Shown: in pieces, positions 1 through 64,000 of the stretch
How the letters are laid out: each line of letters opens with the position of its first letter
How positions within the stretch are numbered: position 1 is the first letter of the stretch
Assembly: GCA_038062955.1 (NCBI GenBank)
Contig: JBBTWE010000001.1
Span: 3,927-67,926, forward strand
Reading direction: 5' to 3'
Length of the DNA stretch: 64,000 bases
DNA from: Patescibacteria group bacterium
GTDB taxonomy: Bacteria > Patescibacteriota > Minisyncoccia > Phycocordibacterales > BOKC01
Translations under genes and position numbers: made by a program
The notes under the pieces: model-generated
Databases searched by the model: none
Seen by the model: only the letters and a program-made list of their open reading frames with translations
Told to the model about the DNA's origin: nothing

Positions 1-242
1 CGGAGATTCCAAAATTTTGCAGAGAGGTGATATTGTTGCCCGGAACAGGAACAGATAATTTAAGATTCAATGAGAAAACTGTAAAAGTAAAAACATTAAA
101 AGAGGCAGTAGATAAAGCAATACAAAGTTCAGAAAAAGGAGATATAGTATTGTTCAGTCCCGCTTTCGCATCTTTTGGAATGTTTAAAAACGAATTTGAT
201 CGGGGAGACCAGTTTAATGAACTTGTGAAAAATATTGCGTAA
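1..242 (+). CDS. murD: UDP-N-acetylmuramoylalanine--D-glutamate ligase MurD, C-terminal fragment (5' end outside window)
   Basis: Open frame from window edge; C-terminal motif DIVLFSPAFASFGMFKNEFDRG matches MurD LSPACASxDxFKNxExRG. Confidence 0.6.
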   Translation, partial: EIPKFCREVILLPGTGTDNLRFNEKTVKVKTLKEAVDKAIQSSEKGDIVLFSPAFASFGMFKNEFDRGDQFNELVKNIA

Positions 243-310
243 TATAAAGTATTGTGATATAGTGACAAAAGATTCGGAACATAGAAACCCATATATAAAG
301 GAGGCCAGAA

Positions 311-1024
311 ATGAATTCAATCTATGACCTAAGCTGGGGCAAGACCTCGTTTCTTGCCAAGCTGCTGCTCTTTTTCAAATCAAGAAAGCAAGAGAAGAAG
401 AGAATGTGCTCGAGCGATCGGTGGGTGCGAGCAGAAGGGTGTTCTGCTTTATCGAGCACCTACTACAACATCCTGGGGACAGCGTTTTCTCAGCTCAAGG
501 CAGCATGTCGACAGAAATGGCTCGCGCCGGTACGAATCGTGCCATGGTGTTTTACATGGCTTCCACTAGCTACATGGTGTTACTTACGGATGCTTCCTCT
601 TTCGGATCGGGTAAAATCTCTTATCGGTTACGACGGGATGTCTGCCGATCAGTGTGATGTCCGCCAAAGCATTCTACGTCGTCGTGGCCAGTACGAGGAA
701 GCGAGGAAGTGTATCTACGCCGCACTCTCCAAGAATCCTGAAAAAGCTCATACGCGATGTTTGCTTCGTGTTGGACTCGCCGAGATTTATCAGGTTGGCG
801 GTGATTGGTGCAGTGCAGAAGGGGAAGTACGTATAGTACTTGCCGATGCCTCGGAGGCAGAGGTACAAGATCCACGGCAAGCAGCACGCATTTATCGTCG
901 CTGTGCAGACGTCCTTAGTTTTTCCGGACAAACCACTCCTGCCCTGGTAATCGCCCTTCGTCGTCGAGCGAAAGAACTCGCAAAAGCAACTGGTGCACAA
1001 GATCAATCTCTCAAGCTGGAATGA
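311..1024 (+). CDS. hypothetical protein, GC-rich island, TPR-like segment
   Basis: 237-aa ORF with AGGAGG SD 7 nt upstream of ATG; region ~60% GC in ~35% GC genome; all frames open (GC artefact), longest + frame chosen. Confidence 0.4.
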   Translation: MNSIYDLSWGKTSFLAKLLLFFKSRKQEKKRMCSSDRWVRAEGCSALSSTYYNILGTAFSQLKAACRQKWLAPVRIVPWCFTWLPLATWCYLRMLPLSDRVKSLIGYDGMSADQCDVRQSILRRRGQYEEARKCIYAALSKNPEKAHTRCLLRVGLAEIYQVGGDWCSAEGEVRIVLADASEAEVQDPRQAARIYRRCADVLSFSGQTTPALVIALRRRAKELAKATGAQDQSLKLE

Positions 1025-1037
1025 TTCACAGCTGTTC

Positions 1038-1075
1038 GACCGCTTCGTGTTCATTCACGAAGCGGTTTCTTTTTG
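1038..1075 (+). terminator. rho-independent terminator
   Basis: gaccgcttcgtg-ttcatt-cacgaagcggt stem-loop followed by ttctttttg. Confidence 0.55.
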
Positions 1076-1095
1076 GGTTAGAAAATTATATATTT

Positions 1096-2526
1096 ATGAT
1101 CATGAATGCTCTTGATTTAAATAAAGTTAAAAGTACCCATTTTATTGGTATAGGCGGTATTGGGATGTCTGCCGTAGCCCAGCTATTTTTAAGCCAGGGT
1201 AAAAAAGTGAGCGGATCTGACACTGGCAGCTCGAAAGTTACTGAACTTTTGGAATCTAAAGGCGCAAAAATTTATTTTGACCAAAAGGCAGAAAATTTTG
1301 AAAAAGATGTCGATTTGGTTATTTATACTATTGCTATCGATGCGGAAAATCCAGAACTCCAAGAAGCTCGTAAGCGTAAAATTCCAATGATTACGTATCC
1401 CGAAAGTTTGGGACTAATTTCAAAAGATAAATTTACTATTGCTGTGTCGGGAACTCACGGAAAAACTACTACAACTGCAATGATTGCCAAGGTAATGATT
1501 GATGCAGGCCTAAACCCAACTGTAATTGCCGGTTCTCTCATGAGCGAATATGGCAGTAATTTTGTGCCCGGAAAGAGTGAATTTTTCTTGGTGGAAGCCT
1601 GCGAGTATAAACGTTCATTTTTAAATATAAATCCAAATATTTTGGTTATCACAAATATCGATAACGATCACTTGGATTATTATAAAGATCTCGCCGATAT
1701 CCAAAGTGCATTTGGGGAGCTCGCGAGAAAACTTAAGCCGGCCGATTTTTTGATTTGCAATATGAGTCACACGAATCTTGAGCCGATTATCGAAGACCCG
1801 AAAGTTGAATGCAATATTATTGATTATCCAAGTTTGGAAGCAAAACTAGAGCTTATGGTTCCTGGCAAGCATAATATTGAAAACGCCAAAGCCGCCCTAG
1901 CCGTTGCGACTGTTTTGGAAATAAAAGATAAAAAAGCAATCAAATCTTTGAAAAATTTCAGTGGTACTTGGAGAAGACTAGAAGCACTCGGAAAGACAAA
2001 AAATGGAGCTCTTGTTTATGATGATTACGGGCATCATCCGACTGAAATTAAAGCATCTCTACTCGCTATCCTGGAAAAATTTCCTAAGAAGAAAATCGTT
2101 GTTATTTTCCAACCACATCTTTATAGTCGCACCAAACTTTTGCTTAAGGAATTTGCTCAAAGTTTCGAGGGAATGAGCGAAGTGATTATTGTGCCGATTT
2201 ATGCCGCTCGGGAAGTGGATGATAAAAGTATCAGCGCTGAAATTTTAGCCGGAGAGATTAAAAAAACTGGTATTTCCGCAAAAGCGATGGAAAATTTTCA
2301 AGATATAATAAACTATATAATAGGACTTGGGGATTTGGATGCAGATCAAGGCGCGAGCGAGAAGCGTACCGAGCCGTATGTGCAATACGGTGAGGGAGCC
2401 TCGCAGCGAAGTAACGCAGAGATGCGCCGAATACGCAAGTCCCACAAAAATTTTGATTCGGATTATATAATTGTTACAATGGGTGCTGGAGACGTGTATC
2501 GTATCGCAGAGAAGTTAGTTAAATAA
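1096..2526 (+). CDS. murC: UDP-N-acetylmuramate--L-alanine ligase MurC with GC-rich in-frame C-terminal insertion
   Basis: HFIGIGGIGMSAVAQ, GTHGKTTTTAMI P-loop, DNDHLDYY; start chosen at internal ATG (MIMNALDL) rather than ORF-track 1021. Confidence 0.85.
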   Translation: MIMNALDLNKVKSTHFIGIGGIGMSAVAQLFLSQGKKVSGSDTGSSKVTELLESKGAKIYFDQKAENFEKDVDLVIYTIAIDAENPELQEARKRKIPMITYPESLGLISKDKFTIAVSGTHGKTTTTAMIAKVMIDAGLNPTVIAGSLMSEYGSNFVPGKSEFFLVEACEYKRSFLNINPNILVITNIDNDHLDYYKDLADIQSAFGELARKLKPADFLICNMSHTNLEPIIEDPKVECNIIDYPSLEAKLELMVPGKHNIENAKAALAVATVLEIKDKKAIKSLKNFSGTWRRLEALGKTKNGALVYDDYGHHPTEIKASLLAILEKFPKKKIVVIFQPHLYSRTKLLLKEFAQSFEGMSEVIIVPIYAAREVDDKSISAEILAGEIKKTGISAKAMENFQDIINYIIGLGDLDADQGASEKRTEPYVQYGEGASQRSNAEMRRIRKSHKNFDSDYIIVTMGAGDVYRIAEKLVK

Positions 2527-2785
2527 GATTTCACCTAATTCCTCTAACTCCTCTAATTACTAAACTTATGGCTAAAAACAATTTCATCATAATCTTGGGA
2601 ATCATTGTAGCAATCCTTCCTTTTCTAGGATTTCCACAAAAATTTAAAACTCTTCTTTTTGTACTTTTTGGATTACTAATTTCACTTTTGGCGTACCATA
2701 TTGGCCGTGCGATAACGACGGTAGGTGGTAAACGAGACCATTTTTAAAAAATAATTCGAATTTTTAAAAGAGTTCGAATTAAAAT

Positions 2786-4135
2786 ATGACACGTAGTACA
2801 AAACATCCTTCTAAAAATGGGCGGAATGGCCACGCTTTTTTAAAGTTTAAACACTTTTTTCTTTTTATTTTGGTCGTGATTGTTTTGTTAGGTGCTTATT
2901 TAGTGGGCCCTAAGTTTTTTGTGATTGTTTATCAGAACAATAATACGCTTAGCGACGGTTTGAAAGATTTGGTGGAAGCTGAAGTTATAAAGCCCAAGAC
3001 TATTCATTTACCGACCCCAAAACCTCTCAAGGGAATTTACATGACTAGCTGTGTGGCAGGGACCCCAAGTATGAGGGATGGTTTGGTTACTCTGATTGAA
3101 GAGACAGAAATCAATGCGGTTGTTATAGATGTTAAAGATTATTCAGGAACAATGTCTTTTAAGCCGGCAAATCCAGAATTGAATCATATGTGGGAAAATT
3201 CTCGTTGCGGCGCGCTCGACATGAAAGAATTTATCGAGACTCTCCACCAAAAGGGAATTTACACGATTGCCAGGGTTACCGTTTTCCAAGATCCACATTT
3301 AACAAATCAGCGTCCCGACTTGGCTGTTAAAAAAAAGAGCGATGGAAGCACATGGAAAGATTTTAAAGGTTTGTCGTTTACCGATCCCGGCTCAAAAGAA
3401 GTTTGGGACTATAACATTTCAATTGCCAAAGAATCCTACGACATTGGTTTCGATGAAATAAATTTTGATTATATTAGGTTTCCTTCAGACGGTCCGATGA
3501 CAGATATTAATTTTTCGTGGAGCATGAATCGGCCTAAAGCAGAAGTCTTGGAAGATTTTTTTGCTTACTTGCATGAAAATTTAAAAGATACAGGTGTTAA
3601 ACTCTCGGCTGATCTGTTTGGAATGACTACCACGAATGTTGATGATCTAAACATCGGACAAGTCTGGGAACGAGCTTTGCCTCATTTTGATTATCTTGCC
3701 CCAATGGTCTATCCTTCCCACTACCCAAAAGATTTCAATGGCTGGCCAAATCCAAACACTGTGCCATATGAGCTTATAAAATTTGTAATGAGTTCGGCTG
3801 TAGAGCGAACAGTCGCTTCAACATCAGTAGTTAAAACAAATAATAGTGAAGCACTTTTTAACACAGTCGTTGTTCCGGCAACTTCCGGAACCCCAACAAC
3901 TACCACACAAGTTTTTACCGGTCTTTACTCCAAACCCGTTTTTTCAAAAGACAAAGTTCGTCCTTGGCTTCAAGATTTTAATTACGGGGGAGTGTACGAT
4001 GCGGCCGCTGTCCGAGCTCAAATCCAAGGTGCTTATGATGCAGGTTTGGATAGTTTTATGTTGTGGTCGCCTTCTAATAGGTATACCAAAGCCGCCCTGT
4101 TCCCGGCAAACAATATTGCTCCGACCATTGAATAA
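2786..4135 (+). CDS. membrane-anchored putative glycoside-hydrolase-like TIM-barrel protein (COG1306/GHL family)
   Basis: N-terminal TM helix; GIYMTSCVAG...AVVIDVKD...FDEINFDYIRFP motifs typical of the family. Confidence 0.5.
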   Translation: MTRSTKHPSKNGRNGHAFLKFKHFFLFILVVIVLLGAYLVGPKFFVIVYQNNNTLSDGLKDLVEAEVIKPKTIHLPTPKPLKGIYMTSCVAGTPSMRDGLVTLIEETEINAVVIDVKDYSGTMSFKPANPELNHMWENSRCGALDMKEFIETLHQKGIYTIARVTVFQDPHLTNQRPDLAVKKKSDGSTWKDFKGLSFTDPGSKEVWDYNISIAKESYDIGFDEINFDYIRFPSDGPMTDINFSWSMNRPKAEVLEDFFAYLHENLKDTGVKLSADLFGMTTTNVDDLNIGQVWERALPHFDYLAPMVYPSHYPKDFNGWPNPNTVPYELIKFVMSSAVERTVASTSVVKTNNSEALFNTVVVPATSGTPTTTTQVFTGLYSKPVFSKDKVRPWLQDFNYGGVYDAAAVRAQIQGAYDAGLDSFMLWSPSNRYTKAALFPANNIAPTIE

Positions 4136-4183
4136 ACAACTTTGTATTCCCGTCTTACAGGTGTCTATCATGAACGATAGACC

Positions 4184-4303
4184 AAAACTCTTTCTCATCA
4201 TAAGTTTTTGATAGACGCGCATAAAATCTTGCTAGATTTTTGCTATGCTCGGCCCGTCGGCCTCCGCAATGTCTCTCAAAAACTATGATTTCGACGAGTT
4301 TTG
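4184..4303. repeat. MITE-like repeat, copy 1 (imperfect ~30-bp terminal inverted repeats)
   Basis: aaactctttctcatcataagtttttgatagac ... gtctctcaaaaactatgatttcgacgagttt; second copy at 10062-10263. Confidence 0.6.
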
Positions 4304-4388
4304 TAATGCGCGGTAGGCAAGATAAAACCCTTAAAATACCCTTATTTTTAGGGCTAAAATGCTAGTCTTTTTGTTGACCTGTTTTTGC

Positions 4389-4417
4389 TTGACAAAATGT
4401 ACGAATGGGTGTATGCT
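4389..4417 (+). promoter_or_regulatory. sigma70-like promoter TTGACA-N17-TATGCT
   Basis: Near-consensus -35/-10 about 125 nt upstream of ORF 4543. Confidence 0.45.
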
Positions 4418-4542
4418 GGAAACAGAAAATTGCTCTTTTAAAGGGGTATTTGAGTTTGGGAAAAAGCCTGTAATCGACCTGCTAACCATCGTGTTAAGCG
4501 GATTGTAGACTGTCACCAAACTCAAAACTGTAGGAGATAAAC

Positions 4543-4974
4543 ATGGAACGTACTTCGGCAGGCGGTGCTTTCTTTGTGGTGCTCGTTCTGGCGGCTGCCT
4601 TCATTCTTCTTTTTTGTGTAGAAGGCGGCCACAGCAAGACCAATGTCTCTCTTCCCGCAAGGGGAGTCCTTGAGACGTTGGGATGGAGGAAGGTCACTAG
4701 CAAGCCGGTCCGGGTTCACCCAGACTTAGATTCTGCAGAGTTTCAACCTCAGCTCGATGGACTCATGCAACTGGAATTCGGGGAAACTGTTGCCACGCCG
4801 GATACTCTAGTTGCGTTTGTCAGCTTTCTCGGCTGGAACGCGACGAGCTCCCCAATCAACTCCCAGTGGCAAATCGGAGATGAGGTATTGGTGGCAAGAA
4901 CTCCACCCAAAGGAACTTCGACAGGACTGGGTATCTCCTACTTCGTCCTAGGCTACAGGAAGAAACAAGAGTGA
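4543..4974 (+). CDS. hypothetical secreted/membrane protein, GC-rich island
   Basis: AGGAGA SD; hydrophobic N-terminus AFFVVLVLAAAFILLF; GC-rich. Confidence 0.4.
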   Translation: MERTSAGGAFFVVLVLAAAFILLFCVEGGHSKTNVSLPARGVLETLGWRKVTSKPVRVHPDLDSAEFQPQLDGLMQLEFGETVATPDTLVAFVSFLGWNATSSPINSQWQIGDEVLVARTPPKGTSTGLGISYFVLGYRKKQE

Positions 4975-5190
4975 ATCATGGGGTGGAGCATCCTTGGCGC
5001 AAGCCTAAAGCTCTCGACACCGCTTTGCTTAGATCTAAGTCAGATCAGCAAGCGGTGTTTTCTTTTGTAAAAAATCTTCCATTTACAAGCTATATTTCAA
5101 TGACACATCATACAGAGATACCACGTTTATTACAGGTGACACGAATGAATAAAGATTTGGTATAATAATTAAAGCGTAAATGAACTCTTA

Positions 5191-6960
5191 ATGGATAAAG
5201 ATAATAAAATAAATTATTTTGCCGAGACTGATTCGAGGGGTCAGAAAATTCCTTTTGGTATTAAAGAAGAAGATCGCACTCGCCATGTCTACGTCATCGG
5301 AAAGACTGGAATGGGGAAGTCTACTCTCCTCGAGAACATGGCCATTCAAGATATTAAGAATGGTCATGGGCTGGCTTTTGTCGATCCGCACGGAAAGACT
5401 GCTGAAATGCTTCTCGACTATGTGCCAGCCGAGCGAGTCAAAGACGTTGTTTACTTCGCTCCATTTGATCTCGAACATCCGATTTCTTTCAATATCATGG
5501 AGGATATTGGTCCTGATAAACGCCATCTTGTAGTGTCTGGACTCATGTCAACTTTCAAAAAGATTTGGATTGACGCTTGGAGCGCTAGGATGGAATATAT
5601 CTTGCAAAATACTTTGCTCGCTCTTCTAGAATATCCAGGTGCGACTTTGCTTGGAGTAAACAGAATGCTTTCGGATAAAGACTATCGAAAAAAAGTGGTT
5701 GATAATATAAAAGATCCGGCCACCAAGTCGTTTTGGGTTGATGAGTTTGCAAAATACACCGAACGTTTTGCGGCGGAAGCGGTGCCGGCGATTCAAAACA
5801 AAGTCGGTCAGTTTACTTCGAACCCTTTAATCCGCAATGTTATCGGCCAGCCGAAATCGAGCTTTGATTTGCGTAAAATCCTGGATGAAAAGAAAATTCT
5901 GATTGTAAATCTTTCTAAGGGACTTGTAGGGGAGGGTAACGCCTCACTTTTGGGTGGAATGCTTATCACTAAAATCTACTTGGCGGCTATGTCGCGCGCT
6001 GATGTTTCCGAAACTAAGATGAAACAGTTGCCGAACTTTTATCTGTATGTAGACGAGTTTCAGTCTTTTGCCAACGAATCATTTGCCGATATTCTTTCCG
6101 AGGCTAGAAAATATAAGCTTAATTTGACCATGGCTCATCAATACGTGGAGCAGATGGCAGAAGAAGTGCAATCGGCTGTTTTTGGAAACGTCGGAACTAT
6201 GATTGTCTTTCGCGTTGGCCCGCTTGACGCTGAATTATTTGAAAAAGAATTTATGCCAACTTTTACCGCTGAAGACTTTGTGAATCTTGGGAAGTATCAA
6301 ATGTACCTGAAACTCATGATTGATGGAGTTGGGTCGCAACCTTTTTCAGCTGTCGGAATGGCGCCAATTGAAAGGCCTGCAATAAGTTTTAAGGAGAGAA
6401 TTATAGAAAATTCGAGACAGATTTATGCTCAACCTAGAAAAGTTATCGAGGAAAATATCGTCATTTGGCACGAACCATCCAAATCTGGCGTGTCAACTAG
6501 TGCAAAAGCAAAAGTAAAAAAGGAAGAAAAAACCCCGCCCCGCAATGAGGAACCGTTAATAATAAAAGAAGAAAAAAAAGATATTAAAGAAACTATTTTA
6601 CCTAAAGAGAAAACTCCGCGTGAATCAAAAGGCAATAATTCTTCAAAAAATCAAAACATACCATTACCACCATCAATCGGGGTTGATGAGGAGCTCAAAA
6701 TTTCTGTTGAGCGATTGACTCATAAAAACAAAGCCAAACTAGGACCTTCGGAAGATCATAGAAAGGGGCTCAAAGAAGCTTTGATGGGTTTAGTTAAAGA
6801 AAATAGTTCCAACCAAAAACCAAAACCAGCTCCTAATCCTTCGATTCAAAAACAAACGTCGCCTACAATCTTAGAAAAATCTGATCCAAAATTTGCGTCC
6901 AATCAAAGTCCAAAAGAGGTTCCAGAAGAAGTGCTCAAGAAACTGTTAGATATAAATTAA
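5191..6960 (+). CDS. TraG/TraD/VirD4-like (DUF87) AAA ATPase with low-complexity K/E/P/S-rich C-terminal tail
   Basis: Walker A VIGKTGMGKST, Walker B LYVDEFQSF; architecture of T4SS coupling-protein-like ATPases. Confidence 0.55.
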   Translation: MDKDNKINYFAETDSRGQKIPFGIKEEDRTRHVYVIGKTGMGKSTLLENMAIQDIKNGHGLAFVDPHGKTAEMLLDYVPAERVKDVVYFAPFDLEHPISFNIMEDIGPDKRHLVVSGLMSTFKKIWIDAWSARMEYILQNTLLALLEYPGATLLGVNRMLSDKDYRKKVVDNIKDPATKSFWVDEFAKYTERFAAEAVPAIQNKVGQFTSNPLIRNVIGQPKSSFDLRKILDEKKILIVNLSKGLVGEGNASLLGGMLITKIYLAAMSRADVSETKMKQLPNFYLYVDEFQSFANESFADILSEARKYKLNLTMAHQYVEQMAEEVQSAVFGNVGTMIVFRVGPLDAELFEKEFMPTFTAEDFVNLGKYQMYLKLMIDGVGSQPFSAVGMAPIERPAISFKERIIENSRQIYAQPRKVIEENIVIWHEPSKSGVSTSAKAKVKKEEKTPPRNEEPLIIKEEKKDIKETILPKEKTPRESKGNNSSKNQNIPLPPSIGVDEELKISVERLTHKNKAKLGPSEDHRKGLKEALMGLVKENSSNQKPKPAPNPSIQKQTSPTILEKSDPKFASNQSPKEVPEEVLKKLLDIN

Positions 6961-6997
6961 GCGCCTATACCAAAGCTAATTCCAGAGGTTTTTCATT

Positions 6998-7825
6998 ATG
7001 TTTTTAAAATCAATCAATACATTTCTTTTTTTGATTGTCTGTTTTTTGCCAAACGTGCTCCTTGCGGAGGTTGTGATAAATGAAATTATGTACGATTTGC
7101 CGGGAACGGATCAAGGTCGGGAATGGATTGAAATTTATAATTCAAATTCTTTGGCAGTAAGCTTGGAAGGTTTTAATTTGGAGACTTCTAGTAATCATAG
7201 GCCATTTATTTCTGTTTCAGGATCATTTATTTTGCCACCAGGAGGTTTGGCTCTAATTGTTCAAAATTACGATGAATTTAAGAAAGATCATCCAAATTTT
7301 CCCGGCATTATTTTCCAAAGCAACTTCTCTTTAAATAACACTACAGGAAAAATAATTTTAAAAATTAAAGACACGGTTGTTGACCAGATAAAATATAATT
7401 CGTCGTTAGGGGCGAAGGGGAATGGTGAAAGTCTGCAGAAGTTTACAAATGAAATACTAGCTTCAAAACCTACACCTGGACAAATAAATCAATTGAGTGA
7501 GGGTCAGACAACTCAATCGTCCGATAAATCTATCTTAGGAGGATCCTCAAAGATCATTCTGGAAGCAAAAGAAGAAACCATAAAAAATACTGACCTTAAG
7601 AAAGAGCTGGTTTCTAAGACTAACACGGAGGAGATTGAAGAGGTAAAAATAGCAGAAGTCACTGCTGTAGACGGTAGTATTTTAGTCGAAAATAAGGGCG
7701 TAGAGGCATCTTTAATGAAATGGTTTGGAATGCTCGTAGGCTTGTTAGTTGTGTCAATTTTGCCTATAATTTTCTCTCCTCGTCAAAAAGATGACAATGC
7801 GATAAAAATTATCCTGGAAGAGTGA
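6998..7825 (+). CDS. lamin tail domain (LTD) protein, signal peptide plus C-terminal TM anchor
   Basis: VINEIMYDLPGTDQGREWIEIYN is the LTD signature; N-terminal signal, C-terminal hydrophobic helix. Confidence 0.65.
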   Translation: MFLKSINTFLFLIVCFLPNVLLAEVVINEIMYDLPGTDQGREWIEIYNSNSLAVSLEGFNLETSSNHRPFISVSGSFILPPGGLALIVQNYDEFKKDHPNFPGIIFQSNFSLNNTTGKIILKIKDTVVDQIKYNSSLGAKGNGESLQKFTNEILASKPTPGQINQLSEGQTTQSSDKSILGGSSKIILEAKEETIKNTDLKKELVSKTNTEEIEEVKIAEVTAVDGSILVENKGVEASLMKWFGMLVGLLVVSILPIIFSPRQKDDNAIKIILEE

Positions 7826-7849
7826 GAAAAGGCCTTAAATATCGATATT

Positions 7850-9016
7850 ATGAATAGTATAAAGAAAAAAATACTCATATTTTCTGTCGCATACCACCCC
7901 TTTATAGGGGGTGCTGAAGTTGCTGTAAAGGAAATTACAGATCGAATAAAAGATTACGAATTTCATCTTATAACTGTTAATTTAGATGGAAAACAAAAAA
8001 AGCAGGAAAGAATCGGTAATATAGAGGTTTATAGAGTTGGAAAAGGAAAAATAGGGAAATATCTTTTTCCAATCACAGCTTTTTTGAAAGCTTCTTCTTT
8101 GCATAAAAAAAATAATTTTTCTGCCACCTGGTCAATTATGGCAAATTATGCAGGGCTTGCTGGATTACTTTTCAAAAAAAGATTTCCTAAAGTTCCATTT
8201 GTATTAACTCTTCAAGAAGGGGACTCTATGCCTCACATCAAAAAAAGGATGTTGCCGCTTTATCCGCTATTCAAATCTATTTTTAAATCGGCGGATAAGA
8301 TTACAGCAATTTCAAATTATCTAAGCACGTGGGCAAAAGAAATGGGTGCAAGAGGGGAAGTTTCAGTAATTCCAAATGGGGTAGATGCAGAAAAATTCAA
8401 GATTCAAGATTCAGGAGTTAAGATTCAGGAGTTAAGAAAAGAAATCGGAGTAAAAGAAGGAGAGAAGTTAATAATCACAACTTCAAGGTTGGTGAAAAAG
8501 AATGCGGTGGATCAAATTATTTTGAGCTTAAAACACCTGCCGGATAACTTTAGATTTTTTATAGCGGGGATCGGTGAGGAAGAAGAATCTCTCTGTAAAC
8601 TTACGAAAGAACTTAATATTGAAGACAGAGTTAAATTTGAAGGGTTTGTCTCACCAGACAAATTACCTTTATATTTAAAAGCCAGTGATATTTTTATTCG
8701 ACCGTCACGCTCTGAAGGTCTGGGGAATTCTTTTCTTGAAGCTATGGCTGCTGGGGTACCTGTTATTGCTACATCTGTCGGTGGTATTCCAGATTTCCTT
8801 TTTGATCCTGAAGCGAATCCAGACAAACTCTCAACTGGTCTATTTTGCGAGGTTGATAATCCAGAGAGCATTGCTAAAGGGGTAAAAAGATTAATAGACG
8901 ATCCTAAACTTAGAGAAACCATAATTAAGAACGCCAAAGAGAATGTCCTCCGAAATTATGACTGGCAAGGCGTTACTCAAAGAATAACGCATGAAGTATT
9001 TGATGGTTTAAACTAA
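7850..9016 (+). CDS. glycosyltransferase family 4 (GT-B)
   Basis: C-terminal EGLGNSFLEAMAAGVPVIAT motif (E-x7-E). Confidence 0.8.
   Translation: MNSIKKKILIFSVAYHPFIGGAEVAVKEITDRIKDYEFHLITVNLDGKQKKQERIGNIEVYRVGKGKIGKYLFPITAFLKASSLHKKNNFSATWSIMANYAGLAGLLFKKRFPKVPFVLTLQEGDSMPHIKKRMLPLYPLFKSIFKSADKITAISNYLSTWAKEMGARGEVSVIPNGVDAEKFKIQDSGVKIQELRKEIGVKEGEKLIITTSRLVKKNAVDQIILSLKHLPDNFRFFIAGIGEEEESLCKLTKELNIEDRVKFEGFVSPDKLPLYLKASDIFIRPSRSEGLGNSFLEAMAAGVPVIATSVGGIPDFLFDPEANPDKLSTGLFCEVDNPESIAKGVKRLIDDPKLRETIIKNAKENVLRNYDWQGVTQRITHEVFDGLN
8395..8436 (+). repeat. in-frame heptamer/14-mer tandem repeat inside GT4 gene
   Basis: attcaag x2 + (attcagg agttaag) x2 encoding KIQDSGVKIQEL. Confidence 0.6.
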
Positions 9017-9039
9017 TTACAAGAGTCGCGTTTAAATTT

Positions 9040-10032
9040 TTATTTGTCCCAAATAAAACCATTTCCAAAATGTCCGTATTTCGCTGTTTCTCGAAACTGG
9101 GGTTTTTCCAAGTTTAAGTATTCAATAATTGCTTTTGGTCGTAGATCATAGCCAACGATCTTTTCTTGAATACCATCCATAGTAACTACTTTCATAAGCG
9201 GTTCTGCGACTCCGATTGCGTAAGCAATGTGTACATAAACTTCTTGCACCCCTTTCTTTTTTAAGTAATCAACCGCGATTTTTCTTGCCATATAAGCTGC
9301 GCTTCTATCCACTTTCGTCGCATCTTTTCCAGAAAACGCGCCCCCTCCAAGTGGGATATGTGGCCCGTAATTATCTACCGCAAGTTTCCTTCCTGTTAAT
9401 CCAGTATCGGCATGAAATCCTCCTATAGTCCACGATCCATTTGGATTTTTAAGCCAGATATCTTTTATATTTTTAACGTTTGCGGGAAGATATTTTTTAA
9501 ATTCTTTTTGAATTACCGAATCCAGTTTTACATCACTCATATTTCCACTTTTGCATAGAGAAGTGACTATCTTTGTCACTTTTCCATTTTCTGTTGTTAC
9601 TTGAGATTTACCATCATGTCTTCCCATCGCTTTTGTTAATTTACGAGCAAGAACAACTTCAAGCGGAAGCATTTCTTTAGTTTCATTTGTGGCGTAGCCA
9701 ACCATGATTCCTTGATCGCCAGCACCTTCATTGTCCACACCTTTTTTAATTTCAGGACTTTGTTCGACTACATTTACGGTTATTCCAATATCATCGGCAT
9801 ATCCACAATCCAGATAAACTTCTTTTACAATTTTTCTAATATTGATTCGAGACTTTGTTGTGAGTTCTCCGGTAACCGTAATGATTCCGTGCCCACCAAG
9901 CACTTCAATGGCTGATCTTGTGTGTGGATCATCATGAAGGCATGCGTCTAAAATTGCATCAGATATTTGATCGCATATTTTATCTGGGTGCGCCAAAGTG
10001 ACAGATTCCGCTGTTCTTATTTTTGATAGCAT
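9040..10032 (-). CDS. metK: S-adenosylmethionine synthetase
   Basis: AESVTLAHPDKICDQISDAILDA, GAGDQGIMVGYA, GGGAFSGKD motifs. Confidence 0.9.
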   Translation of the reverse strand: MLSKIRTAESVTLAHPDKICDQISDAILDACLHDDPHTRSAIEVLGGHGIITVTGELTTKSRINIRKIVKEVYLDCGYADDIGITVNVVEQSPEIKKGVDNEGAGDQGIMVGYATNETKEMLPLEVVLARKLTKAMGRHDGKSQVTTENGKVTKIVTSLCKSGNMSDVKLDSVIQKEFKKYLPANVKNIKDIWLKNPNGSWTIGGFHADTGLTGRKLAVDNYGPHIPLGGGAFSGKDATKVDRSAAYMARKIAVDYLKKKGVQEVYVHIAYAIGVAEPLMKVVTMDGIQEKIVGYDLRPKAIIEYLNLEKPQFRETAKYGHFGNGFIWDK

Positions 10033-10061
10033 AAAAATAAATTTAATTATTTTGAATTCTG

Positions 10062-10263
10062 AAACTCTTTCTCATCGTAAGTTTTTGATAGACGCGCATA
10101 AAGGTTCTCGAAGAACCTTTGATCCGTCTTCGCTCGCGGATCATGAGAATAAAGATTCTCGCGATCCCGCTCGCTAGCCGGAGTAAAATCTTGCTAGATT
10201 TTTGCTATGCTCGGTCTATCGACCTCCGCAATATCTCTCAAAAACTATGATTTCGACGAGTTT
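10062..10263. repeat. MITE-like repeat, copy 2, with 82-bp GC-rich internal insertion (module C)
   Basis: Same termini as copy 1; internal ccgtcttcgctcgcggatcatgaga...cgctcgctagccggagtaaa; stem ggtc/gacc vs ggcc/ggcc in copy 1 (compensatory). Confidence 0.6.
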
Positions 10264-10284
10264 CTTAATTCAATGGATTAATAA

Positions 10285-10430
10285 TAAAAAACTCCCAATT
10301 GGGAGATAAACGAAATCTTTCACGAGATAACGATTATCCTTCCCTTGCGGGCTGGGTTGGCACCTTCTTAGTTTCCTAAGGGTTGTCGGCGGGTCACTGA
10401 GCCAGAACTCTAACCGCCTCTTGATAACAC
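10285..10430 (-). promoter_or_regulatory. SAM-I (S-box) riboswitch with intrinsic terminator, upstream of metK
   Basis: minus strand: GUUAUCAAGAGGCGG...CCGCCGACAACC...GGUGCCAA...CCCGCAAGGG...GGAUAAUCG aligns to SAM-I P1-P4; terminator CUCCCAAUUGGGAG+U6. Confidence 0.75.
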
Positions 10431-10533
10431 GTTTTGTGTTGCATTAAATATACACCAAACCATACTTTTGTGCCATTTTTCTTCCGTTAACTTTCTTTGA
10501 TTAAAAGTCAAAAGAAAGTTATTATCCTTAATT

Positions 10534-11538
10534 ATGAGGATTCTAATAACTACTGGAATATACCCGCCACAAATAGGCGGGCCCGCTCAATATGCCAAAA
10601 ATCTTAAGGAAGCCTTTGTTAATCAAGGTGTAAATATAGATTTAAGAACATATAAAATTGAGAGAAAATTGCCGACAGGAATTCGGCATCTATTTTTCTT
10701 TTTTCGAGTTTTTTTTGCGTTTATAAAATCAGATTTTTGTATTGCACTTGATACATTCAGTGTTGGCTTACCTTCAGTCTTGGCCTCAAAAATTCTTGGT
10801 AAAAAATTGATTATTCGCACAGGCGGAGATTTTTTATGGGAGAGTTATGTCGAGAGAACAGGGGATTTGGTATTGCTTCGAGAATTCTATGAAACCAGGA
10901 AATCAAAATTTTCTTTGAAAGAAAAAATAATTTTTAAACTTACAAAATGGACTCTGCAAAATGCTTCAGGAATTGTATTTAGCACAAAATGGCAAAAAGA
11001 AATGTTTGAGAAAGCATATTGGCTTCCACCTTCAAAAAATTTCATCATCGAGAATTTTTATGGCAAAAAAATTGAAAGTGTGGGTCCCCGCGAGAAAAAT
11101 TACTTAGCTTTCACTCGTCCTCTCAAATGGAAAAATATTGAATTACTAAAACGAGCTTTTGGTCATGCTAAAGGACTTGTTCCGGAAATTATTTTAGATG
11201 ATAAACAAGTTGGGTATGAAGAATCGATAGAGAAAATGAGAATAGCCTACGCCGTAATCCTAGTTTCTTTAGGGGATATTAGCCCCAATATGATTTTAGA
11301 TGCAATAAGATGCAATAAACCATTTATATGTACTAAAGAAACTGGAATTTATGACAGAATAAAAGATATCGGTATCTTTGTTGATCCAAAAAATGAACTG
11401 GAAATTGCCGAAAAAATAGTATTTCTTTCAAAGCCAGAGAACTACAAGATTTATAAAAAGAAAATCGAGAATTTTAATTTTACTCATTCATGGAGGGAAA
11501 TAGCAGATGAATTTTTAAATATTGCTTCAAAAATATGA
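10534..11538 (+). CDS. glycosyltransferase (GT4-like GT-B fold)
   Basis: N-terminal MRILITTGIYPPQIGGPAQYA typical of GT4 N-domain. Confidence 0.55.
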   Translation: MRILITTGIYPPQIGGPAQYAKNLKEAFVNQGVNIDLRTYKIERKLPTGIRHLFFFFRVFFAFIKSDFCIALDTFSVGLPSVLASKILGKKLIIRTGGDFLWESYVERTGDLVLLREFYETRKSKFSLKEKIIFKLTKWTLQNASGIVFSTKWQKEMFEKAYWLPPSKNFIIENFYGKKIESVGPREKNYLAFTRPLKWKNIELLKRAFGHAKGLVPEIILDDKQVGYEESIEKMRIAYAVILVSLGDISPNMILDAIRCNKPFICTKETGIYDRIKDIGIFVDPKNELEIAEKIVFLSKPENYKIYKKKIENFNFTHSWREIADEFLNIASKI

Positions 11539-12608
11539 AAATTTTAAATGTCAGTCTCGATCCAGAGAGTGGAAATTCGGATTCAAAAGTTTCTGGCCGA
11601 TTTAAAGATTATGGAAGTCTCGTAGAAAAATACGACATTTTGACGCTTGGATCACAAGCTCAAACTTATGATTTGAAGCCAAATGTTACAGTCACGGTCT
11701 TAAAACGTAGTAATAAACTCTCGGACTTTTTTATGATTTCGAAAGAGGCTTTTAAACTGCTTCGACATAAAAAATATGATCTTATAACAATCGCCGACCC
11801 ATACTTTATGGGGCTCAAAATGCTTAAAATTGCAAGGCTCTGTGGTGTGGCAATTGAGATCCAAGTTCATGGTTTTGAAAAATTACACGGGATAAGAAAA
11901 ATGGTCGCTAGATTTGTTTTGCGCCATGCTGATGGGGTGCGTGTTGTGTCAGGGCGACTTCAAAAACAGTTGGTGGAAGAATTTGGAGTTAAACAGGAAA
12001 AGATAACTGCCGTGCCAATTTTTGTTCCGACATCACTTCACGCACGAGCAAAACAAAATAATAAATTTACATTCTTAATGGTTTCCAGGCTTGTTCCTGT
12101 AAAAAATATTTCTTTTGCGATAAAGGCATTTAAAAAAGTTGTAGAAAACCATGATGCAGAACTTAAAATAGTGGGGGACGGTCCCGAAAGAGAAAAGCTT
12201 GAAAGTTTGGTGAAGGAATTGAAATTGGAAGGAAAAGTAAAGTTTTTAGGGAAACAAACAAACGTCGGATCTTTTTACCAAAGTGCTGATGCGTTTCTTC
12301 TAACTTCCGAAATGGAAGGATGGCCACTCGTGATTATGGAAGCGCTCTCGTATGGTTTACCGATAATAATTACTCCAGTTGGTCAGGTAGGAGAAATTTT
12401 ATTTGATAATATAAATGCTCTAGTTGTGCCGCAGGGGGATGTTGAAGCCCTCTCTTCTGCAATGACTCGATTTACTCAAGATGATAATCTCAGGCAAAGA
12501 TTAAGTACGCGGGCAAAAGAAACAATTGAAAAATTACCAAGTAAAGAAGAAATCTTAAAAAAATATTTATTGTCTTGGGAGTTGACCCTCAAAAATTCCA
12601 CTAAATAA
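11535..12608 (+). CDS. glycosyltransferase family 4
   Basis: SRLVPVKN...EMEGWPLVIMEALSYGLPII. Confidence 0.8.
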   Translation: MKILNVSLDPESGNSDSKVSGRFKDYGSLVEKYDILTLGSQAQTYDLKPNVTVTVLKRSNKLSDFFMISKEAFKLLRHKKYDLITIADPYFMGLKMLKIARLCGVAIEIQVHGFEKLHGIRKMVARFVLRHADGVRVVSGRLQKQLVEEFGVKQEKITAVPIFVPTSLHARAKQNNKFTFLMVSRLVPVKNISFAIKAFKKVVENHDAELKIVGDGPEREKLESLVKELKLEGKVKFLGKQTNVGSFYQSADAFLLTSEMEGWPLVIMEALSYGLPIIITPVGQVGEILFDNINALVVPQGDVEALSSAMTRFTQDDNLRQRLSTRAKETIEKLPSKEEILKKYLLSWELTLKNSTK

Positions 12609-12680
12609 TAGATTTGGATATAAAAAAACGGCCTAAGCAGAATTGCCTAGGCGCGTTCGGTTTGGTGTCGAGCTCGTGTG

Positions 12681-13085
12681 TCAGGTCTTCTTCAAGTCCT
12701 GCCACTCTTCGCTCTTCCACTTCCGCGGACCCATGTGCGCGTAGACGGTCTGTCCCGGCTTCGGCACGATCCAGTGGAGGTGAAGGTGTTCGATAGATCT
12801 TCCCGTTGTTTCGAATCCGCCCAATCTCATGAGGAGTGTTCCTTGGGGCCAGTTTTTTTGAACGAAAGGCATTACCCCAGTGTAGAATTCGCTCCAGAGT
12901 CCGAGAGTCTTCTGACTCCACCTGAACTTGGTTATGTGGTCCTTCGGTAGAAGCAAGAGATTGGTTTTGGCGTTGTCGTACGGAGCCTTATTGTCGGTTA
13001 CTCGCCAGCGTTCTGTCTCGAAGTAGATCGGTTCTTCGCGGATGTCGATTGCGGGTGAACAGAAAGGGCAATCCGTGGCGGTCAT
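12681..13085 (-). CDS. HIT-family (histidine triad) nucleotide hydrolase, GC-rich island
   Basis: HLHLHWI histidine triad; CPFC N-terminus; GGAGA SD; ~58% GC. Confidence 0.7.
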   Translation of the reverse strand: MTATDCPFCSPAIDIREEPIYFETERWRVTDNKAPYDNAKTNLLLLPKDHITKFRWSQKTLGLWSEFYTGVMPFVQKNWPQGTLLMRLGGFETTGRSIEHLHLHWIVPKPGQTVYAHMGPRKWKSEEWQDLKKT

Positions 13086-13144
13086 AATTGTCTCCTAGCC
13101 ATTTCTGGCATTATGGTTGTTTTTCTGGGAATTCCTGCTATACT

Positions 13145-14206
13145 ATGTCAGAAATGATAAAAATGTCAAGTAAAAAAAACCTATTAATTATCACCCAGAA
13201 AGTGGACCAAAATGACACCTTGCTTGGTTTTATGCATGGGTGGATTATAGAATTTGCTGCTAATTTCAAGAAAATTACAGTCATTTGCCTTCAAAAAGGC
13301 GAATATTCTCTACCTTCAAACGTTGAAGTGTTGTCTTTGGGTAAAGAGTTGGGAGCTTATAAAGTCGAATACATTTTTAATTTTTATCGTTATATTTTTT
13401 CGAGGCGGAAACAATATGACGCTGTTTTTGTGCACATGAATCCAGAATACGTGCTTTTGGGAGGAATTTTTTGGAGGTTGTGGGGCAAAAAAATAGTGCT
13501 TTGGTATAACCACACTTTCGGAAATTGGAAGTGTCGGTTTGCCATGAAGATTGTTAATGTCGTCTGTCATACATCTCCTTACGCATTTACAGCTAGGACA
13601 AAAAAATCACTTCAAATGCCAGCTGGAATTCCCACAGAAATTTTTAAGTTTGGTGGATTAAAAACCACGAAGCCATCAATTCTTTATGTGGGGAGAATTG
13701 CGCCCGTTAAGGATCTAGCTACTATTATTGGGGCTGTAAAAATTTTACACACCGAGAAAATAGATTTTACTCTTAACATATACGGAGAAGCTCTGCCTCG
13801 TTACAAAAAATATGAGGAGGAAATAAAAAAAGAAGCCCATGACCTGATAGATAAAGGACTTATTTTTTTTAAGGGAAGTATCCCAAATCGAGAGACGCCA
13901 AAAGTTTTTAGTGAATCGTGGGTATTTGTGAATCTCACCCCGTCTGGGAACTATGATAAAACAGTTCTTGAAGCGATGGCTTGTGAAAGTATTCCTGTTG
14001 CATCAAGCCGGGCTTTTGCTGAAATACTGCCTGCGAATCTAATTTTTAAAGAAAAAGATCCTGTGGATTTGGCAGAAAAAATAAAAAACATATTAGCATT
14101 TGGGGTACAAGATAGAGAAAAAATAGGAAAAGAAATGAGAAATACTGTAGAGAAAAGGGAGAGTCTTAATAAGTTAACTTCAAAAATAGTCGAAATTTTT
14201 AATTAA
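13145..14206 (+). CDS. glycosyltransferase family 4
   Basis: YVGRIAPVKD...NYDKTVLEAMACESIPV; internal ATG chosen, start uncertain. Confidence 0.65.
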   Translation: MSEMIKMSSKKNLLIITQKVDQNDTLLGFMHGWIIEFAANFKKITVICLQKGEYSLPSNVEVLSLGKELGAYKVEYIFNFYRYIFSRRKQYDAVFVHMNPEYVLLGGIFWRLWGKKIVLWYNHTFGNWKCRFAMKIVNVVCHTSPYAFTARTKKSLQMPAGIPTEIFKFGGLKTTKPSILYVGRIAPVKDLATIIGAVKILHTEKIDFTLNIYGEALPRYKKYEEEIKKEAHDLIDKGLIFFKGSIPNRETPKVFSESWVFVNLTPSGNYDKTVLEAMACESIPVASSRAFAEILPANLIFKEKDPVDLAEKIKNILAFGVQDREKIGKEMRNTVEKRESLNKLTSKIVEIFN

Positions 14207-14269
14207 CCAAAGAAAACTGGGAATATGTTTTTGGTGGCTAAAGTAGGCTTTTTTAGTTATATTAAATAG

Positions 14270-14911
14270 ATGTTTATCGCAATACTAAAACAATTAGCAA
14301 AGAAGAAGAGCTTGCTTCGATCTCTCATGAATATCGAAGCCTCGAACTACAGCATCTCTGGAGACGTCTTGGATTTGGGGGGTGGAGTGAGTCCAACTTA
14401 TTTTAATTTTTTGAAAAAAGAGATTGGCACAAAAATCTTGAACTTGGATTTAAAAAATGAAGGTCGTGAGAAAATTGATTTTGAAAAAGATCTTCTGCCT
14501 GTTACAACAGAATCTGTGCAAGGGGTTTTAGCGTTTAATCTTCTGGAGCATATTTATAATTATCGTCATTTAACCAGGGAAGCGGCTAGAGTGTTGAAGC
14601 AAAGAGGTCAAATGATTGGTTTTGTGCCATTCTTAATAAATTATCATCCTGATCCAAACGACTATTTTCGCTATACACGAGAATCTTTGCAGAAAATCTT
14701 TACTGAAGCGGGTTTTAAGGAAGTACAAATAAAAGCGATTGGTGTAGGGCCTCTTGCGGTTAATTTCAATATTTTGGCTCCGTTTCTGCCGACCATTTTA
14801 CGTTGTCTTTTGTTCCCGTTTTATTACTGTCTAGATAAAATAATTTTAAGATTACGTCCTAAAATGACCGAAAGATATCCTCTCGGATATTTCTTTTCAT
14901 TAACGAAGTAA
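14270..14911 (+). CDS. class I SAM-dependent methyltransferase
   Basis: VLDLGGG motif I, LEHI motif. Confidence 0.55.
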   Translation: MFIAILKQLAKKKSLLRSLMNIEASNYSISGDVLDLGGGVSPTYFNFLKKEIGTKILNLDLKNEGREKIDFEKDLLPVTTESVQGVLAFNLLEHIYNYRHLTREAARVLKQRGQMIGFVPFLINYHPDPNDYFRYTRESLQKIFTEAGFKEVQIKAIGVGPLAVNFNILAPFLPTILRCLLFPFYYCLDKIILRLRPKMTERYPLGYFFSLTK

Positions 14912-14928
14912 CAGAAATTTTAAAAAAA

Positions 14929-16074
14929 ATGAAGCTTGTTTATATTGCTAACGCTCGAATCCCAACCGAAAAGGCTCACGGTTATCAGATAATGAAGATG
15001 TGTGAAAGTTTTTCTTCCTTAGATTTGAAAGTGGAATTAGTTTTGCCGACAAAGAGAAATCGCATTAAGGACGATCTATTCAGTTTTTATAATATCAATA
15101 AAAATTTTGAGGTTAGGAAAATTAAAAGTCCTGATTTTATTGGAATCTGGCCAAAATTAGGAAAAGTCTCTTTTTGGCTCCAAAATATATTTTTTAGTAT
15201 AGCAATTCTTTTCACTAAATTTGAAAAGGATACTGTATTTTATACACGTGGAGCGGCAATAGTTTTTATTTTACGTCTACGTGGCAGACAGGTTTTTTTT
15301 GAATCTCACAGATTGTCGAATAATTCATTGGTCTACCGGATGCTCCTTGGTAAAAAAACCAAAATAATCTCATTAACCGAAGGAGCAAAAGAAGTTTATA
15401 TAAAATCAGGCTTTTTGAAAGAGAATATTATGGTTGCTCCGGATGCCGTTGATCTTCAAATTTTTGGCAATGGATTAAGTGTGGAAGATGCAAGGAGACG
15501 AGTAAATTTGCCGCTCAACAAAAAAATCATCGGATATTTTGGGAGTTTTAAAACAATGGGAGAAGATAAGGGACTTCGTGAAATAATTAAAGCTTTGGCG
15601 GGTTTGCCTCAAGATGTTTTTCTTTTGGCTGTTGGGGGTTTGGGTACTGAGCTTCAATTTTACGAGAAGGAAGCAGAGAAAATGCTAGGCCAAAACAGAG
15701 CAGCCTTTCGTCCCTCTGTACCTCGCAAGGAACTGTCTTTTCTAGAAGAATCGTGCGATATTCTACTTATGCCGTTTCCGGACACAGTGCATTACCGGTT
15801 CTTCATGTCTCCGCTAAAGATGTTCGAATATATGGCGAGTAAGCGGCCTATAGTTACCACAGATTTGCCGTCAATCAGAGAAATACTTGATGAGTCGAAT
15901 GCTGTTTTGGTTACTCCAGGCAACATAGAAAAACTTAAAGAGGCAATAAAATATCTTCTGGGTAATCCCGAAGTTGGTAAAAAATTGGCAGACAATGCTT
16001 TTACTGCAGTGAAAGAATATACCTGGGACAAAAGAGTCGAGAAAATTTATAGATTTATGATTTCAGATTTTTGA
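14929..16074 (+). CDS. glycosyltransferase family 4 (paralog A)
   Basis: FPDTVHYRFFMSPLKMFEYMASKRPIVTTDLPSIREIL. Confidence 0.75.
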   Translation: MKLVYIANARIPTEKAHGYQIMKMCESFSSLDLKVELVLPTKRNRIKDDLFSFYNINKNFEVRKIKSPDFIGIWPKLGKVSFWLQNIFFSIAILFTKFEKDTVFYTRGAAIVFILRLRGRQVFFESHRLSNNSLVYRMLLGKKTKIISLTEGAKEVYIKSGFLKENIMVAPDAVDLQIFGNGLSVEDARRRVNLPLNKKIIGYFGSFKTMGEDKGLREIIKALAGLPQDVFLLAVGGLGTELQFYEKEAEKMLGQNRAAFRPSVPRKELSFLEESCDILLMPFPDTVHYRFFMSPLKMFEYMASKRPIVTTDLPSIREILDESNAVLVTPGNIEKLKEAIKYLLGNPEVGKKLADNAFTAVKEYTWDKRVEKIYRFMISDF

Positions 16075-16130
16075 TTTCTAATATAGAATTTTTAATAAAT
16101 CTTAAATCTTAAATCGCACATCTTAAATCT
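16052..16130. repeat. inverted heptamer arrays (GATTTNN)x4 ... (NTAAATC)x4 abutting GTG start of 16131
   Basis: gatttat gatttca gattttt gatttct - 17 nt - aaatctt aaatctt aaatcgc acatctt aaatct. Confidence 0.5.
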
Positions 16131-17225
16131 GTGAAGTTACTATACGCCACATCTTTCGAAAAAACTTCTGGGCTAGCTAATCGCTTTCAGGTTTTAGCTA
16201 TGGCCAGAAGTTTTGGTAAGGTTTTGGATAAAAATTTTATTCTAGGAGCGGCATCATTCGAAGATAAAAAAGATGATATTTTAATTCATAATTTTAAGAC
16301 CACAAAATCTAGCATTCTTGCTTGGAGAGTTCTTAAATTTGTCAGAAAAAATAATATAAAAGTTGTTTATTCTAGGGAGCAGAATTTACTTTTTTTTCTG
16401 GTGATTTTTAATGCTTTATTTTTTAGGTTGCCGGTTAAGGTCGTTTATGAGGTTCATACTATACAAAAAACCCTGCGAGGGAATATTTTAGATTGGTTTT
16501 TGGGCCGTTTTATTTTTCTTCATGTTTTCTTAACAGATCATTTGAAGCAAGCTTATGTTAGAAAATATAAACTTTCGGAAACATCTAAAATAGTTGTTGC
16601 TCACGACGGAGTAGATATCTCTACTTTTGACGTAAACATTTCAAAACAAGAAGCACGAGAAAAATATAACTTGCCGCAAGATAAAAAAATTATTGGTTAT
16701 TTTGGTAGATTCAAAACAATGGGGATGGACAAGGGAATTAGTGATATTCTCAAGGCCTTAAAGAATCTTCCGACAAATATTGTTTTTCTTGCAATGGGTG
16801 GCAAGAAAAGGGACAGGGAAGAGTATGAGATACAGGCACAAAATTTAGGAGTGAGAGACAGAGTAATTTTCGTGGAGCAATTCGAACAGCATATTTTAGC
16901 AGAATACCAAAAAGCAGTGGATATTTTCCTCATGCCTTTTCCAGATACAGAACATTTTAGGTACTATATGTCTCCACTAAAGATGTTCGAATATATGGCT
17001 GCAAAACGTCCAATAGTCACAACTAATTTACCTTCTATTCGTGAGGTGTTGAATGAGACTACAGCGATGATTGTGCCGCCCGGGAATCCAGCAAAATTAG
17101 AACAGGCGATTAATTATCTTTTAGATAACCCAAAAATTGGAGAGGAATTATCCAGATTATCTTTTTTGAAAGTAAGTCAATATACTTGGGAGGAACGATG
17201 CAGAATCATTTTGGAAGTTATCTAA
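16131..17225 (+). CDS. glycosyltransferase family 4 (paralog B)
   Basis: FPDTEHFRYYMSPLKMFEYMAAKRPIVTTNLPSIREVL; tandem duplicate of 14929. Confidence 0.75.
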   Translation: MKLLYATSFEKTSGLANRFQVLAMARSFGKVLDKNFILGAASFEDKKDDILIHNFKTTKSSILAWRVLKFVRKNNIKVVYSREQNLLFFLVIFNALFFRLPVKVVYEVHTIQKTLRGNILDWFLGRFIFLHVFLTDHLKQAYVRKYKLSETSKIVVAHDGVDISTFDVNISKQEAREKYNLPQDKKIIGYFGRFKTMGMDKGISDILKALKNLPTNIVFLAMGGKKRDREEYEIQAQNLGVRDRVIFVEQFEQHILAEYQKAVDIFLMPFPDTEHFRYYMSPLKMFEYMAAKRPIVTTNLPSIREVLNETTAMIVPPGNPAKLEQAINYLLDNPKIGEELSRLSFLKVSQYTWEERCRIILEVI

Positions 17226-17251
17226 TGGTAAAAATATAATTATCTATTGTT

Positions 17252-18730
17252 ATGTTGTTTAATTCGCTACAATTTCTTATTTTCTTTCCGCTTACAACTC
17301 TTGTATATTTCTTGATCCCGCATCCTTTTCGTTGGGGGTGGCTATTGCTTGCAAGCGCTTACTTTTACATGAGTTTTGTACCCGTTTATATTTTGATTCT
17401 TGTGGCAACAATTGTGATTGATTTTTTCTGTGGCATTTTGATAGAAAACGCTAAAGGTCGCTCGAGGAAATTCTTTTTACTAGTGAGTATTTTGGCCAAT
17501 ATTGGTATTCTTTTCTTTTTTAAGTATTTTAATTTTTTCAATGAAAATCTTTTAGCCCTCACCAATTTTTTACATATTGCGTATGATCCTCTTATTTTAA
17601 AAATTGCACTACCCATCGGTCTATCTTTCCATGTGTTTCAGAGTATAAGTTATACAATAGAAGTATACCGTGGCCGACAAAAAGCAGAGCACAATATCGG
17701 TATACTCGCACTATATGTTCTTTTTTATCCGCAACTCGTTGCTGGTCCGATCGAGCGCCCACAACATCTTATCCACCAATTCTATGAACGCCATAAATTT
17801 GAGATTCGTAGGATTTTATCCGGCCTCACCCTGATACTCGGTGGTTTTTTGAAAAAAGTTGTTATTGCTGATCGCCTTGCGCAATTTGTAAATCCTGTTT
17901 TTAGCAATACCACGGACTACTACGGGGTTTCTTTTATGATCGCGATTATATTCTTTACTTTCCAAATCTATTGTGATTTTTCAGGGTACTGTGATATTGC
18001 TGTAGGATCGGCACTCGTGCTTGGAATTAAGATAATGCAGAACTTTGACAGACCATTCTTTGCAAGAACGGTAGCTAAATTTTGGCAACGATGGCATATT
18101 TCCCTCTCAAGTTGGTTAAGAGACTATCTTTATTATCCGATCGTCTTCTTTTTTAAGAAAAAAAATTCATTCAAATTGTATCTATCGTCATTAATCACTT
18201 TTACTTTAATCGGACTTTGGCACGGTGCGAACTGGACATTTATTATTTTTGGAACTCTTCAGGCTGTATATTTGATTGTAGGGCAAACCACAAAAGCATT
18301 TCGCACACAAATAGTGGAATGGTTGGGTATCGTGAAATGGCCAAAATGCTATCATGTTTGGCAATCGATTATGGTATTCGGACTGTTTTCTTTGAGTTTA
18401 GTGTTTTTCAGAGCCGATACACTTTCTGATGTGTTTTATATATTTTCACATATTGGTGATGGATGGTCCTTATTTTTTTCGCAGATAACTGATATACAAT
18501 TTCTTAATCAATACGTTTTTATTGGTTATACGCGAAGCGAATTTTTCCTCGCTGTTTTTTCTGTCTTCATTCTTATTCTATTTGAATTTTTGGAAAGAAA
18601 GGAATGGGTACGGGCGTTTATTACAAGGAGACCTGTCTTCTTTGGTTCGTTTACGTTTGCCTTTGGAGTCTTAACGCTTCTTGTATTCGGAAAATTCTCT
18701 GGTCAAGAATTTATTTACTTTCAATTTTAA
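17252..18730 (+). CDS. MBOAT-family membrane O-acyltransferase (AlgI/DltB/PatA-like)
   Basis: Multi-TM; conserved GLWHGANW histidine block. Confidence 0.8.
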   Translation: MLFNSLQFLIFFPLTTLVYFLIPHPFRWGWLLLASAYFYMSFVPVYILILVATIVIDFFCGILIENAKGRSRKFFLLVSILANIGILFFFKYFNFFNENLLALTNFLHIAYDPLILKIALPIGLSFHVFQSISYTIEVYRGRQKAEHNIGILALYVLFYPQLVAGPIERPQHLIHQFYERHKFEIRRILSGLTLILGGFLKKVVIADRLAQFVNPVFSNTTDYYGVSFMIAIIFFTFQIYCDFSGYCDIAVGSALVLGIKIMQNFDRPFFARTVAKFWQRWHISLSSWLRDYLYYPIVFFFKKKNSFKLYLSSLITFTLIGLWHGANWTFIIFGTLQAVYLIVGQTTKAFRTQIVEWLGIVKWPKCYHVWQSIMVFGLFSLSLVFFRADTLSDVFYIFSHIGDGWSLFFSQITDIQFLNQYVFIGYTRSEFFLAVFSVFILILFEFLERKEWVRAFITRRPVFFGSFTFAFGVLTLLVFGKFSGQEFIYFQF

Positions 18731-18737
18731 TAGCTCT

Positions 18738-19997
18738 ATGGCTTCAAGAACTATATTAATTTCTAAACTGTTCGGTCTTTCTCTCTCTATTACTGGCATC
18801 TTTTTGAACCCTTCTGTCGTGGGGAAGTTGGTAGCGACAGACGGACAGATAGAACAACTTCGATTTCAGATAATCATTATTAGTTTTGAGGCTATTATTT
18901 TTATTTTGGGCATTAGCATTTTTTTGTTTCCTGAATTTTTGGCAAAAAAATGGCGTTCATGCTCACTCGTTGTGTTAGGAATAGCCGTCGCTTTTGTTGT
19001 GATAGAATTTTCTGCCCGTATATTTCTTGATCGACCGGCATTTGGCTGGTACGGCTATCCTTCCGGTCTGTATTTGCCGGACGCAACAAGAGGCTTCCGT
19101 TTTACTCCAAATTTTAAGGGTCATTTCTTGAATCCCCCATATGATACTATTCCCATTAATATTAATAGTCGAGGTCTTCGTGATGTGGAGCATGAGTATG
19201 AGAAACCTAAAGGAGTAATGCGTATTCTAGGTTTAGGAGATTCAGTAATGTTCGGTCCCGGAATCTTATCTGAGGAAACATATCTTTCAAAACTCGAACA
19301 ATTGCTCAAACAGCATGAAATGAATGTCGAAATTATAAAAGCCGGAGTAAATAGTTACTCATTTGACCAAGAGTATATTTATTATCTTGAAGAGGGGTAC
19401 CGTTATGACCCCGATATTGTTATTGTTAATGTTATACATAAAGATATTTTACCGGTAACTCAAGAAAAAATAGCGGATTTATATAAGGAGACCACAAAAG
19501 CACTGACAAACCAAGAAGAAAAAAAAGAAAAACAAGGCAGTATTTTTAAACTCCGTCTCGAATGCCTGTCATGCAATGCCATATACATGCTATTTGATTC
19601 ATTATTCGAGAATTGGAACAAAAGCAGCTTGGGACACGTGGATAATTGGACAGCAGAATGGGAAAATATGGTCAATTGGAAAAAGTATACTGAAAAGATT
19701 ATTAATTTACATAAACGACTCGAGAGTGAGGGACGTCACCTAGTACTTGTTATTTTTCCTTTTACCGAACAATTTAGTGCGGTGAACCGGGGTGAAGTCG
19801 TATTCCAAACGAAACTTACTGACTTTGGGGAAAAAGAAAATATTCTTGTCCTTGATTTGTTGCCCTTGTTGAATGTTTCTTCGTATTATCGATATTATCT
19901 GGGTGGTGACAGTGTACATTTGAATAATCAAGGACATCGATTGGTAGCAGAGGCGCTTAAGACATTTCTTTTAGAGAACGCTGTATTTTTGCGTTAA
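18738..19997 (+). CDS. SGNH/GDSL hydrolase-fold protein, membrane anchored (AlgJ/DltD/PatB-like partner)
   Basis: ILGLGDSVMFG block I, GDSVHLNNQGH DxxH block; start moved to ATG after MBOAT stop. Confidence 0.6.
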   Translation: MASRTILISKLFGLSLSITGIFLNPSVVGKLVATDGQIEQLRFQIIIISFEAIIFILGISIFLFPEFLAKKWRSCSLVVLGIAVAFVVIEFSARIFLDRPAFGWYGYPSGLYLPDATRGFRFTPNFKGHFLNPPYDTIPININSRGLRDVEHEYEKPKGVMRILGLGDSVMFGPGILSEETYLSKLEQLLKQHEMNVEIIKAGVNSYSFDQEYIYYLEEGYRYDPDIVIVNVIHKDILPVTQEKIADLYKETTKALTNQEEKKEKQGSIFKLRLECLSCNAIYMLFDSLFENWNKSSLGHVDNWTAEWENMVNWKKYTEKIINLHKRLESEGRHLVLVIFPFTEQFSAVNRGEVVFQTKLTDFGEKENILVLDLLPLLNVSSYYRYYLGGDSVHLNNQGHRLVAEALKTFLLENAVFLR

Positions 19998-20083
19998 AAT
20001 CGAATTAAATTTTTTTGAAAAAAGAAAAATCTTAAAATCTGGTGTTTTTTAATAAAGGGTATTAAACCCTTTGACCGTCTACA

Positions 20084-20180
20084 GGTGTCGACGCCCAACC
20101 CGTCGACCCCGTCTTCACTCGCGCATCATGGGAGTGAGGTCGATTGGACTAATGATCGACTGCTCGCTAGCCGGAATAAA
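20084..20180. repeat. GC-rich intergenic repeat module (D+C modules of MITE family)
   Basis: ccgtctacaggtgtcgacg resembles 4151-4170; ccgtcttcactcgcgcatcatggga...gctcgctagccggaataaa resembles 10117-10192. Confidence 0.45.
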
Positions 20181-20245
20181 CTTCTTTTTTCTGGAATAGG
20201 TTCTTTATATTCTTACTATACTTTTTAATTTTTCTCTGATAATCT

Positions 20246-21346
20246 TTGATAAATTTCAATATGAAATATAAAAAAACCAAGTACGCTCTTATTGCAGGTG
20301 CCCGTCCGAATTTTGTGAAGATCATGCCTCTTTATCATATGCTCAAAAAAAGGGGAGATAATTTCTTTTTGGTAAATACTGGTCAACATTTTGACAAAAG
20401 CATGTCCGATCAGTTTTTCAAGGAATTTAAACTCAGACCACACTTTTCTCTTAAACCATCGCATGAATCCCTTGCTAGGCAGCTTTCTGATATTGTGCAC
20501 GGTTTAGAAATTATTTTTAGAAAAGAGAAACCTGATGTTATTTTTGTGGTGGGTGATGTTACTTCTACTTTGGCGGGAGCATTGGTTGCCAATAAGCTTG
20601 GTATTTTACTTGTGCATATCGAGGCAGGTCTTCGTTCTCATAATAAATATATGCCGGAAGAAACAAACCGAATAATTGTAGATCATCTTTCCAATATTCG
20701 CTTGGCGTCGGAAGAAACAGCACTTAAAAATCTGGAAGATGAAAGAATCGAACATAACTCTTATTTGGTGGGAAATATTATGATGGATACGCTTTCACAC
20801 TTCTTGCCGATTATTAAAAGTAGTAAGGAAAAATTCTACTTCTGCACCTTACATCGTCCTGAAAATGTAGATAACCCTGAAGTTTTTAAAGATATTATCG
20901 ATGCACTCGAAGAAATATCAAAAGATGCTAAAATTTATTTATCGCTTCATCCAAGAACAAGAAGACGAGCAGAAGAATTTGGTCTTTTAAAAAGAATCGA
21001 GAATATTTTTAAAGTTCTTTCTCCGCTTTCGTATTCTAAAACTCTTTTTTATCAAAAAAATGCTAAACTTGTGCTTACCGATTCAGGTGGAATACAAGAG
21101 GAAGCGAGCTTCATGGGGGTTCCGTGCATTACGCTGCGAACAGAGACCGAAAGACCCATAACTGTTACTCACGGGACTAATATTATAGCTGGAGTGACCA
21201 CTCAATCTATTTTAGATATTTATAAAAAAGTAAAATCAAACGGCTTAGAAAAAAGAAAAACTAAAATTCCACTTTGGGATGGAAAAGCTACGAAAAGAAT
21301 TCTAGACATTATCTCATTACATAATCAAAGAAAGATAAAAAGATGA
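20246..21346 (+). CDS. wecB: UDP-N-acetylglucosamine 2-epimerase (non-hydrolysing)
   Basis: ARPNFVKIMPL, TGQHFD, HIEAGLRS, PEETNR, TDSGGIQEE. Confidence 0.85.
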   Translation: MINFNMKYKKTKYALIAGARPNFVKIMPLYHMLKKRGDNFFLVNTGQHFDKSMSDQFFKEFKLRPHFSLKPSHESLARQLSDIVHGLEIIFRKEKPDVIFVVGDVTSTLAGALVANKLGILLVHIEAGLRSHNKYMPEETNRIIVDHLSNIRLASEETALKNLEDERIEHNSYLVGNIMMDTLSHFLPIIKSSKEKFYFCTLHRPENVDNPEVFKDIIDALEEISKDAKIYLSLHPRTRRRAEEFGLLKRIENIFKVLSPLSYSKTLFYQKNAKLVLTDSGGIQEEASFMGVPCITLRTETERPITVTHGTNIIAGVTTQSILDIYKKVKSNGLEKRKTKIPLWDGKATKRILDIISLHNQRKIKR

Positions 21347-21353
21347 AATACAT

Positions 21354-22598
21354 TCAATCACCTTTCCTTTTGTTACTTTTTTTGTTATGAACTAGATATT
21401 GCATATGGACCAAGAGTTGTTTTACTACATAATCACTTCTATAATTTTTTAGAAAACCAAGATTAGAATTATATTCAATCTTTTTGTTCACTGTCTCTCT
21501 AAGGAAACTTTCAAGCTTATTTATTTCTGAATAATCGAATGATATGAAACCGGCGTTTTGCAAAAATTTTGTAGTAGGACTTCCTTTCGGAGTGATACCT
21601 ATTATGTTCGTACCACTTCCAGCATAATCCACTACTTTTGAGGGGAGAAAAGGACTTTTTTCTAGGTCAGCGTCAATTACAACCAAAAGATCTGAATTAC
21701 TCATTGTCTTAAGGCTTTCTCCGTAACTTACGGGAGGAAGTGTTTCTACTACATTTTCAAGTTGATATTTTTTTACAAGCTCTTTTAGATTGTTCTCAGT
21801 GTAATCAGTGTAACCTAATGTTCCACCAACAAGAGTAATTTTAATTTTAGACAGAGTTAGCGGTTCGATGTCTCGCATCTTTCTTACCGCCATAAAAAGT
21901 GCTTCTGGGGTCCTTTTTTTATAGAAAGCTCCGGTGTGACTAATGGTAAATTTTGTGTTTTCCAGTTCTGTTTTTTTAGGATAATCATTGGAATCAAAAC
22001 AGTGAGGTATAACTACTGCTTTTGATTGCCATCTGTACGGATATTTTTTCATAACAAGGCTCAATGCCTCGTTATTTGTAAATCCTATTTTGTCGCTCCA
22101 CCTTATGACAAATTTTTCAAGAAATTTGGTCTTTAGATTTTGTAGAAAGCTAAATTTATTGTAAGGATTATCACTCCATGGATCACTAAAGTATGAAATA
22201 AAAGGAATTTTTAATTTTTTTCGAATTTTTGCTCCTAAAATATTGCTTGATTGGGGATTGGAAAAGGAAAAAACCACATTGATTTTATGTTTTTTAATGA
22301 TTTTCTCTACTTGTCGCAAAATTTGTTTGTAATAAAGAAATTCTCTTAAGTTCGTTTGAATATTTTTAATTAAAGGAACTTTAAAGAGAATATTTTTTTT
22401 AGAGTAGAAAGGGGAAATAGTATATATGGGCAAATCAATATCCCATTTTCCGCAAGTATCAAAAGTAACAATAATTGGCTCAATTTTTTGCCGAACCATT
22501 TCTTTAACTATTTTACCGATCATGATAGCTCGAGGTCGTAGTATGGGCGGAGTCCAAAAACTCAAGATCAATATTCTTAGGTTATTTGAAGATCCCAT
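21354..22598 (-). CDS. hypothetical protein (possible glycosyltransferase-like)
   Basis: 414-aa ORF co-directional with downstream Capsule_synth gene; no motif confidently recognised. Confidence 0.35.
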   Translation of the reverse strand: MGSSNNLRILILSFWTPPILRPRAIMIGKIVKEMVRQKIEPIIVTFDTCGKWDIDLPIYTISPFYSKKNILFKVPLIKNIQTNLREFLYYKQILRQVEKIIKKHKINVVFSFSNPQSSNILGAKIRKKLKIPFISYFSDPWSDNPYNKFSFLQNLKTKFLEKFVIRWSDKIGFTNNEALSLVMKKYPYRWQSKAVVIPHCFDSNDYPKKTELENTKFTISHTGAFYKKRTPEALFMAVRKMRDIEPLTLSKIKITLVGGTLGYTDYTENNLKELVKKYQLENVVETLPPVSYGESLKTMSNSDLLVVIDADLEKSPFLPSKVVDYAGSGTNIIGITPKGSPTTKFLQNAGFISFDYSEINKLESFLRETVNKKIEYNSNLGFLKNYRSDYVVKQLLVHMQYLVHNKKSNKRKGD

Positions 22599-22600
22599 GT

Positions 22601-24196
22601 TTATCTTTTTACCTCATTGAAATAGACATCGACTAAACGTTCCCTTTCTTTTTCGCTAGCTGTGCTCGACCCGGTCCAGACTCCGGGGAAATCAACTTCA
22701 TATCCGGTGTCATAGGCAGCCGAAACATAATTTAGAAGTTTGGTCTCGTACAATTCAGTATCCAAATTTTCTTGAAGTTTTTTAATAATTATTTTGTCTA
22801 ACGTAGTTAGGTCAGTGTGTCTTGTGACGTTGGGTAATTTAAGGGTTGAACCTAATTCACCAAGCTGTATAGCCGGTTTCTTTAGTATGGCCGCTTCGAA
22901 AATGGTTGTGCCTCCGGGGCTTATTATTAAATCGGCTGATTTCATTATCTCATTTGTGGGGATCCTGTAGTCTACAAGTTTTACGTTGACGGTTCTAGCT
23001 ACTTTCTCTAAATATGAAGGTGTTCTCACTCCTATCATCGCCGGGTGTTCTTTTACTACCAAAGTATAATCTCCTGGGAGAGACATGGCGATAAGACGTG
23101 CTGTTTCGATTTGATTGCTGAAGTACGGGGCTGTTACATCTATTACTGTCTCAGGTTGAACCTGAAGTGGAAAATAAACAAATTTTCCAATTTTACTTAA
23201 ATCATGATATTTAAATTTTTTTGCAAATCGTTTATAACGTTTTTGACATAAGTAATCTCGAATAATGTATTTCGGAGGACGATACCCTGTTGTAATGGGT
23301 ACACTTTCTAGGTAATCCTGTGAACCATTTTTATACCAAAGCAATATGTCTCGAACAGGAGCTAACTCTTTTTTTATTTTTTTTATTCCGGCTAGCGAGA
23401 GGCATCGCGAGAATGTACCCATTCTCATGATGTGCGAGCGAAGACGGATCAAAGGGTTAATACCCTTTATTAAACTGACTCTTTTTGATTCTTTGCTTTC
23501 ATCTGAAACTTTCCCCCCCTTTCTTAGTTGTAGTATATATTCTTTAGCACGTGCATTACTAGGAGATATAACACTACCTTGGTTAAGCTTATCCACCTTA
23601 TTATAGAAACAACCTATATTCTCAAGGTAATTCTCTGCAAAAATATAAATTCCAGCTATTTTTGAATCTGTAAGGGCCGACATTCTTACCCCTCTCTTTT
23701 TTGCATAGAGGTTAAACATAATATGGTGGAGAGAAACAAAATTTGGTGCGATAATCACTTCAGGATTAAATTTTTGAAAGACCTCTTTTATTGATAAATA
23801 TACTGCTTTAATATAGTTTTCAATAACCTCATCGGGAACGGACTTTCTGAAACTGTAATAGTATTTTTCTTGATAAGATCTAGCATACTGTCTGATACTT
23901 GAAGCTAGGGACCAAATAGAATCAATACCTAGATCATCCACTATTTCTTTGATAGAGATTTTTCTATTTCCCAAAAATTTGCTTGGGTTACTTAATATAT
24001 CATCGTGATTAATTATGAGCTCATACCTTACGTCGTTCTGAGCCACTATAAGTTCGTGGACGCTACGTTTAGAAGTAAAAGCTGCTAGTTTGCACCCATC
24101 TTCGAATAATTTTTTTGCTAATGGTCGTCCAATAATTTTACCCCAATTTCTTTGTTGAAATATTAGGACTCGTTTTTCAGATTTCTTTGTTTTCAT
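22601..24196 (-). CDS. Capsule_synth family protein (KpsC/KpsS-like putative retaining beta-ketoaldonic acid transferase)
   Basis: FPLQVQPE and VKEHPA (HP motif) recalled as hallmarks of KpsC/KpsS/LipA family. Confidence 0.55.
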   Translation of the reverse strand: MKTKKSEKRVLIFQQRNWGKIIGRPLAKKLFEDGCKLAAFTSKRSVHELIVAQNDVRYELIINHDDILSNPSKFLGNRKISIKEIVDDLGIDSIWSLASSIRQYARSYQEKYYYSFRKSVPDEVIENYIKAVYLSIKEVFQKFNPEVIIAPNFVSLHHIMFNLYAKKRGVRMSALTDSKIAGIYIFAENYLENIGCFYNKVDKLNQGSVISPSNARAKEYILQLRKGGKVSDESKESKRVSLIKGINPLIRLRSHIMRMGTFSRCLSLAGIKKIKKELAPVRDILLWYKNGSQDYLESVPITTGYRPPKYIIRDYLCQKRYKRFAKKFKYHDLSKIGKFVYFPLQVQPETVIDVTAPYFSNQIETARLIAMSLPGDYTLVVKEHPAMIGVRTPSYLEKVARTVNVKLVDYRIPTNEIMKSADLIISPGGTTIFEAAILKKPAIQLGELGSTLKLPNVTRHTDLTTLDKIIIKKLQENLDTELYETKLLNYVSAAYDTGYEVDFPGVWTGSSTASEKERERLVDVYFNEVKR

Positions 24197-24255
24197 ATTG
24201 TAGTAATTGAATAATATCAGCTAAGAAAAACTAGGTCAACCACTTTTGACCCATG

Positions 24256-24283
24256 TTGACACCTCTTGAACCACTGGTATACT
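24256..24283 (+). promoter_or_regulatory. sigma70-like promoter TTGACA-N16-TATACT, leaderless transcript; upstream palindrome GGTCAAccactTTTGACC
   Basis: -10 ends 8 nt before ATG 24291; inverted repeat 24234-24251 adjoining the -35. Confidence 0.5.
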
Positions 24284-24290
24284 TACGGTT

Positions 24291-24539
24291 ATGCACGACG
24301 AAATAAGACCAAATGCTATATATACAGCGAAGGAAGCGGGGGATGCCCTAAAGGTCAGCCCTAGTACTATTAAGAGAATGCTGAAAAACGGTCTTCTTAA
24401 AGCTAATAAAGTTGGTGGACAATACAGAGTATTGGGAAAAGAAATTTTAAGACTCGTCTCGCCCTCCGTGGAAAAACGCGCTGTCTCGATTTACTTGAAA
24501 TGGAAAAAGAAAATTGTCGAAAAGATTAATAAATGGTAA
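24291..24539 (+). CDS. HTH_17/excisionase-family DNA-binding protein
   Basis: YTAKEAGDALKVSPSTIKRMLKNGLLKANKVGGQYRV helix-turn-helix. Confidence 0.6.
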   Translation: MHDEIRPNAIYTAKEAGDALKVSPSTIKRMLKNGLLKANKVGGQYRVLGKEILRLVSPSVEKRAVSIYLKWKKKIVEKINKW

Positions 24540-26320
24540 GTATGTTCTCCAAATTTAAATTATTTTTACAATTATTCAATAAGGCTTTTGGTGCTTATAA
24601 ATCGCACATATTTTTGCTTACCGCTTTAGGTTTTTTAGGCGGGCTTTTGGGAGGTATTGGAATAAACGTTTTGATTCCAATTTTTTCTTTTTTGGCTGAT
24701 CCATCTGCGGAGGTTGCAGATCCAATTTCTAAATTTATTCGTGCTGGTTTTTTAGCACTTGGGATTGATTTTAGTCTCAAATTTTTACTCATTTTCATTG
24801 TTATTCTTTTTGTTTTGAAGGCAATCATTCTGGTTATTTTTTCTCTTATTACTGTTCGGATTATTGCTGGCTATGAAGAAAAGACTAGAAGTAATTTATT
24901 TCGCACAGTATTTAATTCAAATTGGGGGCATCTATTGAAACAGCGCTTGGGACACTTACAGACAATTCTTATTACAAATATAGAATACAGCCAGAATGTT
25001 TTCTCCCAAATCTCGGGAGTTATTATGACCTCAACTAATCTGGTTATTTATACTCTAATTGCTATTACAATTTCCTGGAAAATCACTCTCATAACTTTTG
25101 GTCTTGGGGGATTTTTGTTTCTTTTTCTGAAGCCTTTGATCAGAAATCTTCGAGAAATGGCCCATGCTCAAGATAAAATAAACCGCGATGTGGCTCACCA
25201 TATAAATGAAAATGTCTTAGGGATAAAGGCCATTAAGGCTTTTTCTGTAAGCGAAATAGTGAGCAACGGAGCAGAAGTGTTTTTTAAAAAATGGAAAAGG
25301 CTTAAAATCCGAGCAAATATTTTTAATAATTTAACCTCAATTTTTATTGAACCCCTATCGGTGGTTTTTATCGCTTTTGTTTTTGCAGTTTCCTATAAAA
25401 CATCAGGATTTAATTTCGCCTCTCTCATCGCAGTCGTCTATTTAATTAAGCAAATTTTTATTTTCTTGAGTCAGTTTCAAACTTTTATCATTGGTTTAAA
25501 TACCACCACGCCTTATCTACGGACATTAGTTGAATACGAAGAACTGGCGGTAAAAGAGCAGGAAAATGAGAGCGGTGTAAAAAAGTTTTTGTTTCAAAAA
25601 GAACTTGCTTTCCAAGATGTTTATTTTTCCTACGAAAGCGGAACGAAAGTTTTGAACAGTGTTAGTTTCGAAATTAAAAAGGGTGAGATGGTGGGTATTA
25701 TTGGCCCGTCGGGTGCCGGCAAAACAACACTTGTAGACTTAATGCTCCGCTTGTTTACTCCAGGAAGTGGAAAAATTTTAGTTGATGGCGCGTCGCTTCA
25801 AGATATAAATTTGAAAGATTGGCGCAAAAATGTTGGATATGTCTCGCAGGAGATTTTTCTCATAAATGATTCGATAAAAAACAATATTAAATTTTATGAT
25901 GATGGAGTAACTGATGCAGATATTGAACGGGCCGCAAAAATGGCAGATATTTATGATTTTGTAATGACACTTCCAGAAGGTTTTAATACTTCTGTTGGAG
26001 AACGCGGTGTTCTTCTTTCGGGCGGACAGAAGCAACGTATTTCAATTGCGAGAGCTCTTGTGAGGAATCCCTCAATTCTAATTTTGGATGAAGCAACAAG
26101 CGCTTTAGATAATGAATCCGAAATAAAAATTCAAGATGTTATTCATAAGCTCAAAGGCAAACTAACGATAGTTGTTATTGCTCACAGACTCTCTACAATA
26201 GAAACTTCAGACAAAATTATCGCTTTGAATAACGGTAAGGTTGAAAAAACAGGTACACCAGCAGAGCTTTTAAAGAACAAGGAATCATACTTTTATAAGG
26301 TTTATAATATACGAAAATAG
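24533..26320 (+). CDS. ABC exporter, fused permease-ATPase (MsbA-like)
   Basis: 6 TM region; GPSGAGKTT Walker A, LSGGQKQRISIARAL signature, ILILDEATSALD Walker B. Confidence 0.85.
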   Translation: MVSMFSKFKLFLQLFNKAFGAYKSHIFLLTALGFLGGLLGGIGINVLIPIFSFLADPSAEVADPISKFIRAGFLALGIDFSLKFLLIFIVILFVLKAIILVIFSLITVRIIAGYEEKTRSNLFRTVFNSNWGHLLKQRLGHLQTILITNIEYSQNVFSQISGVIMTSTNLVIYTLIAITISWKITLITFGLGGFLFLFLKPLIRNLREMAHAQDKINRDVAHHINENVLGIKAIKAFSVSEIVSNGAEVFFKKWKRLKIRANIFNNLTSIFIEPLSVVFIAFVFAVSYKTSGFNFASLIAVVYLIKQIFIFLSQFQTFIIGLNTTTPYLRTLVEYEELAVKEQENESGVKKFLFQKELAFQDVYFSYESGTKVLNSVSFEIKKGEMVGIIGPSGAGKTTLVDLMLRLFTPGSGKILVDGASLQDINLKDWRKNVGYVSQEIFLINDSIKNNIKFYDDGVTDADIERAAKMADIYDFVMTLPEGFNTSVGERGVLLSGGQKQRISIARALVRNPSILILDEATSALDNESEIKIQDVIHKLKGKLTIVVIAHRLSTIETSDKIIALNNGKVEKTGTPAELLKNKESYFYKVYNIRK

Positions 26321-26331
26321 GTTTAAGATTC

Positions 26332-27819
26332 ATGATTCACGAAAAAATGAAAAAAGAAAATAAAATTACAAATAATGATAAAAGGAAAGCTTTCCTAATT
26401 TGGGCTGATAACGGCCCAGAGGTAAATTATCTTATAAAGTCTTTAGAAGAACACTCCTGCAAAGTTGTCTATTGGGTTGGAAAAACCGAAAATACAAGCG
26501 AATTTCCTGAAATTATTTTTCACGACCACTATGCGGCATGGGCAGGTTTGCCACCCAAAAACGGAAGCGAAGAAAATTGTCTCCCTCCCTCTAAAGAATT
26601 AATAAAAAAAATGGCCGAAACAGAGTCGCTCGTTTTAAGTATGATGAATAAAAAATTTGATATTCTATCAGTGGATGAAAGAAGGCACCTCTATTATAGG
26701 ATGCTGGGCTACTGGGATACTATAATTCGGAAATATAAACCTTACATTATTATTTTCCCTGCTGTACCTCATACAGTATACAATTTTATTATTTATTCTC
26801 TCGCTAGGGAGTATAAAATAAGAACAGTTATGTTTGAGGATTCTTGGGTTTCAGACAGACTTTTAATGTATCGTGATTGGAGAGAGGGTAGTCTAAATTT
26901 ACATCTTGCATTACAGCGAAATAAGAACAAAAACTTTCGCTTGTTAGATCTAACTGAAGACCTTCAAGAATATTGGAAGTCACATAATGATCCTAAAAAT
27001 GATGTCACCCCAATTTACATCAATAATGCAAGAAAAAAATTCAGCACTTTTAACAAGATGCTAGCTAGGGTCAAAATTGCCAAGGAATCCTTGAAAAATG
27101 GAACTCTTTTAACTCGTTGTTGGAGTTATTATAGGAAACAGTTCAAGTCTAATCTTAAAAAAGAATACGAAAGTTTACAGTTTAAACCGAAATTTGATAT
27201 TGACTACTTGTATGTGCCTCTTTCTTTTCAGCCTGAGCGCACTACAAGTCCTCAGGGAGATGTGTATGGTGATCAGATTCTTATGATTGAAACTTTGTCG
27301 AAGGCGCTTCCCCCAGATCTAACCGTATACGTGAAAGAGCATCCAGCACAATGGCTTATGAGAAGTAATATAAATTATTCAAGTTCCAGATATGAGGGAT
27401 ATTATAAAAAGATTGCAAATCTCACAAATGTAAAACTCGTCCCGTTTGACACTAGTACCTATGATTTAATCAACGCGGCAAAGGCTGTGGTTGTGTGTGC
27501 TGGTACTGCTGGATGGGAAGCAATCATGCGATGTAAGCCAGTAATAAATTTTGGTTATCCATGGTATCGTGATTTTAAGGGAATATTTAAGGTAGAAAGC
27601 GTAGAATCTTGTAAAGTAGCTGTGGAGAAAATCATGGGCGGATATAAAATTACGGAGCAGGACATCATAAATTTTCTTAAGAGTTTTGGGGAGGCGTCAA
27701 GCAGGGCATATATTGAGAGTATGGTAGAAAAAATATCCAAATTAAGTAAAAAGGAAAGTATGGAAATTCTAACCAAACTTATTATTGCAGATACTCAAGA
27801 TATAACTTCTAACAAATGA
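26332..27819 (+). CDS. Capsule_synth family protein (KpsS/KpsC-like), second copy
   Basis: LSFQPE and VKEHPA motifs shared with 22601..24196. Confidence 0.5.
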   Translation: MIHEKMKKENKITNNDKRKAFLIWADNGPEVNYLIKSLEEHSCKVVYWVGKTENTSEFPEIIFHDHYAAWAGLPPKNGSEENCLPPSKELIKKMAETESLVLSMMNKKFDILSVDERRHLYYRMLGYWDTIIRKYKPYIIIFPAVPHTVYNFIIYSLAREYKIRTVMFEDSWVSDRLLMYRDWREGSLNLHLALQRNKNKNFRLLDLTEDLQEYWKSHNDPKNDVTPIYINNARKKFSTFNKMLARVKIAKESLKNGTLLTRCWSYYRKQFKSNLKKEYESLQFKPKFDIDYLYVPLSFQPERTTSPQGDVYGDQILMIETLSKALPPDLTVYVKEHPAQWLMRSNINYSSSRYEGYYKKIANLTNVKLVPFDTSTYDLINAAKAVVVCAGTAGWEAIMRCKPVINFGYPWYRDFKGIFKVESVESCKVAVEKIMGGYKITEQDIINFLKSFGEASSRAYIESMVEKISKLSKKESMEILTKLIIADTQDITSNK

Positions 27820-28244
27820 GAACAAAAAATGTAAAAAAAACGTCTCGACTTTCGAGGTTAAAAGATACCGGGAGATTTGCTATTGGTGTTGACGTCGAAA
27901 ATATTAGCAGATTTAAAGAGATGGATACACCATCATTTTCTGCATTCTTACGAAAAATATTTACTTCCAAAGAACTAGAGTATTGCTTTTCCAAGAAAAA
28001 TTCTTCTCAACATCTTGCTGTAAGGTTTGCGGGAAAAGAAGCAGTAATCAAAATACTTCGGGGATTAGGGGAAAGATATTTGAAAAATCCAGTTGGATAT
28101 AGTCAAATAGAAATACTAAACGATAAAAATGGAGCACCGTTTCCTCGCATCACTCTTCCGAAGTACAAAGACCTCAATATTATTATAAGCTTTTCCCATT
28201 CAAAAGAAATTGCGATAGCTTTTGCTGTGATGATCGACATATAA
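27816..28244 (+). CDS. acpS: holo-[acyl-carrier-protein] synthase (4'-phosphopantetheinyl transferase)
   Basis: IGVDVENISRF, FTSKELEYC, VRFAGKEAVIKIL, ISFSHSKE pattern of AcpS. Confidence 0.7.
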   Translation: MRTKNVKKTSRLSRLKDTGRFAIGVDVENISRFKEMDTPSFSAFLRKIFTSKELEYCFSKKNSSQHLAVRFAGKEAVIKILRGLGERYLKNPVGYSQIEILNDKNGAPFPRITLPKYKDLNIIISFSHSKEIAIAFAVMIDI

Positions 28245-28260
28245 CAATTTGTAAACATTT

Positions 28261-30033
28261 ATGCCAACTCTTTCAGAATACCTTGCCCGCTCCAAAAAAA
28301 TAGAGCGTACAAAACATAGTAAGCATCAAAAAGGAAACAACAAATCCCTCAAAATTGCCCTGCTGTCTTCTTCAACAATCCAGGCCTTGAAGGAGGTTTT
28401 GTCGGTAAAATGTCATGATGCTTTTATTAAAGCAGACGTTTATCTGTCAGGTTATAATCAATATGTTCAAGAGATTTTGAACAAGAAAAGTGGTATTTAC
28501 AAATTTAATCCCGACATAGTTTTTCTTTTTATAGACACCATATCATTGCTTGGAAATGCCTACTTTCGTCCATATAAAGATTCTTCTATGTGGGGCAAAA
28601 AATGGGTAAATGATAAAAAAGAAGAAATTATCGCTCTTTTAGACACTCTTTCGAAAAAACTTTCTGGTAGAATCGTGGTGCATAATTTCGAGGTGCCCAC
28701 TTTCTCTCCTCTCGGTATTGCTGAAACCAGAGAAGAGTCAGGATTTATTGAAAGTATTCGGGGCCTTAACGTCGCTCTACAGGATTTTTATAAGAATAGC
28801 CAACAGATTTTTGTTTTTGATTATGAATTATTTTGTTCCTACATAGGGAAAGATAGGATGCGGGACGATAAAATGTATTACATTGCTGACTACAAAATCA
28901 ATCCACAGTATATTCCCGCGCTTTCGGAGGGATATATGGCGTATATAAAGCCCACTGCTTCTATTATTAAAAAATGTCTTGTATTAGATTTAGACAATAC
29001 TTTGTGGGGTGGAATTATCGGGGAGGATGGTCTTGCTGGAATAAAACTCGGGCCAACACCAGAAGGGCGACCATTTTGGGAATTCCAAAACTACATTCTC
29101 TCTTTACGTGATCGTGGCATAATACTTGCGATCAATAGCCGAAACAATCCTAGGGATGCTCTTGAAGTTTTTCAGAAACATCCCTCTATGATTTTGAAAG
29201 AGGAGCATTTTGCTAGTGTAAAGATAAATTGGAATGACAAGGTAGACAATATGCGGTCTATTGCAAATGAATTAGGCATTGGCCTTTCGAGTATGGTTTT
29301 TATTGATGATGATCCATCAAACAGAGAGATAATTAAGAGATCTCTTCCTGAAGTTCTTGTCGTCGACTTACCTAGTGATCCATCTTTGTATTTAAAGGCT
29401 GTAAAAGAGATAAATGATTTTAATGTATTACAAATTACCAGAGAAGATTTAAAAAAAGGCGAAATGTATCTTGACCAGAAAAAGCGCAAAGAACTTCTAA
29501 GTTCTTCGAGTACATTAGAAGATTATTTTAAAAAACTAGAGACTGTTGTCGTCGTCCAAAAAGCGAATATTCCCAATATTCCAAGAATTGCTCAACTTAC
29601 TCAAAAGACAAATCAATTTAATCTGACCACTAAGAGATATACTGAAAAAGAGATAAGTAACATGGTTGATAAGGGCTATCTTGTTGTTTCGGTTTCAGTA
29701 AAAGATAAGTTCGGAGATAATGGAATCGTTGGGGTTGTGATTGTGGAAAGAAAGAATAATATCTGGCGAATTGATACATTGTTACTAAGTTGTCGGCTGA
29801 TAGGAAGGGGAGTGGAAAAGGTGCTTTTGGGTTATGTGCTGAATTTGGCCAAAAAAGAAGATGCTGACATAGTCGTAGGCGTATATATTCCGACTGAAAA
29901 AAATATGATGACCAAAGATTTTTATAAGCAAAATAATTTTTGTGAGAAGAAAGTCAAAGGGGAAATAGTTTGGGAGCATAATTTGCAAGATAAGTATGTT
30001 TATCCCGATTTTCTCACTGTAGAAGAAAAATAA
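28261..30033 (+). CDS. FkbH-like HAD-IIIC domain protein with C-terminal GNAT-like domain (putative glyceryl-ACP loader)
   Basis: CLVLDLDNTLWGGIIGEDG hallmark of FkbH/HAD-IIIC; followed by ACP. Confidence 0.7.
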   Translation: MPTLSEYLARSKKIERTKHSKHQKGNNKSLKIALLSSSTIQALKEVLSVKCHDAFIKADVYLSGYNQYVQEILNKKSGIYKFNPDIVFLFIDTISLLGNAYFRPYKDSSMWGKKWVNDKKEEIIALLDTLSKKLSGRIVVHNFEVPTFSPLGIAETREESGFIESIRGLNVALQDFYKNSQQIFVFDYELFCSYIGKDRMRDDKMYYIADYKINPQYIPALSEGYMAYIKPTASIIKKCLVLDLDNTLWGGIIGEDGLAGIKLGPTPEGRPFWEFQNYILSLRDRGIILAINSRNNPRDALEVFQKHPSMILKEEHFASVKINWNDKVDNMRSIANELGIGLSSMVFIDDDPSNREIIKRSLPEVLVVDLPSDPSLYLKAVKEINDFNVLQITREDLKKGEMYLDQKKRKELLSSSSTLEDYFKKLETVVVVQKANIPNIPRIAQLTQKTNQFNLTTKRYTEKEISNMVDKGYLVVSVSVKDKFGDNGIVGVVIVERKNNIWRIDTLLLSCRLIGRGVEKVLLGYVLNLAKKEDADIVVGVYIPTEKNMMTKDFYKQNNFCEKKVKGEIVWEHNLQDKYVYPDFLTVEEK

Positions 30034-30037
30034 AATT

Positions 30038-30277
30038 ATGAAAAGAGTAAGGAAAATTCTATCAGATGTTTTGTCTATAAGGGAGAACACTATTACAGAT
30101 AAAACATCTCCTAGTAATACGGAAACGTGGGATTCTTTCAATGCACTTATGATTGTTTCGGAATTGGAACGGGAATTTAAGATAAGTTTTACCTTTGAGG
30201 AAATTGCGGAGGTCACTTGTGTAGGGGATATCACAAAAGCATTAGAAAAAAGGGGAATAAAACTCCATGATAAATAA
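30038..30277 (+). CDS. acyl carrier protein
   Basis: 79 aa; TWDSFNALMIVSELEREF with DS phosphopantetheine serine. Confidence 0.65.
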   Translation: MKRVRKILSDVLSIRENTITDKTSPSNTETWDSFNALMIVSELEREFKISFTFEEIAEVTCVGDITKALEKRGIKLHDK

Positions 30278-30695
30278 AGCTAAAAAACTTTCATATACTG
30301 AGATAAAAGTAGGAGACTCGTATTCTTTTTCTGAAATTGTAACTGCTGACAAGGTTTATGAATTTGCGAGATTGACCGGTGATTATAATCCATTGCACGT
30401 TAACCTTAAGTTTGGAAAGCGAAGTATTTTTGGTAACAATATTGCGCATGGCATGTTTGTGGCAAGTTTTTTTTCAAAATTGATTGGTATGTATTGCCCA
30501 GGAGAACGATCATTGTATTTAAGTCAAACGCTTAATTTTAGAAAACCTGTTTTTTTTAATGACAAAATTACTGTTAATGGAACAGTTACAGACAAAGCGG
30601 ATAGTTTCAATATTGTAAGTATTAAAATGGAAATTTCAAAAGAGGGAATAGTTTTAGTTGACGGGATAGCTATGATAAAAGTACTTCCAATATGA
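30267..30695 (+). CDS. MaoC-like (R)-specific dehydratase, hot-dog fold
   Basis: GDYNPLHVNLKFGKRSIFGNNIAHGMF. Confidence 0.7.
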   Translation: MINKAKKLSYTEIKVGDSYSFSEIVTADKVYEFARLTGDYNPLHVNLKFGKRSIFGNNIAHGMFVASFFSKLIGMYCPGERSLYLSQTLNFRKPVFFNDKITVNGTVTDKADSFNIVSIKMEISKEGIVLVDGIAMIKVLPI

Positions 30696-31441
30696 AAACA
30701 ACAAAAACAGTATTAATAGTTGGAGGAAACGGAGGTATAGGAGCCTCGACAGTCAATTTATTTGCAGCAAAGGGGTGGATGGTATATTACACATATTACA
30801 AAAATAAAAAAACAGATTTTGAAAACAAATTTCCCAATACTATTGGGATAAGCTGTGATGTAACTAAAAATCAAGATATTAAAAAAGTAGCAAAAAAAAT
30901 AAAAGAAGATGGTTTCTCTGTAGATGCAGTTATATATTCTGTAACCACTCATTTGACACTCCAGCCCTTCGAGGATATCCCTATTAAAGTATTTGAAGAA
31001 GATATTGAAATCATTCTCATTGGAGCTATAAGAATCTTTCAGGTTTTGATTCCTCTTATGAAAAAAGAGGCTCAAAGTGTAATTATTCCCATAATAACTT
31101 CTTCGGTTATATCTACACCCAAAAGGATGTCTTCGTATGTTATTGCCAAATTCGGTCTTTTGGGGCTTGTAAAAAGCCTTGCTGTTGAAATATCACAGTT
31201 GGGGATTAGGGTTGTCGGCCTATCACCTTCGTTTGTAGAAACTTCACTTCTTAAAGCTTTTCCAGCCAAGATGCTTGAGTTAGAAAAATCTAAACTTCAA
31301 AATGGAAAATTTATCAGCCCTGAAGAAATTGCCAAAGTTCTGGATTCTATTATTTGTGACAAAGAGAAATTTTTAACAGGAGAAAATATTATTGTAAATA
31401 ATAGTCAGGACGTTGCAAGATTGATAGAAGAAAATAAATGA
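30692..31441 (+). CDS. short-chain dehydrogenase/reductase (FabG-like)
   Basis: VLIVGGNGGIGAS Rossmann; YVIAKFG (YxxxK). Confidence 0.75.
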   Translation: MKTTKTVLIVGGNGGIGASTVNLFAAKGWMVYYTYYKNKKTDFENKFPNTIGISCDVTKNQDIKKVAKKIKEDGFSVDAVIYSVTTHLTLQPFEDIPIKVFEEDIEIILIGAIRIFQVLIPLMKKEAQSVIIPIITSSVISTPKRMSSYVIAKFGLLGLVKSLAVEISQLGIRVVGLSPSFVETSLLKAFPAKMLELEKSKLQNGKFISPEEIAKVLDSIICDKEKFLTGENIIVNNSQDVARLIEENK

Positions 31442-32247
31442 TTCCACTCAAAAAATCAAAATTTATTTTTTCGTATAATAACCAGAATTACGAAAAGCTT
31501 GATATTTTTCAGGCTCTTCGTAATCTAGGAATAAAACATGGGGACTCGGTATTTGTGCACTCCGATGTTGCAAGGTTCGGCAAGATTATACCGGGGACTA
31601 AAAGAGATGAGTATTTAGAGGCATTCTTAGATGCTCTTAAGGATGCGGTAGGCAGAAATGGCAATGTTATCATGCCTTCCTTTACGTACTCATTTTGTAA
31701 AAAAGAGATTTTCTACCCACTCTATTCTCCTTCCACGGTAGGAATTCTTAGTGAGTATTTTCGAAAACAATCAGGCGTGTCACGCAGTTTAGACGCTATT
31801 TTTTCAGTCGCAGCGTATGGTCCACTAAAATCTTATTTTACTAAAGTTGGAACAAATTGTTTCGGGGAAAATTCTATTTTTGAGAAGTTGTATTTGAAAA
31901 ATGTAAAAATTGTCTTTGTTGGAAACACTTTTGATATAACCTACATGCATTTTATTGAACAGAGGTTTGGTGTTCCGTATCGTTTTATGAAAAAATTTGA
32001 AGGAAAAATAGAGGTTGACGGTGAATTAAAAAGATATACGTTCGACTATAATGTTAGAGATCTCGAAGTTGATGTGGTATATAATTTGGAAAAAATTGCT
32101 AGATTTTTAGAGAATCGAGGAGTTCTTAGTACTGTAAAACTCGGATATTCTAAGATAAGAATTATTAGTGCAGTCAATGCCTATGACGTTTTATTCGAAG
32201 GATTAAAAAACAATGTATGGTTGTTATGCAAAAAAAAGAAAAAATAA
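31438..32247 (+). CDS. AAC(3)-family (Antibiotic_NAT) N-acyltransferase
   Basis: LGIKHGDSVFVHSDVARFG...GNVIMPSFTY matches AAC(3) N-terminal pattern. Confidence 0.6.
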   Translation: MIPLKKSKFIFSYNNQNYEKLDIFQALRNLGIKHGDSVFVHSDVARFGKIIPGTKRDEYLEAFLDALKDAVGRNGNVIMPSFTYSFCKKEIFYPLYSPSTVGILSEYFRKQSGVSRSLDAIFSVAAYGPLKSYFTKVGTNCFGENSIFEKLYLKNVKIVFVGNTFDITYMHFIEQRFGVPYRFMKKFEGKIEVDGELKRYTFDYNVRDLEVDVVYNLEKIARFLENRGVLSTVKLGYSKIRIISAVNAYDVLFEGLKNNVWLLCKKKKK

Positions 32248-32253
32248 AATTAT

Positions 32254-33558
32254 ATGAATAAAATAAAAATTGAAAAAAAACAAGATTCTGGAAAGAAAAT
32301 GTATAGTCTCATGGAAAGGCTCTACCCCCTAACTCGTAGTATCACAGGTAATGGTACGAGACAGACGCTTAATATAATTAAGGAGTATATTCCTATTATT
32401 ATTAATGAAGTACCAACTGGAACCCCAGTGTTTGATTGGATAATTCCCAAAGAATGGAATATCACTGATGCCTATGTAAAAAATTCGAAAGGTGAGCGAG
32501 TCATTGATTTTAAAAAAAATAATCTTCATGTTTTAAGTTATAGTCAGCCTGTCAATACAAAAATGACACTTGAGGAACTAAAGCCGCATTTATATACACT
32601 CCCTGAACAGCCGGATGTTATTCCATATATGACTACGTATTACAAAGAAGGATGGGGTTTTTGTCTCTCTCATCAATCATTCAGTGGGTTGAAGGAAGAT
32701 ATGTACGAAGTAGTAATTGAGTCAACTCTCTCTCAGGGTTCTCTCACCTATGCCGAACTGTACATCAAAGGAGAGACAAAAGATGAAATTATTTTTTCAA
32801 GTTATATGTGCCATCCATCAATGTGTAATGATAATTTGAGTGGCCCAGTTTTATTAACCGCACTTGTAGAAGGCATGATTGGTAAAAAACATCGATACTC
32901 ATACCGTTTTTTGTTGGTTCCAGAGACTATTGGTGCTTTGGCATGGCTTTCTAGAAATGATAATAACCTTGCAAGTGTGAAAGGTGGTCTTGTAATAACT
33001 TGTGTCGGAGACTCTGGTGATATGACATATAAAAGAAGTAAACAGGGTGATGCATACATTGATAAGGTGGTAGAAAAAGTACTGAGGGATACTGGTTCTC
33101 CACATAAAGTAATAGATTTTTTCCCGATGGGTAGCGATGAGAGACAGTTTTGTTCCCCTGGTTTTAATTTACCAATGGGTTCTTTGGTTCGGACTCTTTA
33201 CGGCTGTTTTCCCGAGTATCACACTTCAGCTGATGACTTAGATTTTGTTAAAGCTGAGTATCTAGAAGATTCTTTAATGAGATACCGGGAAGTGGTGGAG
33301 GTCTTAGAGTGGAATGAAACATACATAAATCAAAGCTCGAAAGGTGAACCGCGACTTGATAAACGAGGCCTGTACCGCGCGATTGGTATCAAGACCAATA
33401 CAAAAATGGAAGAAGCAATATTATGGACTCTAAGTTTTTCTGACGGACAATATTCTCTCTTAGATATAGCGAATAGGTCTTCAATGTCATTTGCGCTCAT
33501 AAAAGAAGCGAGTATGCAGTTAGTAGAGCATGGGTTATTGAAAACAAAGACAGATTGA
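32254..33558 (+). CDS. DUF4910/aminopeptidase-like domain protein (C. jejuni Cj1295-like)
   Basis: M28-like core; recalled co-occurrence with AAC(3)-like genes in Pse modification loci. Confidence 0.5.
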   Translation: MNKIKIEKKQDSGKKMYSLMERLYPLTRSITGNGTRQTLNIIKEYIPIIINEVPTGTPVFDWIIPKEWNITDAYVKNSKGERVIDFKKNNLHVLSYSQPVNTKMTLEELKPHLYTLPEQPDVIPYMTTYYKEGWGFCLSHQSFSGLKEDMYEVVIESTLSQGSLTYAELYIKGETKDEIIFSSYMCHPSMCNDNLSGPVLLTALVEGMIGKKHRYSYRFLLVPETIGALAWLSRNDNNLASVKGGLVITCVGDSGDMTYKRSKQGDAYIDKVVEKVLRDTGSPHKVIDFFPMGSDERQFCSPGFNLPMGSLVRTLYGCFPEYHTSADDLDFVKAEYLEDSLMRYREVVEVLEWNETYINQSSKGEPRLDKRGLYRAIGIKTNTKMEEAILWTLSFSDGQYSLLDIANRSSMSFALIKEASMQLVEHGLLKTKTD

Positions 33559-33696
33559 ATAAATTAAAATAGTGTGCTACTATTTCCAAATTATCCTATA
33601 GTTTAGGCATATGTATAAATTAACTTTATAACTTTCAATTTTTAACTTTTCCGCCAAAATACTGGCGGATTCGCCTCAGGCGGAATAACTATCACC

Positions 33697-34722
33697 ATGT
33701 GGACCGTAAAAACAAAACTAGATTTTCTTAAAGGAAAGACCATGCTCGTAACAGGTGGTACTGGTTCATTTGGCAAAAATTTTATTCGTTTGCTTGCCGA
33801 TAAATCAAAATTAAAAAAGATAATCGTCTTTTCAAGAGACGAACTCAAGCAGTCAGTAATGCAGGCCGAATTTAAAAACGATCCGAGATTACGCTTTTTT
33901 CTAGGAGATGTTCGTGATTCGCGTCGTCTTGAGCGTGCTTTTCATGGCGTAGATATTGTGGTTCATGCGGCTGCTTTGAAACAAGTGCCGGCTCTCGAAT
34001 ACAACCCTTTTGAAGCGGTGCAGACCAATATTTTGGGAACTCAAAATGTTCTTGATGCGGCGATTAACACTGGGGTAAAAAAGTTATTACTAATTTCGTC
34101 CGACAAGGCGGCTCATCCGGTAAATCTTTATGGCGCCACAAAACTTTGCGCCGAAAGATTGGTTGTCGCAGGAAATGCTTATTCTGATGGTGTTACTCAA
34201 TCTTCATGTGTTCGTTATGGAAACGTGGTTGGTAGCCGAGGTAGTATTGTGGATGTTCTTCTTCGCAACAAACACAAAAAAGAAGTTTATATTACCGATG
34301 AACGAATGACCAGATTTTGGCTGGGGCTTGAGGATGCTTTTGATTTGGTGCTTTTTGCTTTAGGAAAAATGGAAGGTGGCGAGATATTTATTCCGAAAGC
34401 GCCTTCAATGACAGTTAAAGATCTATTTGAAAATATAGTTCCCAACGCTAAAAGAAAAACGATTGGTATCAGGCCAGGAGAAAAACTTCACGAAATTTTG
34501 TTAACTCGCGATGAAGCTAGACACTCTGTTGATTTGGGAGACTACTATGTTGTATTACCCGAACACGAGACGGCTCCAAATCAGACAAAGATGAAGAAAT
34601 ACCACGCAACTGGTAAAAAAGTTCATCCAGAATTTTCTTTTGAAAGTCACACCAATACTAAGAAACTTTCAAATAAAGATTTAATGGCGATAGTAGAAAA
34701 AATGGCAAAAATTCTTGAGTAA
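33697..34722 (+). CDS. pseB: UDP-N-acetylglucosamine 4,6-dehydratase (inverting), PseB/FlaA1-like
   Basis: MLVTGGTGSFGKNF, YGATKLCAERL, TRFW motifs. Confidence 0.8.
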   Translation: MWTVKTKLDFLKGKTMLVTGGTGSFGKNFIRLLADKSKLKKIIVFSRDELKQSVMQAEFKNDPRLRFFLGDVRDSRRLERAFHGVDIVVHAAALKQVPALEYNPFEAVQTNILGTQNVLDAAINTGVKKLLLISSDKAAHPVNLYGATKLCAERLVVAGNAYSDGVTQSSCVRYGNVVGSRGSIVDVLLRNKHKKEVYITDERMTRFWLGLEDAFDLVLFALGKMEGGEIFIPKAPSMTVKDLFENIVPNAKRKTIGIRPGEKLHEILLTRDEARHSVDLGDYYVVLPEHETAPNQTKMKKYHATGKKVHPEFSFESHTNTKKLSNKDLMAIVEKMAKILE

Positions 34723-34780
34723 GAGACAAAAGAAATAATTTTAAATCTTAAATTATTAAAAATCATAAATCTTAAATCCA

Positions 34781-35887
34781 ATGATTCCATACGGTAAACA
34801 ATCAATAGATCAGAGTGATATCGACGCAGTAGTTGAGACCTTAAAATCTCCATTTTTAACTCAAGGTCCAAAGGTCAAAGAATTTGAAGAAAAGTTAGCT
34901 GCCTACTCTGGCGCAAAATATGCCGTGGCTGTTTCAAATGGTACTGCGGCTTTACACGTTGCTTATTTAGCGGCAGGAATAAAAGCCGGGGATGAAGTTA
35001 TAACATCTCCTAACACATTTGTGGCTACATCTAATATGTTACTCGTAATTGGTGCGAAGCCGGTTTTTTGTGATCTCCGACCTGATACTTGCAATATTGA
35101 CGAAACGAAAATCGAAAAACTTATCACCAAAAAAACAAAAGCGATTGTTCCTGTGCATTTTGCTGGCAATCCTTGCGACATGGACAAAATAAAATCTATC
35201 GCAAAGAAACACAAACTTCTCGTGATTGAAGACGCTTGTCATGCACTCGGGGCGAGTTTCAAAGATAAGAAAATTGGATCTATTGGCGATATGAGCGTCT
35301 TTAGTTTTCATCCTGTAAAATCAATTACAACTGGCGAGGGTGGAGCAATCTTGACTGACAATAAAAAATTCTACGAAAAAATGCTTACCTTGCGAAGCCA
35401 CGGAATTCATAAAGATAAAAAAGGACTTGTTGTTATGACCCATATGGGATGGAACTATCGCATTACGGACATCCAGGCCGCTCTCGGCGTCTCCCAGTTA
35501 AAAAAACTTGATGGTTTTATTGATGCGAGAAGACAGGTTGTTAAATGGTACGAAGAAGCTTTTAAGGGTGCAGGTGGAATCATCCTGCCAAAAGAAACTG
35601 CAGGTTCAAAGTCCGCCTGGCACGTTTATGTAATCAGAGTTAAAAATAAAAAAGATCGTTTTCCTCTTGCAAATTTTCTTAAAGAAAAGGGAATTGGAAT
35701 TAATTTTCATTATCCTGCCGTTTACGGTCAACCATATTATAGAAAAAATGGTTATGCTAAGACAAAATTAAAAGAGGCTGATTTATATAATATTACCGCA
35801 ATTACTCTACCTCTTTTTCCAAACTTGAGCCGTCAGGAGGTGAAGCTTATTGTGCGAAGCATTAATGAGTATTTTATAAAAAATTAA
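34781..35887 (+). CDS. pseC: DegT/DnrJ/EryC1 PLP-dependent UDP-4-keto-sugar aminotransferase (PseC-like)
   Basis: FSFHPVKSITTGEGG PLP-lysine region; GWNYRITDIQAALG. Confidence 0.8.
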   Translation: MIPYGKQSIDQSDIDAVVETLKSPFLTQGPKVKEFEEKLAAYSGAKYAVAVSNGTAALHVAYLAAGIKAGDEVITSPNTFVATSNMLLVIGAKPVFCDLRPDTCNIDETKIEKLITKKTKAIVPVHFAGNPCDMDKIKSIAKKHKLLVIEDACHALGASFKDKKIGSIGDMSVFSFHPVKSITTGEGGAILTDNKKFYEKMLTLRSHGIHKDKKGLVVMTHMGWNYRITDIQAALGVSQLKKLDGFIDARRQVVKWYEEAFKGAGGIILPKETAGSKSAWHVYVIRVKNKKDRFPLANFLKEKGIGINFHYPAVYGQPYYRKNGYAKTKLKEADLYNITAITLPLFPNLSRQEVKLIVRSINEYFIKN

Positions 35888-35897
35888 ATATACTATT

Positions 35898-36857
35898 GTG
35901 ATTAAAAAAATTGCGTGGGGGACAAGCAAACTATTAGAAATGTATCTACGGCAAACAAAATCTAATCCGTTTAGTTATTGCATCGATGATTTTACAAAGC
36001 GTGATATGTTTTGTGGATTACAGGTAAAAAGATCGACTACGTTATCGAATGAAAAGAAAGGGGAATTCTTGATGGTTATTTTTGCCGTTTCAAATGAAGC
36101 TCTTCAAGAAATATCTTCTTCCCTTAGATCCAGTGGGCTGTCATATGGAAAAGATTTTATTTTTTATTCAGACTTTTTCCGTCCTAATTTTGAAAAAAAG
36201 ACCGAGAAACTTCTGGGAATTAAACTGAACAACGATCTTTACAGATATGCGTTATCTTTTACTTTAAATTCGAGAACATCCATTCATACGACCATATTGG
36301 GGACGTGGTTGTTTCTTGAATTGGTAAAAAAAGTTGATTCTTTGCATGGCCAAATTGCTGAAGTCGGTTCTTTTCAGGGTGGAAATGTGCTATGTGCTCT
36401 TAATTTTATGGCGGCGGCAGGATTACACCCTAAAAAATATTATGCCTTCGATTCATTTGAGGGTTTTCCGGAATTAAGTGAATTTGATCCAAAAAGTTTT
36501 CGGCGTGGTGATCATTCTATAAAAGTGATTCCGCAGGAGATAATGGATAAATTTGTTATTTTTCCAAATGCGAAAATTGTCAAAGGTTTTATCCCGAAGA
36601 CTTTTAGTCATATTGGTAATAACGAACGATTCGCATTAGTTTTTTACGATTGCGATCTATACGAGCCGGCACTTGCGACTTATAAGTATTTCTGGGATAA
36701 AATAGTCCCTGGAGGATATATGGTGATACATGATTATGAGACTCAAACAGGCGGTTTTACTGGAGTCAAGAAAGCATCCGAGGAATTCTTCGGTCCATTA
36801 GGTGTTGTTCCTACATCTTTTTTTGAGAATACCATGGCTGTAATAAAAAAACAGTGA
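35898..36857 (+). CDS. TylF/MycF-family SAM-dependent (O-)methyltransferase with N-terminal extra domain
   Basis: EVGSFQGG...FDSFEGFP...FYDCDLYE...GGYMVIHDY. Confidence 0.55.
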   Translation: MIKKIAWGTSKLLEMYLRQTKSNPFSYCIDDFTKRDMFCGLQVKRSTTLSNEKKGEFLMVIFAVSNEALQEISSSLRSSGLSYGKDFIFYSDFFRPNFEKKTEKLLGIKLNNDLYRYALSFTLNSRTSIHTTILGTWLFLELVKKVDSLHGQIAEVGSFQGGNVLCALNFMAAAGLHPKKYYAFDSFEGFPELSEFDPKSFRRGDHSIKVIPQEIMDKFVIFPNAKIVKGFIPKTFSHIGNNERFALVFYDCDLYEPALATYKYFWDKIVPGGYMVIHDYETQTGGFTGVKKASEEFFGPLGVVPTSFFENTMAVIKKQ

Positions 36858-37924
36858 AAGTCATACCATACGATAAAACAAGAAAGAATGAATGGGATGC
36901 TTTTTGCATTGCGAGTGATGATGCATGGTTTTGGCATACATCAGATTGGTTGGAATATACAATTAATTATAAACCGGAGCTAACAACTACCGATTTAAGT
37001 TTTTTGGTCTATGATCAGGACAAAATAGTTGCTATTGTTCCACTCACTTTGGAAAATACTTTATTGCTTACCGAAACGGTTAGAGAGTTTTCTTTTGGTG
37101 GATGGACTATTCCTGCGCCCGCATTGTTACCCGGGCTGTCTGTGGGTGAACGAGAATATCTCCACACATTTATTTTTAAGGAAATAGATAATCTAGCCAC
37201 TCAAAGTAATGTTGTTCGGGCAAGTTTCAGAATTAGTCCGCTTTCTTCAAATGAACGGGGAAATGTCCACTACAATTATCTTCTCCCTTTCGGGTATAGT
37301 GATGTTTCTCTGTTTACGAGAATTATTGATTTAAATAAAAGACCGGAGGAATTGTGGAATGATCTTCGGCGGAATCATAAACGCAGTATAAAAAAAGTCA
37401 GTGATTTTAAGGTATCTTTTTTTTCATCTGAAAACATAACTAAAGAAATCTTTGATGAGTACAAAAAAATGCATCATAAGGCCGCTGGACGTAAGACCCG
37501 CCCGGACATTACTTTTGAAATGATGTTTGACTGGATTCAAGATAATCTCGGTTTCTTGGGGGTGGTGGAATATCGGGGTGAAAGAATCGGTTTTGAGTAT
37601 TACACAATATATAAAAATAAAGCATATGGATTTTCTGCCGCTAACGAGCCCGCATATTCTTATTTGCCCATACGACCGATTTTGGAATGGGAAGCTATGT
37701 TATGGATGAAGAAAAAAGACATCTCTACCTATGAAATCGGTGTAGATTATTATGGAACCCTGCCTTATGATGTGCCGGATTCTGAACAGTTAAACATCTC
37801 TCATTTTAAAAGAGGTTTTGGTGGAGTTCCCGTCCCATTGATAATGGCTGAAAAATTTTATAACAAGGATTACTTCCTAAAAATGACTGATTATCGAGCA
37901 CACCGTTTTGCTTCAACGTTATGA
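36854..37924 (+). CDS. FemAB/Acetyltransf_6-like GNAT-fold acyl/aminoacyl transferase (putative)
   Basis: Overall length and pattern; weak. Confidence 0.4.
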   Translation: MKVIPYDKTRKNEWDAFCIASDDAWFWHTSDWLEYTINYKPELTTTDLSFLVYDQDKIVAIVPLTLENTLLLTETVREFSFGGWTIPAPALLPGLSVGEREYLHTFIFKEIDNLATQSNVVRASFRISPLSSNERGNVHYNYLLPFGYSDVSLFTRIIDLNKRPEELWNDLRRNHKRSIKKVSDFKVSFFSSENITKEIFDEYKKMHHKAAGRKTRPDITFEMMFDWIQDNLGFLGVVEYRGERIGFEYYTIYKNKAYGFSAANEPAYSYLPIRPILEWEAMLWMKKKDISTYEIGVDYYGTLPYDVPDSEQLNISHFKRGFGGVPVPLIMAEKFYNKDYFLKMTDYRAHRFASTL

Positions 37925-38889
37925 TAACTACGAAATTAATTATTATAGGTTTTGGCTCAATCGGACAGAGACACTATAAAAATCTCCTTTCTCTTGGGTA
38001 TGAAAATGTTTATGTTTACGATGTAGATCCAAAAAAGATTCAAGATTCAAGATTCAAGATTCAAGATTTAGATGAAAAGACACTAAAAGATTTTAATGTC
38101 GCTTTTATAACCAACCCGACCCACTTACATGTTGAAACAGCTTTGCTTGCGGCCAAAGCCGGTTGTCATTTGTTTATCGAAAAACCCCTTTCTCATAATC
38201 TAAAAGGTATAAAGAATCTAATAGAAGTTGCTAAAAAGAAAAAGAGTATTGTGATGGTTGGATGCAATTATAGATTCAACAAAGGTTTTAAAATGTTAGA
38301 AGAGGTTGTGAAGAATAAAAAATTCGGTGATCCATTATTGTCTCGAGTGGTGATCAGTCAAAATTTAATTAAGTCTCGGCCTGGAGTTGATTTCAAGACT
38401 ACCTATGCGGCGCAATCAAAATTTGGCGGCGGAGTTATATTAGATTCTGGATCGCACGCTGTTGATTATCTCTCTTCTCTATTTGGTTTCGGCAAATGCG
38501 TTTCTGCCTACTCCGAAAAAAATGACAAACTTGATATAGACGCGGAACACTCGGCTAATTTTATTTTGAAGCATAAAAATGGGGTTGTATCGGAAGTCAG
38601 TCTGGACTATTTCGGTGAACCTAAAAAGCATTCTTTAGAAGTGCAATTTAAAAATGGTTCTGTTAAATGGAATTTTGCCGGAAATACAATCGAGACTTAC
38701 GATAGCAAAAGTGGGGAATCAAAAATCACTTCGATTTACGGAGCGAGTGAGATAGAATCGGCTCGAAATGATATGTATGTGGAAGAGTTGCGACATTTTT
38801 TAAATGCGGTTAAATATAGTGGACCCGTAATCAATGATTTGGAAAATGCGTTTGAGGTTATGAAAATATTAATTAAAGCCAAAAAATAA
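37921..38889 (+). CDS. Gfo/Idh/MocA-family NAD(P)-dependent oxidoreductase
   Basis: IIIGFGSIGQRH Rossmann N-terminus; contains in-frame heptamer repeat. Confidence 0.7.
   Translation: MITTKLIIIGFGSIGQRHYKNLLSLGYENVYVYDVDPKKIQDSRFKIQDLDEKTLKDFNVAFITNPTHLHVETALLAAKAGCHLFIEKPLSHNLKGIKNLIEVAKKKKSIVMVGCNYRFNKGFKMLEEVVKNKKFGDPLLSRVVISQNLIKSRPGVDFKTTYAAQSKFGGGVILDSGSHAVDYLSSLFGFGKCVSAYSEKNDKLDIDAEHSANFILKHKNGVVSEVSLDYFGEPKKHSLEVQFKNGSVKWNFAGNTIETYDSKSGESKITSIYGASEIESARNDMYVEELRHFLNAVKYSGPVINDLENAFEVMKILIKAKK
38036..38070 (+). repeat. in-frame heptanucleotide tandem repeat (agattca)x4+agattta
   Basis: Encodes KIQDSRFKIQDL; same heptamer family as 8395-8436. Confidence 0.65.
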
Positions 38890-38892
38890 TCC

Positions 38893-40200
38893 ATGGCAAA
38901 AACAAATAAAAAAAGAATTTTGCAAAAATCTAAAATCCTTCTTGAAAAGGCCGAAAAAATTATTCCTAGAGGCGCTCAAACCTTAAGCAAAGCGCCAGAT
39001 CAGTTTATTCGTGGCGTTTCTCCCTATGCAATTGCAAAAGGTAAGGGCTGTCATGTCTGGGATGTCGATGGAAATAAATATATAGATTTAGCTTCCTCGC
39101 TCGGCGCGATTGTTTTGGGGCATCAATTTCCTCTTGTTGAAAAAGCAATAAAGAAACAGAGAAAAAACGGGACACTATTTTCTCTCCCCGGGGAATTGGA
39201 AGTCGAGCTCGCAGAAAGAATTAAAAAAATGATTCCTTTTATGGAAAAGATGCGTTTTGGTATGAATGGTTCTGATGCAACGTCTGGTGCTATTCGTGTT
39301 GCCCGAGCTTATACCGGGAGAGACCATGTTGCTAAGTGCGGTTATCATGGTTGGACTGATTGGTCTATTGCAACCAATCCGCTTCGAAGCAAAGGTGTGC
39401 CACAAGTGGTTAAGGATCTGACCCATGAATTTAAATATAACGATATTGGAAGTTTGGAGAAAATTTTTGAGGATCATTCAGGAAAAGTCGCAGCTGTTAT
39501 CTTAGAGCCAGTAAGTACTGTGTTGCCAGAAAAAGATTTTTTGAATGAAGTAAAAAGGTTGGCTCATAAAAACGGAGCAGTATTGATTTTCGATGAATTA
39601 GTAACAGGCTTCAGATTAGCTAGGGGAGGTGCGGCGGAATATTTCAAAGTCGAACCAGATTTGGCTTGTTATGGGAAAGCAATTAGTAATGGTGAGCCGC
39701 TTTCAGTCTTTGGGGGCAAAGGCGAAATCATGGATGTTTTAAGCGGGCAGGACGTGTTCTACTCTTTTACCTATGCCGGATATCTTCCCTCAATTGCAGT
39801 TGCGATAGAAGTACTCAAATTCATGGAAAAAAACAATGTCCAGAAAAAACTTTGGAAAACCGGAGAATTACTTATCGCCAAATACAAAAAACTTACGGAA
39901 AAATATAAAGTGCCAACAAAAGTAACTGGAATCGGGCCTCACCCAATTTTTGCTTTTAAAGATGAGAAAGGGGGAGATAATCTCGCTCTCAAAAGTTTAT
40001 TCTTGCAGGAAACAGCTAAGCGTGGAATTTTGACCAACTGTTCGAATCTCACGAACTATTCTCATGAAGTTAAAGATATTGAAGAAGTATCTAAACGATT
40101 GGAAGAAATTTTTGTAATTATAGAAAAAGCGGTTCGAGAAAATAAAGTTGAAGAAAGGTTGGAGGGGCCTATGATACGCCCTCGCAGCAAACCCCTCTAA
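38893..40200 (+). CDS. class III PLP aminotransferase (glutamate-1-semialdehyde aminomutase-like)
   Basis: DELVTGFRLARGG, CYGKAISNG (PLP lysine). Confidence 0.75.
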   Translation: MAKTNKKRILQKSKILLEKAEKIIPRGAQTLSKAPDQFIRGVSPYAIAKGKGCHVWDVDGNKYIDLASSLGAIVLGHQFPLVEKAIKKQRKNGTLFSLPGELEVELAERIKKMIPFMEKMRFGMNGSDATSGAIRVARAYTGRDHVAKCGYHGWTDWSIATNPLRSKGVPQVVKDLTHEFKYNDIGSLEKIFEDHSGKVAAVILEPVSTVLPEKDFLNEVKRLAHKNGAVLIFDELVTGFRLARGGAAEYFKVEPDLACYGKAISNGEPLSVFGGKGEIMDVLSGQDVFYSFTYAGYLPSIAVAIEVLKFMEKNNVQKKLWKTGELLIAKYKKLTEKYKVPTKVTGIGPHPIFAFKDEKGGDNLALKSLFLQETAKRGILTNCSNLTNYSHEVKDIEEVSKRLEEIFVIIEKAVRENKVEERLEGPMIRPRSKPL

Positions 40201-40420
40201 AACCTCATATTCGGCACACTTCGTTGTCGCCGCACTCGTTTGCTCCCGCAATGTATAAGTACATACATTTTGGTCGACAAGCCTCGCTTGCTCCTAGAAT
40301 TGCGCTCGAATCTGAGATTTTAGAGTTTCTTCATTCGGTCAATTTTTATATAAAAAAACACCTTGGGACAATTCGTGTATCACGAACGTTCTCAAAGTGT
40401 TGTGGATGGGGGTAGCCCCA

Positions 40421-40867
40421 TCAACCTTCCCCAGGCAACTCTCCTCTTCGTGGCAAGCGACCGTGTTGCTCTAAAAACTGGAGTGACATTTCTGCCTTCT
40501 TCTTTGCACGGCGGTTGATTGCTATTTTTTGTTCACGCGTGAGAGTGAGTATTGAACCAATCTCTTCGCCGTAACCTACTTCTAGTGCACAAGCAGCTAT
40601 CTCTGTACAGTGATCCAAGAATTCCTCACTAGCTGTGCCATCGAAGATGTCGCCGGTGATGAGCCTCATTTCTTGGCTGTAATTTATCATCTTTATGTTC
40701 TGTGCGGCATGTGGACCAAAATCGCCGATACTTCGGCATACTGCACGAATTCTCTCCGCTTCGACGAGCATCTCTCTGAATTTTGCGTCCATTTCTGGTC
40801 TCCCTGGTTTGTTGTGTTTGAGATCAAAATCCTTTAGTAGGATAGCATAGGAAAAAATTTCTGTCAA
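40421..40867 (-). CDS. hypothetical protein, GC-rich island (weak MazG-like NTP pyrophosphohydrolase resemblance)
   Basis: GYGEEIGSILTLT resembles MazG EExGDxL; hairpin+T7 terminator downstream on minus. Confidence 0.3.
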   Translation of the reverse strand: MTEIFSYAILLKDFDLKHNKPGRPEMDAKFREMLVEAERIRAVCRSIGDFGPHAAQNIKMINYSQEMRLITGDIFDGTASEEFLDHCTEIAACALEVGYGEEIGSILTLTREQKIAINRRAKKKAEMSLQFLEQHGRLPRRGELPGEG

Positions 40868-40915
40868 ATTTCCTTTCGTAAAATAGAAATAGAACCTATT
40901 CTCTGTCGCTATACG

Positions 40916-41521
40916 TTATACGTTTACACCTAATTTTTGAAGTTCACTTTTGCACTGATCGAGGGATTCGAATAGAAAGGCATACATGCCGAGGTTTCTT
41001 GCCGCTTCAACATTTTTTTTGGAGTCATCGATAAAGATGGTTTCTTCTGGTTTTGATCCAAGTTCTTTAAGTGCTAATTCATAAGCCGTAGTGTTGGGCT
41101 TCATGATACCGATTTCATTGGAAAAAAACATTCGCGGGAATATTTTTTTGAGATTGTGATTATTTAGAATATGTTCCATCATCTCTTCGGTTAGATTAGA
41201 AAGAACAGCTGTCTTGTAATTTTTTTTGAGTTTTTTTGCAAGCTCAAGCATTTCCGGCCATATCTTGTAAGACGAAGTATAAGCTTCTCCTAATTTTGTT
41301 GGAGTAAGATTTTTTAATTTGAAAAATTCAATTATTTTATTCCAGAATTGTTCTTTGGACATCTCTCCACGATAGTATGGTTTTTGAATATCCTGGGATT
41401 TTTCTCCCATTTCATCAACACTTAAACCAGTTTGTTTGGTAATTTCAGGATGAAAAAATGGCTCTCCTGGGTTGCAAAAGACCCCGGCCCAATCAAATAT
41501 TATGGTTGTAATTTTCTTCAT
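40916..41521 (-). CDS. HAD-superfamily hydrolase
   Basis: IIFDWAGV (DxxG motif I), IFIDDS motif IV; start set at ATG preceded by AGGAGG. Confidence 0.7.
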   Translation of the reverse strand: MKKITTIIFDWAGVFCNPGEPFFHPEITKQTGLSVDEMGEKSQDIQKPYYRGEMSKEQFWNKIIEFFKLKNLTPTKLGEAYTSSYKIWPEMLELAKKLKKNYKTAVLSNLTEEMMEHILNNHNLKKIFPRMFFSNEIGIMKPNTTAYELALKELGSKPEETIFIDDSKKNVEAARNLGMYAFLFESLDQCKSELQKLGVNV

Positions 41522-41543
41522 ACCTCCTATAATACAAACTAAT

Positions 41544-42659
41544 ATGAACGGGGACAAGAACAGCAAAAATATGAAAATTTTTCTACCCAACAACCACAGT
41601 AAGTGGAAAATAGACTATAAATTGGTTAGTCCAGATAATAATGAAAATCTAAAGAAAGTTTTCTTGGAAAATTTTTCCAACATTGCTGATTCAGTAATAT
41701 CAATAGAACAAGTGGCTGAGACCGAAGTGAATAGTAATAATTTTAAACTTGGAACTTCCAAGGGTAAAAAGAAATCATTTTTCTTACTTCGCCGATATCC
41801 AGAAACTCGAAATATCGATTCCATAAAAGGCGCTCATGAGGTTTTAAATTTTTTAAATAAAAGTGGGCTGAAAACCCCAGAAATTATTTTGTCAGATAGT
41901 GGGGAGGAGATAGTTCATACGACCCCATACCACTACACTGTTTTTAAATTTCTCAAATCCAATCATTTTAAAGGAAGCTTGGATGAAATAAAAAGTGCTG
42001 CGAGAGAATTTGGCAAAATGGATGCTCTTCTAGAAAAATTGCCAGATGCTACTAAAATAAAGAAGATGCTCGAGTTTCCTCCGAAAGTTCTAAAGTTAAG
42101 AGAATTTTCTACAGAAATTTGGGAAAACATATTTAAAGAAGCAGGGAAACACCTAGAAGAAACCAATGACGAATTTGATTCCAAACTTCTTTCTTTTAAG
42201 GATTTTATTCTAGACGCTGTTAAAAAAACAGAAAGCTTGAAAGATGAAGCAAAAACATTAGATAAACAAATTATTCATTTTGATCTTCATCCTCATAATC
42301 TTTTAACTGACGGCAAGAAATTGGTAGCAATACTCGATTTCGATTCTTTAAGGAATTTTCCCAAAATGCACGGGATTGCTTTTGCGATGCATCGACTCGT
42401 GAGGCAATATATTGTCTTTGCCAAACCTAAAAATATCAAAAAAGCTGTAGAAAAGGCTAAAGAAATTTTTCTTAATGTATATCAAAAGGAAAATCCACTA
42501 ACCGAGCTTGAAATTAAATTAATTCCGTTTTTTCTAAAAACAGAAGCACTCTCAAGACTTTCTTACGCAATGAAAGATTTTTATTTTAATGGTAATGCTG
42601 CGTGGAAAGGGGATTTGGACAAGCAGACCGCTGCCATAGCAGAAGCAGAGCATTTTTAA
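41544..42659 (+). CDS. APH/choline-kinase-like phosphotransferase
   Basis: IIHFDLHPHNLL...ILDFDS (Brenner motif + DFD). Confidence 0.6.
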   Translation: MNGDKNSKNMKIFLPNNHSKWKIDYKLVSPDNNENLKKVFLENFSNIADSVISIEQVAETEVNSNNFKLGTSKGKKKSFFLLRRYPETRNIDSIKGAHEVLNFLNKSGLKTPEIILSDSGEEIVHTTPYHYTVFKFLKSNHFKGSLDEIKSAAREFGKMDALLEKLPDATKIKKMLEFPPKVLKLREFSTEIWENIFKEAGKHLEETNDEFDSKLLSFKDFILDAVKKTESLKDEAKTLDKQIIHFDLHPHNLLTDGKKLVAILDFDSLRNFPKMHGIAFAMHRLVRQYIVFAKPKNIKKAVEKAKEIFLNVYQKENPLTELEIKLIPFFLKTEALSRLSYAMKDFYFNGNAAWKGDLDKQTAAIAEAEHF

Positions 42660-42692
42660 AATCCTAAATCTTATATCGTAAATCATAAATCT

Positions 42693-43451
42693 ATGAGTAC
42701 TCTCTGTATAATTCAAGCTCGAATGAGCTCAACAAGATTACCCGGAAAAGTTTTGAAAGAGATAAACGGTAAACCTATGCTTTTTTATTGTTTGGAAAGA
42801 TTAAAAGAATCTAAAACTTTGGATAAGGTGGTGGTTGCAACGAGTGATCATAAAGATGACGATGTAATTGCCGATTTTTGCCAAAAAGAAAAAGTAGATT
42901 GTTTCCGTGGGTCACTCGAAGACGTATTGTCGCGCTACGCCGAATGTGCAAAAAAATATCCAGAATATGACACCATTGTTCGTGTGACTTCCGACTGCCC
43001 TTTGATTGATCCAAAAGTAGTCGATAAAGTTGTCTCAAATTTCTTAAAAGAAAAAATGGATTATGTAAGCAATGTCCTAGAAGAAACTTTTCCAGATGGA
43101 ATTGATATTGAAGCTTTTTCTAGAAAGGCACTTTTAGCTTCCGACAAAGAAGCCCTACTTCATTCTGAAAGAGAGCATGTTACTTTATATATTCGAAACA
43201 ACCCAAAATTTAAAAAACTAAACATTAAAAATAAAGTTAATATGTCTAAATACCGTTTGACGGTAGATAACCCCGAAGACTTCGAAGTAATTTCATTCTT
43301 AATAGAGAATTACGGATACAAACTTACCTTCGAAGAATACTGCAAGCATTTAGATAAGCATCCAGAAATTATGGAGAAGAATTCTAAAATTGAGCGAAAT
43401 GCCGGTCTCAAAAAATCTCTTAAAGAAGATAAGAATTCTTCTAATTCCTAG
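42693..43451 (+). CDS. CTP_transf_3-family cytidylyltransferase (CMP-nonulosonate synthetase/SpsF-like)
   Basis: IIQARMSSTRLPGKVL N-terminal motif. Confidence 0.7.
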   Translation: MSTLCIIQARMSSTRLPGKVLKEINGKPMLFYCLERLKESKTLDKVVVATSDHKDDDVIADFCQKEKVDCFRGSLEDVLSRYAECAKKYPEYDTIVRVTSDCPLIDPKVVDKVVSNFLKEKMDYVSNVLEETFPDGIDIEAFSRKALLASDKEALLHSEREHVTLYIRNNPKFKKLNIKNKVNMSKYRLTVDNPEDFEVISFLIENYGYKLTFEEYCKHLDKHPEIMEKNSKIERNAGLKKSLKEDKNSSNS

Positions 43452-43468
43452 AGCCTATTGCCTAATTT

Positions 43469-44329
43469 ATGACTTGGTTTTATCTCAGCCTCACACAAGC
43501 TTTTCTTACAGCCGTGACATGGCTTATGTTGAAGCGCTCTCAAAATAAGGGTGCCACCAATGAAGGATCGCTTTTTATCTATTTCACTTTTCTGATCCTC
43601 GGCATTTTTGGTTGGCATCTTTTTACAAACACTCCATTCATTCTCCCTTCAGTTGGTTGGGGCGCGGTATTAATATTGGGTGGAGTGATAGCGGCTGTCT
43701 CGAATCTTTTTTCCATGTCTTCATTTCGGCATGGTCCAAATGTTGGATTTTCTCTCGCTCTCTCTTCAACACAATCAATCTGGGTAACCATAGCCGGTGT
43801 TTTACTTTTTAAAAGCAATTTTAACCTTGCGGCAATTCTAGGGATCCTGGTGATAATTATCGGGGTATTTTTAATATACGGAAAAAGTTCGTGGACGGAT
43901 TTTAAGTGGGGGAAGATGGCTTTGCTTTCTGCTTTGGTCAGCTCGCTATACTGGATACTAGTGATGCTAGTAAGTAGGGCAATACCAGATCTTCAAGTTA
44001 CAGTTATTTTAATCTTCGTGGCAGTGCCTCAATTGTTTGTTTTTGCTTTGGCTCGTTTCCGTAAACTAGAATTTAAAAAATGGTGTTCATTTTCTCTCGT
44101 TGCTTTTCTAGCCTTTTGTGGATTTTTAGGAGCTCTCAATAACTTAGCCGGCATTGCCGCTGTGACCACGGCTCCAAATCCCGGTTACGCTTTAGCAATC
44201 GCGTCATCAAATGTAATCTTGGCCACATTTTTCTCTTACTTTTTCTTCAAATCTTCTCTCAAGCGCCAACAAGTGCTAGCAACTTTTATTATCGTGCTAG
44301 GAGTAGTTTTAATTCGTTTAGGAGTATAA
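43469..44329 (+). CDS. EamA/DMT-family transporter
   Basis: ~10 predicted TM helices, duplicated EamA-like halves. Confidence 0.6.
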   Translation: MTWFYLSLTQAFLTAVTWLMLKRSQNKGATNEGSLFIYFTFLILGIFGWHLFTNTPFILPSVGWGAVLILGGVIAAVSNLFSMSSFRHGPNVGFSLALSSTQSIWVTIAGVLLFKSNFNLAAILGILVIIIGVFLIYGKSSWTDFKWGKMALLSALVSSLYWILVMLVSRAIPDLQVTVILIFVAVPQLFVFALARFRKLEFKKWCSFSLVAFLAFCGFLGALNNLAGIAAVTTAPNPGYALAIASSNVILATFFSYFFFKSSLKRQQVLATFIIVLGVVLIRLGV

Positions 44330-44362
44330 AAATAAAAAATCCGTTCTGGGTTTTCAGAACGG
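44329..44362 (-). terminator. rho-independent terminator (T-run on minus strand)
   Basis: ccgttctg-ggtttt-cagaacgg preceded on plus by aaaataaaaaat. Confidence 0.5.
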
Positions 44363-44384
44363 ACGATCGAGTGAGTTCCTTGAG

Positions 44385-44624
44385 TTAATATCGGTGTCCA
44401 TCGATATAACCCTTGGCAAAGCTCAAGCACTCGTGGAAAGATGGAGTGACGTGGCCACTTCCGGCGAGATACCAATTCCGCGGGTCAGAGAAATCGTTCT
44501 CGAGATCGGCCCAGTTGCATCCCTCTGGTAGGTTTCGGTAACGAGGGTCTTGCTTCAGGGCACTCAATACTTGCTGGATCACCGCAGGCAGGCCTTCCAA
44601 ACCAGGCAATTGGTCAGATATCAT
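44385..44624 (-). CDS. hypothetical small protein, GC-rich island
   Basis: 79-aa ORF in ~58% GC region. Confidence 0.35.
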   Translation of the reverse strand: MISDQLPGLEGLPAVIQQVLSALKQDPRYRNLPEGCNWADLENDFSDPRNWYLAGSGHVTPSFHECLSFAKGYIDGHRY

Positions 44625-44730
44625 TACTCAACTCCTTTGGTTTCTTAGTGGGTAAAGGGAACAGTCCTTCACAATTATGGCATATCAATGAAATTTCTGC
44701 AAGTTTTTGCGTGTTCTTTTTTCCTTTTGA

Positions 44731-44770
44731 ATAAAAAAATCCGCCTCAACGCACGAATGCGGAGGCGGAT
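44731..44770 (-). terminator. rho-independent terminator for beta-propeller gene
   Basis: atccgcctc...gaggcggat stem with A7 on plus (U-run on minus). Confidence 0.5.
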
Positions 44771-44798
44771 GAAGCAAGGAACCTCGCGGCTCTACTTG

Positions 44799-45623
44799 CT
44801 AGCTGAACATGTGCGCAGGAACGAAGACCAGAGCCCCTGGCTTCTCGATCGAGTGACCGTACTGGGTCACGATCGCATTGCCATCAGGATCGAAGGCGAT
44901 GCCGTTGCCGCAGAGGCCGGGAATCACGAGTTCGCCGTCGTGGTAGATGCCCTTACGTTCCGTGGCGCGGAAGTCGGTGATGGTCCAGAGGCGGTCACTA
45001 CCTTCTTGACGTGCGATGCCGTAGCGGAAGGCGCCAATGTCTTCCTTGCTTGCACGTTCGAGGGTGTTGTCGTCTGCGAATGCGTACTCGTTGATTGTCC
45101 ACGCGTCGCACTTCACGTTGGACTCCACTGTGTGGACATTGTCACCCCTCAGCAAGAGAGAGTGCACCATCGTACCTTCTTCCACGTCATCGGGGAAGGA
45201 GATTTCTTCGTTCAGGAATCTCCACCTTCCACCTTCCGTTTCCGGAGGTGAGATGACGAAGATCTTGCGATCGCTGTTCCGGAGAACGCAGAGGTTGCCC
45301 GCACCATCGAAGTATGCAACCTGCATACGGTTGAAGTCCTTCTTGAAGAAGTCGGGGAAGAGGCGGGTGGTTCCTTCGGCCCCCTTCACGAACTTCATGT
45401 CCATGACGATGTCGTCGCCATCCTGCCGCAGCTTCCCGAGGCAGACTTGCGGTTCGAAGTACTCTGCGATCACGAACTGGCCGGTCTGGGGGTCGTAGCT
45501 CACTCCCAAGGGCTGGGATGCGATCTCGATCCTCACTGGGCCCCCCGGCGAGCTCTCGAGTTCCGAAGCGAATCTGGCCTGGATGCTTGGCGGTGCTGAG
45601 CTGCAACGCCGTTGGGTGTTCAC
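44799..45623 (-). CDS. SMP-30/gluconolactonase/NHL-like beta-propeller protein, GC-rich island
   Basis: GNGIAFDPDGN-type blade motifs. Confidence 0.45.
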   Translation of the reverse strand: MNTQRRCSSAPPSIQARFASELESSPGGPVRIEIASQPLGVSYDPQTGQFVIAEYFEPQVCLGKLRQDGDDIVMDMKFVKGAEGTTRLFPDFFKKDFNRMQVAYFDGAGNLCVLRNSDRKIFVISPPETEGGRWRFLNEEISFPDDVEEGTMVHSLLLRGDNVHTVESNVKCDAWTINEYAFADDNTLERASKEDIGAFRYGIARQEGSDRLWTITDFRATERKGIYHDGELVIPGLCGNGIAFDPDGNAIVTQYGHSIEKPGALVFVPAHMFS

Positions 45624-45732
45624 GATTCATGGCTGTGTTCCTGTGCTTTGTAAGGTCAAGGTGCAATTCCAGCGAAGTGCTGGATTCCTCCATAATAATA
45701 CCTATATTGGCTTTTTTGTCAAGCACCATGAT

Positions 45733-45761
45733 TTGACATTCTGAAGACAGTATGTTAAATA
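45733..45761 (+). promoter_or_regulatory. sigma70-like promoter TTGACA-N17-TAAATA
   Basis: Near-consensus; 50 nt upstream of GTG 45811 with GGGGGA SD. Confidence 0.5.
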
Positions 45762-45810
45762 TAAAGGCAGTTGTTCTTCAATAAAAACAAACACAAAAAG
45801 GGGGATTCCC

Positions 45811-46644
45811 GTGAAAAGCGTGAAGCAGATTCTTGACTTGGCCTACCGCCTGGCACTTCTGTGGATTCCGTGCTTCTTTCTATTCAACAAGGTGTGGGGA
45901 GAGGTTACGTGGGAGCAGGCCTTCCACAACACAGCGTTCTATCTTCCGGTTGTGGCCTCGATCTTCTGCCTGTCTTTCCAATTTGACTTGTTCACGCAGA
46001 TTGTTGAGAGAAAGGAAATCAACATCAAGGCGCGAGCGATTGACTTCATTCACTGGCTTCTTCTCATTTCCATCAATGTCAGCCTCTGGATGTTCGGGGG
46101 TGTAACGATCTGGTGGCTTGTCCTTCAACTTGCAATGCTCGTTCTCATTGGTGCTCAAATTGGAATCAGGAGCGCACAGAGAGAATCGATCTTTTCGATG
46201 AACGAAAAGGTTGCTGGTGGAGTCGCCGCGTCGTTCGCGCTTCTTCTGGGAAGTGCTGCCGGTTACATTCGGTATGCAAGCCCAGAAGGAAGTAGTGCGG
46301 GATGGTGGCTCGATTCGATCACAGGTATCGTCTCGATCGTGCTTGTTGTCGGGTTCATAACTCAAGACCTCTCTACTATCCGCAAGGATTGGACGCCCTA
46401 CCCACGGAAGATATTTCTCAAAGGGGTCTTCGGTTGCAACGTCATGATCTTGCTCAATTGGGTGAGTGTGATGAGCAAGGCGGATTGCAACTGGAGTTAC
46501 GAGTGTTGGTTTGGTCAGCATTTCGGCTTCACTTTTGTCACAATCGTTGGGAACTCGGTCTACCTCGCCTTCTGGGGAATGTACGAGTTCTACCGAGCGA
46601 AGCAAGAGAGGGAGAAGAGAGGTTGGGGACCACTCATGGTATGA
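45811..46644 (+). CDS. polytopic membrane protein, GC-rich island
   Basis: Several hydrophobic helices; promoter+SD; preferred over antisense ORF 45880..46605. Confidence 0.5.
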   Translation: MKSVKQILDLAYRLALLWIPCFFLFNKVWGEVTWEQAFHNTAFYLPVVASIFCLSFQFDLFTQIVERKEINIKARAIDFIHWLLLISINVSLWMFGGVTIWWLVLQLAMLVLIGAQIGIRSAQRESIFSMNEKVAGGVAASFALLLGSAAGYIRYASPEGSSAGWWLDSITGIVSIVLVVGFITQDLSTIRKDWTPYPRKIFLKGVFGCNVMILLNWVSVMSKADCNWSYECWFGQHFGFTFVTIVGNSVYLAFWGMYEFYRAKQEREKRGWGPLMV

Positions 46645-46654
46645 CCGGGTCTCT

Positions 46655-46710
46655 TGGAGGGTGGTAAAGAGTTGCTTTAAAAGCGACTTTGAACCACCTT
46701 CTTTTTTTAT
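46655..46710 (+). terminator. rho-independent terminator
   Basis: gggtggt...accacct stem followed by T7. Confidence 0.5.
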
Positions 46711-46884
46711 GTATTTTAGCTTTGATTTATGTATAATATTTAGATTATGAATCCTGTAGTAGAATTTCAGGTTGCAAATACTACTCGGTAGAATATAAAT
46801 TGTAGATTTATTTATTACTTAAAAGCTATTGATTTCCAGGATAGTTCTGATTTTGCAAAGAACGACCTGAAATTTCACTACGGG

Positions 46885-47955
46885 ATGAAAACCATAAAAA
46901 TTGGGAAAAGAAAGGTGGGGGAAGGACAGCCAACTTTTATCGTGGCGGAGATTTCTTGCAATCATGAACAGAAATACGAACAGGCCGAAGCTATTGTAAG
47001 AGCCGCGGCTTCTGCTGGAGTTGATGCTGTTAAAATGCAGACTTATACTCCGGATACGATCACTTTACCTTCTCGAAAAAAATGGTTTTTTGTTGGAGGC
47101 AAGACCAATCCTGATGCATGGAAGGGACAGACTTTTCACGATTTATATAAAAAAGCTTACACGCCTTGGGATTGGCAGCCAAAGCTTCAAAAATTAACAC
47201 ACTCTTTGGGGATGGAATTTTTTTCAACTCCATTCGATGAAACAGCCGTAGATTTTCTAGAAAAAATGAAAGTGCCGGTTTATAAAGTTGCCGCTTATGA
47301 ATCAACTGATTTTACTCTGCTTCGAAAAGTTGCCAAAACAAAGAAGCCCGTAATTGTGTCGGTTGGCTTCGCTACACTCAAAGAAGTTGAATTTATTGTT
47401 GAAACTTTAAGGAAATATGGTGCCAAAGAAATAATTATTTTGCAGTGTACAACTTCATACGCCAAAGAAGCTATTTCTGAAAAAACAAATCTGGCGACGA
47501 TGAAAGATATTAAAGAAAGATTTAAGGTTGAGGTTGGTCTGTCTGACAATATGGGGGGAATTGAAGTGCCGGTTTTGGCTTCTGCGCTGGGTGCGTCTGT
47601 GATTGAAAAGCACATTGTCTTAAATCGAGAAGGCGCGGCGCTTGATGACAGATTTTCTCTCGATCCAGTAGAATTTAAAGCGATGGTGGATAAAATAAGA
47701 TGGCAGGAAAAAGTGAAAGGAAAAGTTGCTTATGGTCCACAGACTGAATCAGAAAAGTTCAATCGAGGTTTTAGACGCTCGCTTTTTGTTTCTCAAAATA
47801 TAAAAAAAGGAGAAAAAATTACTCCTAAAAATGTAAGGTCAGTGCGCCCAGCAGACGGTCTCGAAACAAAATATTACGATGAAGTTATGGGCAAGATTGC
47901 CAAGAAAGATATCGAAGAAGGAACTCCTTTGGCTTGGAACTTAATATCTAAATAA
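46885..47955 (+). CDS. nonulosonic acid synthase (NeuB/PseI/LegI family) with C-terminal SAF domain
   Basis: PTFIVAEISCNHEQ N-terminus, TIM-barrel plus antifreeze-like C-terminal domain. Confidence 0.85.
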   Translation: MKTIKIGKRKVGEGQPTFIVAEISCNHEQKYEQAEAIVRAAASAGVDAVKMQTYTPDTITLPSRKKWFFVGGKTNPDAWKGQTFHDLYKKAYTPWDWQPKLQKLTHSLGMEFFSTPFDETAVDFLEKMKVPVYKVAAYESTDFTLLRKVAKTKKPVIVSVGFATLKEVEFIVETLRKYGAKEIIILQCTTSYAKEAISEKTNLATMKDIKERFKVEVGLSDNMGGIEVPVLASALGASVIEKHIVLNREGAALDDRFSLDPVEFKAMVDKIRWQEKVKGKVAYGPQTESEKFNRGFRRSLFVSQNIKKGEKITPKNVRSVRPADGLETKYYDEVMGKIAKKDIEEGTPLAWNLISK

Positions 47956-47959
47956 TTCA

Positions 47960-49120
47960 ATGATTCTTTTTGAACATGAAGGCAAAGAACTTCTAAAATC
48001 TGCTGGTATAAATATCCCACGTGGGGAGTTGCTGAAATCGGAAAAAGATAAAATCTCCATTTCTTTCCCTCTTGTGCTTAAAGCTCAAGTACTCTCGGGC
48101 AAGCGTGCCCTACGTGGCGGAATTGTCATGGTCGAGAACAAAGATTCTCTCTCAAACTCTCTCAAAAAAATCTTCAATCTCAAAACTTTTGGAGAACCGG
48201 TCCAAGCCGTACTGGCAGAGGAGAAAATTCCTTATAAAAAAAGCTTCTATTTGTCATTTTCTTATGATACTAATTTCAGATCTGCAGTTTTGAGCTGGTC
48301 GCACGAAGGAGGTACAGGAGTCGAGGAGAGGAAAGTTAACATCATCCCTTTCGATATCAGAAAAATTGTCTTTCCAAAGGATATGCCTTTCCCGGTAGAA
48401 ATTCTCGAGTTACTTGTAAAAATCTTTCTTGAAAATGATTGTTTGCTTCTTGAAATAAACCCACTTGTCTCTTTTTTAGATAAAACTGGGAAAGAAAAAT
48501 GGTGCGCGCTTGATGCCAAGGTTAACCTTGATGACACGGCAGGAGGTAGACATAAGAATTGGCAATATTCTCCAAGAAATTCTGGGAAAGTATCAGAGCG
48601 AGAAATTGCCGCTAAAAAAATCGACGAAGGTGATCATCGCGGAACGGCTGGTTCAAGCTTCGTTGATTTGGAAGGTGATATAGCAATTCTTGCGTCCGGC
48701 GGCGGGGCATCATTAGTTGCTATGGATACTCTTCTTTCTTTGGGTGGAAAGCCAGCTAATTACACCGAATACTCTGGTAATCCTCCAAGAGAGAAAGTTT
48801 TGCGCCTCACTGAGATCGTACTCTCAAAACCAAATTTAAAAGGTCTCTGGATTATTGGAGCGGTTGCTAATTTTACTGATATTTATGAGACTCTTTCGGG
48901 AGTTATCGAAGGTATTCGATCGATTGAAAAGAAAACCGGAAAGAAGTTTGATTTTCCGATAATTATTCGCCGGGGTGGGCCTAGAGAAAAAGAGGCTTTT
49001 TCGATGCTTAAAGAAGTGAAAGATTTAAATATTAAATTTTCTGGTCGGGAAATTTCAATTGCCGAGTCTGCCAAAATTGTTATGGAAGAAACAAAACGAT
49101 ACGCTAAGTTTTCAAAATAA
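47960..49120 (+). CDS. ATP-grasp beta subunit of ADP-forming CoA ligase (SucC/AclB-like)
   Basis: N-terminal ILFEHEGKELLKSAGI like SucC; Ligase_CoA-like C-terminal half. Confidence 0.55.
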   Translation: MILFEHEGKELLKSAGINIPRGELLKSEKDKISISFPLVLKAQVLSGKRALRGGIVMVENKDSLSNSLKKIFNLKTFGEPVQAVLAEEKIPYKKSFYLSFSYDTNFRSAVLSWSHEGGTGVEERKVNIIPFDIRKIVFPKDMPFPVEILELLVKIFLENDCLLLEINPLVSFLDKTGKEKWCALDAKVNLDDTAGGRHKNWQYSPRNSGKVSEREIAAKKIDEGDHRGTAGSSFVDLEGDIAILASGGGASLVAMDTLLSLGGKPANYTEYSGNPPREKVLRLTEIVLSKPNLKGLWIIGAVANFTDIYETLSGVIEGIRSIEKKTGKKFDFPIIIRRGGPREKEAFSMLKEVKDLNIKFSGREISIAESAKIVMEETKRYAKFSK

Positions 49121-49122
49121 AC

Positions 49123-50019
49123 ATGATACTTTTACCAAAAGGAGCAAAAATAATTGGACAAGGACTAACGGGATCGGAGGGACGAATTTGTCTGCCGACC
49201 ATGCTTCAATATGGTACGAAAGTTGTTGCAGGAGTGACGCCTGGAAAAGGAGGCCAAGAAGTTTTCGGAGTACCGATATTTAATAGTGTGAAAGAGGCGA
49301 TTGAAACTGTCGGAGAAGTTCACGGCTCTGTTCAATTCGTTCCTCCACTTTTTGTTCTTGCCGCAACGAAAGAGGCAATTGAAGCTGGAATAAAATTTAT
49401 TTTAATCGGGGCTGAAAAAGTTCCAGTAAAAGATGCTGCTCAAATAATTTCGCTTGCTCGAGAAACTGAGACTACAATTGTGGGACCAAGCTCGGTTGGT
49501 CTAATTAACCCAGGCAGGTCTCTTAAAATTGGTGGAATCGGTGGCAGTGAGCCAGAACGAGTGTACGCGGAAGGGGAAGTCGCAGTGATTTCTAAGTCTG
49601 GGGGGATGACTTCAGAAATAAGTTTGCATTTAAAAAATAATTCTTTGGGAGTGAGTTTTGCTCTTGGAATTGGAGGAGAGCGTTTGGTGGGAAGTGATTT
49701 TGCCGATTGGCTCATCGCCCTGGAGAAAGACCCGGAAACCAGAGTATCGGTAATTTTTGGCGAATTAGGTGGCACTTATGAAGAGCGAGTCGCCGAATGT
49801 GTAAAAACAGGTAAAATTAAAAAACCGGTTATTGCGTTTATTGCCGGAGAATTTGCCAGTATTTTGCCTTCTGGAATTCAATTTGGGCATGCCGGTGCAA
49901 TTATCGAAGCTGGGCGGGGAGATCCAAAAGAAAAAAGAAGAATATTAAAAGAAGCAGGTGTGTTGGTGGCAGAGAAGTTTGATGATATCGCCAATTTGGT
50001 TAAAAAAGCATTAAAATAA
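49123..50019 (+). CDS. CoA-binding alpha subunit of ADP-forming CoA ligase (SucD/AclA N-terminal-like)
   Basis: Aligns to SucD throughout incl. GQGLTGSEG, VTPGKGG, QFGHAGAII phosphohistidine loop. Confidence 0.8.
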   Translation: MILLPKGAKIIGQGLTGSEGRICLPTMLQYGTKVVAGVTPGKGGQEVFGVPIFNSVKEAIETVGEVHGSVQFVPPLFVLAATKEAIEAGIKFILIGAEKVPVKDAAQIISLARETETTIVGPSSVGLINPGRSLKIGGIGGSEPERVYAEGEVAVISKSGGMTSEISLHLKNNSLGVSFALGIGGERLVGSDFADWLIALEKDPETRVSVIFGELGGTYEERVAECVKTGKIKKPVIAFIAGEFASILPSGIQFGHAGAIIEAGRGDPKEKRRILKEAGVLVAEKFDDIANLVKKALK

Positions 50020-50024
50020 TGTAT

Positions 50025-50116
50025 GATTTACGATATAAGATTTATGATTTAAGATTATCAAAGGACATACAGCGTTTAAATTTAAATCTGACATCATAAA
50101 TCGTAAATCTTAAATC
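50025..50116. repeat. inverted heptamer arrays (GATTTAN)x4 ... (NTAAATC)x4 filling intergenic region before 50121
   Basis: gatttac gatataa gatttat gatttaa - spacer - tttaaat ctgacat cataaat cgtaaat cttaaatc. Confidence 0.5.
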
Positions 50117-50120
50117 AACC

Positions 50121-50795
50121 ATGTCTTTAACTGTAAATCACAAAGATAACGAATCATATTTGGGTGACAAACCTCTTCTTAAACTTGCCAGAGAAAAAAA
50201 TTTTTCGGAGCTTATATTTATTTTGCTTGCCGAGCGGGAACCGAGCAAAGATGAACTTTCGATTTTTGAATTGATTCTAAATATTTCAATTGACCATGGT
50301 CCAGACACTCCATCAGCTAAAGCGGTGATTGAAAAAGCAAAAGGAGGTGAAAATATCGGAGAAGCTGTTGCGTCTGGTATGCGAGAGATAAATGATGTAC
50401 ACGGTGGAGCACAAGAAGCTCTTATGCCAATTTTGTATAAAATAGTAAAAGAAAAATTGTCAGCCGAAAATATTGTGAAAGAATTTGTAGAAAACAAAAA
50501 ACGTCTGCCCGGATTTGGTCATCGTTTATATAAAGATAACGATCCGCGTGCCGAACTTATAATTACAACTCTGGTTGAAAATGGTTTGGGAGAGGATTAT
50601 GTTGCTGCAAGCCGCGCACTCCAAAAATCACTTAAAGATATTACTGGAAAAACTTTGCCTTTAAATATTGATGGAGCTATCGCTGTCGCTCTTTGTGCAT
50701 TTGGTCTCCCTCCATCTTTAGGCAAACCAATTTTCATGATTGCTCGCACCCCCGGCCTTTGCGCTCATTATTTGAATAATAAGCCGATAAATTAA
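50121..50795 (+). CDS. citrate-synthase-fold small protein (citryl-CoA lyase / ACLY C-terminal-domain-like)
   Basis: GFGHRLYKDNDPRA matches citrate synthase G[FY]GHxV..DPR signature. Confidence 0.6.
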   Translation: MSLTVNHKDNESYLGDKPLLKLAREKNFSELIFILLAEREPSKDELSIFELILNISIDHGPDTPSAKAVIEKAKGGENIGEAVASGMREINDVHGGAQEALMPILYKIVKEKLSAENIVKEFVENKKRLPGFGHRLYKDNDPRAELIITTLVENGLGEDYVAASRALQKSLKDITGKTLPLNIDGAIAVALCAFGLPPSLGKPIFMIARTPGLCAHYLNNKPIN

Positions 50796-50879
50796 TGTAA
50801 CTATTGCTTTTTATTTAATAACAATGTACGATATTTTAGGAAAACGAATACAAAACCACGATCTTCGGTGGGATAAATC

Positions 50880-51512
50880 ATGCAAACAAACACACAAAAA
50901 GTAGTTGTTGTTCTTGGCGGTGGCCTTCGAAAAGATGACACTGGCAGATGGTGTACAGTTGGTCTTGCTCAGGGTGGCGATAACTTTGCCGCTTCAAATG
51001 ACAGGTGGCGAATCGATGCCGCACACACTCTTTGGAAGAGCGACCCTTCTACGACTCTCGTGCCATCTGCGGGTCAGGGTCAGTACAAAGGAACTGACAC
51101 TCCAGCTGTAGCCGAAGTAATGGCAAGCGAACTTGTGGAACTTGGGGTTCCAGAATCGGCTATTACGAAGGACATTGAGTCTGGCAATACCGTAGAGCAA
51201 CTTCGCATGACAGCAAAGCTTGCAAGAGAAATGGGGTTGCGACAGGTTGCCGTTTTAAGTAATGAATGGCACTTGGCTAGAATTCAAGCAATGCTGGATC
51301 ATGCTCCTGGTCTCGTCCAAGCTTTCACTGGGATACTGGTAAACTTGGTGGCCGCAGAAAGCATTTTGTGGGCGGAGTCGAAGGAGTGGCAAGAACGGAT
51401 TAAAGCCGCGAGAGTTGACTCGGGAATCATGAAGCGCGTCGAGTTGGAAGCAAATGGAGTAAGGCAGATCCAGGAAGGAACGTACCGGTGGCCACCTAGT
51501 TCTTCTGTGTAG
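50880..51512 (+). CDS. DUF218/YdcF-like protein, GC-rich island
   Basis: VVVLGGGL N-terminus and overall YdcF/ElyC-like pattern; GC-rich. Confidence 0.5.
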   Translation: MQTNTQKVVVVLGGGLRKDDTGRWCTVGLAQGGDNFAASNDRWRIDAAHTLWKSDPSTTLVPSAGQGQYKGTDTPAVAEVMASELVELGVPESAITKDIESGNTVEQLRMTAKLAREMGLRQVAVLSNEWHLARIQAMLDHAPGLVQAFTGILVNLVAAESILWAESKEWQERIKAARVDSGIMKRVELEANGVRQIQEGTYRWPPSSSV

Positions 51513-51560
51513 TAAACAAGGTCACGACCAGCATTTAATATATGCTGGTTTTTTGTTAGA

Positions 51561-52016
51561 ATGGACTTCATGAAAAAAGATTTAACATTAACCCTTCGCC
51601 CTGCAACCATCGCTGATGCTCTAATGCTTTTGGAATGGAGGAATGATGAGGAGACCAGGCGTCAGTCGGTCAATATGGATAAGGTTTTACTAGAGACGCA
51701 TTTACCGTGGCTTGAAAAAGTTATTGCTAACCCTAACAGGAAACTCATGATTGCGGAGTTGGAAGGTACCCCTGTTGGTACAGTTAGATTGGATATTGAA
51801 GAACCGCGCTCGGAATTAAGTTGGACTATAGCACCCAAAATGCGGGGCAAAGGATTTGGTACGTTAATGGTGATTGAAGCGGTTAAGTATTTTAATAAAC
51901 CTCTTAAAATAATTATAAAACCAGGGAACCTTGCCTCATTTAAAGTTGCGGAAAAAGCAGGATTTAAAAAAATAAACGAAACCGCGGATATGACAAACTG
52001 GATTCACGACAAATAA
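51561..52016 (+). CDS. GNAT N-acetyltransferase (PseH candidate)
   Basis: LRPATIADALMLLEWRNDEETRRQS resembles PseH N-terminus; GNAT core GKGFGTLMV. Confidence 0.55.
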   Translation: MDFMKKDLTLTLRPATIADALMLLEWRNDEETRRQSVNMDKVLLETHLPWLEKVIANPNRKLMIAELEGTPVGTVRLDIEEPRSELSWTIAPKMRGKGFGTLMVIEAVKYFNKPLKIIIKPGNLASFKVAEKAGFKKINETADMTNWIHDK

Positions 52017-54233
52017 ATGAAATTAAAAACAATATTACATTACATAATTATTGGTGGACTTTTTCTTATTCCATTTGTTCCGCTTATTGTTCTTAACTCA
52101 CTCTATTTTCCTTTTATTGTAGGAAAGGCTTTTGCTTTTAGAATTTTGGTCGAAATTATCTTTGCCGCTTGGCTTGTTCTCATGCTTTTGGATCGTAGAT
52201 ATCGGCCTAAATTATCGTGGATTTCTGGGTCAATTGGGGTATTTTTGTTTGTCATAATGCTTGCTAATATCTTTGGCCTAAATCCTTACTTTAGCTTCTG
52301 GTCCAATTTTGAACGCATGGAAGGTTTTGTAACCCTTCTTCATCTCGGAGCCTTTTTTGTAGTTTTGGGATCGTTTTTTAATGAAAAGTTATGGCAGAGA
52401 TTTTTTCATATTTCGCTTGGAGTAAGCATTTTTATTTCTTTCTATTCTCTATCACAGATTTTTGGTTGGATAGATATTCGTCAAGGGGGAGCAAGAGTTG
52501 ACGGTACGATGGGGAATGCGATTTATTTGGCACTATATCTAATGTTTCATTTTTTTATTGCGCTTTTCTATTTTTTCAAAGCGCAAAAATACAAATTTGC
52601 CTATCTTTTAATAATATTTTTAAATCTAATAATAATTTATTTCACCGCATCTCGCGGTGTTATATTGGGTCTCGGACTTGGTTTACTGATTGCTTTCTTG
52701 CTTATATTTATTTTAGAAAAAGAGAGAAAAATTTTAAGAAGAAATATCGGCATTGCCCTGCTCTCGCTTGTCATTTTGATTGGTGGATTTCTTTTTGTTA
52801 AAGATTCGAATTTTGTAAGAAAAAACCAGACTCTGGGGAGATTTTCAGAACTGACCAAGGTTGATGCTATAAAGAGCCAGGGTAGATTCATGATCTGGCC
52901 GATGGCGACAACGGCTTTCAAGGATAGCCCTATCCTGGGTTATGGCCAAGAAAATTTTAACTTTGTTTTTAATAGATACTATAATCCAAAAGTCTTTAAT
53001 CAAGAGCCGTGGTTTGATCGGGTGCATAACACATTTTTGGATTGGTTGGTTGTCGGTGGAATTCTTGGATTACTCTCCTATATAACAATTCTTTTTTCGC
53101 TCTTTTTCGCTCTCTGGAGTTCATCTGCGTCCGTGATTGATAAGAGCGTTTTAACGGGCCTACTTACGGGTTATATTTTCCAAAGCATTTTTGTTTTTGA
53201 TAATTTAACAAGTTACATATTTGTTTATGCAATCTTTGGTTATATTTGGCATTTAGAAACTAACATTCTAAATTCCAATCAAAAAGAGATAAAAATAAAT
53301 GAAAAGCCAATAAGATACTTTGTGTTGCCGATTATTCTCATTGTTCTTGTTTACGGAATTTATTTCGTTAATGTTCGGGCACTTAGGGCAAATGCGGCTC
53401 TTATTCGGGCTATTCACCCAGAAAGTTTGGTTGAAGATAGTTTGTCTAGTTATCAAAAAGTTTTTGATATAAATAGTTTTGGTGGAAGAGAAACATTATT
53501 TCAATTTTTAGATAAAACAATAAGAGTAAATAGGGACGGAAATGTGGCACCCCATATCAAAGAAGAATATTTGAAACTAGCTGAAACACAAGTTAAGTCT
53601 ATAACAGATAAATATTCCTTTGATACCAGGACTTTTCTAGTTGTTGGATCTTTTTATTCCAATATGTCTAATTTAGCGAGAGAACTGAAAGATGAGTCCA
53701 GGGCAGAAAATTATTTTGAAAAATCTGTGCAATTTTTAGAAAAAGCAAAAGAAATTTCCCCTAAAAGGCAAGATGTTTATTTCGAGATAGGCTCTTCTTA
53801 TTTTTCTCACAACGATCTTGTTTCCTCGCTTCAAAATTTAAAATTTGCTTTTGATCTTGAACCGGAAAATCCAGAAGCTAGAATCCGTTACGCATTAGTC
53901 TTAATGTATGCTGGAAATATCGAAGAAGCTAATACTGTTTTGTCTAAAGGAGGAAACAGTTTATATTTTGATTTGCGGGTAATGAATACCCTTTTTTATA
54001 CTAACCAAAATACCAAAATTCTATCGTTATGGCAGGAGAGAGTGGAGGAAAATCCAGAAAATCCAGAGTTTCGCAAGTCTTTGGCTGCCGCTTGTATAAT
54101 GAATGATAATTTGTCTGGAGCAATAAAAGAACTTGAGGAAATAATTAAGCTACGACCAGAATTTAAAGAAAGCGCTGATTTTATGATTGCAGAAATCAGA
54201 GCGGGGAGAGGTCAAGCGTTAATCACAAATTAA
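52017..54233 (+). CDS. Wzy_C (O-antigen ligase/PglL-like) membrane protein with C-terminal TPR repeats
   Basis: ~12 TM helices then TPR-like repeats. Confidence 0.6.
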   Translation: MKLKTILHYIIIGGLFLIPFVPLIVLNSLYFPFIVGKAFAFRILVEIIFAAWLVLMLLDRRYRPKLSWISGSIGVFLFVIMLANIFGLNPYFSFWSNFERMEGFVTLLHLGAFFVVLGSFFNEKLWQRFFHISLGVSIFISFYSLSQIFGWIDIRQGGARVDGTMGNAIYLALYLMFHFFIALFYFFKAQKYKFAYLLIIFLNLIIIYFTASRGVILGLGLGLLIAFLLIFILEKERKILRRNIGIALLSLVILIGGFLFVKDSNFVRKNQTLGRFSELTKVDAIKSQGRFMIWPMATTAFKDSPILGYGQENFNFVFNRYYNPKVFNQEPWFDRVHNTFLDWLVVGGILGLLSYITILFSLFFALWSSSASVIDKSVLTGLLTGYIFQSIFVFDNLTSYIFVYAIFGYIWHLETNILNSNQKEIKINEKPIRYFVLPIILIVLVYGIYFVNVRALRANAALIRAIHPESLVEDSLSSYQKVFDINSFGGRETLFQFLDKTIRVNRDGNVAPHIKEEYLKLAETQVKSITDKYSFDTRTFLVVGSFYSNMSNLARELKDESRAENYFEKSVQFLEKAKEISPKRQDVYFEIGSSYFSHNDLVSSLQNLKFAFDLEPENPEARIRYALVLMYAGNIEEANTVLSKGGNSLYFDLRVMNTLFYTNQNTKILSLWQERVEENPENPEFRKSLAAACIMNDNLSGAIKELEEIIKLRPEFKESADFMIAEIRAGRGQALITN

Positions 54234-54273
54234 AAAAATAATTTAAAAAAAGCTCCGCGGCAATTGCGGAGCT
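54232..54273 (-). terminator. hairpin terminator overlapping Nudix stop
   Basis: agctccgc-ggcaatt-gcggagct; U-run on minus strand. Confidence 0.4.
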
Positions 54274-54809
54274 CAAGGCGCTTCTGCGCCGGCATCTGGT
54301 GCGAGGATGTCGAATGCCATACGCACAGCGGCTATCTCGTCAGGGAACATGGCGATTGTCCTGCGGTCTGTTACTCCGCGTACCTTGTCGATTGTTCTCA
54401 AGTCGATGAGCTCGTTCAGTTGTTCTCTTTGGAGCAGATGAATGCCTCCTGTCGAAGTGTTGAGCTTCAAGACTTTGAGAAAACTTGGATCCTCGATAAG
54501 GAGGCCGTAAGTTACAACTGGCTTGTCATCATCTTTTCGGATGAGTTCAGTCATAGCACTCCGGAAGTAGGGAGCGATATCACTGAAGCGAATGCCACAT
54601 TCTTCCTCAAACTCTCTTTCGAGGGTTTTGATTGTATCCTCTCCTTCCTCTGCTCCGCCGTGGCAGGTAACCTGGCATGCGCCGGGCCAACTTTCCCTCG
54701 CCATCTTCTCGTGATTGAAAGTACCGCGTACTTGGAGAACAGCTACAACCCCACCCATGCCTGGGAGCTTCGTGAGTACTACCAAACCGACGCTTGTCTT
54801 TTGGCTCAT
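54273..54809 (-). CDS. Nudix hydrolase, GC-rich island
   Basis: Nudix box GGAEEGEDTIKTLEREFEEECGI. Confidence 0.75.
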   Translation of the reverse strand: MSQKTSVGLVVLTKLPGMGGVVAVLQVRGTFNHEKMARESWPGACQVTCHGGAEEGEDTIKTLEREFEEECGIRFSDIAPYFRSAMTELIRKDDDKPVVTYGLLIEDPSFLKVLKLNTSTGGIHLLQREQLNELIDLRTIDKVRGVTDRRTIAMFPDEIAAVRMAFDILAPDAGAEAP

Positions 54810-54928
54810 TTTAAGCCACCATTCCTTTGTACAGACCTCTATTTCAAAGAAAAAGCTCCTTGAATCTGATTGTAACTTAGCATGAATCTTATAATTTTGT
54901 CGAATTATAAATGATCATAAAGCGAAAC

Positions 54929-55030
54929 TTGCATTATTTCGTGGATATGCTATACTGTGGGCTGTGAGTGCTGGTTAACTACTAGCCCTAAACAAATGTC
55001 TACGTAAGGCCCCGCTTTGGCGGGGTTTTA
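54929..55030 (+). ncRNA. candidate small RNA (promoter TTGCAT-N16-TATACT to short hairpin terminator)
   Basis: ~68-nt predicted transcript gugggcugugagugcugg...ccccgcuuuggcggggUUUU; no family recognised. Confidence 0.3.
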
Positions 55031-55109
55031 TGTTGGTTTCCAGATTTTTTAAATCCCTCTTTTCATTAAAATAAATCTTGTCTCAAAAACTCTATTTAGA
55101 GCTTAATTT

Positions 55110-55232
55110 AAAAGTCAAAAATCAAAAGTCAAAATTTAAATTCAAAATTCAAAAGTAAATTTATGCGTATTAAACTTAACGGCTTTTAACTTTCAATTTT
55201 GCCTTTTGCCTTTTGCTTTTTGAATTTTGACT
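55110..55232. repeat. inverted heptamer arrays (AAAAGTC)n ... (GACTTTT)n, ~120-bp imperfect palindrome
   Basis: aaaagtc aaaaatc aaaagtc aaaattt aaattca aaattca - 40-nt spacer - ttttgcc ttttgcc ttttgct ttttgaa ttttgac. Confidence 0.5.
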
Positions 55233-55391
55233 TGGTTAAAATTCTAACTCTAGCTTTGACGATGTAATATTTATTGATTCATCTCTGTTAATTTTGTATC
55301 ATTTAATCCAAGTTCGTGCGAAGTCGTGGTTGGCGGTTAGCACTCACATAAGATATTTGTTGGAGCTCGCAGCCGCCGACCGCGACTTCTC

Positions 55392-56444
55392 GTGAATTTT
55401 TTAACTACTGGAATGCCGCTAGAAATTAAAAAAAATGTTTCTTTAGAAACTCTTAATACTTTCAAGGTTGCAGGGAAGGCTAAATATTTTGCTGAAATAA
55501 ATTCTGTCGATCATTTGAAAGAAGCGATCGAATTTGCTAAAAAAAACAAACTTTCAATTTTTATTTTAGGGGGTGGATCAAATGTTTTAATTTCCGATAA
55601 AAGTTTTGACGGACTTGTTCTAAAAATGAACATCAAGGGGGTTTCTTGGAAAGAAACGGAGGATAGTGTGGAGGTCACAGCCGGCGCTGGGGAAACTTGG
55701 GATGAAGTTGTGAAGGAGTCTGTGGAGAGGAACTTATACGGTCTCCAAAATCTTTCTGGGATTCCTGGGAGTGTTGGGGGCGCTCCAGTGCAAAATATTG
55801 GCGCGTATGGCGCAGAGATAAAAGATGTTCTTCGAAGCGTAGAGGTTTTTGATAAAGAAAAATCGGTTTTTCTCAATTTTTCAAACGAAGATTGTAAGTT
55901 TGGATATCGAGATAGTATTTTTAAAACAAAAGAAGGAGCAAGGTATGTAATTATCAAAGTAACTCTTAGTCTTAAAAAAAACAGCAGTCTGAATTTAAGT
56001 TATAAAGATGTTACTCTATATTTTGCTTCCAAGAAACACATTCCAACTTTAAAGGAGGTGAGGCAGGCCATTTTAGAAATTCGAAATAAAAAATTTCCTG
56101 ATCTTTCAAAAGTTGGTACTGCTGGTTCATTTTTCAAAAACCCAATTGTTTCGAAAGAAAAGTACGATGAACTTTTAAGAAAGTACCCAAATATGCCTTC
56201 GTACGCTTTGCCGAATTCGCTAGTCAAAATTCCCCTAGCTTGGATTATCGATAAAGTTTGCGGTTTAAAAGGGAAAAGGGAAGATAATGTCGGGACATTC
56301 GAAAATCAGGCAATCGTGCTGGTTAACTGGAATGGGGCGACTGGTACAGAAATAAAAAATTTTGCTGAAAAAATAAAGAAAGAAGTTAAAGCAAAAACCG
56401 GGATCGAGGTTGAGATGGAGGTGCAGGAAATTAAGAATAGATAA
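55392..56444 (+). CDS. murB: UDP-N-acetylenolpyruvoylglucosamine reductase
   Basis: FAD-binding ILGGGSNVLISD, C-terminal MurB domain. Confidence 0.85.
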   Translation: MNFLTTGMPLEIKKNVSLETLNTFKVAGKAKYFAEINSVDHLKEAIEFAKKNKLSIFILGGGSNVLISDKSFDGLVLKMNIKGVSWKETEDSVEVTAGAGETWDEVVKESVERNLYGLQNLSGIPGSVGGAPVQNIGAYGAEIKDVLRSVEVFDKEKSVFLNFSNEDCKFGYRDSIFKTKEGARYVIIKVTLSLKKNSSLNLSYKDVTLYFASKKHIPTLKEVRQAILEIRNKKFPDLSKVGTAGSFFKNPIVSKEKYDELLRKYPNMPSYALPNSLVKIPLAWIIDKVCGLKGKREDNVGTFENQAIVLVNWNGATGTEIKNFAEKIKKEVKAKTGIEVEMEVQEIKNR

Positions 56445-56523
56445 AAGACCAAAGATAAAAGAAAAAAGTACTTTAGTCTTTGATCTTTAAGCTTTAATCT
56501 CGTTGTGTTAGAATGTTCGAACT

Positions 56524-59052
56524 ATGGGTATATTAACGTCTATATTCGGTGATACCTCAACTAAAATCATTAAGAGCGTGGGACCCTTAGTGAAAGAGAT
56601 AAACAGCCTTGAAGAAAAGGTCTCTTTGCTTGCAAATGAAGAATTTCCTCTTGAAACTCAAAAATTAAAGGAAAGAATAAAGTCGGGTGAAAAATTAGAC
56701 GCGCTTGAGCCACTCGCTTTTGCTCTCGTGCGGGAGGCCGCTAAAAGAACTTTAAAACAAAGGCATTTCGATGTTCAGCTTTTGGGTGGAGCAGTTTTAC
56801 ATAGAGGAAATATTGCTGAAATGAAAACTGGAGAAGGAAAAACTCTGGTTGCAACTTTACCAGCATTTATCAACGCTTTGGAGGGTAAGGGAGTTCATGT
56901 TGTTACAGTAAATGATTATCTAGCGCGAAGAGATGCTGTCTGGATGGGCCAAATTTATAATTTCTTAGGTCTTTCGGTTGGGATTATAGGCCATGAAGCG
57001 TCTTATCTGTATGATCCGGAACACGTTGAACAAGCTCAAAACTCAAAACTTAAAACTCAAAACTTAAATTTAAACTTAAAAAGTGAAGGAAAAAAAGAAG
57101 ATGCTTTAGATAAAGTGCGAGATATAGAAGGAGGGTTTAAAGTTGTTCATGAATTTCTGCGACCATGCACCAGGAGAGAATCTTATGCGGCGGATATTAC
57201 TTATGGTACAAACAACGAGTTTGGTTTTGATTATCTAAGAGACAATCTTGAGTATGAAGAAGGGAAGCTAAGACAGAGAGAATTTCACTACGCTATTGTC
57301 GATGAAGTAGATTCTATTTTAATTGATGAAGCGAGGACCCCACTCATCATTTCTGCTCCATCTGGAGAAGCCGGAGATCTTTATCGGGTTTTCACCAAAG
57401 TTGCCGAAAGAATGAATGAGAATGAAGATTACGAAGTTGATGAAAAACTCAAAGCTATAACCCTCACTGAAAAAGGCATAGACAAAGCCGAAGGATTTTT
57501 GAAGGTAGGAAATATCTATACCGAAAAGGGGATGAAGCTCGTGCATCACTTAGAAAATGCTGTAAGGGCCAAAGCTCTCTTTAAGCGCGACACTGATTAT
57601 GTGGTAAAAAACAATGAGGTTGTGATTGTCGATGCTTTTACCGGGCGCATGCAGCCGGGAAGACGTTGGTCAGGTGGCCTTCATCAGGCTATAGAGTCAA
57701 AAGAAGGAGTAAAAGTTGAACAGGAATCGCGAACTTTCGCTTCTATTACTTTTCAAAATTATTTCAGGATGTACAAGAAGCTCTCTGGAATGACTGGAAC
57801 TGCTCTCACTTCTTCCGAGGAATTTTATACTGTGTATGGTTTAAATACAGTTTCTATTCCGACAAATAAACCAATCCAAAGAATAGATCATAATGATTTT
57901 ATTTTTCAGACTGAAATTGGAAAATTTAAAGCGCTCGCACGTAGGGTAAAAGAATTAAACGAAAAGGGCCAGCCGGTTTTAATCGGAACTGTTTCTATTG
58001 AGAAAAATGAACTCATTTCTGAATATTTGAAACACTCTGGAATCAAGCATGAAGTTTTAAATGCTAAAAATCATGAGAGAGAAGGAGAAATAATCGCTCA
58101 AGCTGGGAGAAAGGGTGCGGTCACAATCGCGACCAACATGGCTGGTCGAGGTGTTGATATAAAGCTGGGAGGGAACCCTTCGACTCCCGCGCAGTACGAG
58201 GAAGTTAAAAAATTAGGTGGTTTATTTGTTTTGGGTACAGAGAGACACGAAGCAAGACGTATTGATAATCAGCTAAGGGGTCGCAGCGCGCGCCAAGGAG
58301 ACCCTGGGGAGACTCAATTTTTTGTATCTTTGGAAGATTCACTCATGAGAGTTTTTGCTAAGGACATGATTAAAAACCTCATGGGACGCCTTGGAATTGC
58401 AGAGGATCAACCGATAGAAAATCGTCTCATAACTCGTTCGCTTGAAACCGCTCAAGGCAAAATTGAAGGTTTTAATTTTGACTCTCGAAAACATGTTTTG
58501 GAATATGATGATGTTCTGAATTTTCAGCGTGGAAAGATTTATGGAAGGCGCCGAAAGATTTTAAGCGGGGATCGTGAGGCTATGGATAGCTTTATAGGGG
58601 AACTTTCAAAAATTGAAGAAGGAGCGCAAGATAAAGTTGCTTCAAAGAAAAAAGAATTGGGCGAAGAGAAGTTCTATGTCGGTTTAAGAAGAATGCTTAT
58701 TCAGGCAATCGATATTTCCTGGGTCGATCATTTGGAGGGAATGGATTACCTTCGTAGCAGTGTAAATCTCCGTGCCTATGGACAGAGAGATCCATTAATA
58801 GAGTATAAAAAAGAAGGTCTGCGACTCTTTAAAGACATGGAAGAAGGATTACAGAGCCAAGTTTACGATGCTATATCCAAATTGAATTCCGATTCTGCGC
58901 CGGTTCTCAAAAATGAACCTATTAAAATAGTTTTGCCAGAGGCTGGAAGTTCCGACAAAGACAAAGCAGGCAGGAATGATCCATGTCCTTGCGGGAGCGG
59001 TCTTAAATGGAAGAAATGCGGCTTAATAAATTCGCCGGAACATAAAAAATAG
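56524..59052 (+). CDS. secA: preprotein translocase ATPase SecA with low-complexity heptamer-encoded insertion and C-terminal zinc motif
   Basis: MKTGEGKTLVATL Walker A, DEVDSILIDEARTPLIIS, C-terminal CPCGSGLKWKKC. Confidence 0.95.
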   Translation: MGILTSIFGDTSTKIIKSVGPLVKEINSLEEKVSLLANEEFPLETQKLKERIKSGEKLDALEPLAFALVREAAKRTLKQRHFDVQLLGGAVLHRGNIAEMKTGEGKTLVATLPAFINALEGKGVHVVTVNDYLARRDAVWMGQIYNFLGLSVGIIGHEASYLYDPEHVEQAQNSKLKTQNLNLNLKSEGKKEDALDKVRDIEGGFKVVHEFLRPCTRRESYAADITYGTNNEFGFDYLRDNLEYEEGKLRQREFHYAIVDEVDSILIDEARTPLIISAPSGEAGDLYRVFTKVAERMNENEDYEVDEKLKAITLTEKGIDKAEGFLKVGNIYTEKGMKLVHHLENAVRAKALFKRDTDYVVKNNEVVIVDAFTGRMQPGRRWSGGLHQAIESKEGVKVEQESRTFASITFQNYFRMYKKLSGMTGTALTSSEEFYTVYGLNTVSIPTNKPIQRIDHNDFIFQTEIGKFKALARRVKELNEKGQPVLIGTVSIEKNELISEYLKHSGIKHEVLNAKNHEREGEIIAQAGRKGAVTIATNMAGRGVDIKLGGNPSTPAQYEEVKKLGGLFVLGTERHEARRIDNQLRGRSARQGDPGETQFFVSLEDSLMRVFAKDMIKNLMGRLGIAEDQPIENRLITRSLETAQGKIEGFNFDSRKHVLEYDDVLNFQRGKIYGRRRKILSGDREAMDSFIGELSKIEEGAQDKVASKKKELGEEKFYVGLRRMLIQAIDISWVDHLEGMDYLRSSVNLRAYGQRDPLIEYKKEGLRLFKDMEEGLQSQVYDAISKLNSDSAPVLKNEPIKIVLPEAGSSDKDKAGRNDPCPCGSGLKWKKCGLINSPEHKK
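57035..57076 (+). repeat. in-frame heptamer repeat (CTYAAAA)x5 inside secA
   Basis: ctcaaaa ctcaaaa cttaaaa ctcaaaa cttaaat encoding QNSKLKTQNLNL. Confidence 0.55.
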
Positions 59053-59059
59053 ATTAAAA

Positions 59060-59200
59060 ATGAAAAAAGGAGATAGAAGAGTGATAGAAAAACTTTCTCA
59101 CTTTAATTGTTCGGGTTGTAAAAAATGGTGGTCAATTAGTGACGCTCCGGACAAGAAAAAGGAATGGTTTTGTCCGTGGTGCGGAGAAAATTATAAATAA
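59060..59200 (+). CDS. small zinc-ribbon protein (46 aa), hypothetical
   Basis: MKKGDRRVIEKLSHFNCSGCKKWWSISDAPDKKKEWFCPWCGENYK; CxxC...CxxC; below ORF-track size cutoff. Confidence 0.3.
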   Translation: MKKGDRRVIEKLSHFNCSGCKKWWSISDAPDKKKEWFCPWCGENYK

Positions 59201-59235
59201 AAAAGAGCCCTCGCAGAACATTCCTGCGGGGGCTC
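59193..59235 (-). terminator. rho-independent terminator
   Basis: gagccctcgcag-aacattc-ctgcgggggctc; U-run on minus. Confidence 0.5.
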
Positions 59236-59264
59236 GAGCTCGTGGGCTGGGTGCGGTGGGGAGA

Positions 59265-59528
59265 TCAGACGACATCCGTTCTCTCCCGGTAGGCCCTTTT
59301 CTTCCAGTAAAGGAAGAGACCGAGACCGCCAAGGAGGACGAATGTGCTGCCGATACAAACGGCCGCTTCGAATGCGTCACCCACACTTGCGTTGACGTAG
59401 CCAAGGATGAGTCCCAGGATGGTCCCGCTTGCCAGAACCACCAGCACCACTAGAGACGAAATTGACCACTTCATGGCTGTTTTCCAAAGAACTGTCACCA
59501 CGACCCCGTCGTGGACACGGATTCCCAA
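59265..59528 (-). CDS. hypothetical small membrane protein, GC-rich island
   Basis: 87 aa, two hydrophobic helices, GC-rich with own terminator. Confidence 0.4.
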   Translation of the reverse strand: MGIRVHDGVVVTVLWKTAMKWSISSLVVLVVLASGTILGLILGYVNASVGDAFEAAVCIGSTFVLLGGLGLFLYWKKRAYRERTDVV

Positions 59529-59685
59529 CTAAGTTAGGAACATCTTAATGATAGCACAAACTACTTTTTATGTCAAGGGGAATTTGGTGGCTAAAAATAA
59601 CGGCATAATAACACCTAAATTAGTGACTAAATGATGCAATTTTGTTAGAATAAAAGAGTTAGATAAAAATATTAAATTCACAAAA

Positions 59686-60090
59686 ATGAAAAATAAAGCC
59701 ATATTGATCGGTATAATCATTGTAGTCATTGCTTTCGCAGCTTATTTGGCTATTCCTGCCACCAGTGGTCCGGGAAAATACGACGAATTTGCACAATGTC
59801 TCAAAGATAAAGGAGCTCTCTTTTACGGCGCTTTCTGGTGTCCGCATTGTCGAGATCAAAAGGATCTGTTCGAAGGATCTGCAAGCAAACTTCCTTATGT
59901 AGAATGTTCTACCCCGGATGGCAAAGGGCAACTATCAGTTTGCGAAGAAAAAGAAATTAAATCTTATCCGACCTGGACATTTGCGGATGGAGAAATAGTT
60001 GCAAGTTTAATGACTTTAGAACAGTTATCGACGAAAACAGGTTGTCCTCTAACTCCCGGCACACAAACTGCTACGACCACTCAAATCTAA
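59686..60090 (+). CDS. membrane-anchored thioredoxin-fold oxidoreductase (DsbA/BdbD-like)
   Basis: N-terminal TM helix; FWCPHC active site. Confidence 0.6.
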   Translation: MKNKAILIGIIIVVIAFAAYLAIPATSGPGKYDEFAQCLKDKGALFYGAFWCPHCRDQKDLFEGSASKLPYVECSTPDGKGQLSVCEEKEIKSYPTWTFADGEIVASLMTLEQLSTKTGCPLTPGTQTATTTQI

Positions 60091-60107
60091 TCTTCCTTGA
60101 AACTTAA

Positions 60108-60650
60108 ATGTCAGATTTTACATTATGGTTTAATAATATTCTTTCGATAATTATTCTTCTCAGTAATGTTTTTTTTGTGCTTATCCTAATCGCTTTTATT
60201 GCCCGCTCGAGTAGCTTAGGTAAAAAGTTCTTGAACCTTGTAAGGCGATATTCCTATCATCTTGTATTTCTCCTGTCTTTTGGTGGGGTAGTAGGCAGTC
60301 TCATTTATTCAGAGATAGTAGGTTTTGCACCTTGCGTTTTTTGCTGGTATCAGAGAATCTTTTTATATTCCATAGCAATTCTTACTCTGGTGGCTCTCAT
60401 AAAAAAAGAAAAAGTTTTAAACGCTTATCTTTTGTCGCTCGCTATCCCGGGCGCGATAATCGGATTCTATCAATATGCGGTAACCACGCTAGGAGCTCCA
60501 TCTTTAACACCTTGTACGGCCGTGGGTGGCGGATGTTCGTTAACTTACTTTATAAATTTTGGATACATCACGATTCCTTTCATGGCTTTTTCTGCTTTCG
60601 CTTTGATCGCTGTAATAATATTAGTAGACAAATTCTTAAAAAGAACCTAG
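60108..60650 (+). CDS. disulfide bond formation protein B (DsbB/BdbC-like)
   Basis: 4 TM; PCVFCWYQR and second Cys pair TPCTAVGGGC. Confidence 0.65.
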   Translation: MSDFTLWFNNILSIIILLSNVFFVLILIAFIARSSSLGKKFLNLVRRYSYHLVFLLSFGGVVGSLIYSEIVGFAPCVFCWYQRIFLYSIAILTLVALIKKEKVLNAYLLSLAIPGAIIGFYQYAVTTLGAPSLTPCTAVGGGCSLTYFINFGYITIPFMAFSAFALIAVIILVDKFLKRT

Positions 60651-60714
60651 TGCCTTGTTCTATCTGGTGTGATATCTATAACCAATTTTAATGTACCGGC
60701 AAATTTGAAAAATT

Positions 60715-61605
60715 ATGTTATTTCATAAGAAAAAATTAATTATCACTCATAGTGGCCAATTTCATGCCGATGATGTTTTTGCTGTGGCCGCTCTACAAAT
60801 TCTATTTGGTGAAAAGAATATTAAAATCACAAGAACTCGAGATGAAAAAGTGATAGTGAGGGGTGATATTGTGATTGATGTAGGGGGCATTTATGACGAA
60901 TCAAAGGCTAGATTTGACCATCATCAAACAGAAGGGGCAGGAAAGAGAGAGAATGGCATCCCTTATTCTTCTTTAGGGTTAATTTGGAAAAGATATGGAA
61001 AAGATATCTGTGGAAGTGAGAAAGTTGCAAATCATCTCGATGCTTCTCTGGTCCAGCCAATTGATGCTGGGGACAATGGAATGGAAATTTACAAACCTAT
61101 TAATGATGTGATGCCTTACACCGTCTCTGGTATTGTGCATGCTTTTAATCCCGCTTGGGACGAGAAGTGGGATGTGAACGAAGGCTTCTTTGAAGTATTG
61201 GAGTTTACTAAGAAAATCTTAAAGAGAGAAATTAAACGAGCGCAATCAAAATTTAAAGGTGAAGAAATCGCCACTCAAATTTATAAAAATACAGAAGATA
61301 AAAGAATTATTATTTTAGATAAAGACTATCCGGTTGCAGGACTCATGGTGCAATTTCCAGAACCCTTGTTCGTTGTTTATCCAAAAAGTGGCACATGGCA
61401 TACTGTTGCGGTGAGACAAAATCTTTTTGATTTTAAAATTCGAAAACCTTTTCCAGCGTCTTGGGCAGGGAAGAGGGATGGGGAGCTCGTGAAATTGACC
61501 GGAGTTTCCGATGCAATCTTTTGTCATCGCAATCTATTTTTATCAGTAGCTAAATCGAAAAACGGAGCCGTAGAACTTGCTCGTAAAGCACTTTCAAACA
61601 ATTAA
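60715..61605 (+). CDS. MYG1/UPF0160-family metal-dependent hydrolase
   Basis: ITHSGQFHADDVFAVAAL...RFDHHQ. Confidence 0.6.
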   Translation: MLFHKKKLIITHSGQFHADDVFAVAALQILFGEKNIKITRTRDEKVIVRGDIVIDVGGIYDESKARFDHHQTEGAGKRENGIPYSSLGLIWKRYGKDICGSEKVANHLDASLVQPIDAGDNGMEIYKPINDVMPYTVSGIVHAFNPAWDEKWDVNEGFFEVLEFTKKILKREIKRAQSKFKGEEIATQIYKNTEDKRIIILDKDYPVAGLMVQFPEPLFVVYPKSGTWHTVAVRQNLFDFKIRKPFPASWAGKRDGELVKLTGVSDAIFCHRNLFLSVAKSKNGAVELARKALSNN

Positions 61606-61647
61606 ATATTTTCTTGCTTTTAAATCCATAACCCTTATCCTTAAGGT

Positions 61648-62628
61648 ATGTTAATAGATGAATTAAAACTACATATTAAAGCGGGGCGGGGTGGCAACGG
61701 TGTTGTTCGTTGGAGACATGAAAAAGGGAGAGATATGGCAGGCCCAGGAGGTGGAAATGGAGGAAAAGGCTCCGATGTTTTAGTCGAAGCCTTTAGAGAT
61801 ATTTCACTTCTCGCAAGCTATAAACATTTAAAAGAAATCGCGGGGGAGGATGGTCAATCTGGTATGAGGAATGGTATGCATGGGCGGGACGGAGAAGATT
61901 TAATAATAAAATTACCTGTTGGAACAATTCTTACAAATCTCGAAACAGAAGAAAAATTCTCTTTGGAAAAAGAAGGTCAGATAATTAAGATTCTTCATGG
62001 TGGTAAAAAAGGACTTGGAAATGAAGTCTTCAAGTCTTCTGTAAATGTAAGTCCACAGGAGTCTACGGAGGGGAAGCTAGGTGAAGAGGCGGATTTTTTA
62101 ATTGAGCTTGAACTTATAGCTGACGCCGGTCTTATTGGCTTGCCAAATGCTGGAAAGACTAGTCTGTTGAATTCCTTAACCAATGCTAGACACAAGGTCG
62201 GAGATTATCCATTTACTACTTTAGAACCAAATTTAGGAGCTTTGTACGGGTACGTTCTTGCTGACATTCCTGGCTTAATTGAAGATTCAGCTAAAGGTAA
62301 AGGTCTGGGAATTAAATTCCTAAAGCACATTAAAAGAACTAAAATCCTCTTACATTGTGTTTCTTTAGAAAATCCAGACGTTATAAAAGCTTATAAAACT
62401 ATAAGAAAAGAACTGAAAGGTTATAAGGATGATTTAGTTAATAAAGATGAATATATTATCCTTACAAAAACTGATTTAGTTGATGAAAACGCCTTAAAAT
62501 CGACAATTAAAAACCTAAAAGCAGAAATACCATCTATAAATATTTTCACTAGCTCCATTTTGGATGAAAATGCTCTGAATAAACTAAAAACCACCATAAT
62601 GGAATTATTGAAGAAAAGAGCAAATTAA
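61648..62628 (+). CDS. obg: GTPase Obg/CgtA (no C-terminal domain)
   Basis: Glycine-rich Obg fold GRGGNGVVRW...GGGNGGKGSDV; G1 GLPNAGKTSLL, G3 DIPGLIE, G4 TKTD. Confidence 0.9.
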   Translation: MLIDELKLHIKAGRGGNGVVRWRHEKGRDMAGPGGGNGGKGSDVLVEAFRDISLLASYKHLKEIAGEDGQSGMRNGMHGRDGEDLIIKLPVGTILTNLETEEKFSLEKEGQIIKILHGGKKGLGNEVFKSSVNVSPQESTEGKLGEEADFLIELELIADAGLIGLPNAGKTSLLNSLTNARHKVGDYPFTTLEPNLGALYGYVLADIPGLIEDSAKGKGLGIKFLKHIKRTKILLHCVSLENPDVIKAYKTIRKELKGYKDDLVNKDEYIILTKTDLVDENALKSTIKNLKAEIPSINIFTSSILDENALNKLKTTIMELLKKRAN

Positions 62629-62665
62629 GATTTCGCATTAGATATTCTTGGAACAGATAAAAAAT

Positions 62666-62700
62666 AGAGTGCTTCGATTTATTCGCACTCTATTTTTTTA
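62666..62700 (+). terminator. rho-independent terminator after obg
   Basis: agagtgc-ttcgatttattc-gcactct then T8. Confidence 0.55.
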
Positions 62701-62759
62701 TTTTGGTTTTTTCATATTTCTCCCTTTACTCTTTCGTGTTTATTCTTTAATCTTTAACT

Positions 62760-64000
62760 ATGAAAGATTACGTCCCAACAATAGGATTAGAAATTCATGC
62801 GGAGCTCAAAACTAAAACAAAGATGTTTTGTGGCAGTCTAAATGACTCCGAGGAAAAACGTCCAAATGTAAACATTTGCGAGGTTTGTATGGCTGAACCC
62901 GGATCACTTCCAACTATAAATAAACAAGCAGTAAAAAATGTTTTAAAAATCGGTTTGGCTTTGAACGGAAAAATTGCTGACTTTACAGAATTTGATAGAA
63001 AAAATTATTTTTATCCAGACATACCAAAAGGCTATCAGATAAGTCAGTATAAGTATCCATTAGTGCAAGGTGGGGAACTAAATGGAGTTTCACTTACCAG
63101 GATTCATCTTGAAGAAGATACTGCCAAATCTACTCACCAGGGTGGTGATTTTAGTTTGGTAGATTTTAATCGCGCAGGTGTTCCTCTCATGGAGCTTGTT
63201 ACCGAACCAGTTATAAAATCAGCAGAAGAAGCATCTGGCTTTGCTCGAGAACTTCAAATGGTTTTGCGATACTTGGATATATCAGATGCAGACATGGAAA
63301 AAGGTAATATGCGAGTGGAGGTTAATATATCTATTAAACGCTCGAGTTCTGATGTTAAAAATCCAACCACAAAGTTGGGAACGAAGGTTGAAATAAAAAA
63401 TCTCAACTCATTTAAGACGGTTGAAAAAGCAATTGAATATGAAATCAAGCGACAGACAAAAGTACTAGAAGAGGGGAGCAAGGTCGTTCAGGAAACCAGG
63501 GGATGGAATGAAATAAAACAGGAAACTTTCTCCCAGAGAATAAAAGAAGATTCTCATGACTACAGGTATTTTCCTGATCCGGATCTGCCGAAACTTTTTA
63601 TAAGCCAAATTCCAGAATTTAGCGAAGAAGCTCTTCGAAAAGAAATTCCAGAATTACCAAAAGAAAAAAGGGCTAGGTACAAAGAACAATATAATTTAAC
63701 AGAAGAGGATGCGGAATTTTTTATTCGAAATAAAGATTTTGATGATGTTTTTAAAATGGCATTAGGAAGCATTAAGGATGGTAATGAAAAATCAACAAAA
63801 TTGGTTTCAAATTATATAATTTCAGATTTGGCAGGGATTGTTAAAGAATTTCCTGGAGTGATGACCAACAAGACAAAAATAGCGGAAGACGTTGCTTTAA
63901 TAGTAGACACAATAATCACTGGTAAAATTTCCTCTCGTGGTGCCAAAGATGTGTTAAGGGCTACATTAGAGACTAATAGAACCGCTAAAGAAGTTATAGG
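62760..64000 (+). CDS. gatB: Asp/Glu-tRNA amidotransferase subunit B (3' end outside window)
   Basis: MKDYVPTIGLEIHAELKTKTKMFC...NYFYPDIPKGYQISQ; open to window end. Confidence 0.85.
   Translation, partial: MKDYVPTIGLEIHAELKTKTKMFCGSLNDSEEKRPNVNICEVCMAEPGSLPTINKQAVKNVLKIGLALNGKIADFTEFDRKNYFYPDIPKGYQISQYKYPLVQGGELNGVSLTRIHLEEDTAKSTHQGGDFSLVDFNRAGVPLMELVTEPVIKSAEEASGFARELQMVLRYLDISDADMEKGNMRVEVNISIKRSSSDVKNPTTKLGTKVEIKNLNSFKTVEKAIEYEIKRQTKVLEEGSKVVQETRGWNEIKQETFSQRIKEDSHDYRYFPDPDLPKLFISQIPEFSEEALRKEIPELPKEKRARYKEQYNLTEEDAEFFIRNKDFDDVFKMALGSIKDGNEKSTKLVSNYIISDLAGIVKEFPGVMTNKTKIAEDVALIVDTIITGKISSRGAKDVLRATLETNRTAKEVI

Follow-up and report, generated by a model that had tools for sequence, protein, structure and literature searches.

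GC-rich gene islands in and beside a cell-envelope glycan locus of an AT-rich Patescibacteria genome

Phage morons are autonomous promoter-gene-terminator units of atypical composition that sit between genes and are defined within prophage genomes, and surface-polysaccharide and O-antigen loci are, in most bacteria, AT-richer than the genome that carries them. In aquifer Patescibacteria, horizontal gene transfer is described, in the accessible text of one study, as frequent, mostly within the phylum (~83% between Patescibacteria) and mostly not recent (PMC12455944). For Lawsonia intracellularis, whose genome is AT-rich, the available portion of one report describes putative alien genes that are unusually GC-rich (PMC2671203).

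Here we describe GC-rich islands scattered through 64,000 nt of Patescibacteria DNA (hereafter the window, meaning the whole stretch analysed). They are real, look foreign in composition and expression signals, and vary between sister lineages. We infer both the direction and the source of transfer: the islands are rather probably accessory genes acquired laterally from higher-GC genomes, probably largely other Patescibacteria. Taken this way, the case is one of ordinary horizontal gene transfer, a new example of a known phenomenon that leaves current views unchanged.

Composition, expression signals and assembly of the islands

Two-state GC segmentation over the window returned nine high-GC segments, 6.3 kb when summed, with a GC content of 0.475–0.584 and a background of 0.363:

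333-1065, 4545-5023, 12629-13083 and 40157-40807: high-GC segments
44341-46664, 50916-51496, 54252-54793 and 59205-59526: further high-GC segments
58095-58315: ninth high-GC segment

The ninth, a bump in secA, was rejected as an island, being a conserved protein motif with ordinary GC3 whose GC is raised in all relatives too. This leaves eight gene-bearing islands with ten genes, the composition of which was compared with that of 48 native genes. Native genes have a GC of 0.367 ± 0.026 (maximum 0.428) and a GC3 of 0.310, whereas island genes range from 0.476 to 0.585 in GC (z 4.1–8.3) and from 0.45 to 0.75 in GC3, and the two GC distributions do not overlap. GC1, GC2 and the share of Gly, Ala, Arg and Pro are likewise higher in island genes (Mann-Whitney p 1e-6 to 7e-5). 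In GC-normalised dinucleotide signature, the pooled islands lie at a distance of 139 x10^-3 from native DNA, and every island is nearer to other islands (52–96) than to native DNA. The islands thus display the host-atypical composition by which genomic islands are recognised, and their borders match the borders of gene units. The original prediction had put the contrast at ~55–60% against ~33% GC; the contrast is real but milder, ~52% against 36–37% by segmentation and per-gene GC. The eight gene-bearing islands in its list of ten hold up, while the remaining two are an intergenic stretch and a piece of murC. The former (20070-20175) is non-coding, with only weak folding (z -1.8) and no match in Rfam, and the latter (~2341-2460) is only an in-frame, insertion-like segment of about 40 codons with a GC3 of 0.57. 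An Rfam search of the islands also returned nothing. Apart from the HIT island (island 3), described in the next section, the islands are laid out as follows:

311-1067, plus strand: island 1, a 237-aa gene at 311-1024 with a weak TPR match and a hydrophobic N-terminal part, Shine-Dalgarno (SD) sequence AAGGAGG, terminator at 1038-1067
4389-5023, plus strand: island 2, promoter TTGACA-17-TATGCT at 4389-4417, an SD, and a 143-aa gene at 4543-4974 with an N-terminal membrane anchor
40421-40867, minus strand: island 4, an all-alpha protein whose likely start is 40792 (123 aa), with its promoter at 40839-40867
44339-45722, minus strand: island 5, first part, promoter at 45695-45722, a 274-aa beta-rich gene at 44799-45623 (GC3 0.75), a 79-aa gene at 44385-44624, terminator at 44339-44364
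45733-46664, plus strand: island 5, second part, divergent -35 TTGACA at 45733 and a 277-aa multi-pass membrane protein at 45811-46644
50880-51550, plus strand: island 6, a DUF218/YdcF-family gene at 50880-51512, terminator at 51526-51550
54250-54809, minus strand: island 7, a gene at 54273-54809 for a Nudix hydrolase whose Nudix box is intact, and the region's strongest terminator at 54250-54274
59265-59576, minus strand: island 8, an 87-aa membrane protein of two helices at 59265-59528, downstream of the promoter TTGACA-17-TATCAT at 59548-59576

The genes given for islands 4, 5 and 8 are revised calls, based on codon-position GC and on the positions of promoters and terminators. Some public gene calls within islands look wrong; those in island 5 (44688-45251 on the plus strand, 45187-45729 on the minus strand) have poorer codon-position GC than the revised genes.

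Each island is predicted to be a self-contained expression unit with a sigma70-type promoter carrying a consensus -35, an SD and a GC-rich intrinsic terminator. Island genes have a mean SD pairing energy of -8.5 kcal/mol and native genes one of -0.95 kcal/mol (p = 1e-5); five of eight island genes, against two of 48 native ones, are preceded by an SD core 5 nt or longer. In two 20-kb promoter scans, all five promoters that scored at least 10/12 with a perfect TTGACA were island promoters (at 4389 on the plus strand and at 13169, 40867, 45722 and 59576 on the minus strand), and the top-scoring terminators flank islands (1038 and 51526, plus strand; 12652, 44364 and 54274, minus strand). The claim that the islands, unlike native genes, have their own SD, promoter and terminator is confirmed by these SD energies, promoters and terminators, as is the near-consensus promoter expected at 4389; at 45733, where another was expected, there is a -35 TTGACA. 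The presence of an SD in acquired genes, set against its absence from native ones, is a handy marker of foreign genes in Patescibacteria and poses the small question of how such acquired genes are translated.

An assembly or binning chimera had been raised as one possible origin of the islands, and the compositional contrast, though nothing else, speaks for it. Exact protein matches to the window were found on contig CAYIIC010000001.1 of GCA_964363395.1, which derives from the Hainich groundwater observatory, well H43 (window position = contig position minus 6,205). Thirteen contigs from separate sample assemblies, comprising Hainich H43 assemblies in ENA, which differ in filter fraction, replicate and assembler, as well as Logan run assemblies, are 99.99–100% identical to the window across the junctions that they cover. 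For islands 2, 3, 5, 6, 7 and 8, but not for islands 1 and 4, these contigs reach across both borders, and orthologous island junctions recur in other sample sets and other aquifers. Together, these separate contigs and orthologous junctions exclude a chimera for the six islands, and we give practically no credence to such an origin for the islands as a whole. GC outliers in a metagenome-assembled CPR genome can therefore be genuine biology rather than contamination, and curation tools that trim segments of atypical GC would remove such genuine genes.

Three of the protein identities first proposed, HIT, Nudix and DUF218, are confirmed by Pfam scores and, for HIT and Nudix, by motifs. The DUF218 gene scores 65 bits (E = 7e-18; cut-off 27.6) and the Nudix gene 25.8 bits against Pfam NUDIX (E = 1.1e-5; cut-off 21.1), with GGAEEGEDTIKTLEREFEEECGI matching all fixed positions of the Nudix box GX5EX7REUXEEXGU. 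Two further proposals found no support. For the possible MazG-like protein, for which the protein at 40421-40867 is the only all-alpha candidate, neither a search for MazG families in Pfam and NCBIfam, which matched no island protein, nor a comparison with PDB sequences gave a significant hit, and the AF2 model of this all-alpha protein reached a pLDDT of 60 with an empty fold search at E <= 0.001. For the putative SMP-30-like propeller, the AF2 model is all-beta but unusable (pLDDT 33). This gene holds a single sub-threshold match to an NHL repeat (E = 0.007), and in a metagenome scan it matched itself alone. PDB sequence searches with four island proteins yielded nothing significant, the 143-aa protein of island 2 matched no family, and most island genes besides HIT and DUF218 have no detectable homologues.

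The HIT island and the persistence of its GC

The HIT island (12610-13085) comprises the following features:

12681-13085, minus strand: HIT gene, 134 aa, with a CPFC motif and an HLHLHWI triad (GC 0.531, GC3 0.674)
13091-13096, minus strand: SD AGGAGA, 5 nt upstream of the start codon (duplex energy -7.3 kcal/mol)
13142-13169, minus strand: promoter predicted by scan, TTGACA, 16-nt spacer, CATAGT and an upstream TG
12622-12652, minus strand: intrinsic terminator, a 9-bp GC-rich hairpin (12631-12652) followed by a T-run

The -35 and -10 elements overlap the first codons of a divergent glycosyltransferase gene, and the terminator faces a convergent one. Since the promoter lies within native coding sequence, at least this element was not imported with the gene. 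The protein matches Pfam DcpS_C at E = 8e-6 (26.7 bits; curated cut-off 24), and in a PDB profile search its residues 4-106 matched HIT proteins (2e-5 to 2e-3). Residues 100-106, HLHLHWI, fit the pattern H-phi-H-phi-H-phi-phi; the histidines are invariant in a four-sequence alignment, and the triad is retained in all five orthologues. By family, the product is a putative HIT-family nucleotide hydrolase or transferase, and its conserved neighbourhood hints that its substrate would be an intermediate of the glycan pathway that is linked to a nucleotide.

Homologues with more than 45% identity form only four clusters among 5.8 billion proteins, all from sister lineages, and when 1.84 billion representatives were searched exhaustively with a profile, one close cluster came up at E = 6e-48, followed by a gap to 2e-19. 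The close homologues come from L015, L016, L097 and L101-L104, the ANAN16 scaffolds of the last group being Rifle-labelled. Amino-acid identity to the window protein is 76% in L015, 70% in L097, 65% in L016 and 50–54% in L101-L104, and all of these close homologues, for which flanking DNA is available, lie between the same two glycosyltransferase genes. The orthologous HIT genes have a GC of 0.50–0.55 and a GC3 of 0.58–0.66, and the genes adjoining them, which are 78–90% identical to those of the window, have a GC of 0.34–0.37. The acquisition had been proposed to be recent. Because the HIT island is in place and GC-rich in five of five related lineages recovered, an outcome that the original prediction itself had named as a sign of ancient acquisition, it is old. 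It probably entered before the five related lineages split and would since have been inherited in place, slowly losing GC under AT-biased host mutation. One GC-rich gene can in this way be dated to before a radiation of aquifer lineages that includes Hainich (Germany), a Rifle-labelled sample set (ANAN16) and other samples.

The expression signals are conserved alongside the gene. Across the five lineages the -35 is invariant and the -10 conserved, with the same site scoring 12/12 in L102, and the SD is conserved in four of five. The 3'UTR and terminator share 94–95% identity among three lineages, with few stem changes, which preserve pairing. The HIT gene itself evolves faster than its neighbours, and relationships change along the island: the 5'UTR groups the window with L097 and L016 with L101, the middle groups the window with L015, and the downstream part groups L015 with L101. 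This mosaic pattern suggests recombination between lineages.

That HIT is still GC-rich in five diverged lineages also speaks for a different account, in which the islands are native, lineage-specific genes whose GC is actively maintained, whether by selection on SD-dependent translation or mRNA or by GC-biased gene conversion at hot spots. The orphan status of most island genes, which lack outside homologues, agrees with this account, as does mosaic divergence pointing to recombination in HIT and along the locus. The HIT-flanking genes have an NG86 dS >1, and a rejection of neutral amelioration in favour of active maintenance was considered on that basis; it was abandoned, since four-fold sites are less saturated and the neutral prediction is matched. 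At four-fold sites of conserved codons, the flanks are 54–70% identical (27–28% by chance), which implies that 0.6–0.75 of ancestral third-position states were retained per lineage. With this rough retention estimate and an assumed ancestral GC3 of 0.8–0.9 at entry, amelioration predicts 0.60–0.72 today, and the observed HIT values are 0.58–0.67. Polarised third-position changes, which are few and subject to parsimony bias, run on balance from GC to AT at ~2:1 in HIT, versus ~1:1.7 in a control gene, and singleton SNPs among four near-identical contigs (L101-L104) place the host equilibrium GC at ~0.29. Ordinary, ongoing amelioration would be sufficient to account for the GC3 of HIT.

Comparison with synonymous shuffles led us to reject selection for structured mRNA (island mean z -0.6 versus -0.04), as there is no general excess of structure in island genes, and the HIT mRNA is overall less structured than its shuffles, although its last 186 nt fold unusually well (z = -4.4), a point in favour of maintenance. 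A special synonymous constraint on the 3' third of HIT was likewise dismissed, four-fold identity there (0.68) being within the flanking range of 0.54–0.70, and clear constraint is left only in the 3'UTR and terminator. Island borders that coincide with gene units, and close sisters without islands, also count against maintenance. Gene-conversion effects reported on bacterial GC3 lie far below 25–40 points. We consequently regard maintenance as unlikely.

Variation among sister lineages and the source of the genes

Positions ~7.8–54 kb of the window form one long cell-envelope glycan locus (~50 kb), and the islands lie inside it or at its edges. Its genes include many GT4 and GT1 glycosyltransferases, MBOAT, an epimerase, an ABC exporter, a capsule-synthesis protein, FkbH, ACPS, MaoC, SDR, Polysacc_synt_2, DegT, NeuB, a CMP-sugar synthetase and a Wzy_C ligase. 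The window SecA is at most 64% identical to that of any GTDB species representative, the nearest being Paceibacteria-type MAGs; a SecA-anchored scan of GTDB genomes reached only distant relatives, which served as evidence of empty sites rather than of close synteny. Comparison with sister lineages covers part of the window, with island 1 lying outside it.

Islands 4, 5, 7 and 8 are patchy among relatives, and sites 2 and 5 carry other cargo, unlike the HIT site, which is occupied in five of five lineages. In L099, with flanks 88–96% identical, NeuB directly follows the CTP-transferase, which means that EamA and island 5 are absent there, and island 4 and its neighbours are missing as well. The Nudix island is absent from L098 (flanks 70–84% identical) and L020, and island 8 from L017 and L098. 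L098 and L102 have unrelated, GC-rich orphan genes where the window has islands 5 and 2; these genes are followed by strong terminators, and one of those in L102 has a TTGACA promoter. These absences, and unrelated cargo at the same spots, fit lateral acquisition at hot spots. For DUF218, the comparison suggests that a foreign homologue took the place of another copy: in L098, the gene at this site has native GC (0.377) and only 43% identity, and the best match beyond the close sisters, at 52% identity, is in L100, a relative of 49% GC in which gene order is conserved. The DUF218 gene of L099 is GC-rich and 74% identical to the window copy. Divergence between the window and L099 is itself mosaic along the locus, with dS from 0.45 to 1.8.

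On our preferred reading, the genes would have been acquired laterally from higher-GC genomes, one or a few at a time, with other Patescibacteria probably making up most of the donors. At different times, a few recombination-prone spots may have taken up genes by insertion or allelic replacement, and the resulting units would have been stably inherited in and beside the glycan locus. The envelope-glycan locus of these ultra-small bacteria is a mosaic with recurrent insertion spots. The piecemeal horizontal acquisition originally proposed is thus consistent with genes that look foreign at all codon positions and in their SD signals and that are patchy among sisters, though for HIT it was not recent.

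The source had been suggested to be a high-GC donor, possibly the host of an episymbiont. Recent piecemeal acquisition from such a host would agree with the GC-rich composition, with the lack of several islands in sisters and with the GC3 of 0.75 in the propeller-like gene. Against it stand the age and conserved position of the HIT island and the affinity of the nearest labelled HIT relatives, which are Paceibacterota or Patescibacteria. The closest HIT outgroup copy (L106, 41% identity) is at the GC of its own, 43%-GC genome and is embedded in a comparable glycan or teichoic-type cluster. For HIT, DUF218 and the propeller-like gene, no close homologue beyond the sister lineages turned up in the collections searched, which also contain assemblies from the same well, and a dinucleotide-signature ranking of more than 80 candidate loci was uninformative as to donor. 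A host origin therefore appears highly unlikely. Patescibacteria affinity is seen for HIT and DUF218 only; no donor sequence or identifiable donor clade was found for any island.

The autonomous promoter-gene-terminator organisation is moron-like, and the nucleotide-hydrolase folds and a surface-glycan location likely to be relevant to phage adsorption raise the further idea of phage morons, or of anti-phage defence genes in which HIT and Nudix deplete nucleotides, in a hot spot of defence or receptor variation. None of the ten island proteins matched PHROGs or PADLOC, no relatives of HIT, Nudix or the propeller-like gene were found on IMG/VR viral contigs, the window contains no prophage genes, and the outgroup HIT copy likewise lies within glycan genes. 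We consider this idea hardly probable. Nor do other signs of mobility appear: the islands share no end motifs, direct repeats or att-like repeats, the window has no tRNA gene, and no integrase or transposase is among its annotated genes. Integron gene cassettes were considered and rejected, as the 3' hairpins of the islands share no sequence, the islands are scattered and there is no integrase.

A more speculative possibility, which we hold to be distinctly improbable, is that two expression regimes coexist in Paceibacteria of this clade, an AT-rich core translated without SDs and a floating pool of GC-rich, largely orphan single-gene units that would bring or evolve consensus sigma70 promoters, SDs and strong terminators. 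Such units might be exchanged independently of integrases at fixed hot spots of the glycan locus, for example by natural transformation and homology-facilitated recombination. If true, this would amount to an undescribed cassette-like system of accessory genes for variation of the episymbiont surface and of host interaction.

Comparison with known systems

Within the HIT superfamily, the window protein resembles the Hint/Fhit-like branch (PDB 3oj7, 5uvm, 2eo4) in its N-terminal CxxC, its HxHxHxx triad and a profile match that extends across the full domain. It differs in that it belongs to an isolated subfamily, which occurs only in a few lineages of Patescibacteria and in every case within a glycan locus, and in that its C-terminal tail, PKPGQTVYAHMGPRKWK, is conserved.

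Among known transferred genes, the islands can be set beside those described in aquifer Patescibacteria, which belong to the same phylum and habitat type and likewise comprise single transferred genes and small islands (PMC12455944). The accessible text of that study does not describe the autonomy of each gene in promoter, SD and terminator, the GC-rich direction of the contrast or hot spots in a glycan locus, and the present study, unlike it, names no donor (PMC12455944). Lawsonia intracellularis similarly combines GC-rich foreign outliers with an AT-rich host (PMC2671203), but it is a different organism, and the available portion of the report gives no per-gene analysis of signals and no test in sister lineages (PMC2671203).

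The islands share with phage morons their autonomy, atypical composition and insertion between unrelated genes. They differ from them in the lack of a prophage context and of matches to PHROGs or viral contigs. With hypervariable surface-polysaccharide regions and O-antigen loci they have in common a locus of glycosyltransferase and nonulosonic-acid genes, gain and loss of genes, mosaic divergence and atypical composition. In contrast to typical O-antigen loci, however, the atypical genes here are GC-richer rather than AT-richer, because the recipient genome is very AT-rich.

Divergence and gene content of the glycan locus

The comparison of the window with L099, a close sister lineage, revealed a roughly four-fold range of synonymous divergence (dS) between genes across 34781-51512. 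The citryl-CoA genes and DegT are at the low end (0.45-0.6); at the high end (1.3-1.8) are NeuB, CTP-transferase and DUF218, the last of these being the gene of a GC-rich island. The ~50-kb cell-envelope glycan locus is thus a recombination mosaic, native-GC genes included.

The citryl-CoA-type genes (47960-50795) code for proteins like the large and the small subunit of citryl-CoA synthetase, along with a short protein of the citrate-synthase-like (citryl-CoA lyase-like) type. They adjoin NeuB within the nonulosonic-acid/glycan cluster, an unexpected location for such enzymes, and their order is kept in the sister lineages L098 and L099. Their role in this cluster might be acyl-group activation for sugar modification.

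Coding sequence in and near the GC-rich islands

The HIT (histidine triad family) promoter (13142-13169, -) lies within the opening codons of the divergent glycosyltransferase gene. Its -35 element, read on the opposite strand, is ATGTCAA (Met-Ser), and its -10 element spans the ATG annotated at 13145, so that the two transcription units have a head-to-head overlap. Within murC (1021-2526), an in-frame GC-rich segment of ~40 codons at 2341-2460 (ADQGASEKRTEPYVQYGEGASQRSNAEMRRIRKSHKNFDS; GC 0.55, GC3 0.57) looks like a lineage-specific insertion just ahead of MGAGD, a conserved motif at the C-terminal end of MurC.

Three recorded MAG gene calls in GC-rich islands (44688-45251 +, 45187-45729 - and 59139-59453 +) are probably on the wrong strand or in the wrong frame; 44799-45623 (-), 44385-44624 (-) and 59265-59528 (-) agree better with the codon-position GC and with the promoters and terminators. 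One further ORF is absent from the recorded calls:

59060-59200 (+), zinc-ribbon-like ORF of 46 aa with two CxxC pairs, immediately 3' of secA

Non-coding elements

The S-adenosylmethionine synthetase gene (9040-10032, -) is preceded by a riboswitch:

10331-10430 (-), SAM-I riboswitch (Rfam RF00162, 55.8 bits)

A GC-rich non-coding segment of ~105 nt (20070-20175), in the spacer preceding a UDP-GlcNAc 2-epimerase-like gene (20261-21346), had no match in Rfam, and its fold z-score was modest (-1.8). Either an uncharacterised leader RNA or the relic of a gene could account for it.

A tandem, heptamer-periodic motif (TAAATCT/AAATCTT) matched 20 times in the window against 2.5 expected, an ~8-fold excess, and all four of its sites stop just upstream of native genes that lack a Shine-Dalgarno sequence (SD):

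16052-16129, inverted array in an AT-rich spacer, before the gene at 16131
34743-34778, before the gene at 34781
42659-42691, before the gene at 42693
50032-50116, inverted array in an AT-rich spacer, before the gene at 50121

The motif may be a lineage-specific element acting in regulation, termination or translation initiation.

Follow-up and report, generated by a model that had tools for sequence, protein, structure and literature searches.

Known carrier-protein and pseudaminic acid systems

In Campylobacter jejuni pseudaminic acid (Pse) is modified with a di-O-methylglyceroyl group on N5 and Cj1295 is required for this modification (PMC3068675). Enzymes of the FkbH type convert 1,3-bisphosphoglycerate to glyceryl-ACP (PMC7489565), and D-lactate-ACP was described as the product of an FkbH loading module (PMC7901079). 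CA_C2195, a DUF4910 protein with a crystal structure, is devoid of the canonical catalytic Asp and Glu of the M28 family. Its authors preferred transacylation to a simple amidase reaction, which counts against the N-acyl swap suggested below, and they published the neighbourhood of DUF4910, ACP, HAD-phosphatase and NeuB genes already in 2014 (PMC4000134). For the accessory enzymes (the Cj1295-type set) we found no open-access paper giving them a biochemical role, in line with the preliminary description of the locus.

Gene inventory of the locus

Here, we analyse a 64-kb stretch (hereafter the window) from a groundwater Patescibacteria genome, in which a seven-gene cassette most likely assembles a small three-carbon acyl group on a carrier protein and transfers it to a surface sugar of the pseudaminic acid type. 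Families were assigned with Pfam and NCBIfam, and an ORF check located all genes named in the preliminary description in a single dense plus-strand run, each with the family and position claimed for it (Table 1). PseB, PseC and PseI were judged against NCBI curated cut-offs and all three pass. Only two wider gaps, 138 bp upstream of PseB and 58 bp upstream of PseC, interrupt the genes between 26332 and 40200, which otherwise overlap or are separated by 3–16 bp. AcpS and the gene before it share 4 bp, and the starts of the GFO/IDH/MocA oxidoreductase and class-III aminotransferase genes overlap the preceding gene or are 3 bp from it. WecB is also encoded in the window.

Table 1. Positions and family assignments of genes in the window (scores in bits)
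Gene product	Position	Strand	Assignment and remarks
MBOAT	17252-18730	+	profile match
GDSL/SGNH protein	18681-19997	+	profile match
Capsule_synth / BFO_1060-like protein	22601-24196	minus	candidate nonulosonate transferase
ABC exporter	24533-26320		between two Capsule_synth / BFO_1060-like genes; candidate export
Capsule_synth / BFO_1060-like protein	26332-27819	+	candidate nonulosonate transferase
AcpS	27816-28244	+	PF01648, 62
FkbH	28261-30033	+	FkbH_N; TIGR01686 317 vs cut-off 147
ACP, stand-alone	30038-30277	+	PP-binding 29.5 vs cut-off 20.8; DS motif
MaoC dehydratase	30267-30695	+	PF01575, 75; hydratase-2 motif LTGDYNPLH
SDR	30692-31441	+	adh_short_C2, 121; GGNGGIG and YxxxK motifs
Antibiotic_NAT / AAC(3)-like	31438-32247	+	PF02522, 122
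DUF4910+DUF2172+HTH_47	32254-33558	+	358
PseB, inverting UDP-GlcNAc 4,6-dehydratase	33697-34722	+	TIGR03589 424.9 vs cut-off 407.75
PseC aminotransferase	34781-35887	+	TIGR03588 465.1 vs cut-off 423.5
TylF-like O-methyltransferase	35898-36857	+	PF05711, 60
FemAB-like / Acetyltransf_6	36854-37924	+	PF13480 27; TIGR04421 73, below cut-off
GFO/IDH/MocA oxidoreductase	37921-38889	+	profile match; same operon
Class-III aminotransferase	38893-40200	+	profile match; same operon
CTP_transf_3 cytidylyltransferase, candidate CMP-nonulosonate synthetase	42693-43451	+	PF02348 139; PseF model 46.5 vs cut-off 205.7
PseI pseudaminic acid synthase	46885-47955	+	TIGR03586 410.4 vs cut-off 340.25
GNAT, weak PseH candidate	51561-52016	+	Acetyltransf_3 65; PseH model 47.4 vs cut-off 93.1

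The expectation that further nonulosonate genes lie nearby holds for the synthase PseI but less so for the GNAT protein, which is only weakly PseH-like (47 vs 93). The PseH and PseF candidates of the window both fail their curated cut-offs and profile searches of the window found no PseG; both results count against the N-acyl swap.

Recurrence in other genomes

The genes AcpS-FkbH-ACP-MaoC-SDR-AAC(3)-like-DUF4910 form a genuine unit that recurs. Their arrangement is beyond chance: all seven are found in identical order in three unrelated metagenomic contigs (L092, L095 and L096), and fusions additionally link members of the cassette. The proteins of the L092 cassette are 43–61% identical to those of the window, and L011 contains a similar cassette with the SDR missing. 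A NeuB-family synthase adjoins each of the four full DUF4910 cassettes (window, L092, L095, L096). Homologues of the CTP_transf_3 protein are contiguous with PseC and PseB in L052 (53% identity) or stand beside NeuB/DegT in L092 (42%), and L025 and L043 both have Capsule_synth / BFO_1060-like genes in the vicinity of their FkbH cassettes; L096 also carries a Capsule_synth gene.

These contexts bear on two alternatives. In the first, which we consider quite improbable, the acyl group goes not to Pse but to another amino sugar within the glycan, with the GFO oxidoreductase and the class-III aminotransferase as candidate source of the amine. Both genes and WecB are indeed present in the window, and in L005 and L006 AcpS-FkbH-ACP-(MaoC)-AAC(3) is found beside WbpA/B/E-like genes with nonulosonate genes absent, but the synthases beside all four full cassettes and the position of PseB and PseC directly after the window cassette speak for Pse. 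In the second, the cassette supplies a polyketide, tetronate or lipid pathway and not a glycan. All characterised FkbH enzymes belong to polyketide or tetronate pathways (PMC7489565) and the Campylobacter FkbH is adjoined by FabH and a second ACP. Nevertheless, this alternative is very improbable: the neighbouring genes are all glycan genes, and a search of the 64 kb revealed neither a ketosynthase nor an acyltransferase domain nor any PKS/NRPS gene. Close homologues are located in sugar and nonulosonate loci and not in lipid or polyketide ones.

The cassette was initially regarded as a novelty of CPR genomes. It is widespread and not special to them, being found in Campylobacter, in Woesearchaeota, in many metagenomes and in numerous bacteria and archaea that have not been cultured. 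In Beckwithbacteria it occurs with a different acyl-building module.

Predicted loading and building of the acyl group

We hold it about evenly balanced whether the region 27816-33558 represents a carrier-protein-dependent N-acyl-swap cassette that serves the adjoining pseudaminic acid pathway; this is the reading followed here. AcpS is predicted to act as phosphopantetheinyl transferase that primes the dedicated ACP of the cassette at its serine motif (WDSF). Among the 44 loci with an FkbH at least 40% identical, 32 have an AcpS next to it, and in 64 of 87 loci FkbH is followed by an ACP.

The loader consists of an FkbH_N domain, a HAD-IIIC phosphatase with the motif LDLDNTLWGG and a C-terminal Cys domain, and matches PDB 3slr (E=2e-53). 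An alignment that takes in the Campylobacter protein shows no variation at D243/D245, S293, K327, D349/D350 and S510-C511-R512, and the HAD motif DxDxT and the cysteine of the C-terminal SCR triplet are likewise invariant in it. Since characterised FkbH enzymes do so, it would dephosphorylate 1,3-bisphosphoglycerate and transfer D-glycerate via the conserved cysteine to the ACP, forming glyceryl-S-ACP.

MaoC adjoins the ACP in 24 of 87 FkbH loci. FabH was found neither in any of these 24 loci nor in the window, so that glyceryl-ACP would be the sole substrate available to MaoC. This (R)-hydratase/dehydratase is predicted to dehydrate glyceryl-ACP at the 3-hydroxyl to pyruvoyl-ACP in its enol form, and the SDR, which also comes after MaoC in L007, L013, L042, L092, L095 and L096, is predicted to reduce the 2-keto group to lactyl-ACP. 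These two steps are suggested by gene order, by the lack of any ketosynthase and by polyketide synthases whose lactate loading modules have the composition FkbH-DH-KR. The glyceroyl group proposed at first needs correction, because with MaoC and SDR present and ketosynthase absent a lactyl-type group is more likely. Fusions of MaoC with AAC(3) (P0271, P0277, P0280, P0281 and P0287) are also known.

Possibly, the TylF-family enzyme O-methylates the ACP-bound hydroxyacyl (lactyl) group or the sugar; in sister loci a methyltransferase embedded in the cassette may take this role. TylF-like genes are located up to 3 kb from FkbH in seven loci and, in L092, between FkbH and ACP, and in L095 a class-I methyltransferase is placed between SDR and AAC(3).

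Predicted transfer to the sugar

The AAC(3)-like protein is far under all cut-offs of the AAC(3) resistance models (65 vs 270) and has a conserved T168..H171..E174 motif. At every locus where such a gene was seen an ACP module adjoins, of the FkbH type in L005, L006, L011, L014, L092, L095 and L096 and of the LuxC/LuxE/AMP-ligase type in L093. AAC(3)-like genes track carrier-protein modules of differing kinds. The enzyme is predicted to N-acylate a sugar amine, with acyl-S-ACP replacing acetyl-CoA.

Alternatively, acyl-ACP could be the donor for the MBOAT and the GDSL protein, which would attach the acyl group to hydroxyls of the exported glycan on the outer side of the membrane, either in place of N-acylation or alongside it. 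DltC, DltB and DltD act analogously with D-alanine. In 10 further loci, all without AAC(3), an MBOAT homologue (34–48% identity) adjoins an FkbH-ACP(-MaoC-SDR) cassette; one of them is the Adlerbacteria locus L008, with MBOAT directly upstream of AcpS. The window's own glycan cluster contains both MBOAT and GDSL genes. We regard this route as improbable, however, as 9 kb, including genes on the opposite strand, separate the window MBOAT from the cassette, the SDR stop codon is overlapped by the AAC(3)-like gene, and MBOAT and AAC(3) are mutually exclusive in 17 informative loci. The window MBOAT is of the type accompanying FkbH cassettes elsewhere, an observation that counts against the N-acyl swap.

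For the N-acyl swap itself an amine has to be set free. The DUF4910/DUF2172/HTH_47 protein belongs to the Cj1295 / CA_C2195 family with its mono-zinc M28-like fold and matches PDB 3k9t (E=2e-158); compared with this structure it keeps the zinc-ligand segments CHPSMCNDNLSG and YHTSAD (ligands according to PMC4000134). It is predicted to be a sugar de-N-acetylase that strips the resident N-acetyl group and exposes the amine. AAC(3)+DUF4910 fusions (P0029, P0050, P0104, P0116 and in L092) and parallel GNAT + CE4 deacetylase pairs, which fill the equivalent slots in the FkbH cassettes of L042, L052, L056 and L058, suggest that both enzymes act consecutively. AAC(3) is found without DUF4910 in L005/L006 (WbpB/WbpE-like) and L014, where neighbouring pathways make a fresh amine. 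Against the swap counts L094, with DUF4910 in a dTDP-sugar locus and no ACP or AAC(3) nearby.

The acylated amine is most probably the one that ends up as N5 of the sugar, the position modified in Campylobacter Pse5(di-O-methylglyceroyl)7Ac, and N5 appears more likely than the N7 favoured in the preliminary description: the C. jejuni group is a Cj1295-dependent one on N5 (PMC3068675), and a DUF4910 partner fits an N-acetyl swap. Were the acyl group instead placed on the 4-amino group newly formed by PseC (N7 of Pse), the AAC(3)-like enzyme would stand in for PseH and DUF4910 would act otherwise, for example in preparing N5 for the FemAB-like enzyme. This reading is supported by the low PseH score of the GNAT protein, by the cassettes of L005, L006 and L014, which must acylate a fresh amine directly, by L093 and the window, which both have a third gene of acyltransferase type next to AAC(3)/DUF4910, and by Tannerella forsythia Pse5Am7Gra, where glyceroyl is on N7 (PMC5378307). 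We consider it rather unlikely, since the sole experimentally characterised product of a DUF4910 locus bears its glycerate-derived acyl group on N5, with N7 carrying acetyl or acetamidino (PMC3068675), and the fusions and GNAT + CE4 pairs argue for consecutive action.

The FemAB-like protein may carry out a second transfer, of an N-acyl or aminoacyl group. An Acetyltransf_6 gene comes after AAC(3)-DUF4910 also in L093; its product and the FemAB-like protein of the window have no detectable sequence similarity. The product of the N-acyl swap would be CMP-Pse bearing a C3 hydroxyacyl or methoxyacyl amide, and the Capsule_synth-like transferases would place this modified Pse on the surface glycan.

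Comparison with Campylobacter

In the window MaoC and SDR are separate genes, whereas Campylobacter lari has a 452-aa MaoC+SDR fusion protein inside its cassette. Together with the annotation of cj1301 as epimerase (PMC7099621) this renders doubtful that C. jejuni lacks these two functions, as had been assumed. The Campylobacter product retains both glycerate oxygens although its locus has MaoC-SDR, so these enzymes need not make a lactyl group. C. jejuni NCTC 11168 still produces the di-O-methylglyceroyl sugar with its AAC(3)-like gene, cj1296/7, out of frame or phase-OFF (PMC3068675 Table 1; PMC13130089), so that the transferase of this strain may be another enzyme than the AAC(3)-like one.

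The order in Campylobacter is pseB-pseC-DUF4910-AAC3-MT-ACP-MaoC/SDR-FkbH-FabH-ACP and differs from that of the window; to call both loci syntenic was too strong, since they have their content in common but are not collinear. The flagellin glycosylation locus of C. lari comprises the same families. Its positional orthologues of Cj1295 and Cj1296/7 are clearly similar to the window proteins (DUF4910 41%, E=1e-101; AAC(3)-like 40%, E=4e-50), as the preliminary description had led us to expect, with 29% identity for the FkbH-like protein and 48% for PseB.

Gene content and packing of the locus

The preliminary description had listed the genes of this region with their positions; the ORFs lie exactly there and the family assignments hold against Pfam and NCBIfam models. 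Between 26332 and 40200 neighbouring genes overlap or are separated by 3–16 bp, with the exception of a 138-bp gap ahead of PseB and one of 58 bp ahead of PseC. The single strong promoter-like site, also the best one, precedes position 24291; otherwise the scan for promoters and terminators stayed at chance level. The setting is a large glycan locus with several GT4 glycosyltransferases, MBOAT and GDSL genes, WecB, an ABC exporter, a Wzy_C-TPR protein and two Capsule_synth/BFO_1060-like proteins.

Features of the window, with model scores and cut-offs in bits
Feature	Position (strand)	Size	Observation
SAM synthetase	9040-10032 (-)
SAM riboswitch	10331-10430 (-)		56, gathering score 44; ahead of SAM synthetase
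MBOAT	17252-18730		85
MBOAT + GDSL	17252-19997		GDSL 33.7, cut-off 32.9
Capsule_synth/BFO_1060-like	22601-24196 (-)	~500 aa	weak similarity to both families
Capsule_synth/BFO_1060-like	26332-27819 (+)	~500 aa	weak similarity to both families
Cassette, AcpS to DUF4910	27816-33558
AcpS			16 bp upstream of FkbH
FkbH		590 aa	TIGR01686 317.1, cut-off 146.65; FkbH_N 61, cut-off 27
ACP		79 aa	4 bp downstream of FkbH
MaoC			hydratase-2 motif LTGDYNPLH
SDR			follows MaoC
AAC(3)-like			Antibiotic_NAT PF02522 122, cut-off 25
DUF4910/DUF2172/HTH_47 protein			358, 135 and 73, each above its cut-off
PseB			424.9, cut-off 407.75
PseC			465.1, cut-off 423.5
TylF-like methyltransferase, FemAB-like	to 37924		after PseB, PseC
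HAD-IA phosphatase	40916-41593 (-)		start overlaps that of the kinase by ~120 bp
APH-family kinase	41472-42659 (+)		directly upstream of cytidylyltransferase
Cytidylyltransferase			CTP_transf_3 139; PseF model 46.5, cut-off 205.7
GC-rich island	44400-46650		50-63% GC, genome ~35-38%; between EamA transporter and PseI
ORF in island	44799-45623 (-)	274 aa	no Pfam/NCBIfam match
ORF in island	45811-46644 (+)	277 aa	no Pfam/NCBIfam match; hydrophobic, membrane-like
PseI			410.4, cut-off 340.25
SucC-like (with ATP-citrate-lyase citrate-binding domain), SucD-like, citryl-CoA-lyase-like	47960-50795		between PseI and GNAT
GNAT	51561		PseH model 47.4, cut-off 93.1
Wzy_C + TPR protein	52017-54233	738 aa

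The pseudaminic acid (Pse) pathway is represented by PseB, PseC and PseI, which all pass the curated cut-offs. For PseH there is only the weak similarity of the GNAT, and the cytidylyltransferase stays below the cut-off of the PseF model. No match to PseG was found among the ORFs of at least 100 amino acids in the 64-kb window; this gene may be located elsewhere on the contig. In L052 homologues of the cytidylyltransferase directly adjoin PseC/PseB, and in L092 and L096 they are found close to NeuB (comparison loci from other genomes and metagenomes are designated by L and a number).

Several further features of the surroundings deserve mention. The GC-rich island may be foreign DNA inserted in the glycan locus. 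Together, the three genes following PseI look like an ATP-citrate lyase split into a citryl-CoA synthetase and a lyase; in a cell of minimal metabolism they could provide acetyl-CoA, or a different acyl-CoA, for the N-acylation of sugars. The TTG starts of the overlapping phosphatase and kinase ORFs were probably called too far upstream. The Wzy_C-TPR protein has a full-length homologue (33% identity) at 1394-3547 of the Adlerbacteria locus L008, which also has an MBOAT-AcpS-FkbH-ACP-MaoC-SDR cassette. The SAM riboswitch, together with the SAM synthetase, is located at the edge of this methyltransferase-rich locus; it was the only hit of an Rfam scan of the window and is unrelated to the cassette. 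In the metagenomic locus L095 metK, a PfkB-family kinase and an AdoHcy hydrolase directly follow the cassette. The two Capsule_synth/BFO_1060-like proteins are candidates for the transfer of the modified nonulosonate, and the BFO_1060 family presumably includes the Tannerella Pse/Leg transferase. The nonulosonate locus of Tannerella has BFO_1060 itself at its edge, as a hypothetical gene (PMC5378307). In L025 and L043 homologues of the two proteins are encoded close to FkbH cassettes.

Distribution and modularity of the cassette

Relatives at 50–65% identity number in the thousands for FkbH as well as for DUF4910, across bacteria and archaea; for the smaller AAC(3)-like clade there were 67 matches. 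The preliminary description expected the occurrence in a CPR-like genome, together with MaoC and SDR genes, to be new, but the cassette is not specific to CPR: it is carried broadly by bacteria and archaea and the window is one carrier of many. The complete series AcpS-FkbH-ACP-MaoC-SDR-AAC(3)-DUF4910 is found in the same order on three unrelated metagenomic contigs (L092, L095 and L096). In L092, with 43–61% identity to the window, a TylF gene separates FkbH from ACP, and AAC(3) and DUF4910 form one fused protein; in L095 a methyltransferase is placed between SDR and AAC(3). The neighbours of all three are a NeuB-family synthase, Polysacc_synt_2 dehydratases or DegT aminotransferases; CTP_transf_3 is present in two of them. 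A further locus (L011) contains a MaoC+AAC(3) fusion with DUF4910 and without SDR. Altogether, MaoC is fused to AAC(3) in five proteins and AAC(3) to DUF4910 in four.

A profile-guided scan revealed 80 further FkbH loci and neighbours were counted over 87 FkbH-anchored loci. ACP stands beside FkbH in 64 of the 87, AcpS in 33 (32 of the 44 loci with an FkbH at least 40% identical), MaoC in 24 and SDR in 11. TylF-like methyltransferases are neighbours in eight loci, AAC(3)-like genes in seven and DUF4910 in five. A NeuB-family synthase was counted 11 times and PseB of at least 40% identity eight times, each out of 87.

The slot of the transferase is occupied by the AAC(3)-like enzyme, by a GNAT right after SDR (L007, L013, L042) or by an MBOAT protein (ten loci). 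In the deacetylase slot a CE4 polysaccharide deacetylase, accompanied by a GNAT, can take the place of DUF4910 (L042, L052, L056, L058), and in L052 this pair adjoins PseB (58%), PseC (61–63%) and a cytidylyltransferase (52–53%). The GNAT and CE4 pair parallels the pair of AAC(3) and DUF4910. In Candidatus Beckwithbacteria (L093, GCA_001776045.1) the series AcpS-ACP-AMP-ligase-Fe-ADH-LuxE-LuxC is followed by AAC(3)-DUF4910-Acetyltransf_6; here the genes for transfer are the same and the module that builds the acyl group is of quite another kind. B12-binding radical SAM enzymes were observed beside FkbH cassettes in L092 (12097-13605 and 17395-18873), L012 (1321-2742) and L039, and they may represent further tailoring, e.g., C-methylation of the acyl group or of the sugar.

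Predicted formation of the acyl group on the carrier protein

The HAD-IIIC motifs of FkbH (D243-L-D245-N-T, S293, K327 and D349-D350) are invariant in 12 aligned sequences including Campylobacter lari, and so is S510-C511-R512. The cysteine of this C-terminal SCR motif corresponds to the acyl-enzyme cysteine of OzmB-type enzymes. By score and motifs the protein belongs to the glyceryl-ACP loader family, with a predicted use of 1,3-bisphosphoglycerate. FabH-type ketosynthases were found neither in the window (tblastn with C. lari FabH) nor in any of the 24 MaoC-containing loci; on this ground the reading that MaoC and SDR act on a FabH product was rejected, which leaves the product of FkbH as the only ACP-bound substrate open to MaoC. 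A polyketide or tetronate pathway was rejected as well since no ketosynthase or PKS gene is present across the 64-kb window.

Lactate loading is known from the FR901464 and bryostatin pathways. In the proposed sequence of steps MaoC would dehydrate a 2,3-dihydroxyacyl thioester to the enol of pyruvoyl-ACP, which would then be reduced to lactyl-ACP. The same logic is ascribed to the D-lactate-ACP from FkbH-containing PKS loading modules (PMC7901079). Methyltransferases inside the cassettes of L092 and L095 suggest O-methylation ahead of the transfer. A caveat to the lactyl step comes from Campylobacter, where MaoC and SDR are present in the locus although di-O-methylglyceroyl Pse keeps both glycerate oxygens.

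Comparison with the Campylobacter locus

The Campylobacter reference was the flagellin glycosylation locus of C. lari (L009/L010), collinear with Cj1289-Cj1305, in place of that of C. jejuni itself; the route to it was an AAC(3)-like homologue (P0292) with 40% identity. Its order is SurA-like, accC, accB, dcd, PseB, PseC, DUF4910, AAC(3)-like, methyltransferase, a 75-aa ORF, a 452-aa MaoC protein, a 507-aa protein, FabH, a 72-aa ORF and DUF2920; the two short ORFs are presumably the first and the second ACP. PseB is 48% identical between window and C. lari (E=7e-98), PseC 41% (E=4e-78), DUF4910 41% over 425 residues to the gene after pseC (E=1e-101) and the AAC(3)-like protein 40% (E=4e-50). 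FkbH aligns with the 507-aa protein at 29% identity over residues 227–523, i.e., the HAD and Cys domains (E=2e-35). The 452-aa protein combines an N-terminal SGDFNPIH hydratase motif with a Rossmann GASSGFG segment that aligns to the window SDR.

Both loci have PseB, PseC, DUF4910, AAC(3), ACP, MaoC, SDR, FkbH and a methyltransferase in common. The supposed synteny holds for the content, whereas the order is not collinear: AcpS-FkbH-ACP-MaoC-SDR-AAC(3)-DUF4910-PseB-PseC-methyltransferase in the window and PseB-PseC-DUF4910-AAC(3)-methyltransferase-ACP-MaoC/SDR-FkbH-FabH-ACP in C. lari. The supposed lack of MaoC and SDR in C. jejuni is doubtful, since C. lari carries both in fused form. Its methyltransferase is of class I and not of the TylF type. 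FabH and the second ACP are extra genes of the Campylobacter locus, from which AcpS is missing; extra genes of the window are those for FemAB-like, GFO and class-III aminotransferase proteins. With an intact HAD motif in FkbH, AAC(3)-like and DUF4910 proteins similar to those of C. lari and a glycan context, the preliminary description withstood the comparison in these respects.

The genes Cj1293-Cj1304 comprise pseB, pseC, Cj1295, Cj1296/7, a methyltransferase, acpP2, cj1301, cj1302, fabH2 and acpP3. Among them Cj1295 is a DUF2172 protein (PMC6321876), and cj1302 is named as an FkbH-domain gene and cj1301 as an ‘epimerase’ (PMC7099621). A search of the literature on Cj1295-Cj1302, DUF4910 and FkbH in Pse pathways yielded no biochemical study; apart from brief mentions it brought up one paper on genetics (PMC3068675) and one on structure and gene neighbourhood (PMC4000134).

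A proposed exchange of the N-acyl group

DUF4910 of the window matches PDB entry 3k9t (CA_C2195) with 531 bits (E=2e-158), and the zinc-ligand segments CHPSMCNDNLSG (identical) and YHTSAD are kept in the alignment. CA_C2195 has the mono-zinc ligands His189, Asp195 and His324 and a Ser instead of the M28 catalytic Asp (PMC4000134); by alignment to 3k9t all these features match in the window protein. As the canonical M28 catalytic Asp and Glu are missing in CA_C2195 its authors leaned to transacylation (PMC4000134). For C. jejuni it was reported that Cj1295 is needed for di-O-methylglyceroyl Pse with the group on N5 and not on N7 (PMC3068675), and removal of the N-acetyl group followed by re-acylation is the hypothesis of Hitchen et al. 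for Cj1295 at C5. In the same manner, DUF4910 would strip the resident N-acetyl group and the AAC(3)-like enzyme would then re-acylate the freed amine. This logic is favoured by the fusions of DUF4910 with AAC(3), by the absence of DUF4910 where the amine is fresh and by the pairs of GNAT and CE4 that fill the equivalent slots elsewhere. AAC(3) without DUF4910 stands beside fresh-amine pathways in the WbpA/B/E-like loci L005 (a Woesearchaeota MAG) and L006 and in the Leg/Neu-like locus L014; DUF4910 without any ACP was seen in a dTDP-sugar locus (L094). The preliminary description had placed the acyl group on N7; N5 is favoured here because of the single experimental anchor in C. jejuni.

The AAC(3)-like enzyme shares fold, Pfam family (PF02522) and the conserved T..H..E segment with the aminoglycoside 3-N-acetyltransferases. 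Its identity as an aminoglycoside resistance gene is ruled out by scores and glycan/ACP context: the best resistance model (NF033082, AAC_3) gives 64.8 bits with a cut-off of 270, other models are still further under their cut-offs, the best PDB match has 41 bits only, and each AAC(3)-like gene was seen in a glycan locus beside an ACP module. Acyl-ACP is a plausible donor because the phosphopantetheine arm of ACP is that of CoA. The situation in Campylobacter argues against AAC(3) as transferase there, since NCTC 11168 produces the modified sugar with a cj1296/7 that is out of frame or OFF (PMC3068675, Table 1; PMC13130089).

Tentatively, and with somewhat less than even confidence, we regard the cassette as one example of a modular system, of general occurrence, by which bacteria and archaea swap N-acyl groups on their surface sugars. 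Its four interchangeable parts would be a carrier-protein loader (FkbH or LuxE/AMP-ligase), enzymes that tailor the acyl group (MaoC, SDR, methyltransferase, radical SAM), a transferase (AAC(3)-fold, GNAT or MBOAT) and a deacetylase (DUF4910 or CE4). DUF4910 would then be a new class of mono-zinc nucleotide-sugar de-N-acetylase/transamidase and the AAC(3) fold an acyl-ACP-dependent sugar N-acyltransferase. If true, such a system would account for glyceroyl, di-O-methylglyceroyl, lactyl-type and similar amides on Pse and Leg and would cover the modifications of Campylobacter and perhaps of Tannerella.

Significance

N-acyl variants of Pse and Leg affect flagellar function, phage recognition and immune recognition. 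In Tannerella, Pse5Am7Gra bears a glyceroyl group and the paper on its Pse locus gives no annotation for the unassigned genes (PMC5378307). Already known are the neighbourhood of DUF4910 (2014, PMC4000134) and the Campylobacter genetics (2010); new is the explicit mechanistic model for a cassette that is otherwise known and biochemically uncharacterised. Recurrent gene order, two kinds of fusion, interchangeable slots, the lack of a ketosynthase and the Campylobacter MaoC-SDR fusion turn comparative data into a step-by-step hypothesis from which mass shifts of the ACP and masses of the CMP-sugars are predicted, and soluble stand-alone proteins from many lineages are open to test. Annotations of AAC(3) family members in such genomes should not be read as resistance genes. 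A dedicated AcpS/ACP pair for the decoration of glycans is retained even where the genome is very small (Patescibacteria, Woesearchaeota). It is the cassette as a class that is of value.

Relation to other known systems

Dlt D-alanylation employs a carrier protein, an MBOAT protein and an SGNH-like protein. A predicted small carrier-bound acyl group and MBOAT and GDSL genes in the same cluster are found in the window too, but the Dlt loader is an adenylating enzyme instead of FkbH. Homologues of the window MBOAT (34–48%) are located beside FkbH-ACP cassettes in ten loci (L008, L015, L017, L019, L020, L025, L033, L039, L072, L082), none of which carries an AAC(3)-like gene; this suggests a Dlt-like branch in which the glycerate-derived acyl-ACP feeds an extracytoplasmic O-acylation. 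The window has the MBOAT type that partners FkbH elsewhere, and a Dlt-like O-acylation is a less probable route there too. Its MBOAT and GDSL genes lie 9 kb upstream of the cassette and not next to the carrier protein.

The transfer to a sugar amine has a counterpart in Vibrio cholerae O1, where the RfbK-RfbO tetronate module N-acylates perosamine. The idea is the same, an acyl group built on a dedicated ACP in an O-antigen locus and then passed to an amino sugar, but the acyl-building enzymes are others and FkbH is absent. The match of DUF4910 to 3k9t leads to the locus CA_C2186-CA_C2199 of Clostridium acetobutylicum (PMC4000134), which by its published neighbourhood represents the same cassette. 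This neighbourhood comprises a NeuB-type synthase, a nucleotidyltransferase, an ‘aminosugar N-acetyltransferase’, ACP and an ‘N-acetyltransferase + HAD phosphatase’; MaoC, SDR and AcpS are not in the list, the HAD protein was not called FkbH and no glycerate-derived acyl group was proposed (PMC4000134).

The glycerate modules of PKS systems (methoxymalonyl-ACP, tetronates and lactate starters) have in common with the window an FkbH with HAD motifs and Cys, a stand-alone ACP and a DH-type enzyme, a KR-type enzyme and an O-methyltransferase for the ACP-bound C3 unit (PMC7489565; PMC7901079). They differ in that the window has no ketosynthase or PKS, that the dehydratase is of MaoC type and not a PKS DH and that the predicted acceptor is a sugar amine reached via the AAC(3) fold. 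Each function of a PKS lactate loading module (FkbH, dehydratase, ketoreductase and ACP) is encoded in the window by a protein of its own, four in all, and the cassette may work like an FkbH-DH-KR lactate module without being a member of this group.

Follow-up and report, generated by a model that had tools for sequence, protein, structure and literature searches.

Three consecutive genes of a Patescibacteria (CPR) bacterium whose genome comes from Hainich groundwater, resembling the two subunits of succinyl-CoA synthetase (SCS) and a short citrate synthase (CS), raise the question of which reaction they carry out and why they are located beside a pseudaminic acid synthase gene. We analyzed the complete 64,000-nucleotide stretch of DNA that contains them (the window), most of which is a glycan island of roughly 50 kb, in agreement with the initial annotation, which had described the genes as embedded in such an island. 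The three ORFs (β, α, and lyase, together referred to as the trio) were found where they had been reported, all on the plus strand and with the lengths listed in Table 1, and the two motifs quoted for them, QFGHAGAII and GFGHRLYKDNDPRA, are present. The trio also lies directly downstream of the nonulosonate synthase gene, as had been proposed: the product of this gene matched the pseudaminic acid synthase model TIGR03586 with 410 bits (cut-off 340) and Pfam NeuB with an E-value of 2.2e-75, and its stop codon is located 4 nt before the start of the β gene.

Table 1. Features of the trio and of its glycan neighborhood, in window coordinates
Feature	Coordinates	Strand	Size, evidence, or remarks
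Upstream part of the nonulosonate module	33697..43451	+ (HAD on -)	Pfam assignments
PseB-like dehydratase, upstream nonulosonate module	33697-34722		Pfam
PseC-like aminotransferase, upstream nonulosonate module	34781-35887		Pfam
CMP-sugar cytidylyltransferase, upstream nonulosonate module	42693-43451		Pfam
Remaining genes of the upstream module			methyltransferase, GNAT, GFO/IDH/MocA oxidoreductase, class-III aminotransferase, HAD (- strand), APH-type kinase
pseI, pseudaminic acid synthase (NeuB family + SAF domain)	46885..47955	+	TIGR03586, Pfam NeuB
CCS large (β-like) subunit, ATP-grasp + ACL-type citrate-binding domain	47960..49120	+	386 aa
CCS small (α-like) subunit, CoA-binding + CoA-ligase domains, phosphohistidine loop	49123..50019	+	298 aa
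AT-rich intercistronic spacer, imperfect hairpin	50020..50120	+	101 nt, between the α and CCL genes
Minimal citryl-CoA lyase-like protein, citrate-synthase large-domain fold	50121..50795	+	224 aa
DUF218 protein, last gene of the putative operon	50880..51512	+	PF02698 7e-18
Terminator-like hairpin followed by a T-run, 3' of DUF218	51526..51550	+	9 pairs, 4 G-C, then TTTTTGTT
PseH-like GNAT N-acetyltransferase	51561..52016	+	PF13302 2e-17

In the β subunit, two Pfam domains were detected above their gathering scores, ATP-grasp_2 (PF08442, 3.1e-22) and Citrate_bind (PF16114, 1.7e-26). Its best match in the PDB was 6hxq_B, the large subunit of the Hydrogenobacter citryl-CoA synthetase (CCS; 184.6 bits, E = 2.6e-53), followed by Chlorobium AclB (128 bits, 3e-36), and the best SCS β subunit scored 92.6 bits (2.4e-25); thus, by a comparison with 6HXQ, which is the BLAST criterion used for CcsA in PMC13147460, β is closer to the characterized CcsA than to SCS β. 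SucC is the top NCBIfam family for this protein, although its score (158 bits) is less than half of the cut-off (375.55). With the numbering anchored to 3mwd_A, residues G273, N304/F305/T306, and R338 of β align with G309, N346/F347/T348, and R379 of human ATP-citrate lyase (ACLY), the last one being a mutation site in the citrate-binding domain (PMC10593830). These citrate-contact residues are kept in 44–45 of the 45 β relatives linked to a trio, and at the position of the ANFT motif E. coli SucC reads FGGIVRCD, with GGIV opposite ANFT. In a neighbor-joining tree of β, the SCS β references separated in 200 of 200 bootstrap replicates, so that the branching within bona fide SCS, named at the outset, along with a TCA cycle elsewhere in the genome, as the observation that would count against a citrate enzyme, was not seen for this subunit. 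The same tree leaves the placement of the CPR β proteins as sister of the CCS large subunit or of ATP-citrate lyase (ACL) without support, given that trio β and the CCS large subunit formed a clade in 4 of 200 replicates and trio β alone was monophyletic in 65 of 200. The citrate-site motifs of β look more ACL-like (EYSG/ANFT/RRGGP, compared with DIGG/ANNT/RRNGP in the Hydrogenobacter CCS).

The α subunit contains the CoA_binding (PF02629), Ligase_CoA (PF00549), and PF13607 domains. Its H256 aligns with the H246 of E. coli SucD, and this phosphohistidine is invariant in 42 of 42 relatives. The top NCBIfam family for α is SucD, with a score below the cut-off (272 vs 353.2). Taken alone, α is slightly nearer to the archaeal SCS α subunit (2yv2, 5e-71) than to the CCS small subunit (6hxq_A, 1.5e-61).

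For the lyase, only the C-terminal part of Citrate_synt (PF00285, positions 137–346 of 357) was matched. The best PDB match obtained with phmmer was the citryl-CoA lyase (CCL) 6hxp_A (1.3e-36), and the AlphaFold2 model (pLDDT 94.2, pTM 0.90) retrieved the same structure as the top Foldseek match (TMq 0.91, rmsd 1.6 Å, 36% identity), followed by the CCL modules of ACLY (TM 0.85–0.89) and by citrate synthases (~0.7). The initial annotation had called for a check of the citrate-binding residues of this protein. The alignment revealed that H59, H94, H134, R143, D184, F205, and R209 correspond to H229, H264, H305, R314, D362, F383, and R387 of E. coli CS, that is, the His/His/Asp catalytic and the oxaloacetate-binding residues, and that these seven are invariant in 22 family members; 7 of the 8 verification residues listed for citrate synthase in PMC13147460 are therefore kept. 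The exception is the equivalent of E. coli CS R407, an arginine that the partner subunit contributes from its C-terminal tail, which by alignment is absent from the lyase. In fact, the protein terminates about 8 residues past the AHY motif, as does the whole CPR family (220–235 aa); its close representatives end at the profile end, and most other CCL-type matches have 245–270 aa. The absence of this tail suggests that the substrate pocket or the oligomer may differ. A full-length citrate or 2-methylcitrate synthase (about 360–430 aa) was discarded, since the lyase has only 224 aa and does not have the citrate-synthase N-terminal region. The citrate-synthase models scored at most 77 bits against cut-offs above 330, and the lyase also remained below all five NCBIfam citryl-CoA lyase models (PRK06224 series; the best, NF004869, 144.3 bits vs 212). 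In the NCBI records this protein is named only 'citrate/2-methylcitrate synthase'.

Domains, PDB matches, residues, fold, and tree thus agree with the proposal that the trio reproduces the domain set of CcsAB + Ccl, or of ATP-citrate lyase, as three genes. The trio is most likely of the CCS/CCL type, comprising a citryl-CoA synthetase (β and α) and a minimal citryl-CoA lyase that in combination would be equivalent to an ATP-citrate lyase in unfused form. By homology, α-His256 would be phosphorylated by ATP, the phosphate would be transferred to citrate held in the citrate-binding domain of β, and the attack of CoA would produce citryl-CoA, which the 224-aa lyase would split into acetyl-CoA and oxaloacetate through the His/His/Asp machinery of citrate synthases.

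A heptamer iteron array had been reported to precede the trio; none is present there, and the sole heptamer repeats are located inside the trio, in the spacer between the α and the lyase genes, where TRF detected two rows (50025–50056 and 50093–50117). Together the rows constitute an imperfect inverted repeat, one arm each (46-nt arms with 78% complementarity), and the folded RNA of the spacer is a single hairpin (−22.4 kcal/mol, z = −4.04), with none of 200 shuffled sequences folding as well. The hairpin sequence is present as a single copy within the window. In most relatives the gap is 1–40 nt, as compared with 101 nt here; the other long spacers also hold hairpins, of unrelated sequence.

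The gene junctions are tight, and the sole terminator-like site was found 3' of the DUF218 gene, suggesting that pseI, β, α, ccl, and duf218 are probably co-transcribed as one operon. The DUF218 gene shows an atypical composition (GC 0.50, GC3 0.45) and co-occurs with the trio, PseI, and a GNAT in the window and in three other loci (L015, L023, and L044). The GNAT encoded after the terminator-like site is PseH-like, with 47 bits against the PseH model TIGR03585 (below its cut-off of 93), and is presumed to be a consumer of acetyl-CoA. Other putative acetyl- or acyltransferases of the island are a second GNAT (36854, in addition to that at 51561), an Antibiotic_NAT (31438), and an MBOAT (17252), and further acyl-handling genes are FkbH-like, PPTase, MaoC, and SDR. 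Neither the window nor the conserved neighborhoods yielded a citrate transporter, an aconitase, or an enzyme that consumes oxaloacetate.

The initial annotation had suggested a minimal acetyl-CoA-generating system in a reduced genome. This is the best-supported function, which we infer from the evidence described above. According to PMC7143001 and PMC12114108, the TCA cycle is missing from CPR bacteria, the group of the host, and pyruvate:ferredoxin oxidoreductase is an acetyl-CoA source in some of them (among PMC7143001, PMC12114108). In CPR devoid of this cycle, the trio would serve anabolism by generating acetyl-CoA (and oxaloacetate) from scavenged citrate. Since the trio is apparently transcribed together with pseI and the DUF218 gene and is located beside a PseH-like acetyltransferase, the N-acetylation of amino sugars for a pseudaminic acid-type glycan would be a main sink of this acetyl-CoA. 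Overall, it appears moderately probable that the trio uses ATP and CoA to cleave citrate to acetyl-CoA and oxaloacetate and that, in this lineage with pseI, the product feeds sugar N-acetylation. The observations that weigh against it are the NCBIfam scores of all three proteins below the cut-offs, the missing lyase tail, the slightly greater proximity of α to archaeal SCS α, the β placement left without support in the tree, the lack of citrate-supply and oxaloacetate-consuming genes in the window and the conserved neighborhoods, the many trios located away from glycan genes, and the pyruvate:ferredoxin oxidoreductase of some CPR.

Colinear β, α, and CCL genes occur in 46 loci, most of them from CPR, and a NeuB/PseI homologue is present within 10 kb of the trio in the window and in 5 of the 45 other species (L007, L015, L023, L044, and L060). 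It is unlikely, although it is the strongest of the alternatives, that the same citrate cleavage has a purely housekeeping role and that the trio came to lie beside pseI by chance, with no functional meaning, in a compact genome with a large glycan island. In favor of this view, the island takes up about 50 kb of what is a small genome, and about 87% of the trios have no glycan genes next to them and are mostly found with DnaG (5 loci), RpoD (5), or TrpRS (7), as exemplified by L003, which indicates that the glycan link is lineage-specific; moreover, the Pse-linked trios do not form a separate paralogue clade in the β tree. Against an accidental adjacency, the NeuB linkage recurs in at least three separate branches of this tree, and the six NeuB-linked loci show at least four gene orders, including a trio only 33–37% identical (L060) that is wedged directly between PseB and NeuB. 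Assuming one NeuB in every genome of about 1 Mb, approximately 0.9 of the 45 loci would be NeuB-linked by chance, compared with the 5 observed (Poisson P about 0.002). In addition, the 4-nt spacer between pseI and β contains no terminator, and of the 6 NeuB-linked loci, 5 also encode a PseH-like GNAT homologue near the pair (the window, L007, L015, L023, and L044). The same gene set as in the upstream part of the nonulosonate module also flanks the trio in L005/L044 and L015.

A more far-reaching version of the glycan link, which we consider less probable again, is that several CPR lineages recruited the trio into a nonulosonate operon as a precursor supply, with one scavenged citrate molecule providing acetyl-CoA for PseH-type N-acetylation and perhaps also, through oxaloacetate and PEP, the three-carbon unit for the condensation by PseI. 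The truncation of the lyase and the hairpin would then be adaptations of an unfused 'mini-ACL', and surface glycan synthesis in the absence of a TCA cycle would directly depend on host- or community-derived citrate.

The initial annotation had also considered that the ligase and the lyase supply an unusual acyl-CoA for sugar N-acylation, for example propionyl-CoA produced from 2-methylcitrate or from another hydroxy-di- or tricarboxylate. The fact that all three proteins score under the curated family cut-offs, the missing C-terminal arginine, which in citrate synthases completes the pocket for citrate/oxaloacetate, the open NCBI name of the lyase, and the FkbH-like, PPTase, MaoC, and SDR genes of the island are in line with this idea. 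However, we regard it as doubtful in view of the conservation of both the citrate and the oxaloacetate site, that is, the ACLY citrate-contact residues in essentially all trio-linked β subunits and 7 of the 8 citrate-synthase residues in the lyase, and the occurrence of the same trio in housekeeping contexts in most genomes argues against an exotic acyl donor specific for glycans.

It seems even less plausible that the trio operates in reverse as an energy-conserving citrate synthase, in which acetyl-CoA and oxaloacetate would yield citryl-CoA and then citrate and ATP by substrate-level phosphorylation. To our knowledge, no organism runs CCS/CCL in the direction of citrate synthesis, and the linkage to glycan enzymes that consume acetyl-CoA fits its supply, not its removal. 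The reactions are close to equilibrium (for cleavage, −5.9 kJ/mol with CCS and −2.1 kJ/mol with CCL; PMC13147460, Table 1), and CPR have been described as dependent on substrate-level phosphorylation (among PMC7143001, PMC12114108), but citrate has no known downstream use in organisms that lack the TCA cycle (PMC7143001, PMC12114108).

Finally, an ordinary SCS with a degenerate citrate synthase, as remnants of a lost TCA cycle, is largely refuted and hardly credible: α is nearest to archaeal SCS α, SucC and SucD are the top NCBIfam families, and public records annotate the family as SCS/CS, but β carries the ACL citrate-binding domain and residues where the SCS motif would be, excludes the SCS references in every bootstrap replicate, and scores under half of the SucC cut-off, and the retention of the three genes together across divergent lineages with invariant catalytic residues is unlike the behavior of decaying remnants.

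Much of bacterial diversity belongs to the CPR/Patescibacteria, whose ways of sourcing central precursors are poorly understood; genes such as those of the trio are routinely interpreted as "remnant TCA genes" for succinyl-CoA synthetase and citrate synthase. If the trio is an unfused ATP-citrate lyase, many CPR would possess a defined and testable path to acetyl-CoA that starts from citrate as an external metabolite, following the same logic as the cytosolic ACLY of eukaryotes. This would explain the origin of the acetyl groups of peptidoglycan and surface-glycan amino sugars, sharpen metabolic models, and suggest citrate as a cultivation supplement. The recurrent placement of the trio in pseudaminic acid-type clusters would mean that an enzyme of central-metabolic supply is, unusually, part of a glycan operon, and the naturally truncated lyase would be a ready minimal model of the citryl-CoA lyase/citrate synthase active site.

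With respect to known systems, CPR sequences annotated as SCS or CS were reported to be monophyletic with CCS or CCL in the accessible part of a preprint (bioRxiv 10.1101/2022.10.25.513756), and the trio very probably belongs to the same families as these CPR/DPANN sequences; since that work already placed them with CCS/CCL, the trio is a variant of a known system. In that part, the preprint presents for CPR no analysis of residues or of operon context and no physiological role, and mentions neither the nonulosonate linkage nor the truncated lyase; neither of these was found in the literature searched. The closest characterized system is CcsAB + Ccl of Hydrogenobacter thermophilus (PDB 6hxq, 6hxp; Aoshima et al. 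2004, as cited in PMC13147460), which provided the best matches for β and the lyase and is likewise made up of three individual polypeptides that share the domain set of the trio, with the phosphohistidine and the His/His/Asp residues conserved. The trio differs in that its sequence identity to this system is only about 36–37%, its lyase is about 35–40 residues shorter at the C-terminus (224 vs 256–268 aa), its three genes appear to form one operon, here together with pseI, and its host is a reduced heterotrophic symbiont-type bacterium that presumably has neither the rTCA nor the TCA cycle. SucCD shares the superfamily, the α/β architecture, and the phosphohistidine mechanism; unlike it, the trio has a citrate-type substrate domain in β, and the SucC and SucD cut-offs are widely missed. 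As for ATP-citrate lyase (Chlorobium limicola AclAB, 6hxj; human ACLY, 3mwd/6hxh), the same overall chemistry is expected, and the citrate-binding residues are identical to those of ACLY. In contrast to AclAB and ACLY, α is not fused to CCL, the two being separate ORFs with the 101-nt hairpin spacer between them, whereas the fused, ACL-type form is present in related Planctomycete loci (L061/L062), and the lyase lacks the C-terminal tail. As with the cytosolic ACLY, the presumed role of the trio is to supply acetyl-CoA outside the TCA cycle.

The three genes of the trio, β (citryl-CoA synthetase large subunit-like), α (small subunit-like) and lyase (ccl), were found exactly as the initial annotation had described them, all on the + strand, and the motifs that it quoted were recovered in their products. 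The proteins correspond exactly to GenBank MEK7551837-39 ('Patescibacteria group bacterium' MAG, 703,865-bp contig), where their names are domain-level only, and the genes are also present in Hainich groundwater assemblies. The data covered were the 64-kb window and the ±10-kb flanks of its relatives.

Positions of the features discussed, in the window unless a relative's locus (L-number) is named
Feature	Positions	Strand	Remarks
589-aa protein	5191-6960
SAM synthetase (MetK)	9040-10032	-
SAM riboswitch RF00162	10331-10430	-	55.8 bits
Acyl-carrier-type sub-cluster	27816-33558
Block between PseC and PseF	37921-43451		HAD phosphatase on -
GC-rich patch	44400-46650		2.2 kb
ORF in GC-rich patch	44799-45623	-	GC 0.59, GC3 0.75
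ORF in GC-rich patch	45811-46644	+	GC 0.50, GC3 0.63
pseI	46885-47955		Immediately upstream of β; passes the curated model for pseudaminic acid synthase (PseI), 410 bits vs cut-off 340
β gene	47960-49120	+	386 aa; Pfam ATP-grasp_2 and 'ATP citrate lyase citrate-binding' domain PF16114
α gene	49123-50019	+	298 aa; Pfam CoA_binding and CoA-ligase domains
Long-spacer hairpin	50020-50120
Lyase gene	50121-50795	+	224 aa; Pfam citrate synthase model, C-terminal two-thirds only (positions 137-346 of 357)
DUF218 gene	50880-51512		GC 0.50, GC3 0.45
Terminator-like hairpin and T-run	51526-51550		3' of DUF218
Long-spacer hairpin, L011	4399-4512
Long-spacer hairpin, L024	9003-9134
Long-spacer hairpin, L041	9916-10000
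Long-spacer hairpin, L055	4010-4123
β and α-lyase ORF, L061/L062	about 7392-10681

Among solved structures, the best relative of β was the citryl-CoA synthetase (CCS) large subunit of Hydrogenobacter thermophilus (6hxq_B, E 2.6e-53, 184.6 bits), followed by the β subunit of Chlorobium ATP-citrate lyase (ACL; 128 bits), with the succinyl-CoA synthetase (SCS) β chains far behind (at most 92.6 bits); the curated SucC model was missed widely (158 against a cut-off of 375). In an alignment to a fragment of human ATP-citrate lyase (ACLY) that is 100% identical to residues 256-420 of 3mwd_A, and therefore anchors the numbering, G273, N304-F305-T306 and R338 of β correspond to ACLY G309, N346-F347-T348 and R379, and these positions are kept in 44-45 of the 45 β sequences from trio loci. 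We take ACLY G309, N346 and T348 to be citrate contacts; the ANFT position of β is occupied by FGGIVRCD in E. coli SucC. R379 is a residue of the citrate-binding domain (PMC10593830). A quick bootstrapped NJ tree of β, built with six references, set those of SCS β apart from everything else in 200 of 200 replicates; it did not firmly place the CPR clade relative to the CCS large subunit or ACL. The α subunit is about equally near archaeal SCS α (5e-71) and the CCS small subunit (1.5e-61). All 42 relatives compared share its phosphohistidine, H256, the counterpart of SucD H246, and the curated SucD model was also missed by a wide margin (272 against 353).

The closest solved relative of the 224-aa protein was the Hydrogenobacter citryl-CoA lyase (CCL; 6hxp_A, 1.3e-36). 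This structure was also the top match (TM 0.91, rmsd 1.6 Å) of a confident AlphaFold2 model (pLDDT 94.2, pTM 0.90), which scored 0.85-0.89 against the CCL modules of human and Chlorobium ACL and near 0.7 against full citrate synthases (CS); the protein fell under every cut-off of the curated NCBIfam CCL and CS models. Seven of the eight CS verification residues (E. coli numbering; PMC13147460) are present. H59, H94, H134, R143, D184, F205 and R209 correspond to E. coli GltA H229, H264, H305, R314, D362, F383 and R387, and none of these catalytic and binding residues varies among the 22 members of a family alignment. The eighth, R407, comes in CS from the C-terminal tail of the partner subunit; no counterpart was found in the alignment to GltA or in the family alignment, because the lyase and the whole CPR family stop about 8 residues past the AHY motif.

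In a 90%-clustered collection, 929 proteins are related to the lyase at E ≤ 1e-10, with Daviesbacteria, Woesebacteria, Microgenomates, Paceibacterota and Giovannonibacteria among those named. A profile search of a 50%-clustered library returned 97 clusters at E ≤ 1e-30, of which only a few represent the short CPR form of the near relatives. A scan of species-representative genomes gave 80 loci; at 46 distinct ones β, α and lyase are colinear, mostly with gaps of a few bases, chiefly in CPR, but also in an Iainarchaeum (DPANN) and an Anaerolineae MAG. The complete CPR genomes CP066686 and OY970314 are among those with the trio. At two Planctomycete loci (L061 and L062) α is fused to the lyase, as in ACL. 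There, the β gene is followed by one long ORF spanning the α and lyase matches, of 978 and 1082 aa by crude ORF extension and about 700 aa as judged from the tblastn matches; in the NJ tree, their β groups closer to the CPR clade than do the ACL references of classical type.

The conserved neighbours of the trio fall into a housekeeping class (DnaG upstream at 5 loci, RpoD upstream at 5, TrpRS downstream at 7) and a nonulosonate class (NeuB/PseI at 5, PseH-like GNAT at 5, DUF218 at 4). NeuB/PseI lies within ±10 kb of the trio in the window and at L007, L015, L023, L044 and L060; in the β tree, these cases are spread over three or more branches. The order is pseI-β-α-ccl-DUF218-GNAT in the window, pseF-β-α-ccl-DUF218-pseI-GNAT at L015 and L044, pseI-DUF218-GNAT-β-α-ccl at L023 and, with genes in direct contact and a trio only 33-37% identical, pseB-β-α-ccl-neuB at L060. 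Against the five NeuB linkages observed, about 0.9/45 would be expected by chance (P about 0.002 by our Poisson estimate, which assumes one NeuB gene per ~1-Mb genome and treats linked cases that are not all phylogenetically independent). In the window, 4 nt separate the pseI stop from the β start and 2 nt the β stop from the α start, and a terminator-like hairpin with a T-run is found only after DUF218; therefore, pseI-β-α-ccl-duf218 is probably one transcript.

The surrounding island also holds PseB-, PseC- and PseF-like enzymes, further GNAT/NAT/MBOAT acyltransferases, FkbH/PPTase/MaoC/SDR genes, six GT4 glycosyltransferases, a UDP-GlcNAc 2-epimerase and a Wzy/TPR protein. The Pse gene set of the window showed no PseG-type (GT28) UDP-sugar hydrolase, so DUF218 might fill a missing step; in four species (window, L015, L023 and L044) this gene, whose composition is atypical in the window, occurs together with PseI, the trio and the PseH-like GNAT. 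Between PseC and PseF, a block outside the canonical Pse pathway (GFO/IDH/MocA oxidoreductase, class-III aminotransferase, HAD phosphatase and APH-type kinase), also present at L015 and in part at L044, may specify a modified nonulosonate. The acyl-carrier-type sub-cluster (PPTase, FkbH-like loader, MaoC dehydratase, SDR, Antibiotic_NAT-type N-acetyltransferase and DUF4910/DUF2172 protein) suggests a non-acetyl decoration, for example of glyceryl or hydroxyacyl type, on the sugar that the neighbouring Pse genes produce. A GC-rich patch that separates the EamA transporter gene from pseI, immediately before the operon, carries two ORFs, neither of which reached the threshold for a Pfam family (NHL was matched only below it); host gene GC3 is near 0.3. 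No counterpart was found at any related locus, EamA abutting PseI directly at L007, and the patch resembles foreign DNA inserted in this lineage, or else a chimera of the assembly. The SAM riboswitch, directly upstream of metK, also lies in the glycan island, and at its edge the 589-aa protein, with a weak TrwB/type IV coupling-protein match (E 9e-6), adjoins a lamin-tail-domain protein.

The heptamer iteron array said to precede the trio was not there: TRF heptamers occur only at 50025-50117, within the 101-nt α→lyase spacer. There they make up both arms of an AT-rich, imperfect inverted repeat, which has one copy in the window and forms one hairpin on folding (-22.4 kcal/mol, z = -4.0). An Rfam search of the window gave no match in this spacer. 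The spacer is 1-40 nt in most loci; those of about 85 nt or more often hold a strong hairpin (z -2.5 to -5.8). A conserved homologous RNA element was discarded, the hairpins of L011, L024, L041 and L055 being unrelated in sequence, and none of comparable strength was found in the long spacers of L015, L020 and L037. The long-spacer hairpins may stem from separate insertions of palindromic elements, or may be recurrent structures for intercistronic processing or control of translation.

By homology, ATP would phosphorylate α-His256, the phosphoryl group would activate citrate held in the citrate domain of β, CoA would displace phosphate to give citryl-CoA, and the small lyase, via H94, H134 and D184, would split it into acetyl-CoA and oxaloacetate. 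Since CPR genomes have been reported to lack the TCA cycle (PMC7143001, PMC12114108) and, in a groundwater survey, the ability to make fatty acids (PMC12114108), we infer that amino sugar N-acetylation would be a major acetyl-CoA sink, which fits the repeated siting of the trio beside PseH-like acetyltransferases and nonulosonate synthases. Citrate cleavage with a role in acetyl-CoA supply is somewhat favored; that it is coupled to Pse synthesis in particular is less certain. A GlmU-like neighbour, seen in only 2 species and encoding a generic NTP-transferase that carries a hexapeptide domain, was dropped as too weak a support for acetyl-CoA supply to amino sugars. A search of the window and of the conserved neighbours found no citrate transporter, aconitase, PEPCK or oxaloacetate-using enzyme.

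That the chemistry is the same and the glycan linkage incidental seems unlikely to us: the housekeeping neighbours at other loci speak for it, the excess of NeuB linkages against it. Use of another acid to yield an unusual acyl-CoA, also raised in the initial annotation, is improbable; the acyl-carrier genes of the island would fit it, and conservation of the citrate-site residues of β and of the citrate-synthase residues of the lyase argues against it. Operation in reverse, as an ATP-yielding citrate synthase, is more doubtful still. Remnants of a true SCS and CS are very hard to credit, given the missed SucC and SucD cut-offs, the closeness of β to 6hxq_B, its ANFT in place of FGGIVRCD and the constant separation of SCS.

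According to a 2022 preprint (10.1101/2022.10.25.513756), CPR and DPANN sequences annotated as SCS and CS are monophyletic with CCS and CCL; therefore, that CPR have this family is not new. This brief phylogenetic remark was the only mention of CPR CCS/CCL located, and our literature searches gave nothing for CPR on the role of the trio, its residue conservation, the truncated lyase or the glycan linkage. The predicted system can be likened to CcsAB plus Ccl of Aquificaceae and Leptospirillum and to an unfused ATP-citrate lyase. In contrast to these, its host presumably has no rTCA or TCA cycle, the citrate-site motifs of β are ACL-like rather than those of CcsAB, the lyase is devoid of the C-terminal arginine tail, and the operon has an organisation of its own that includes the linkage to nonulosonate genes.
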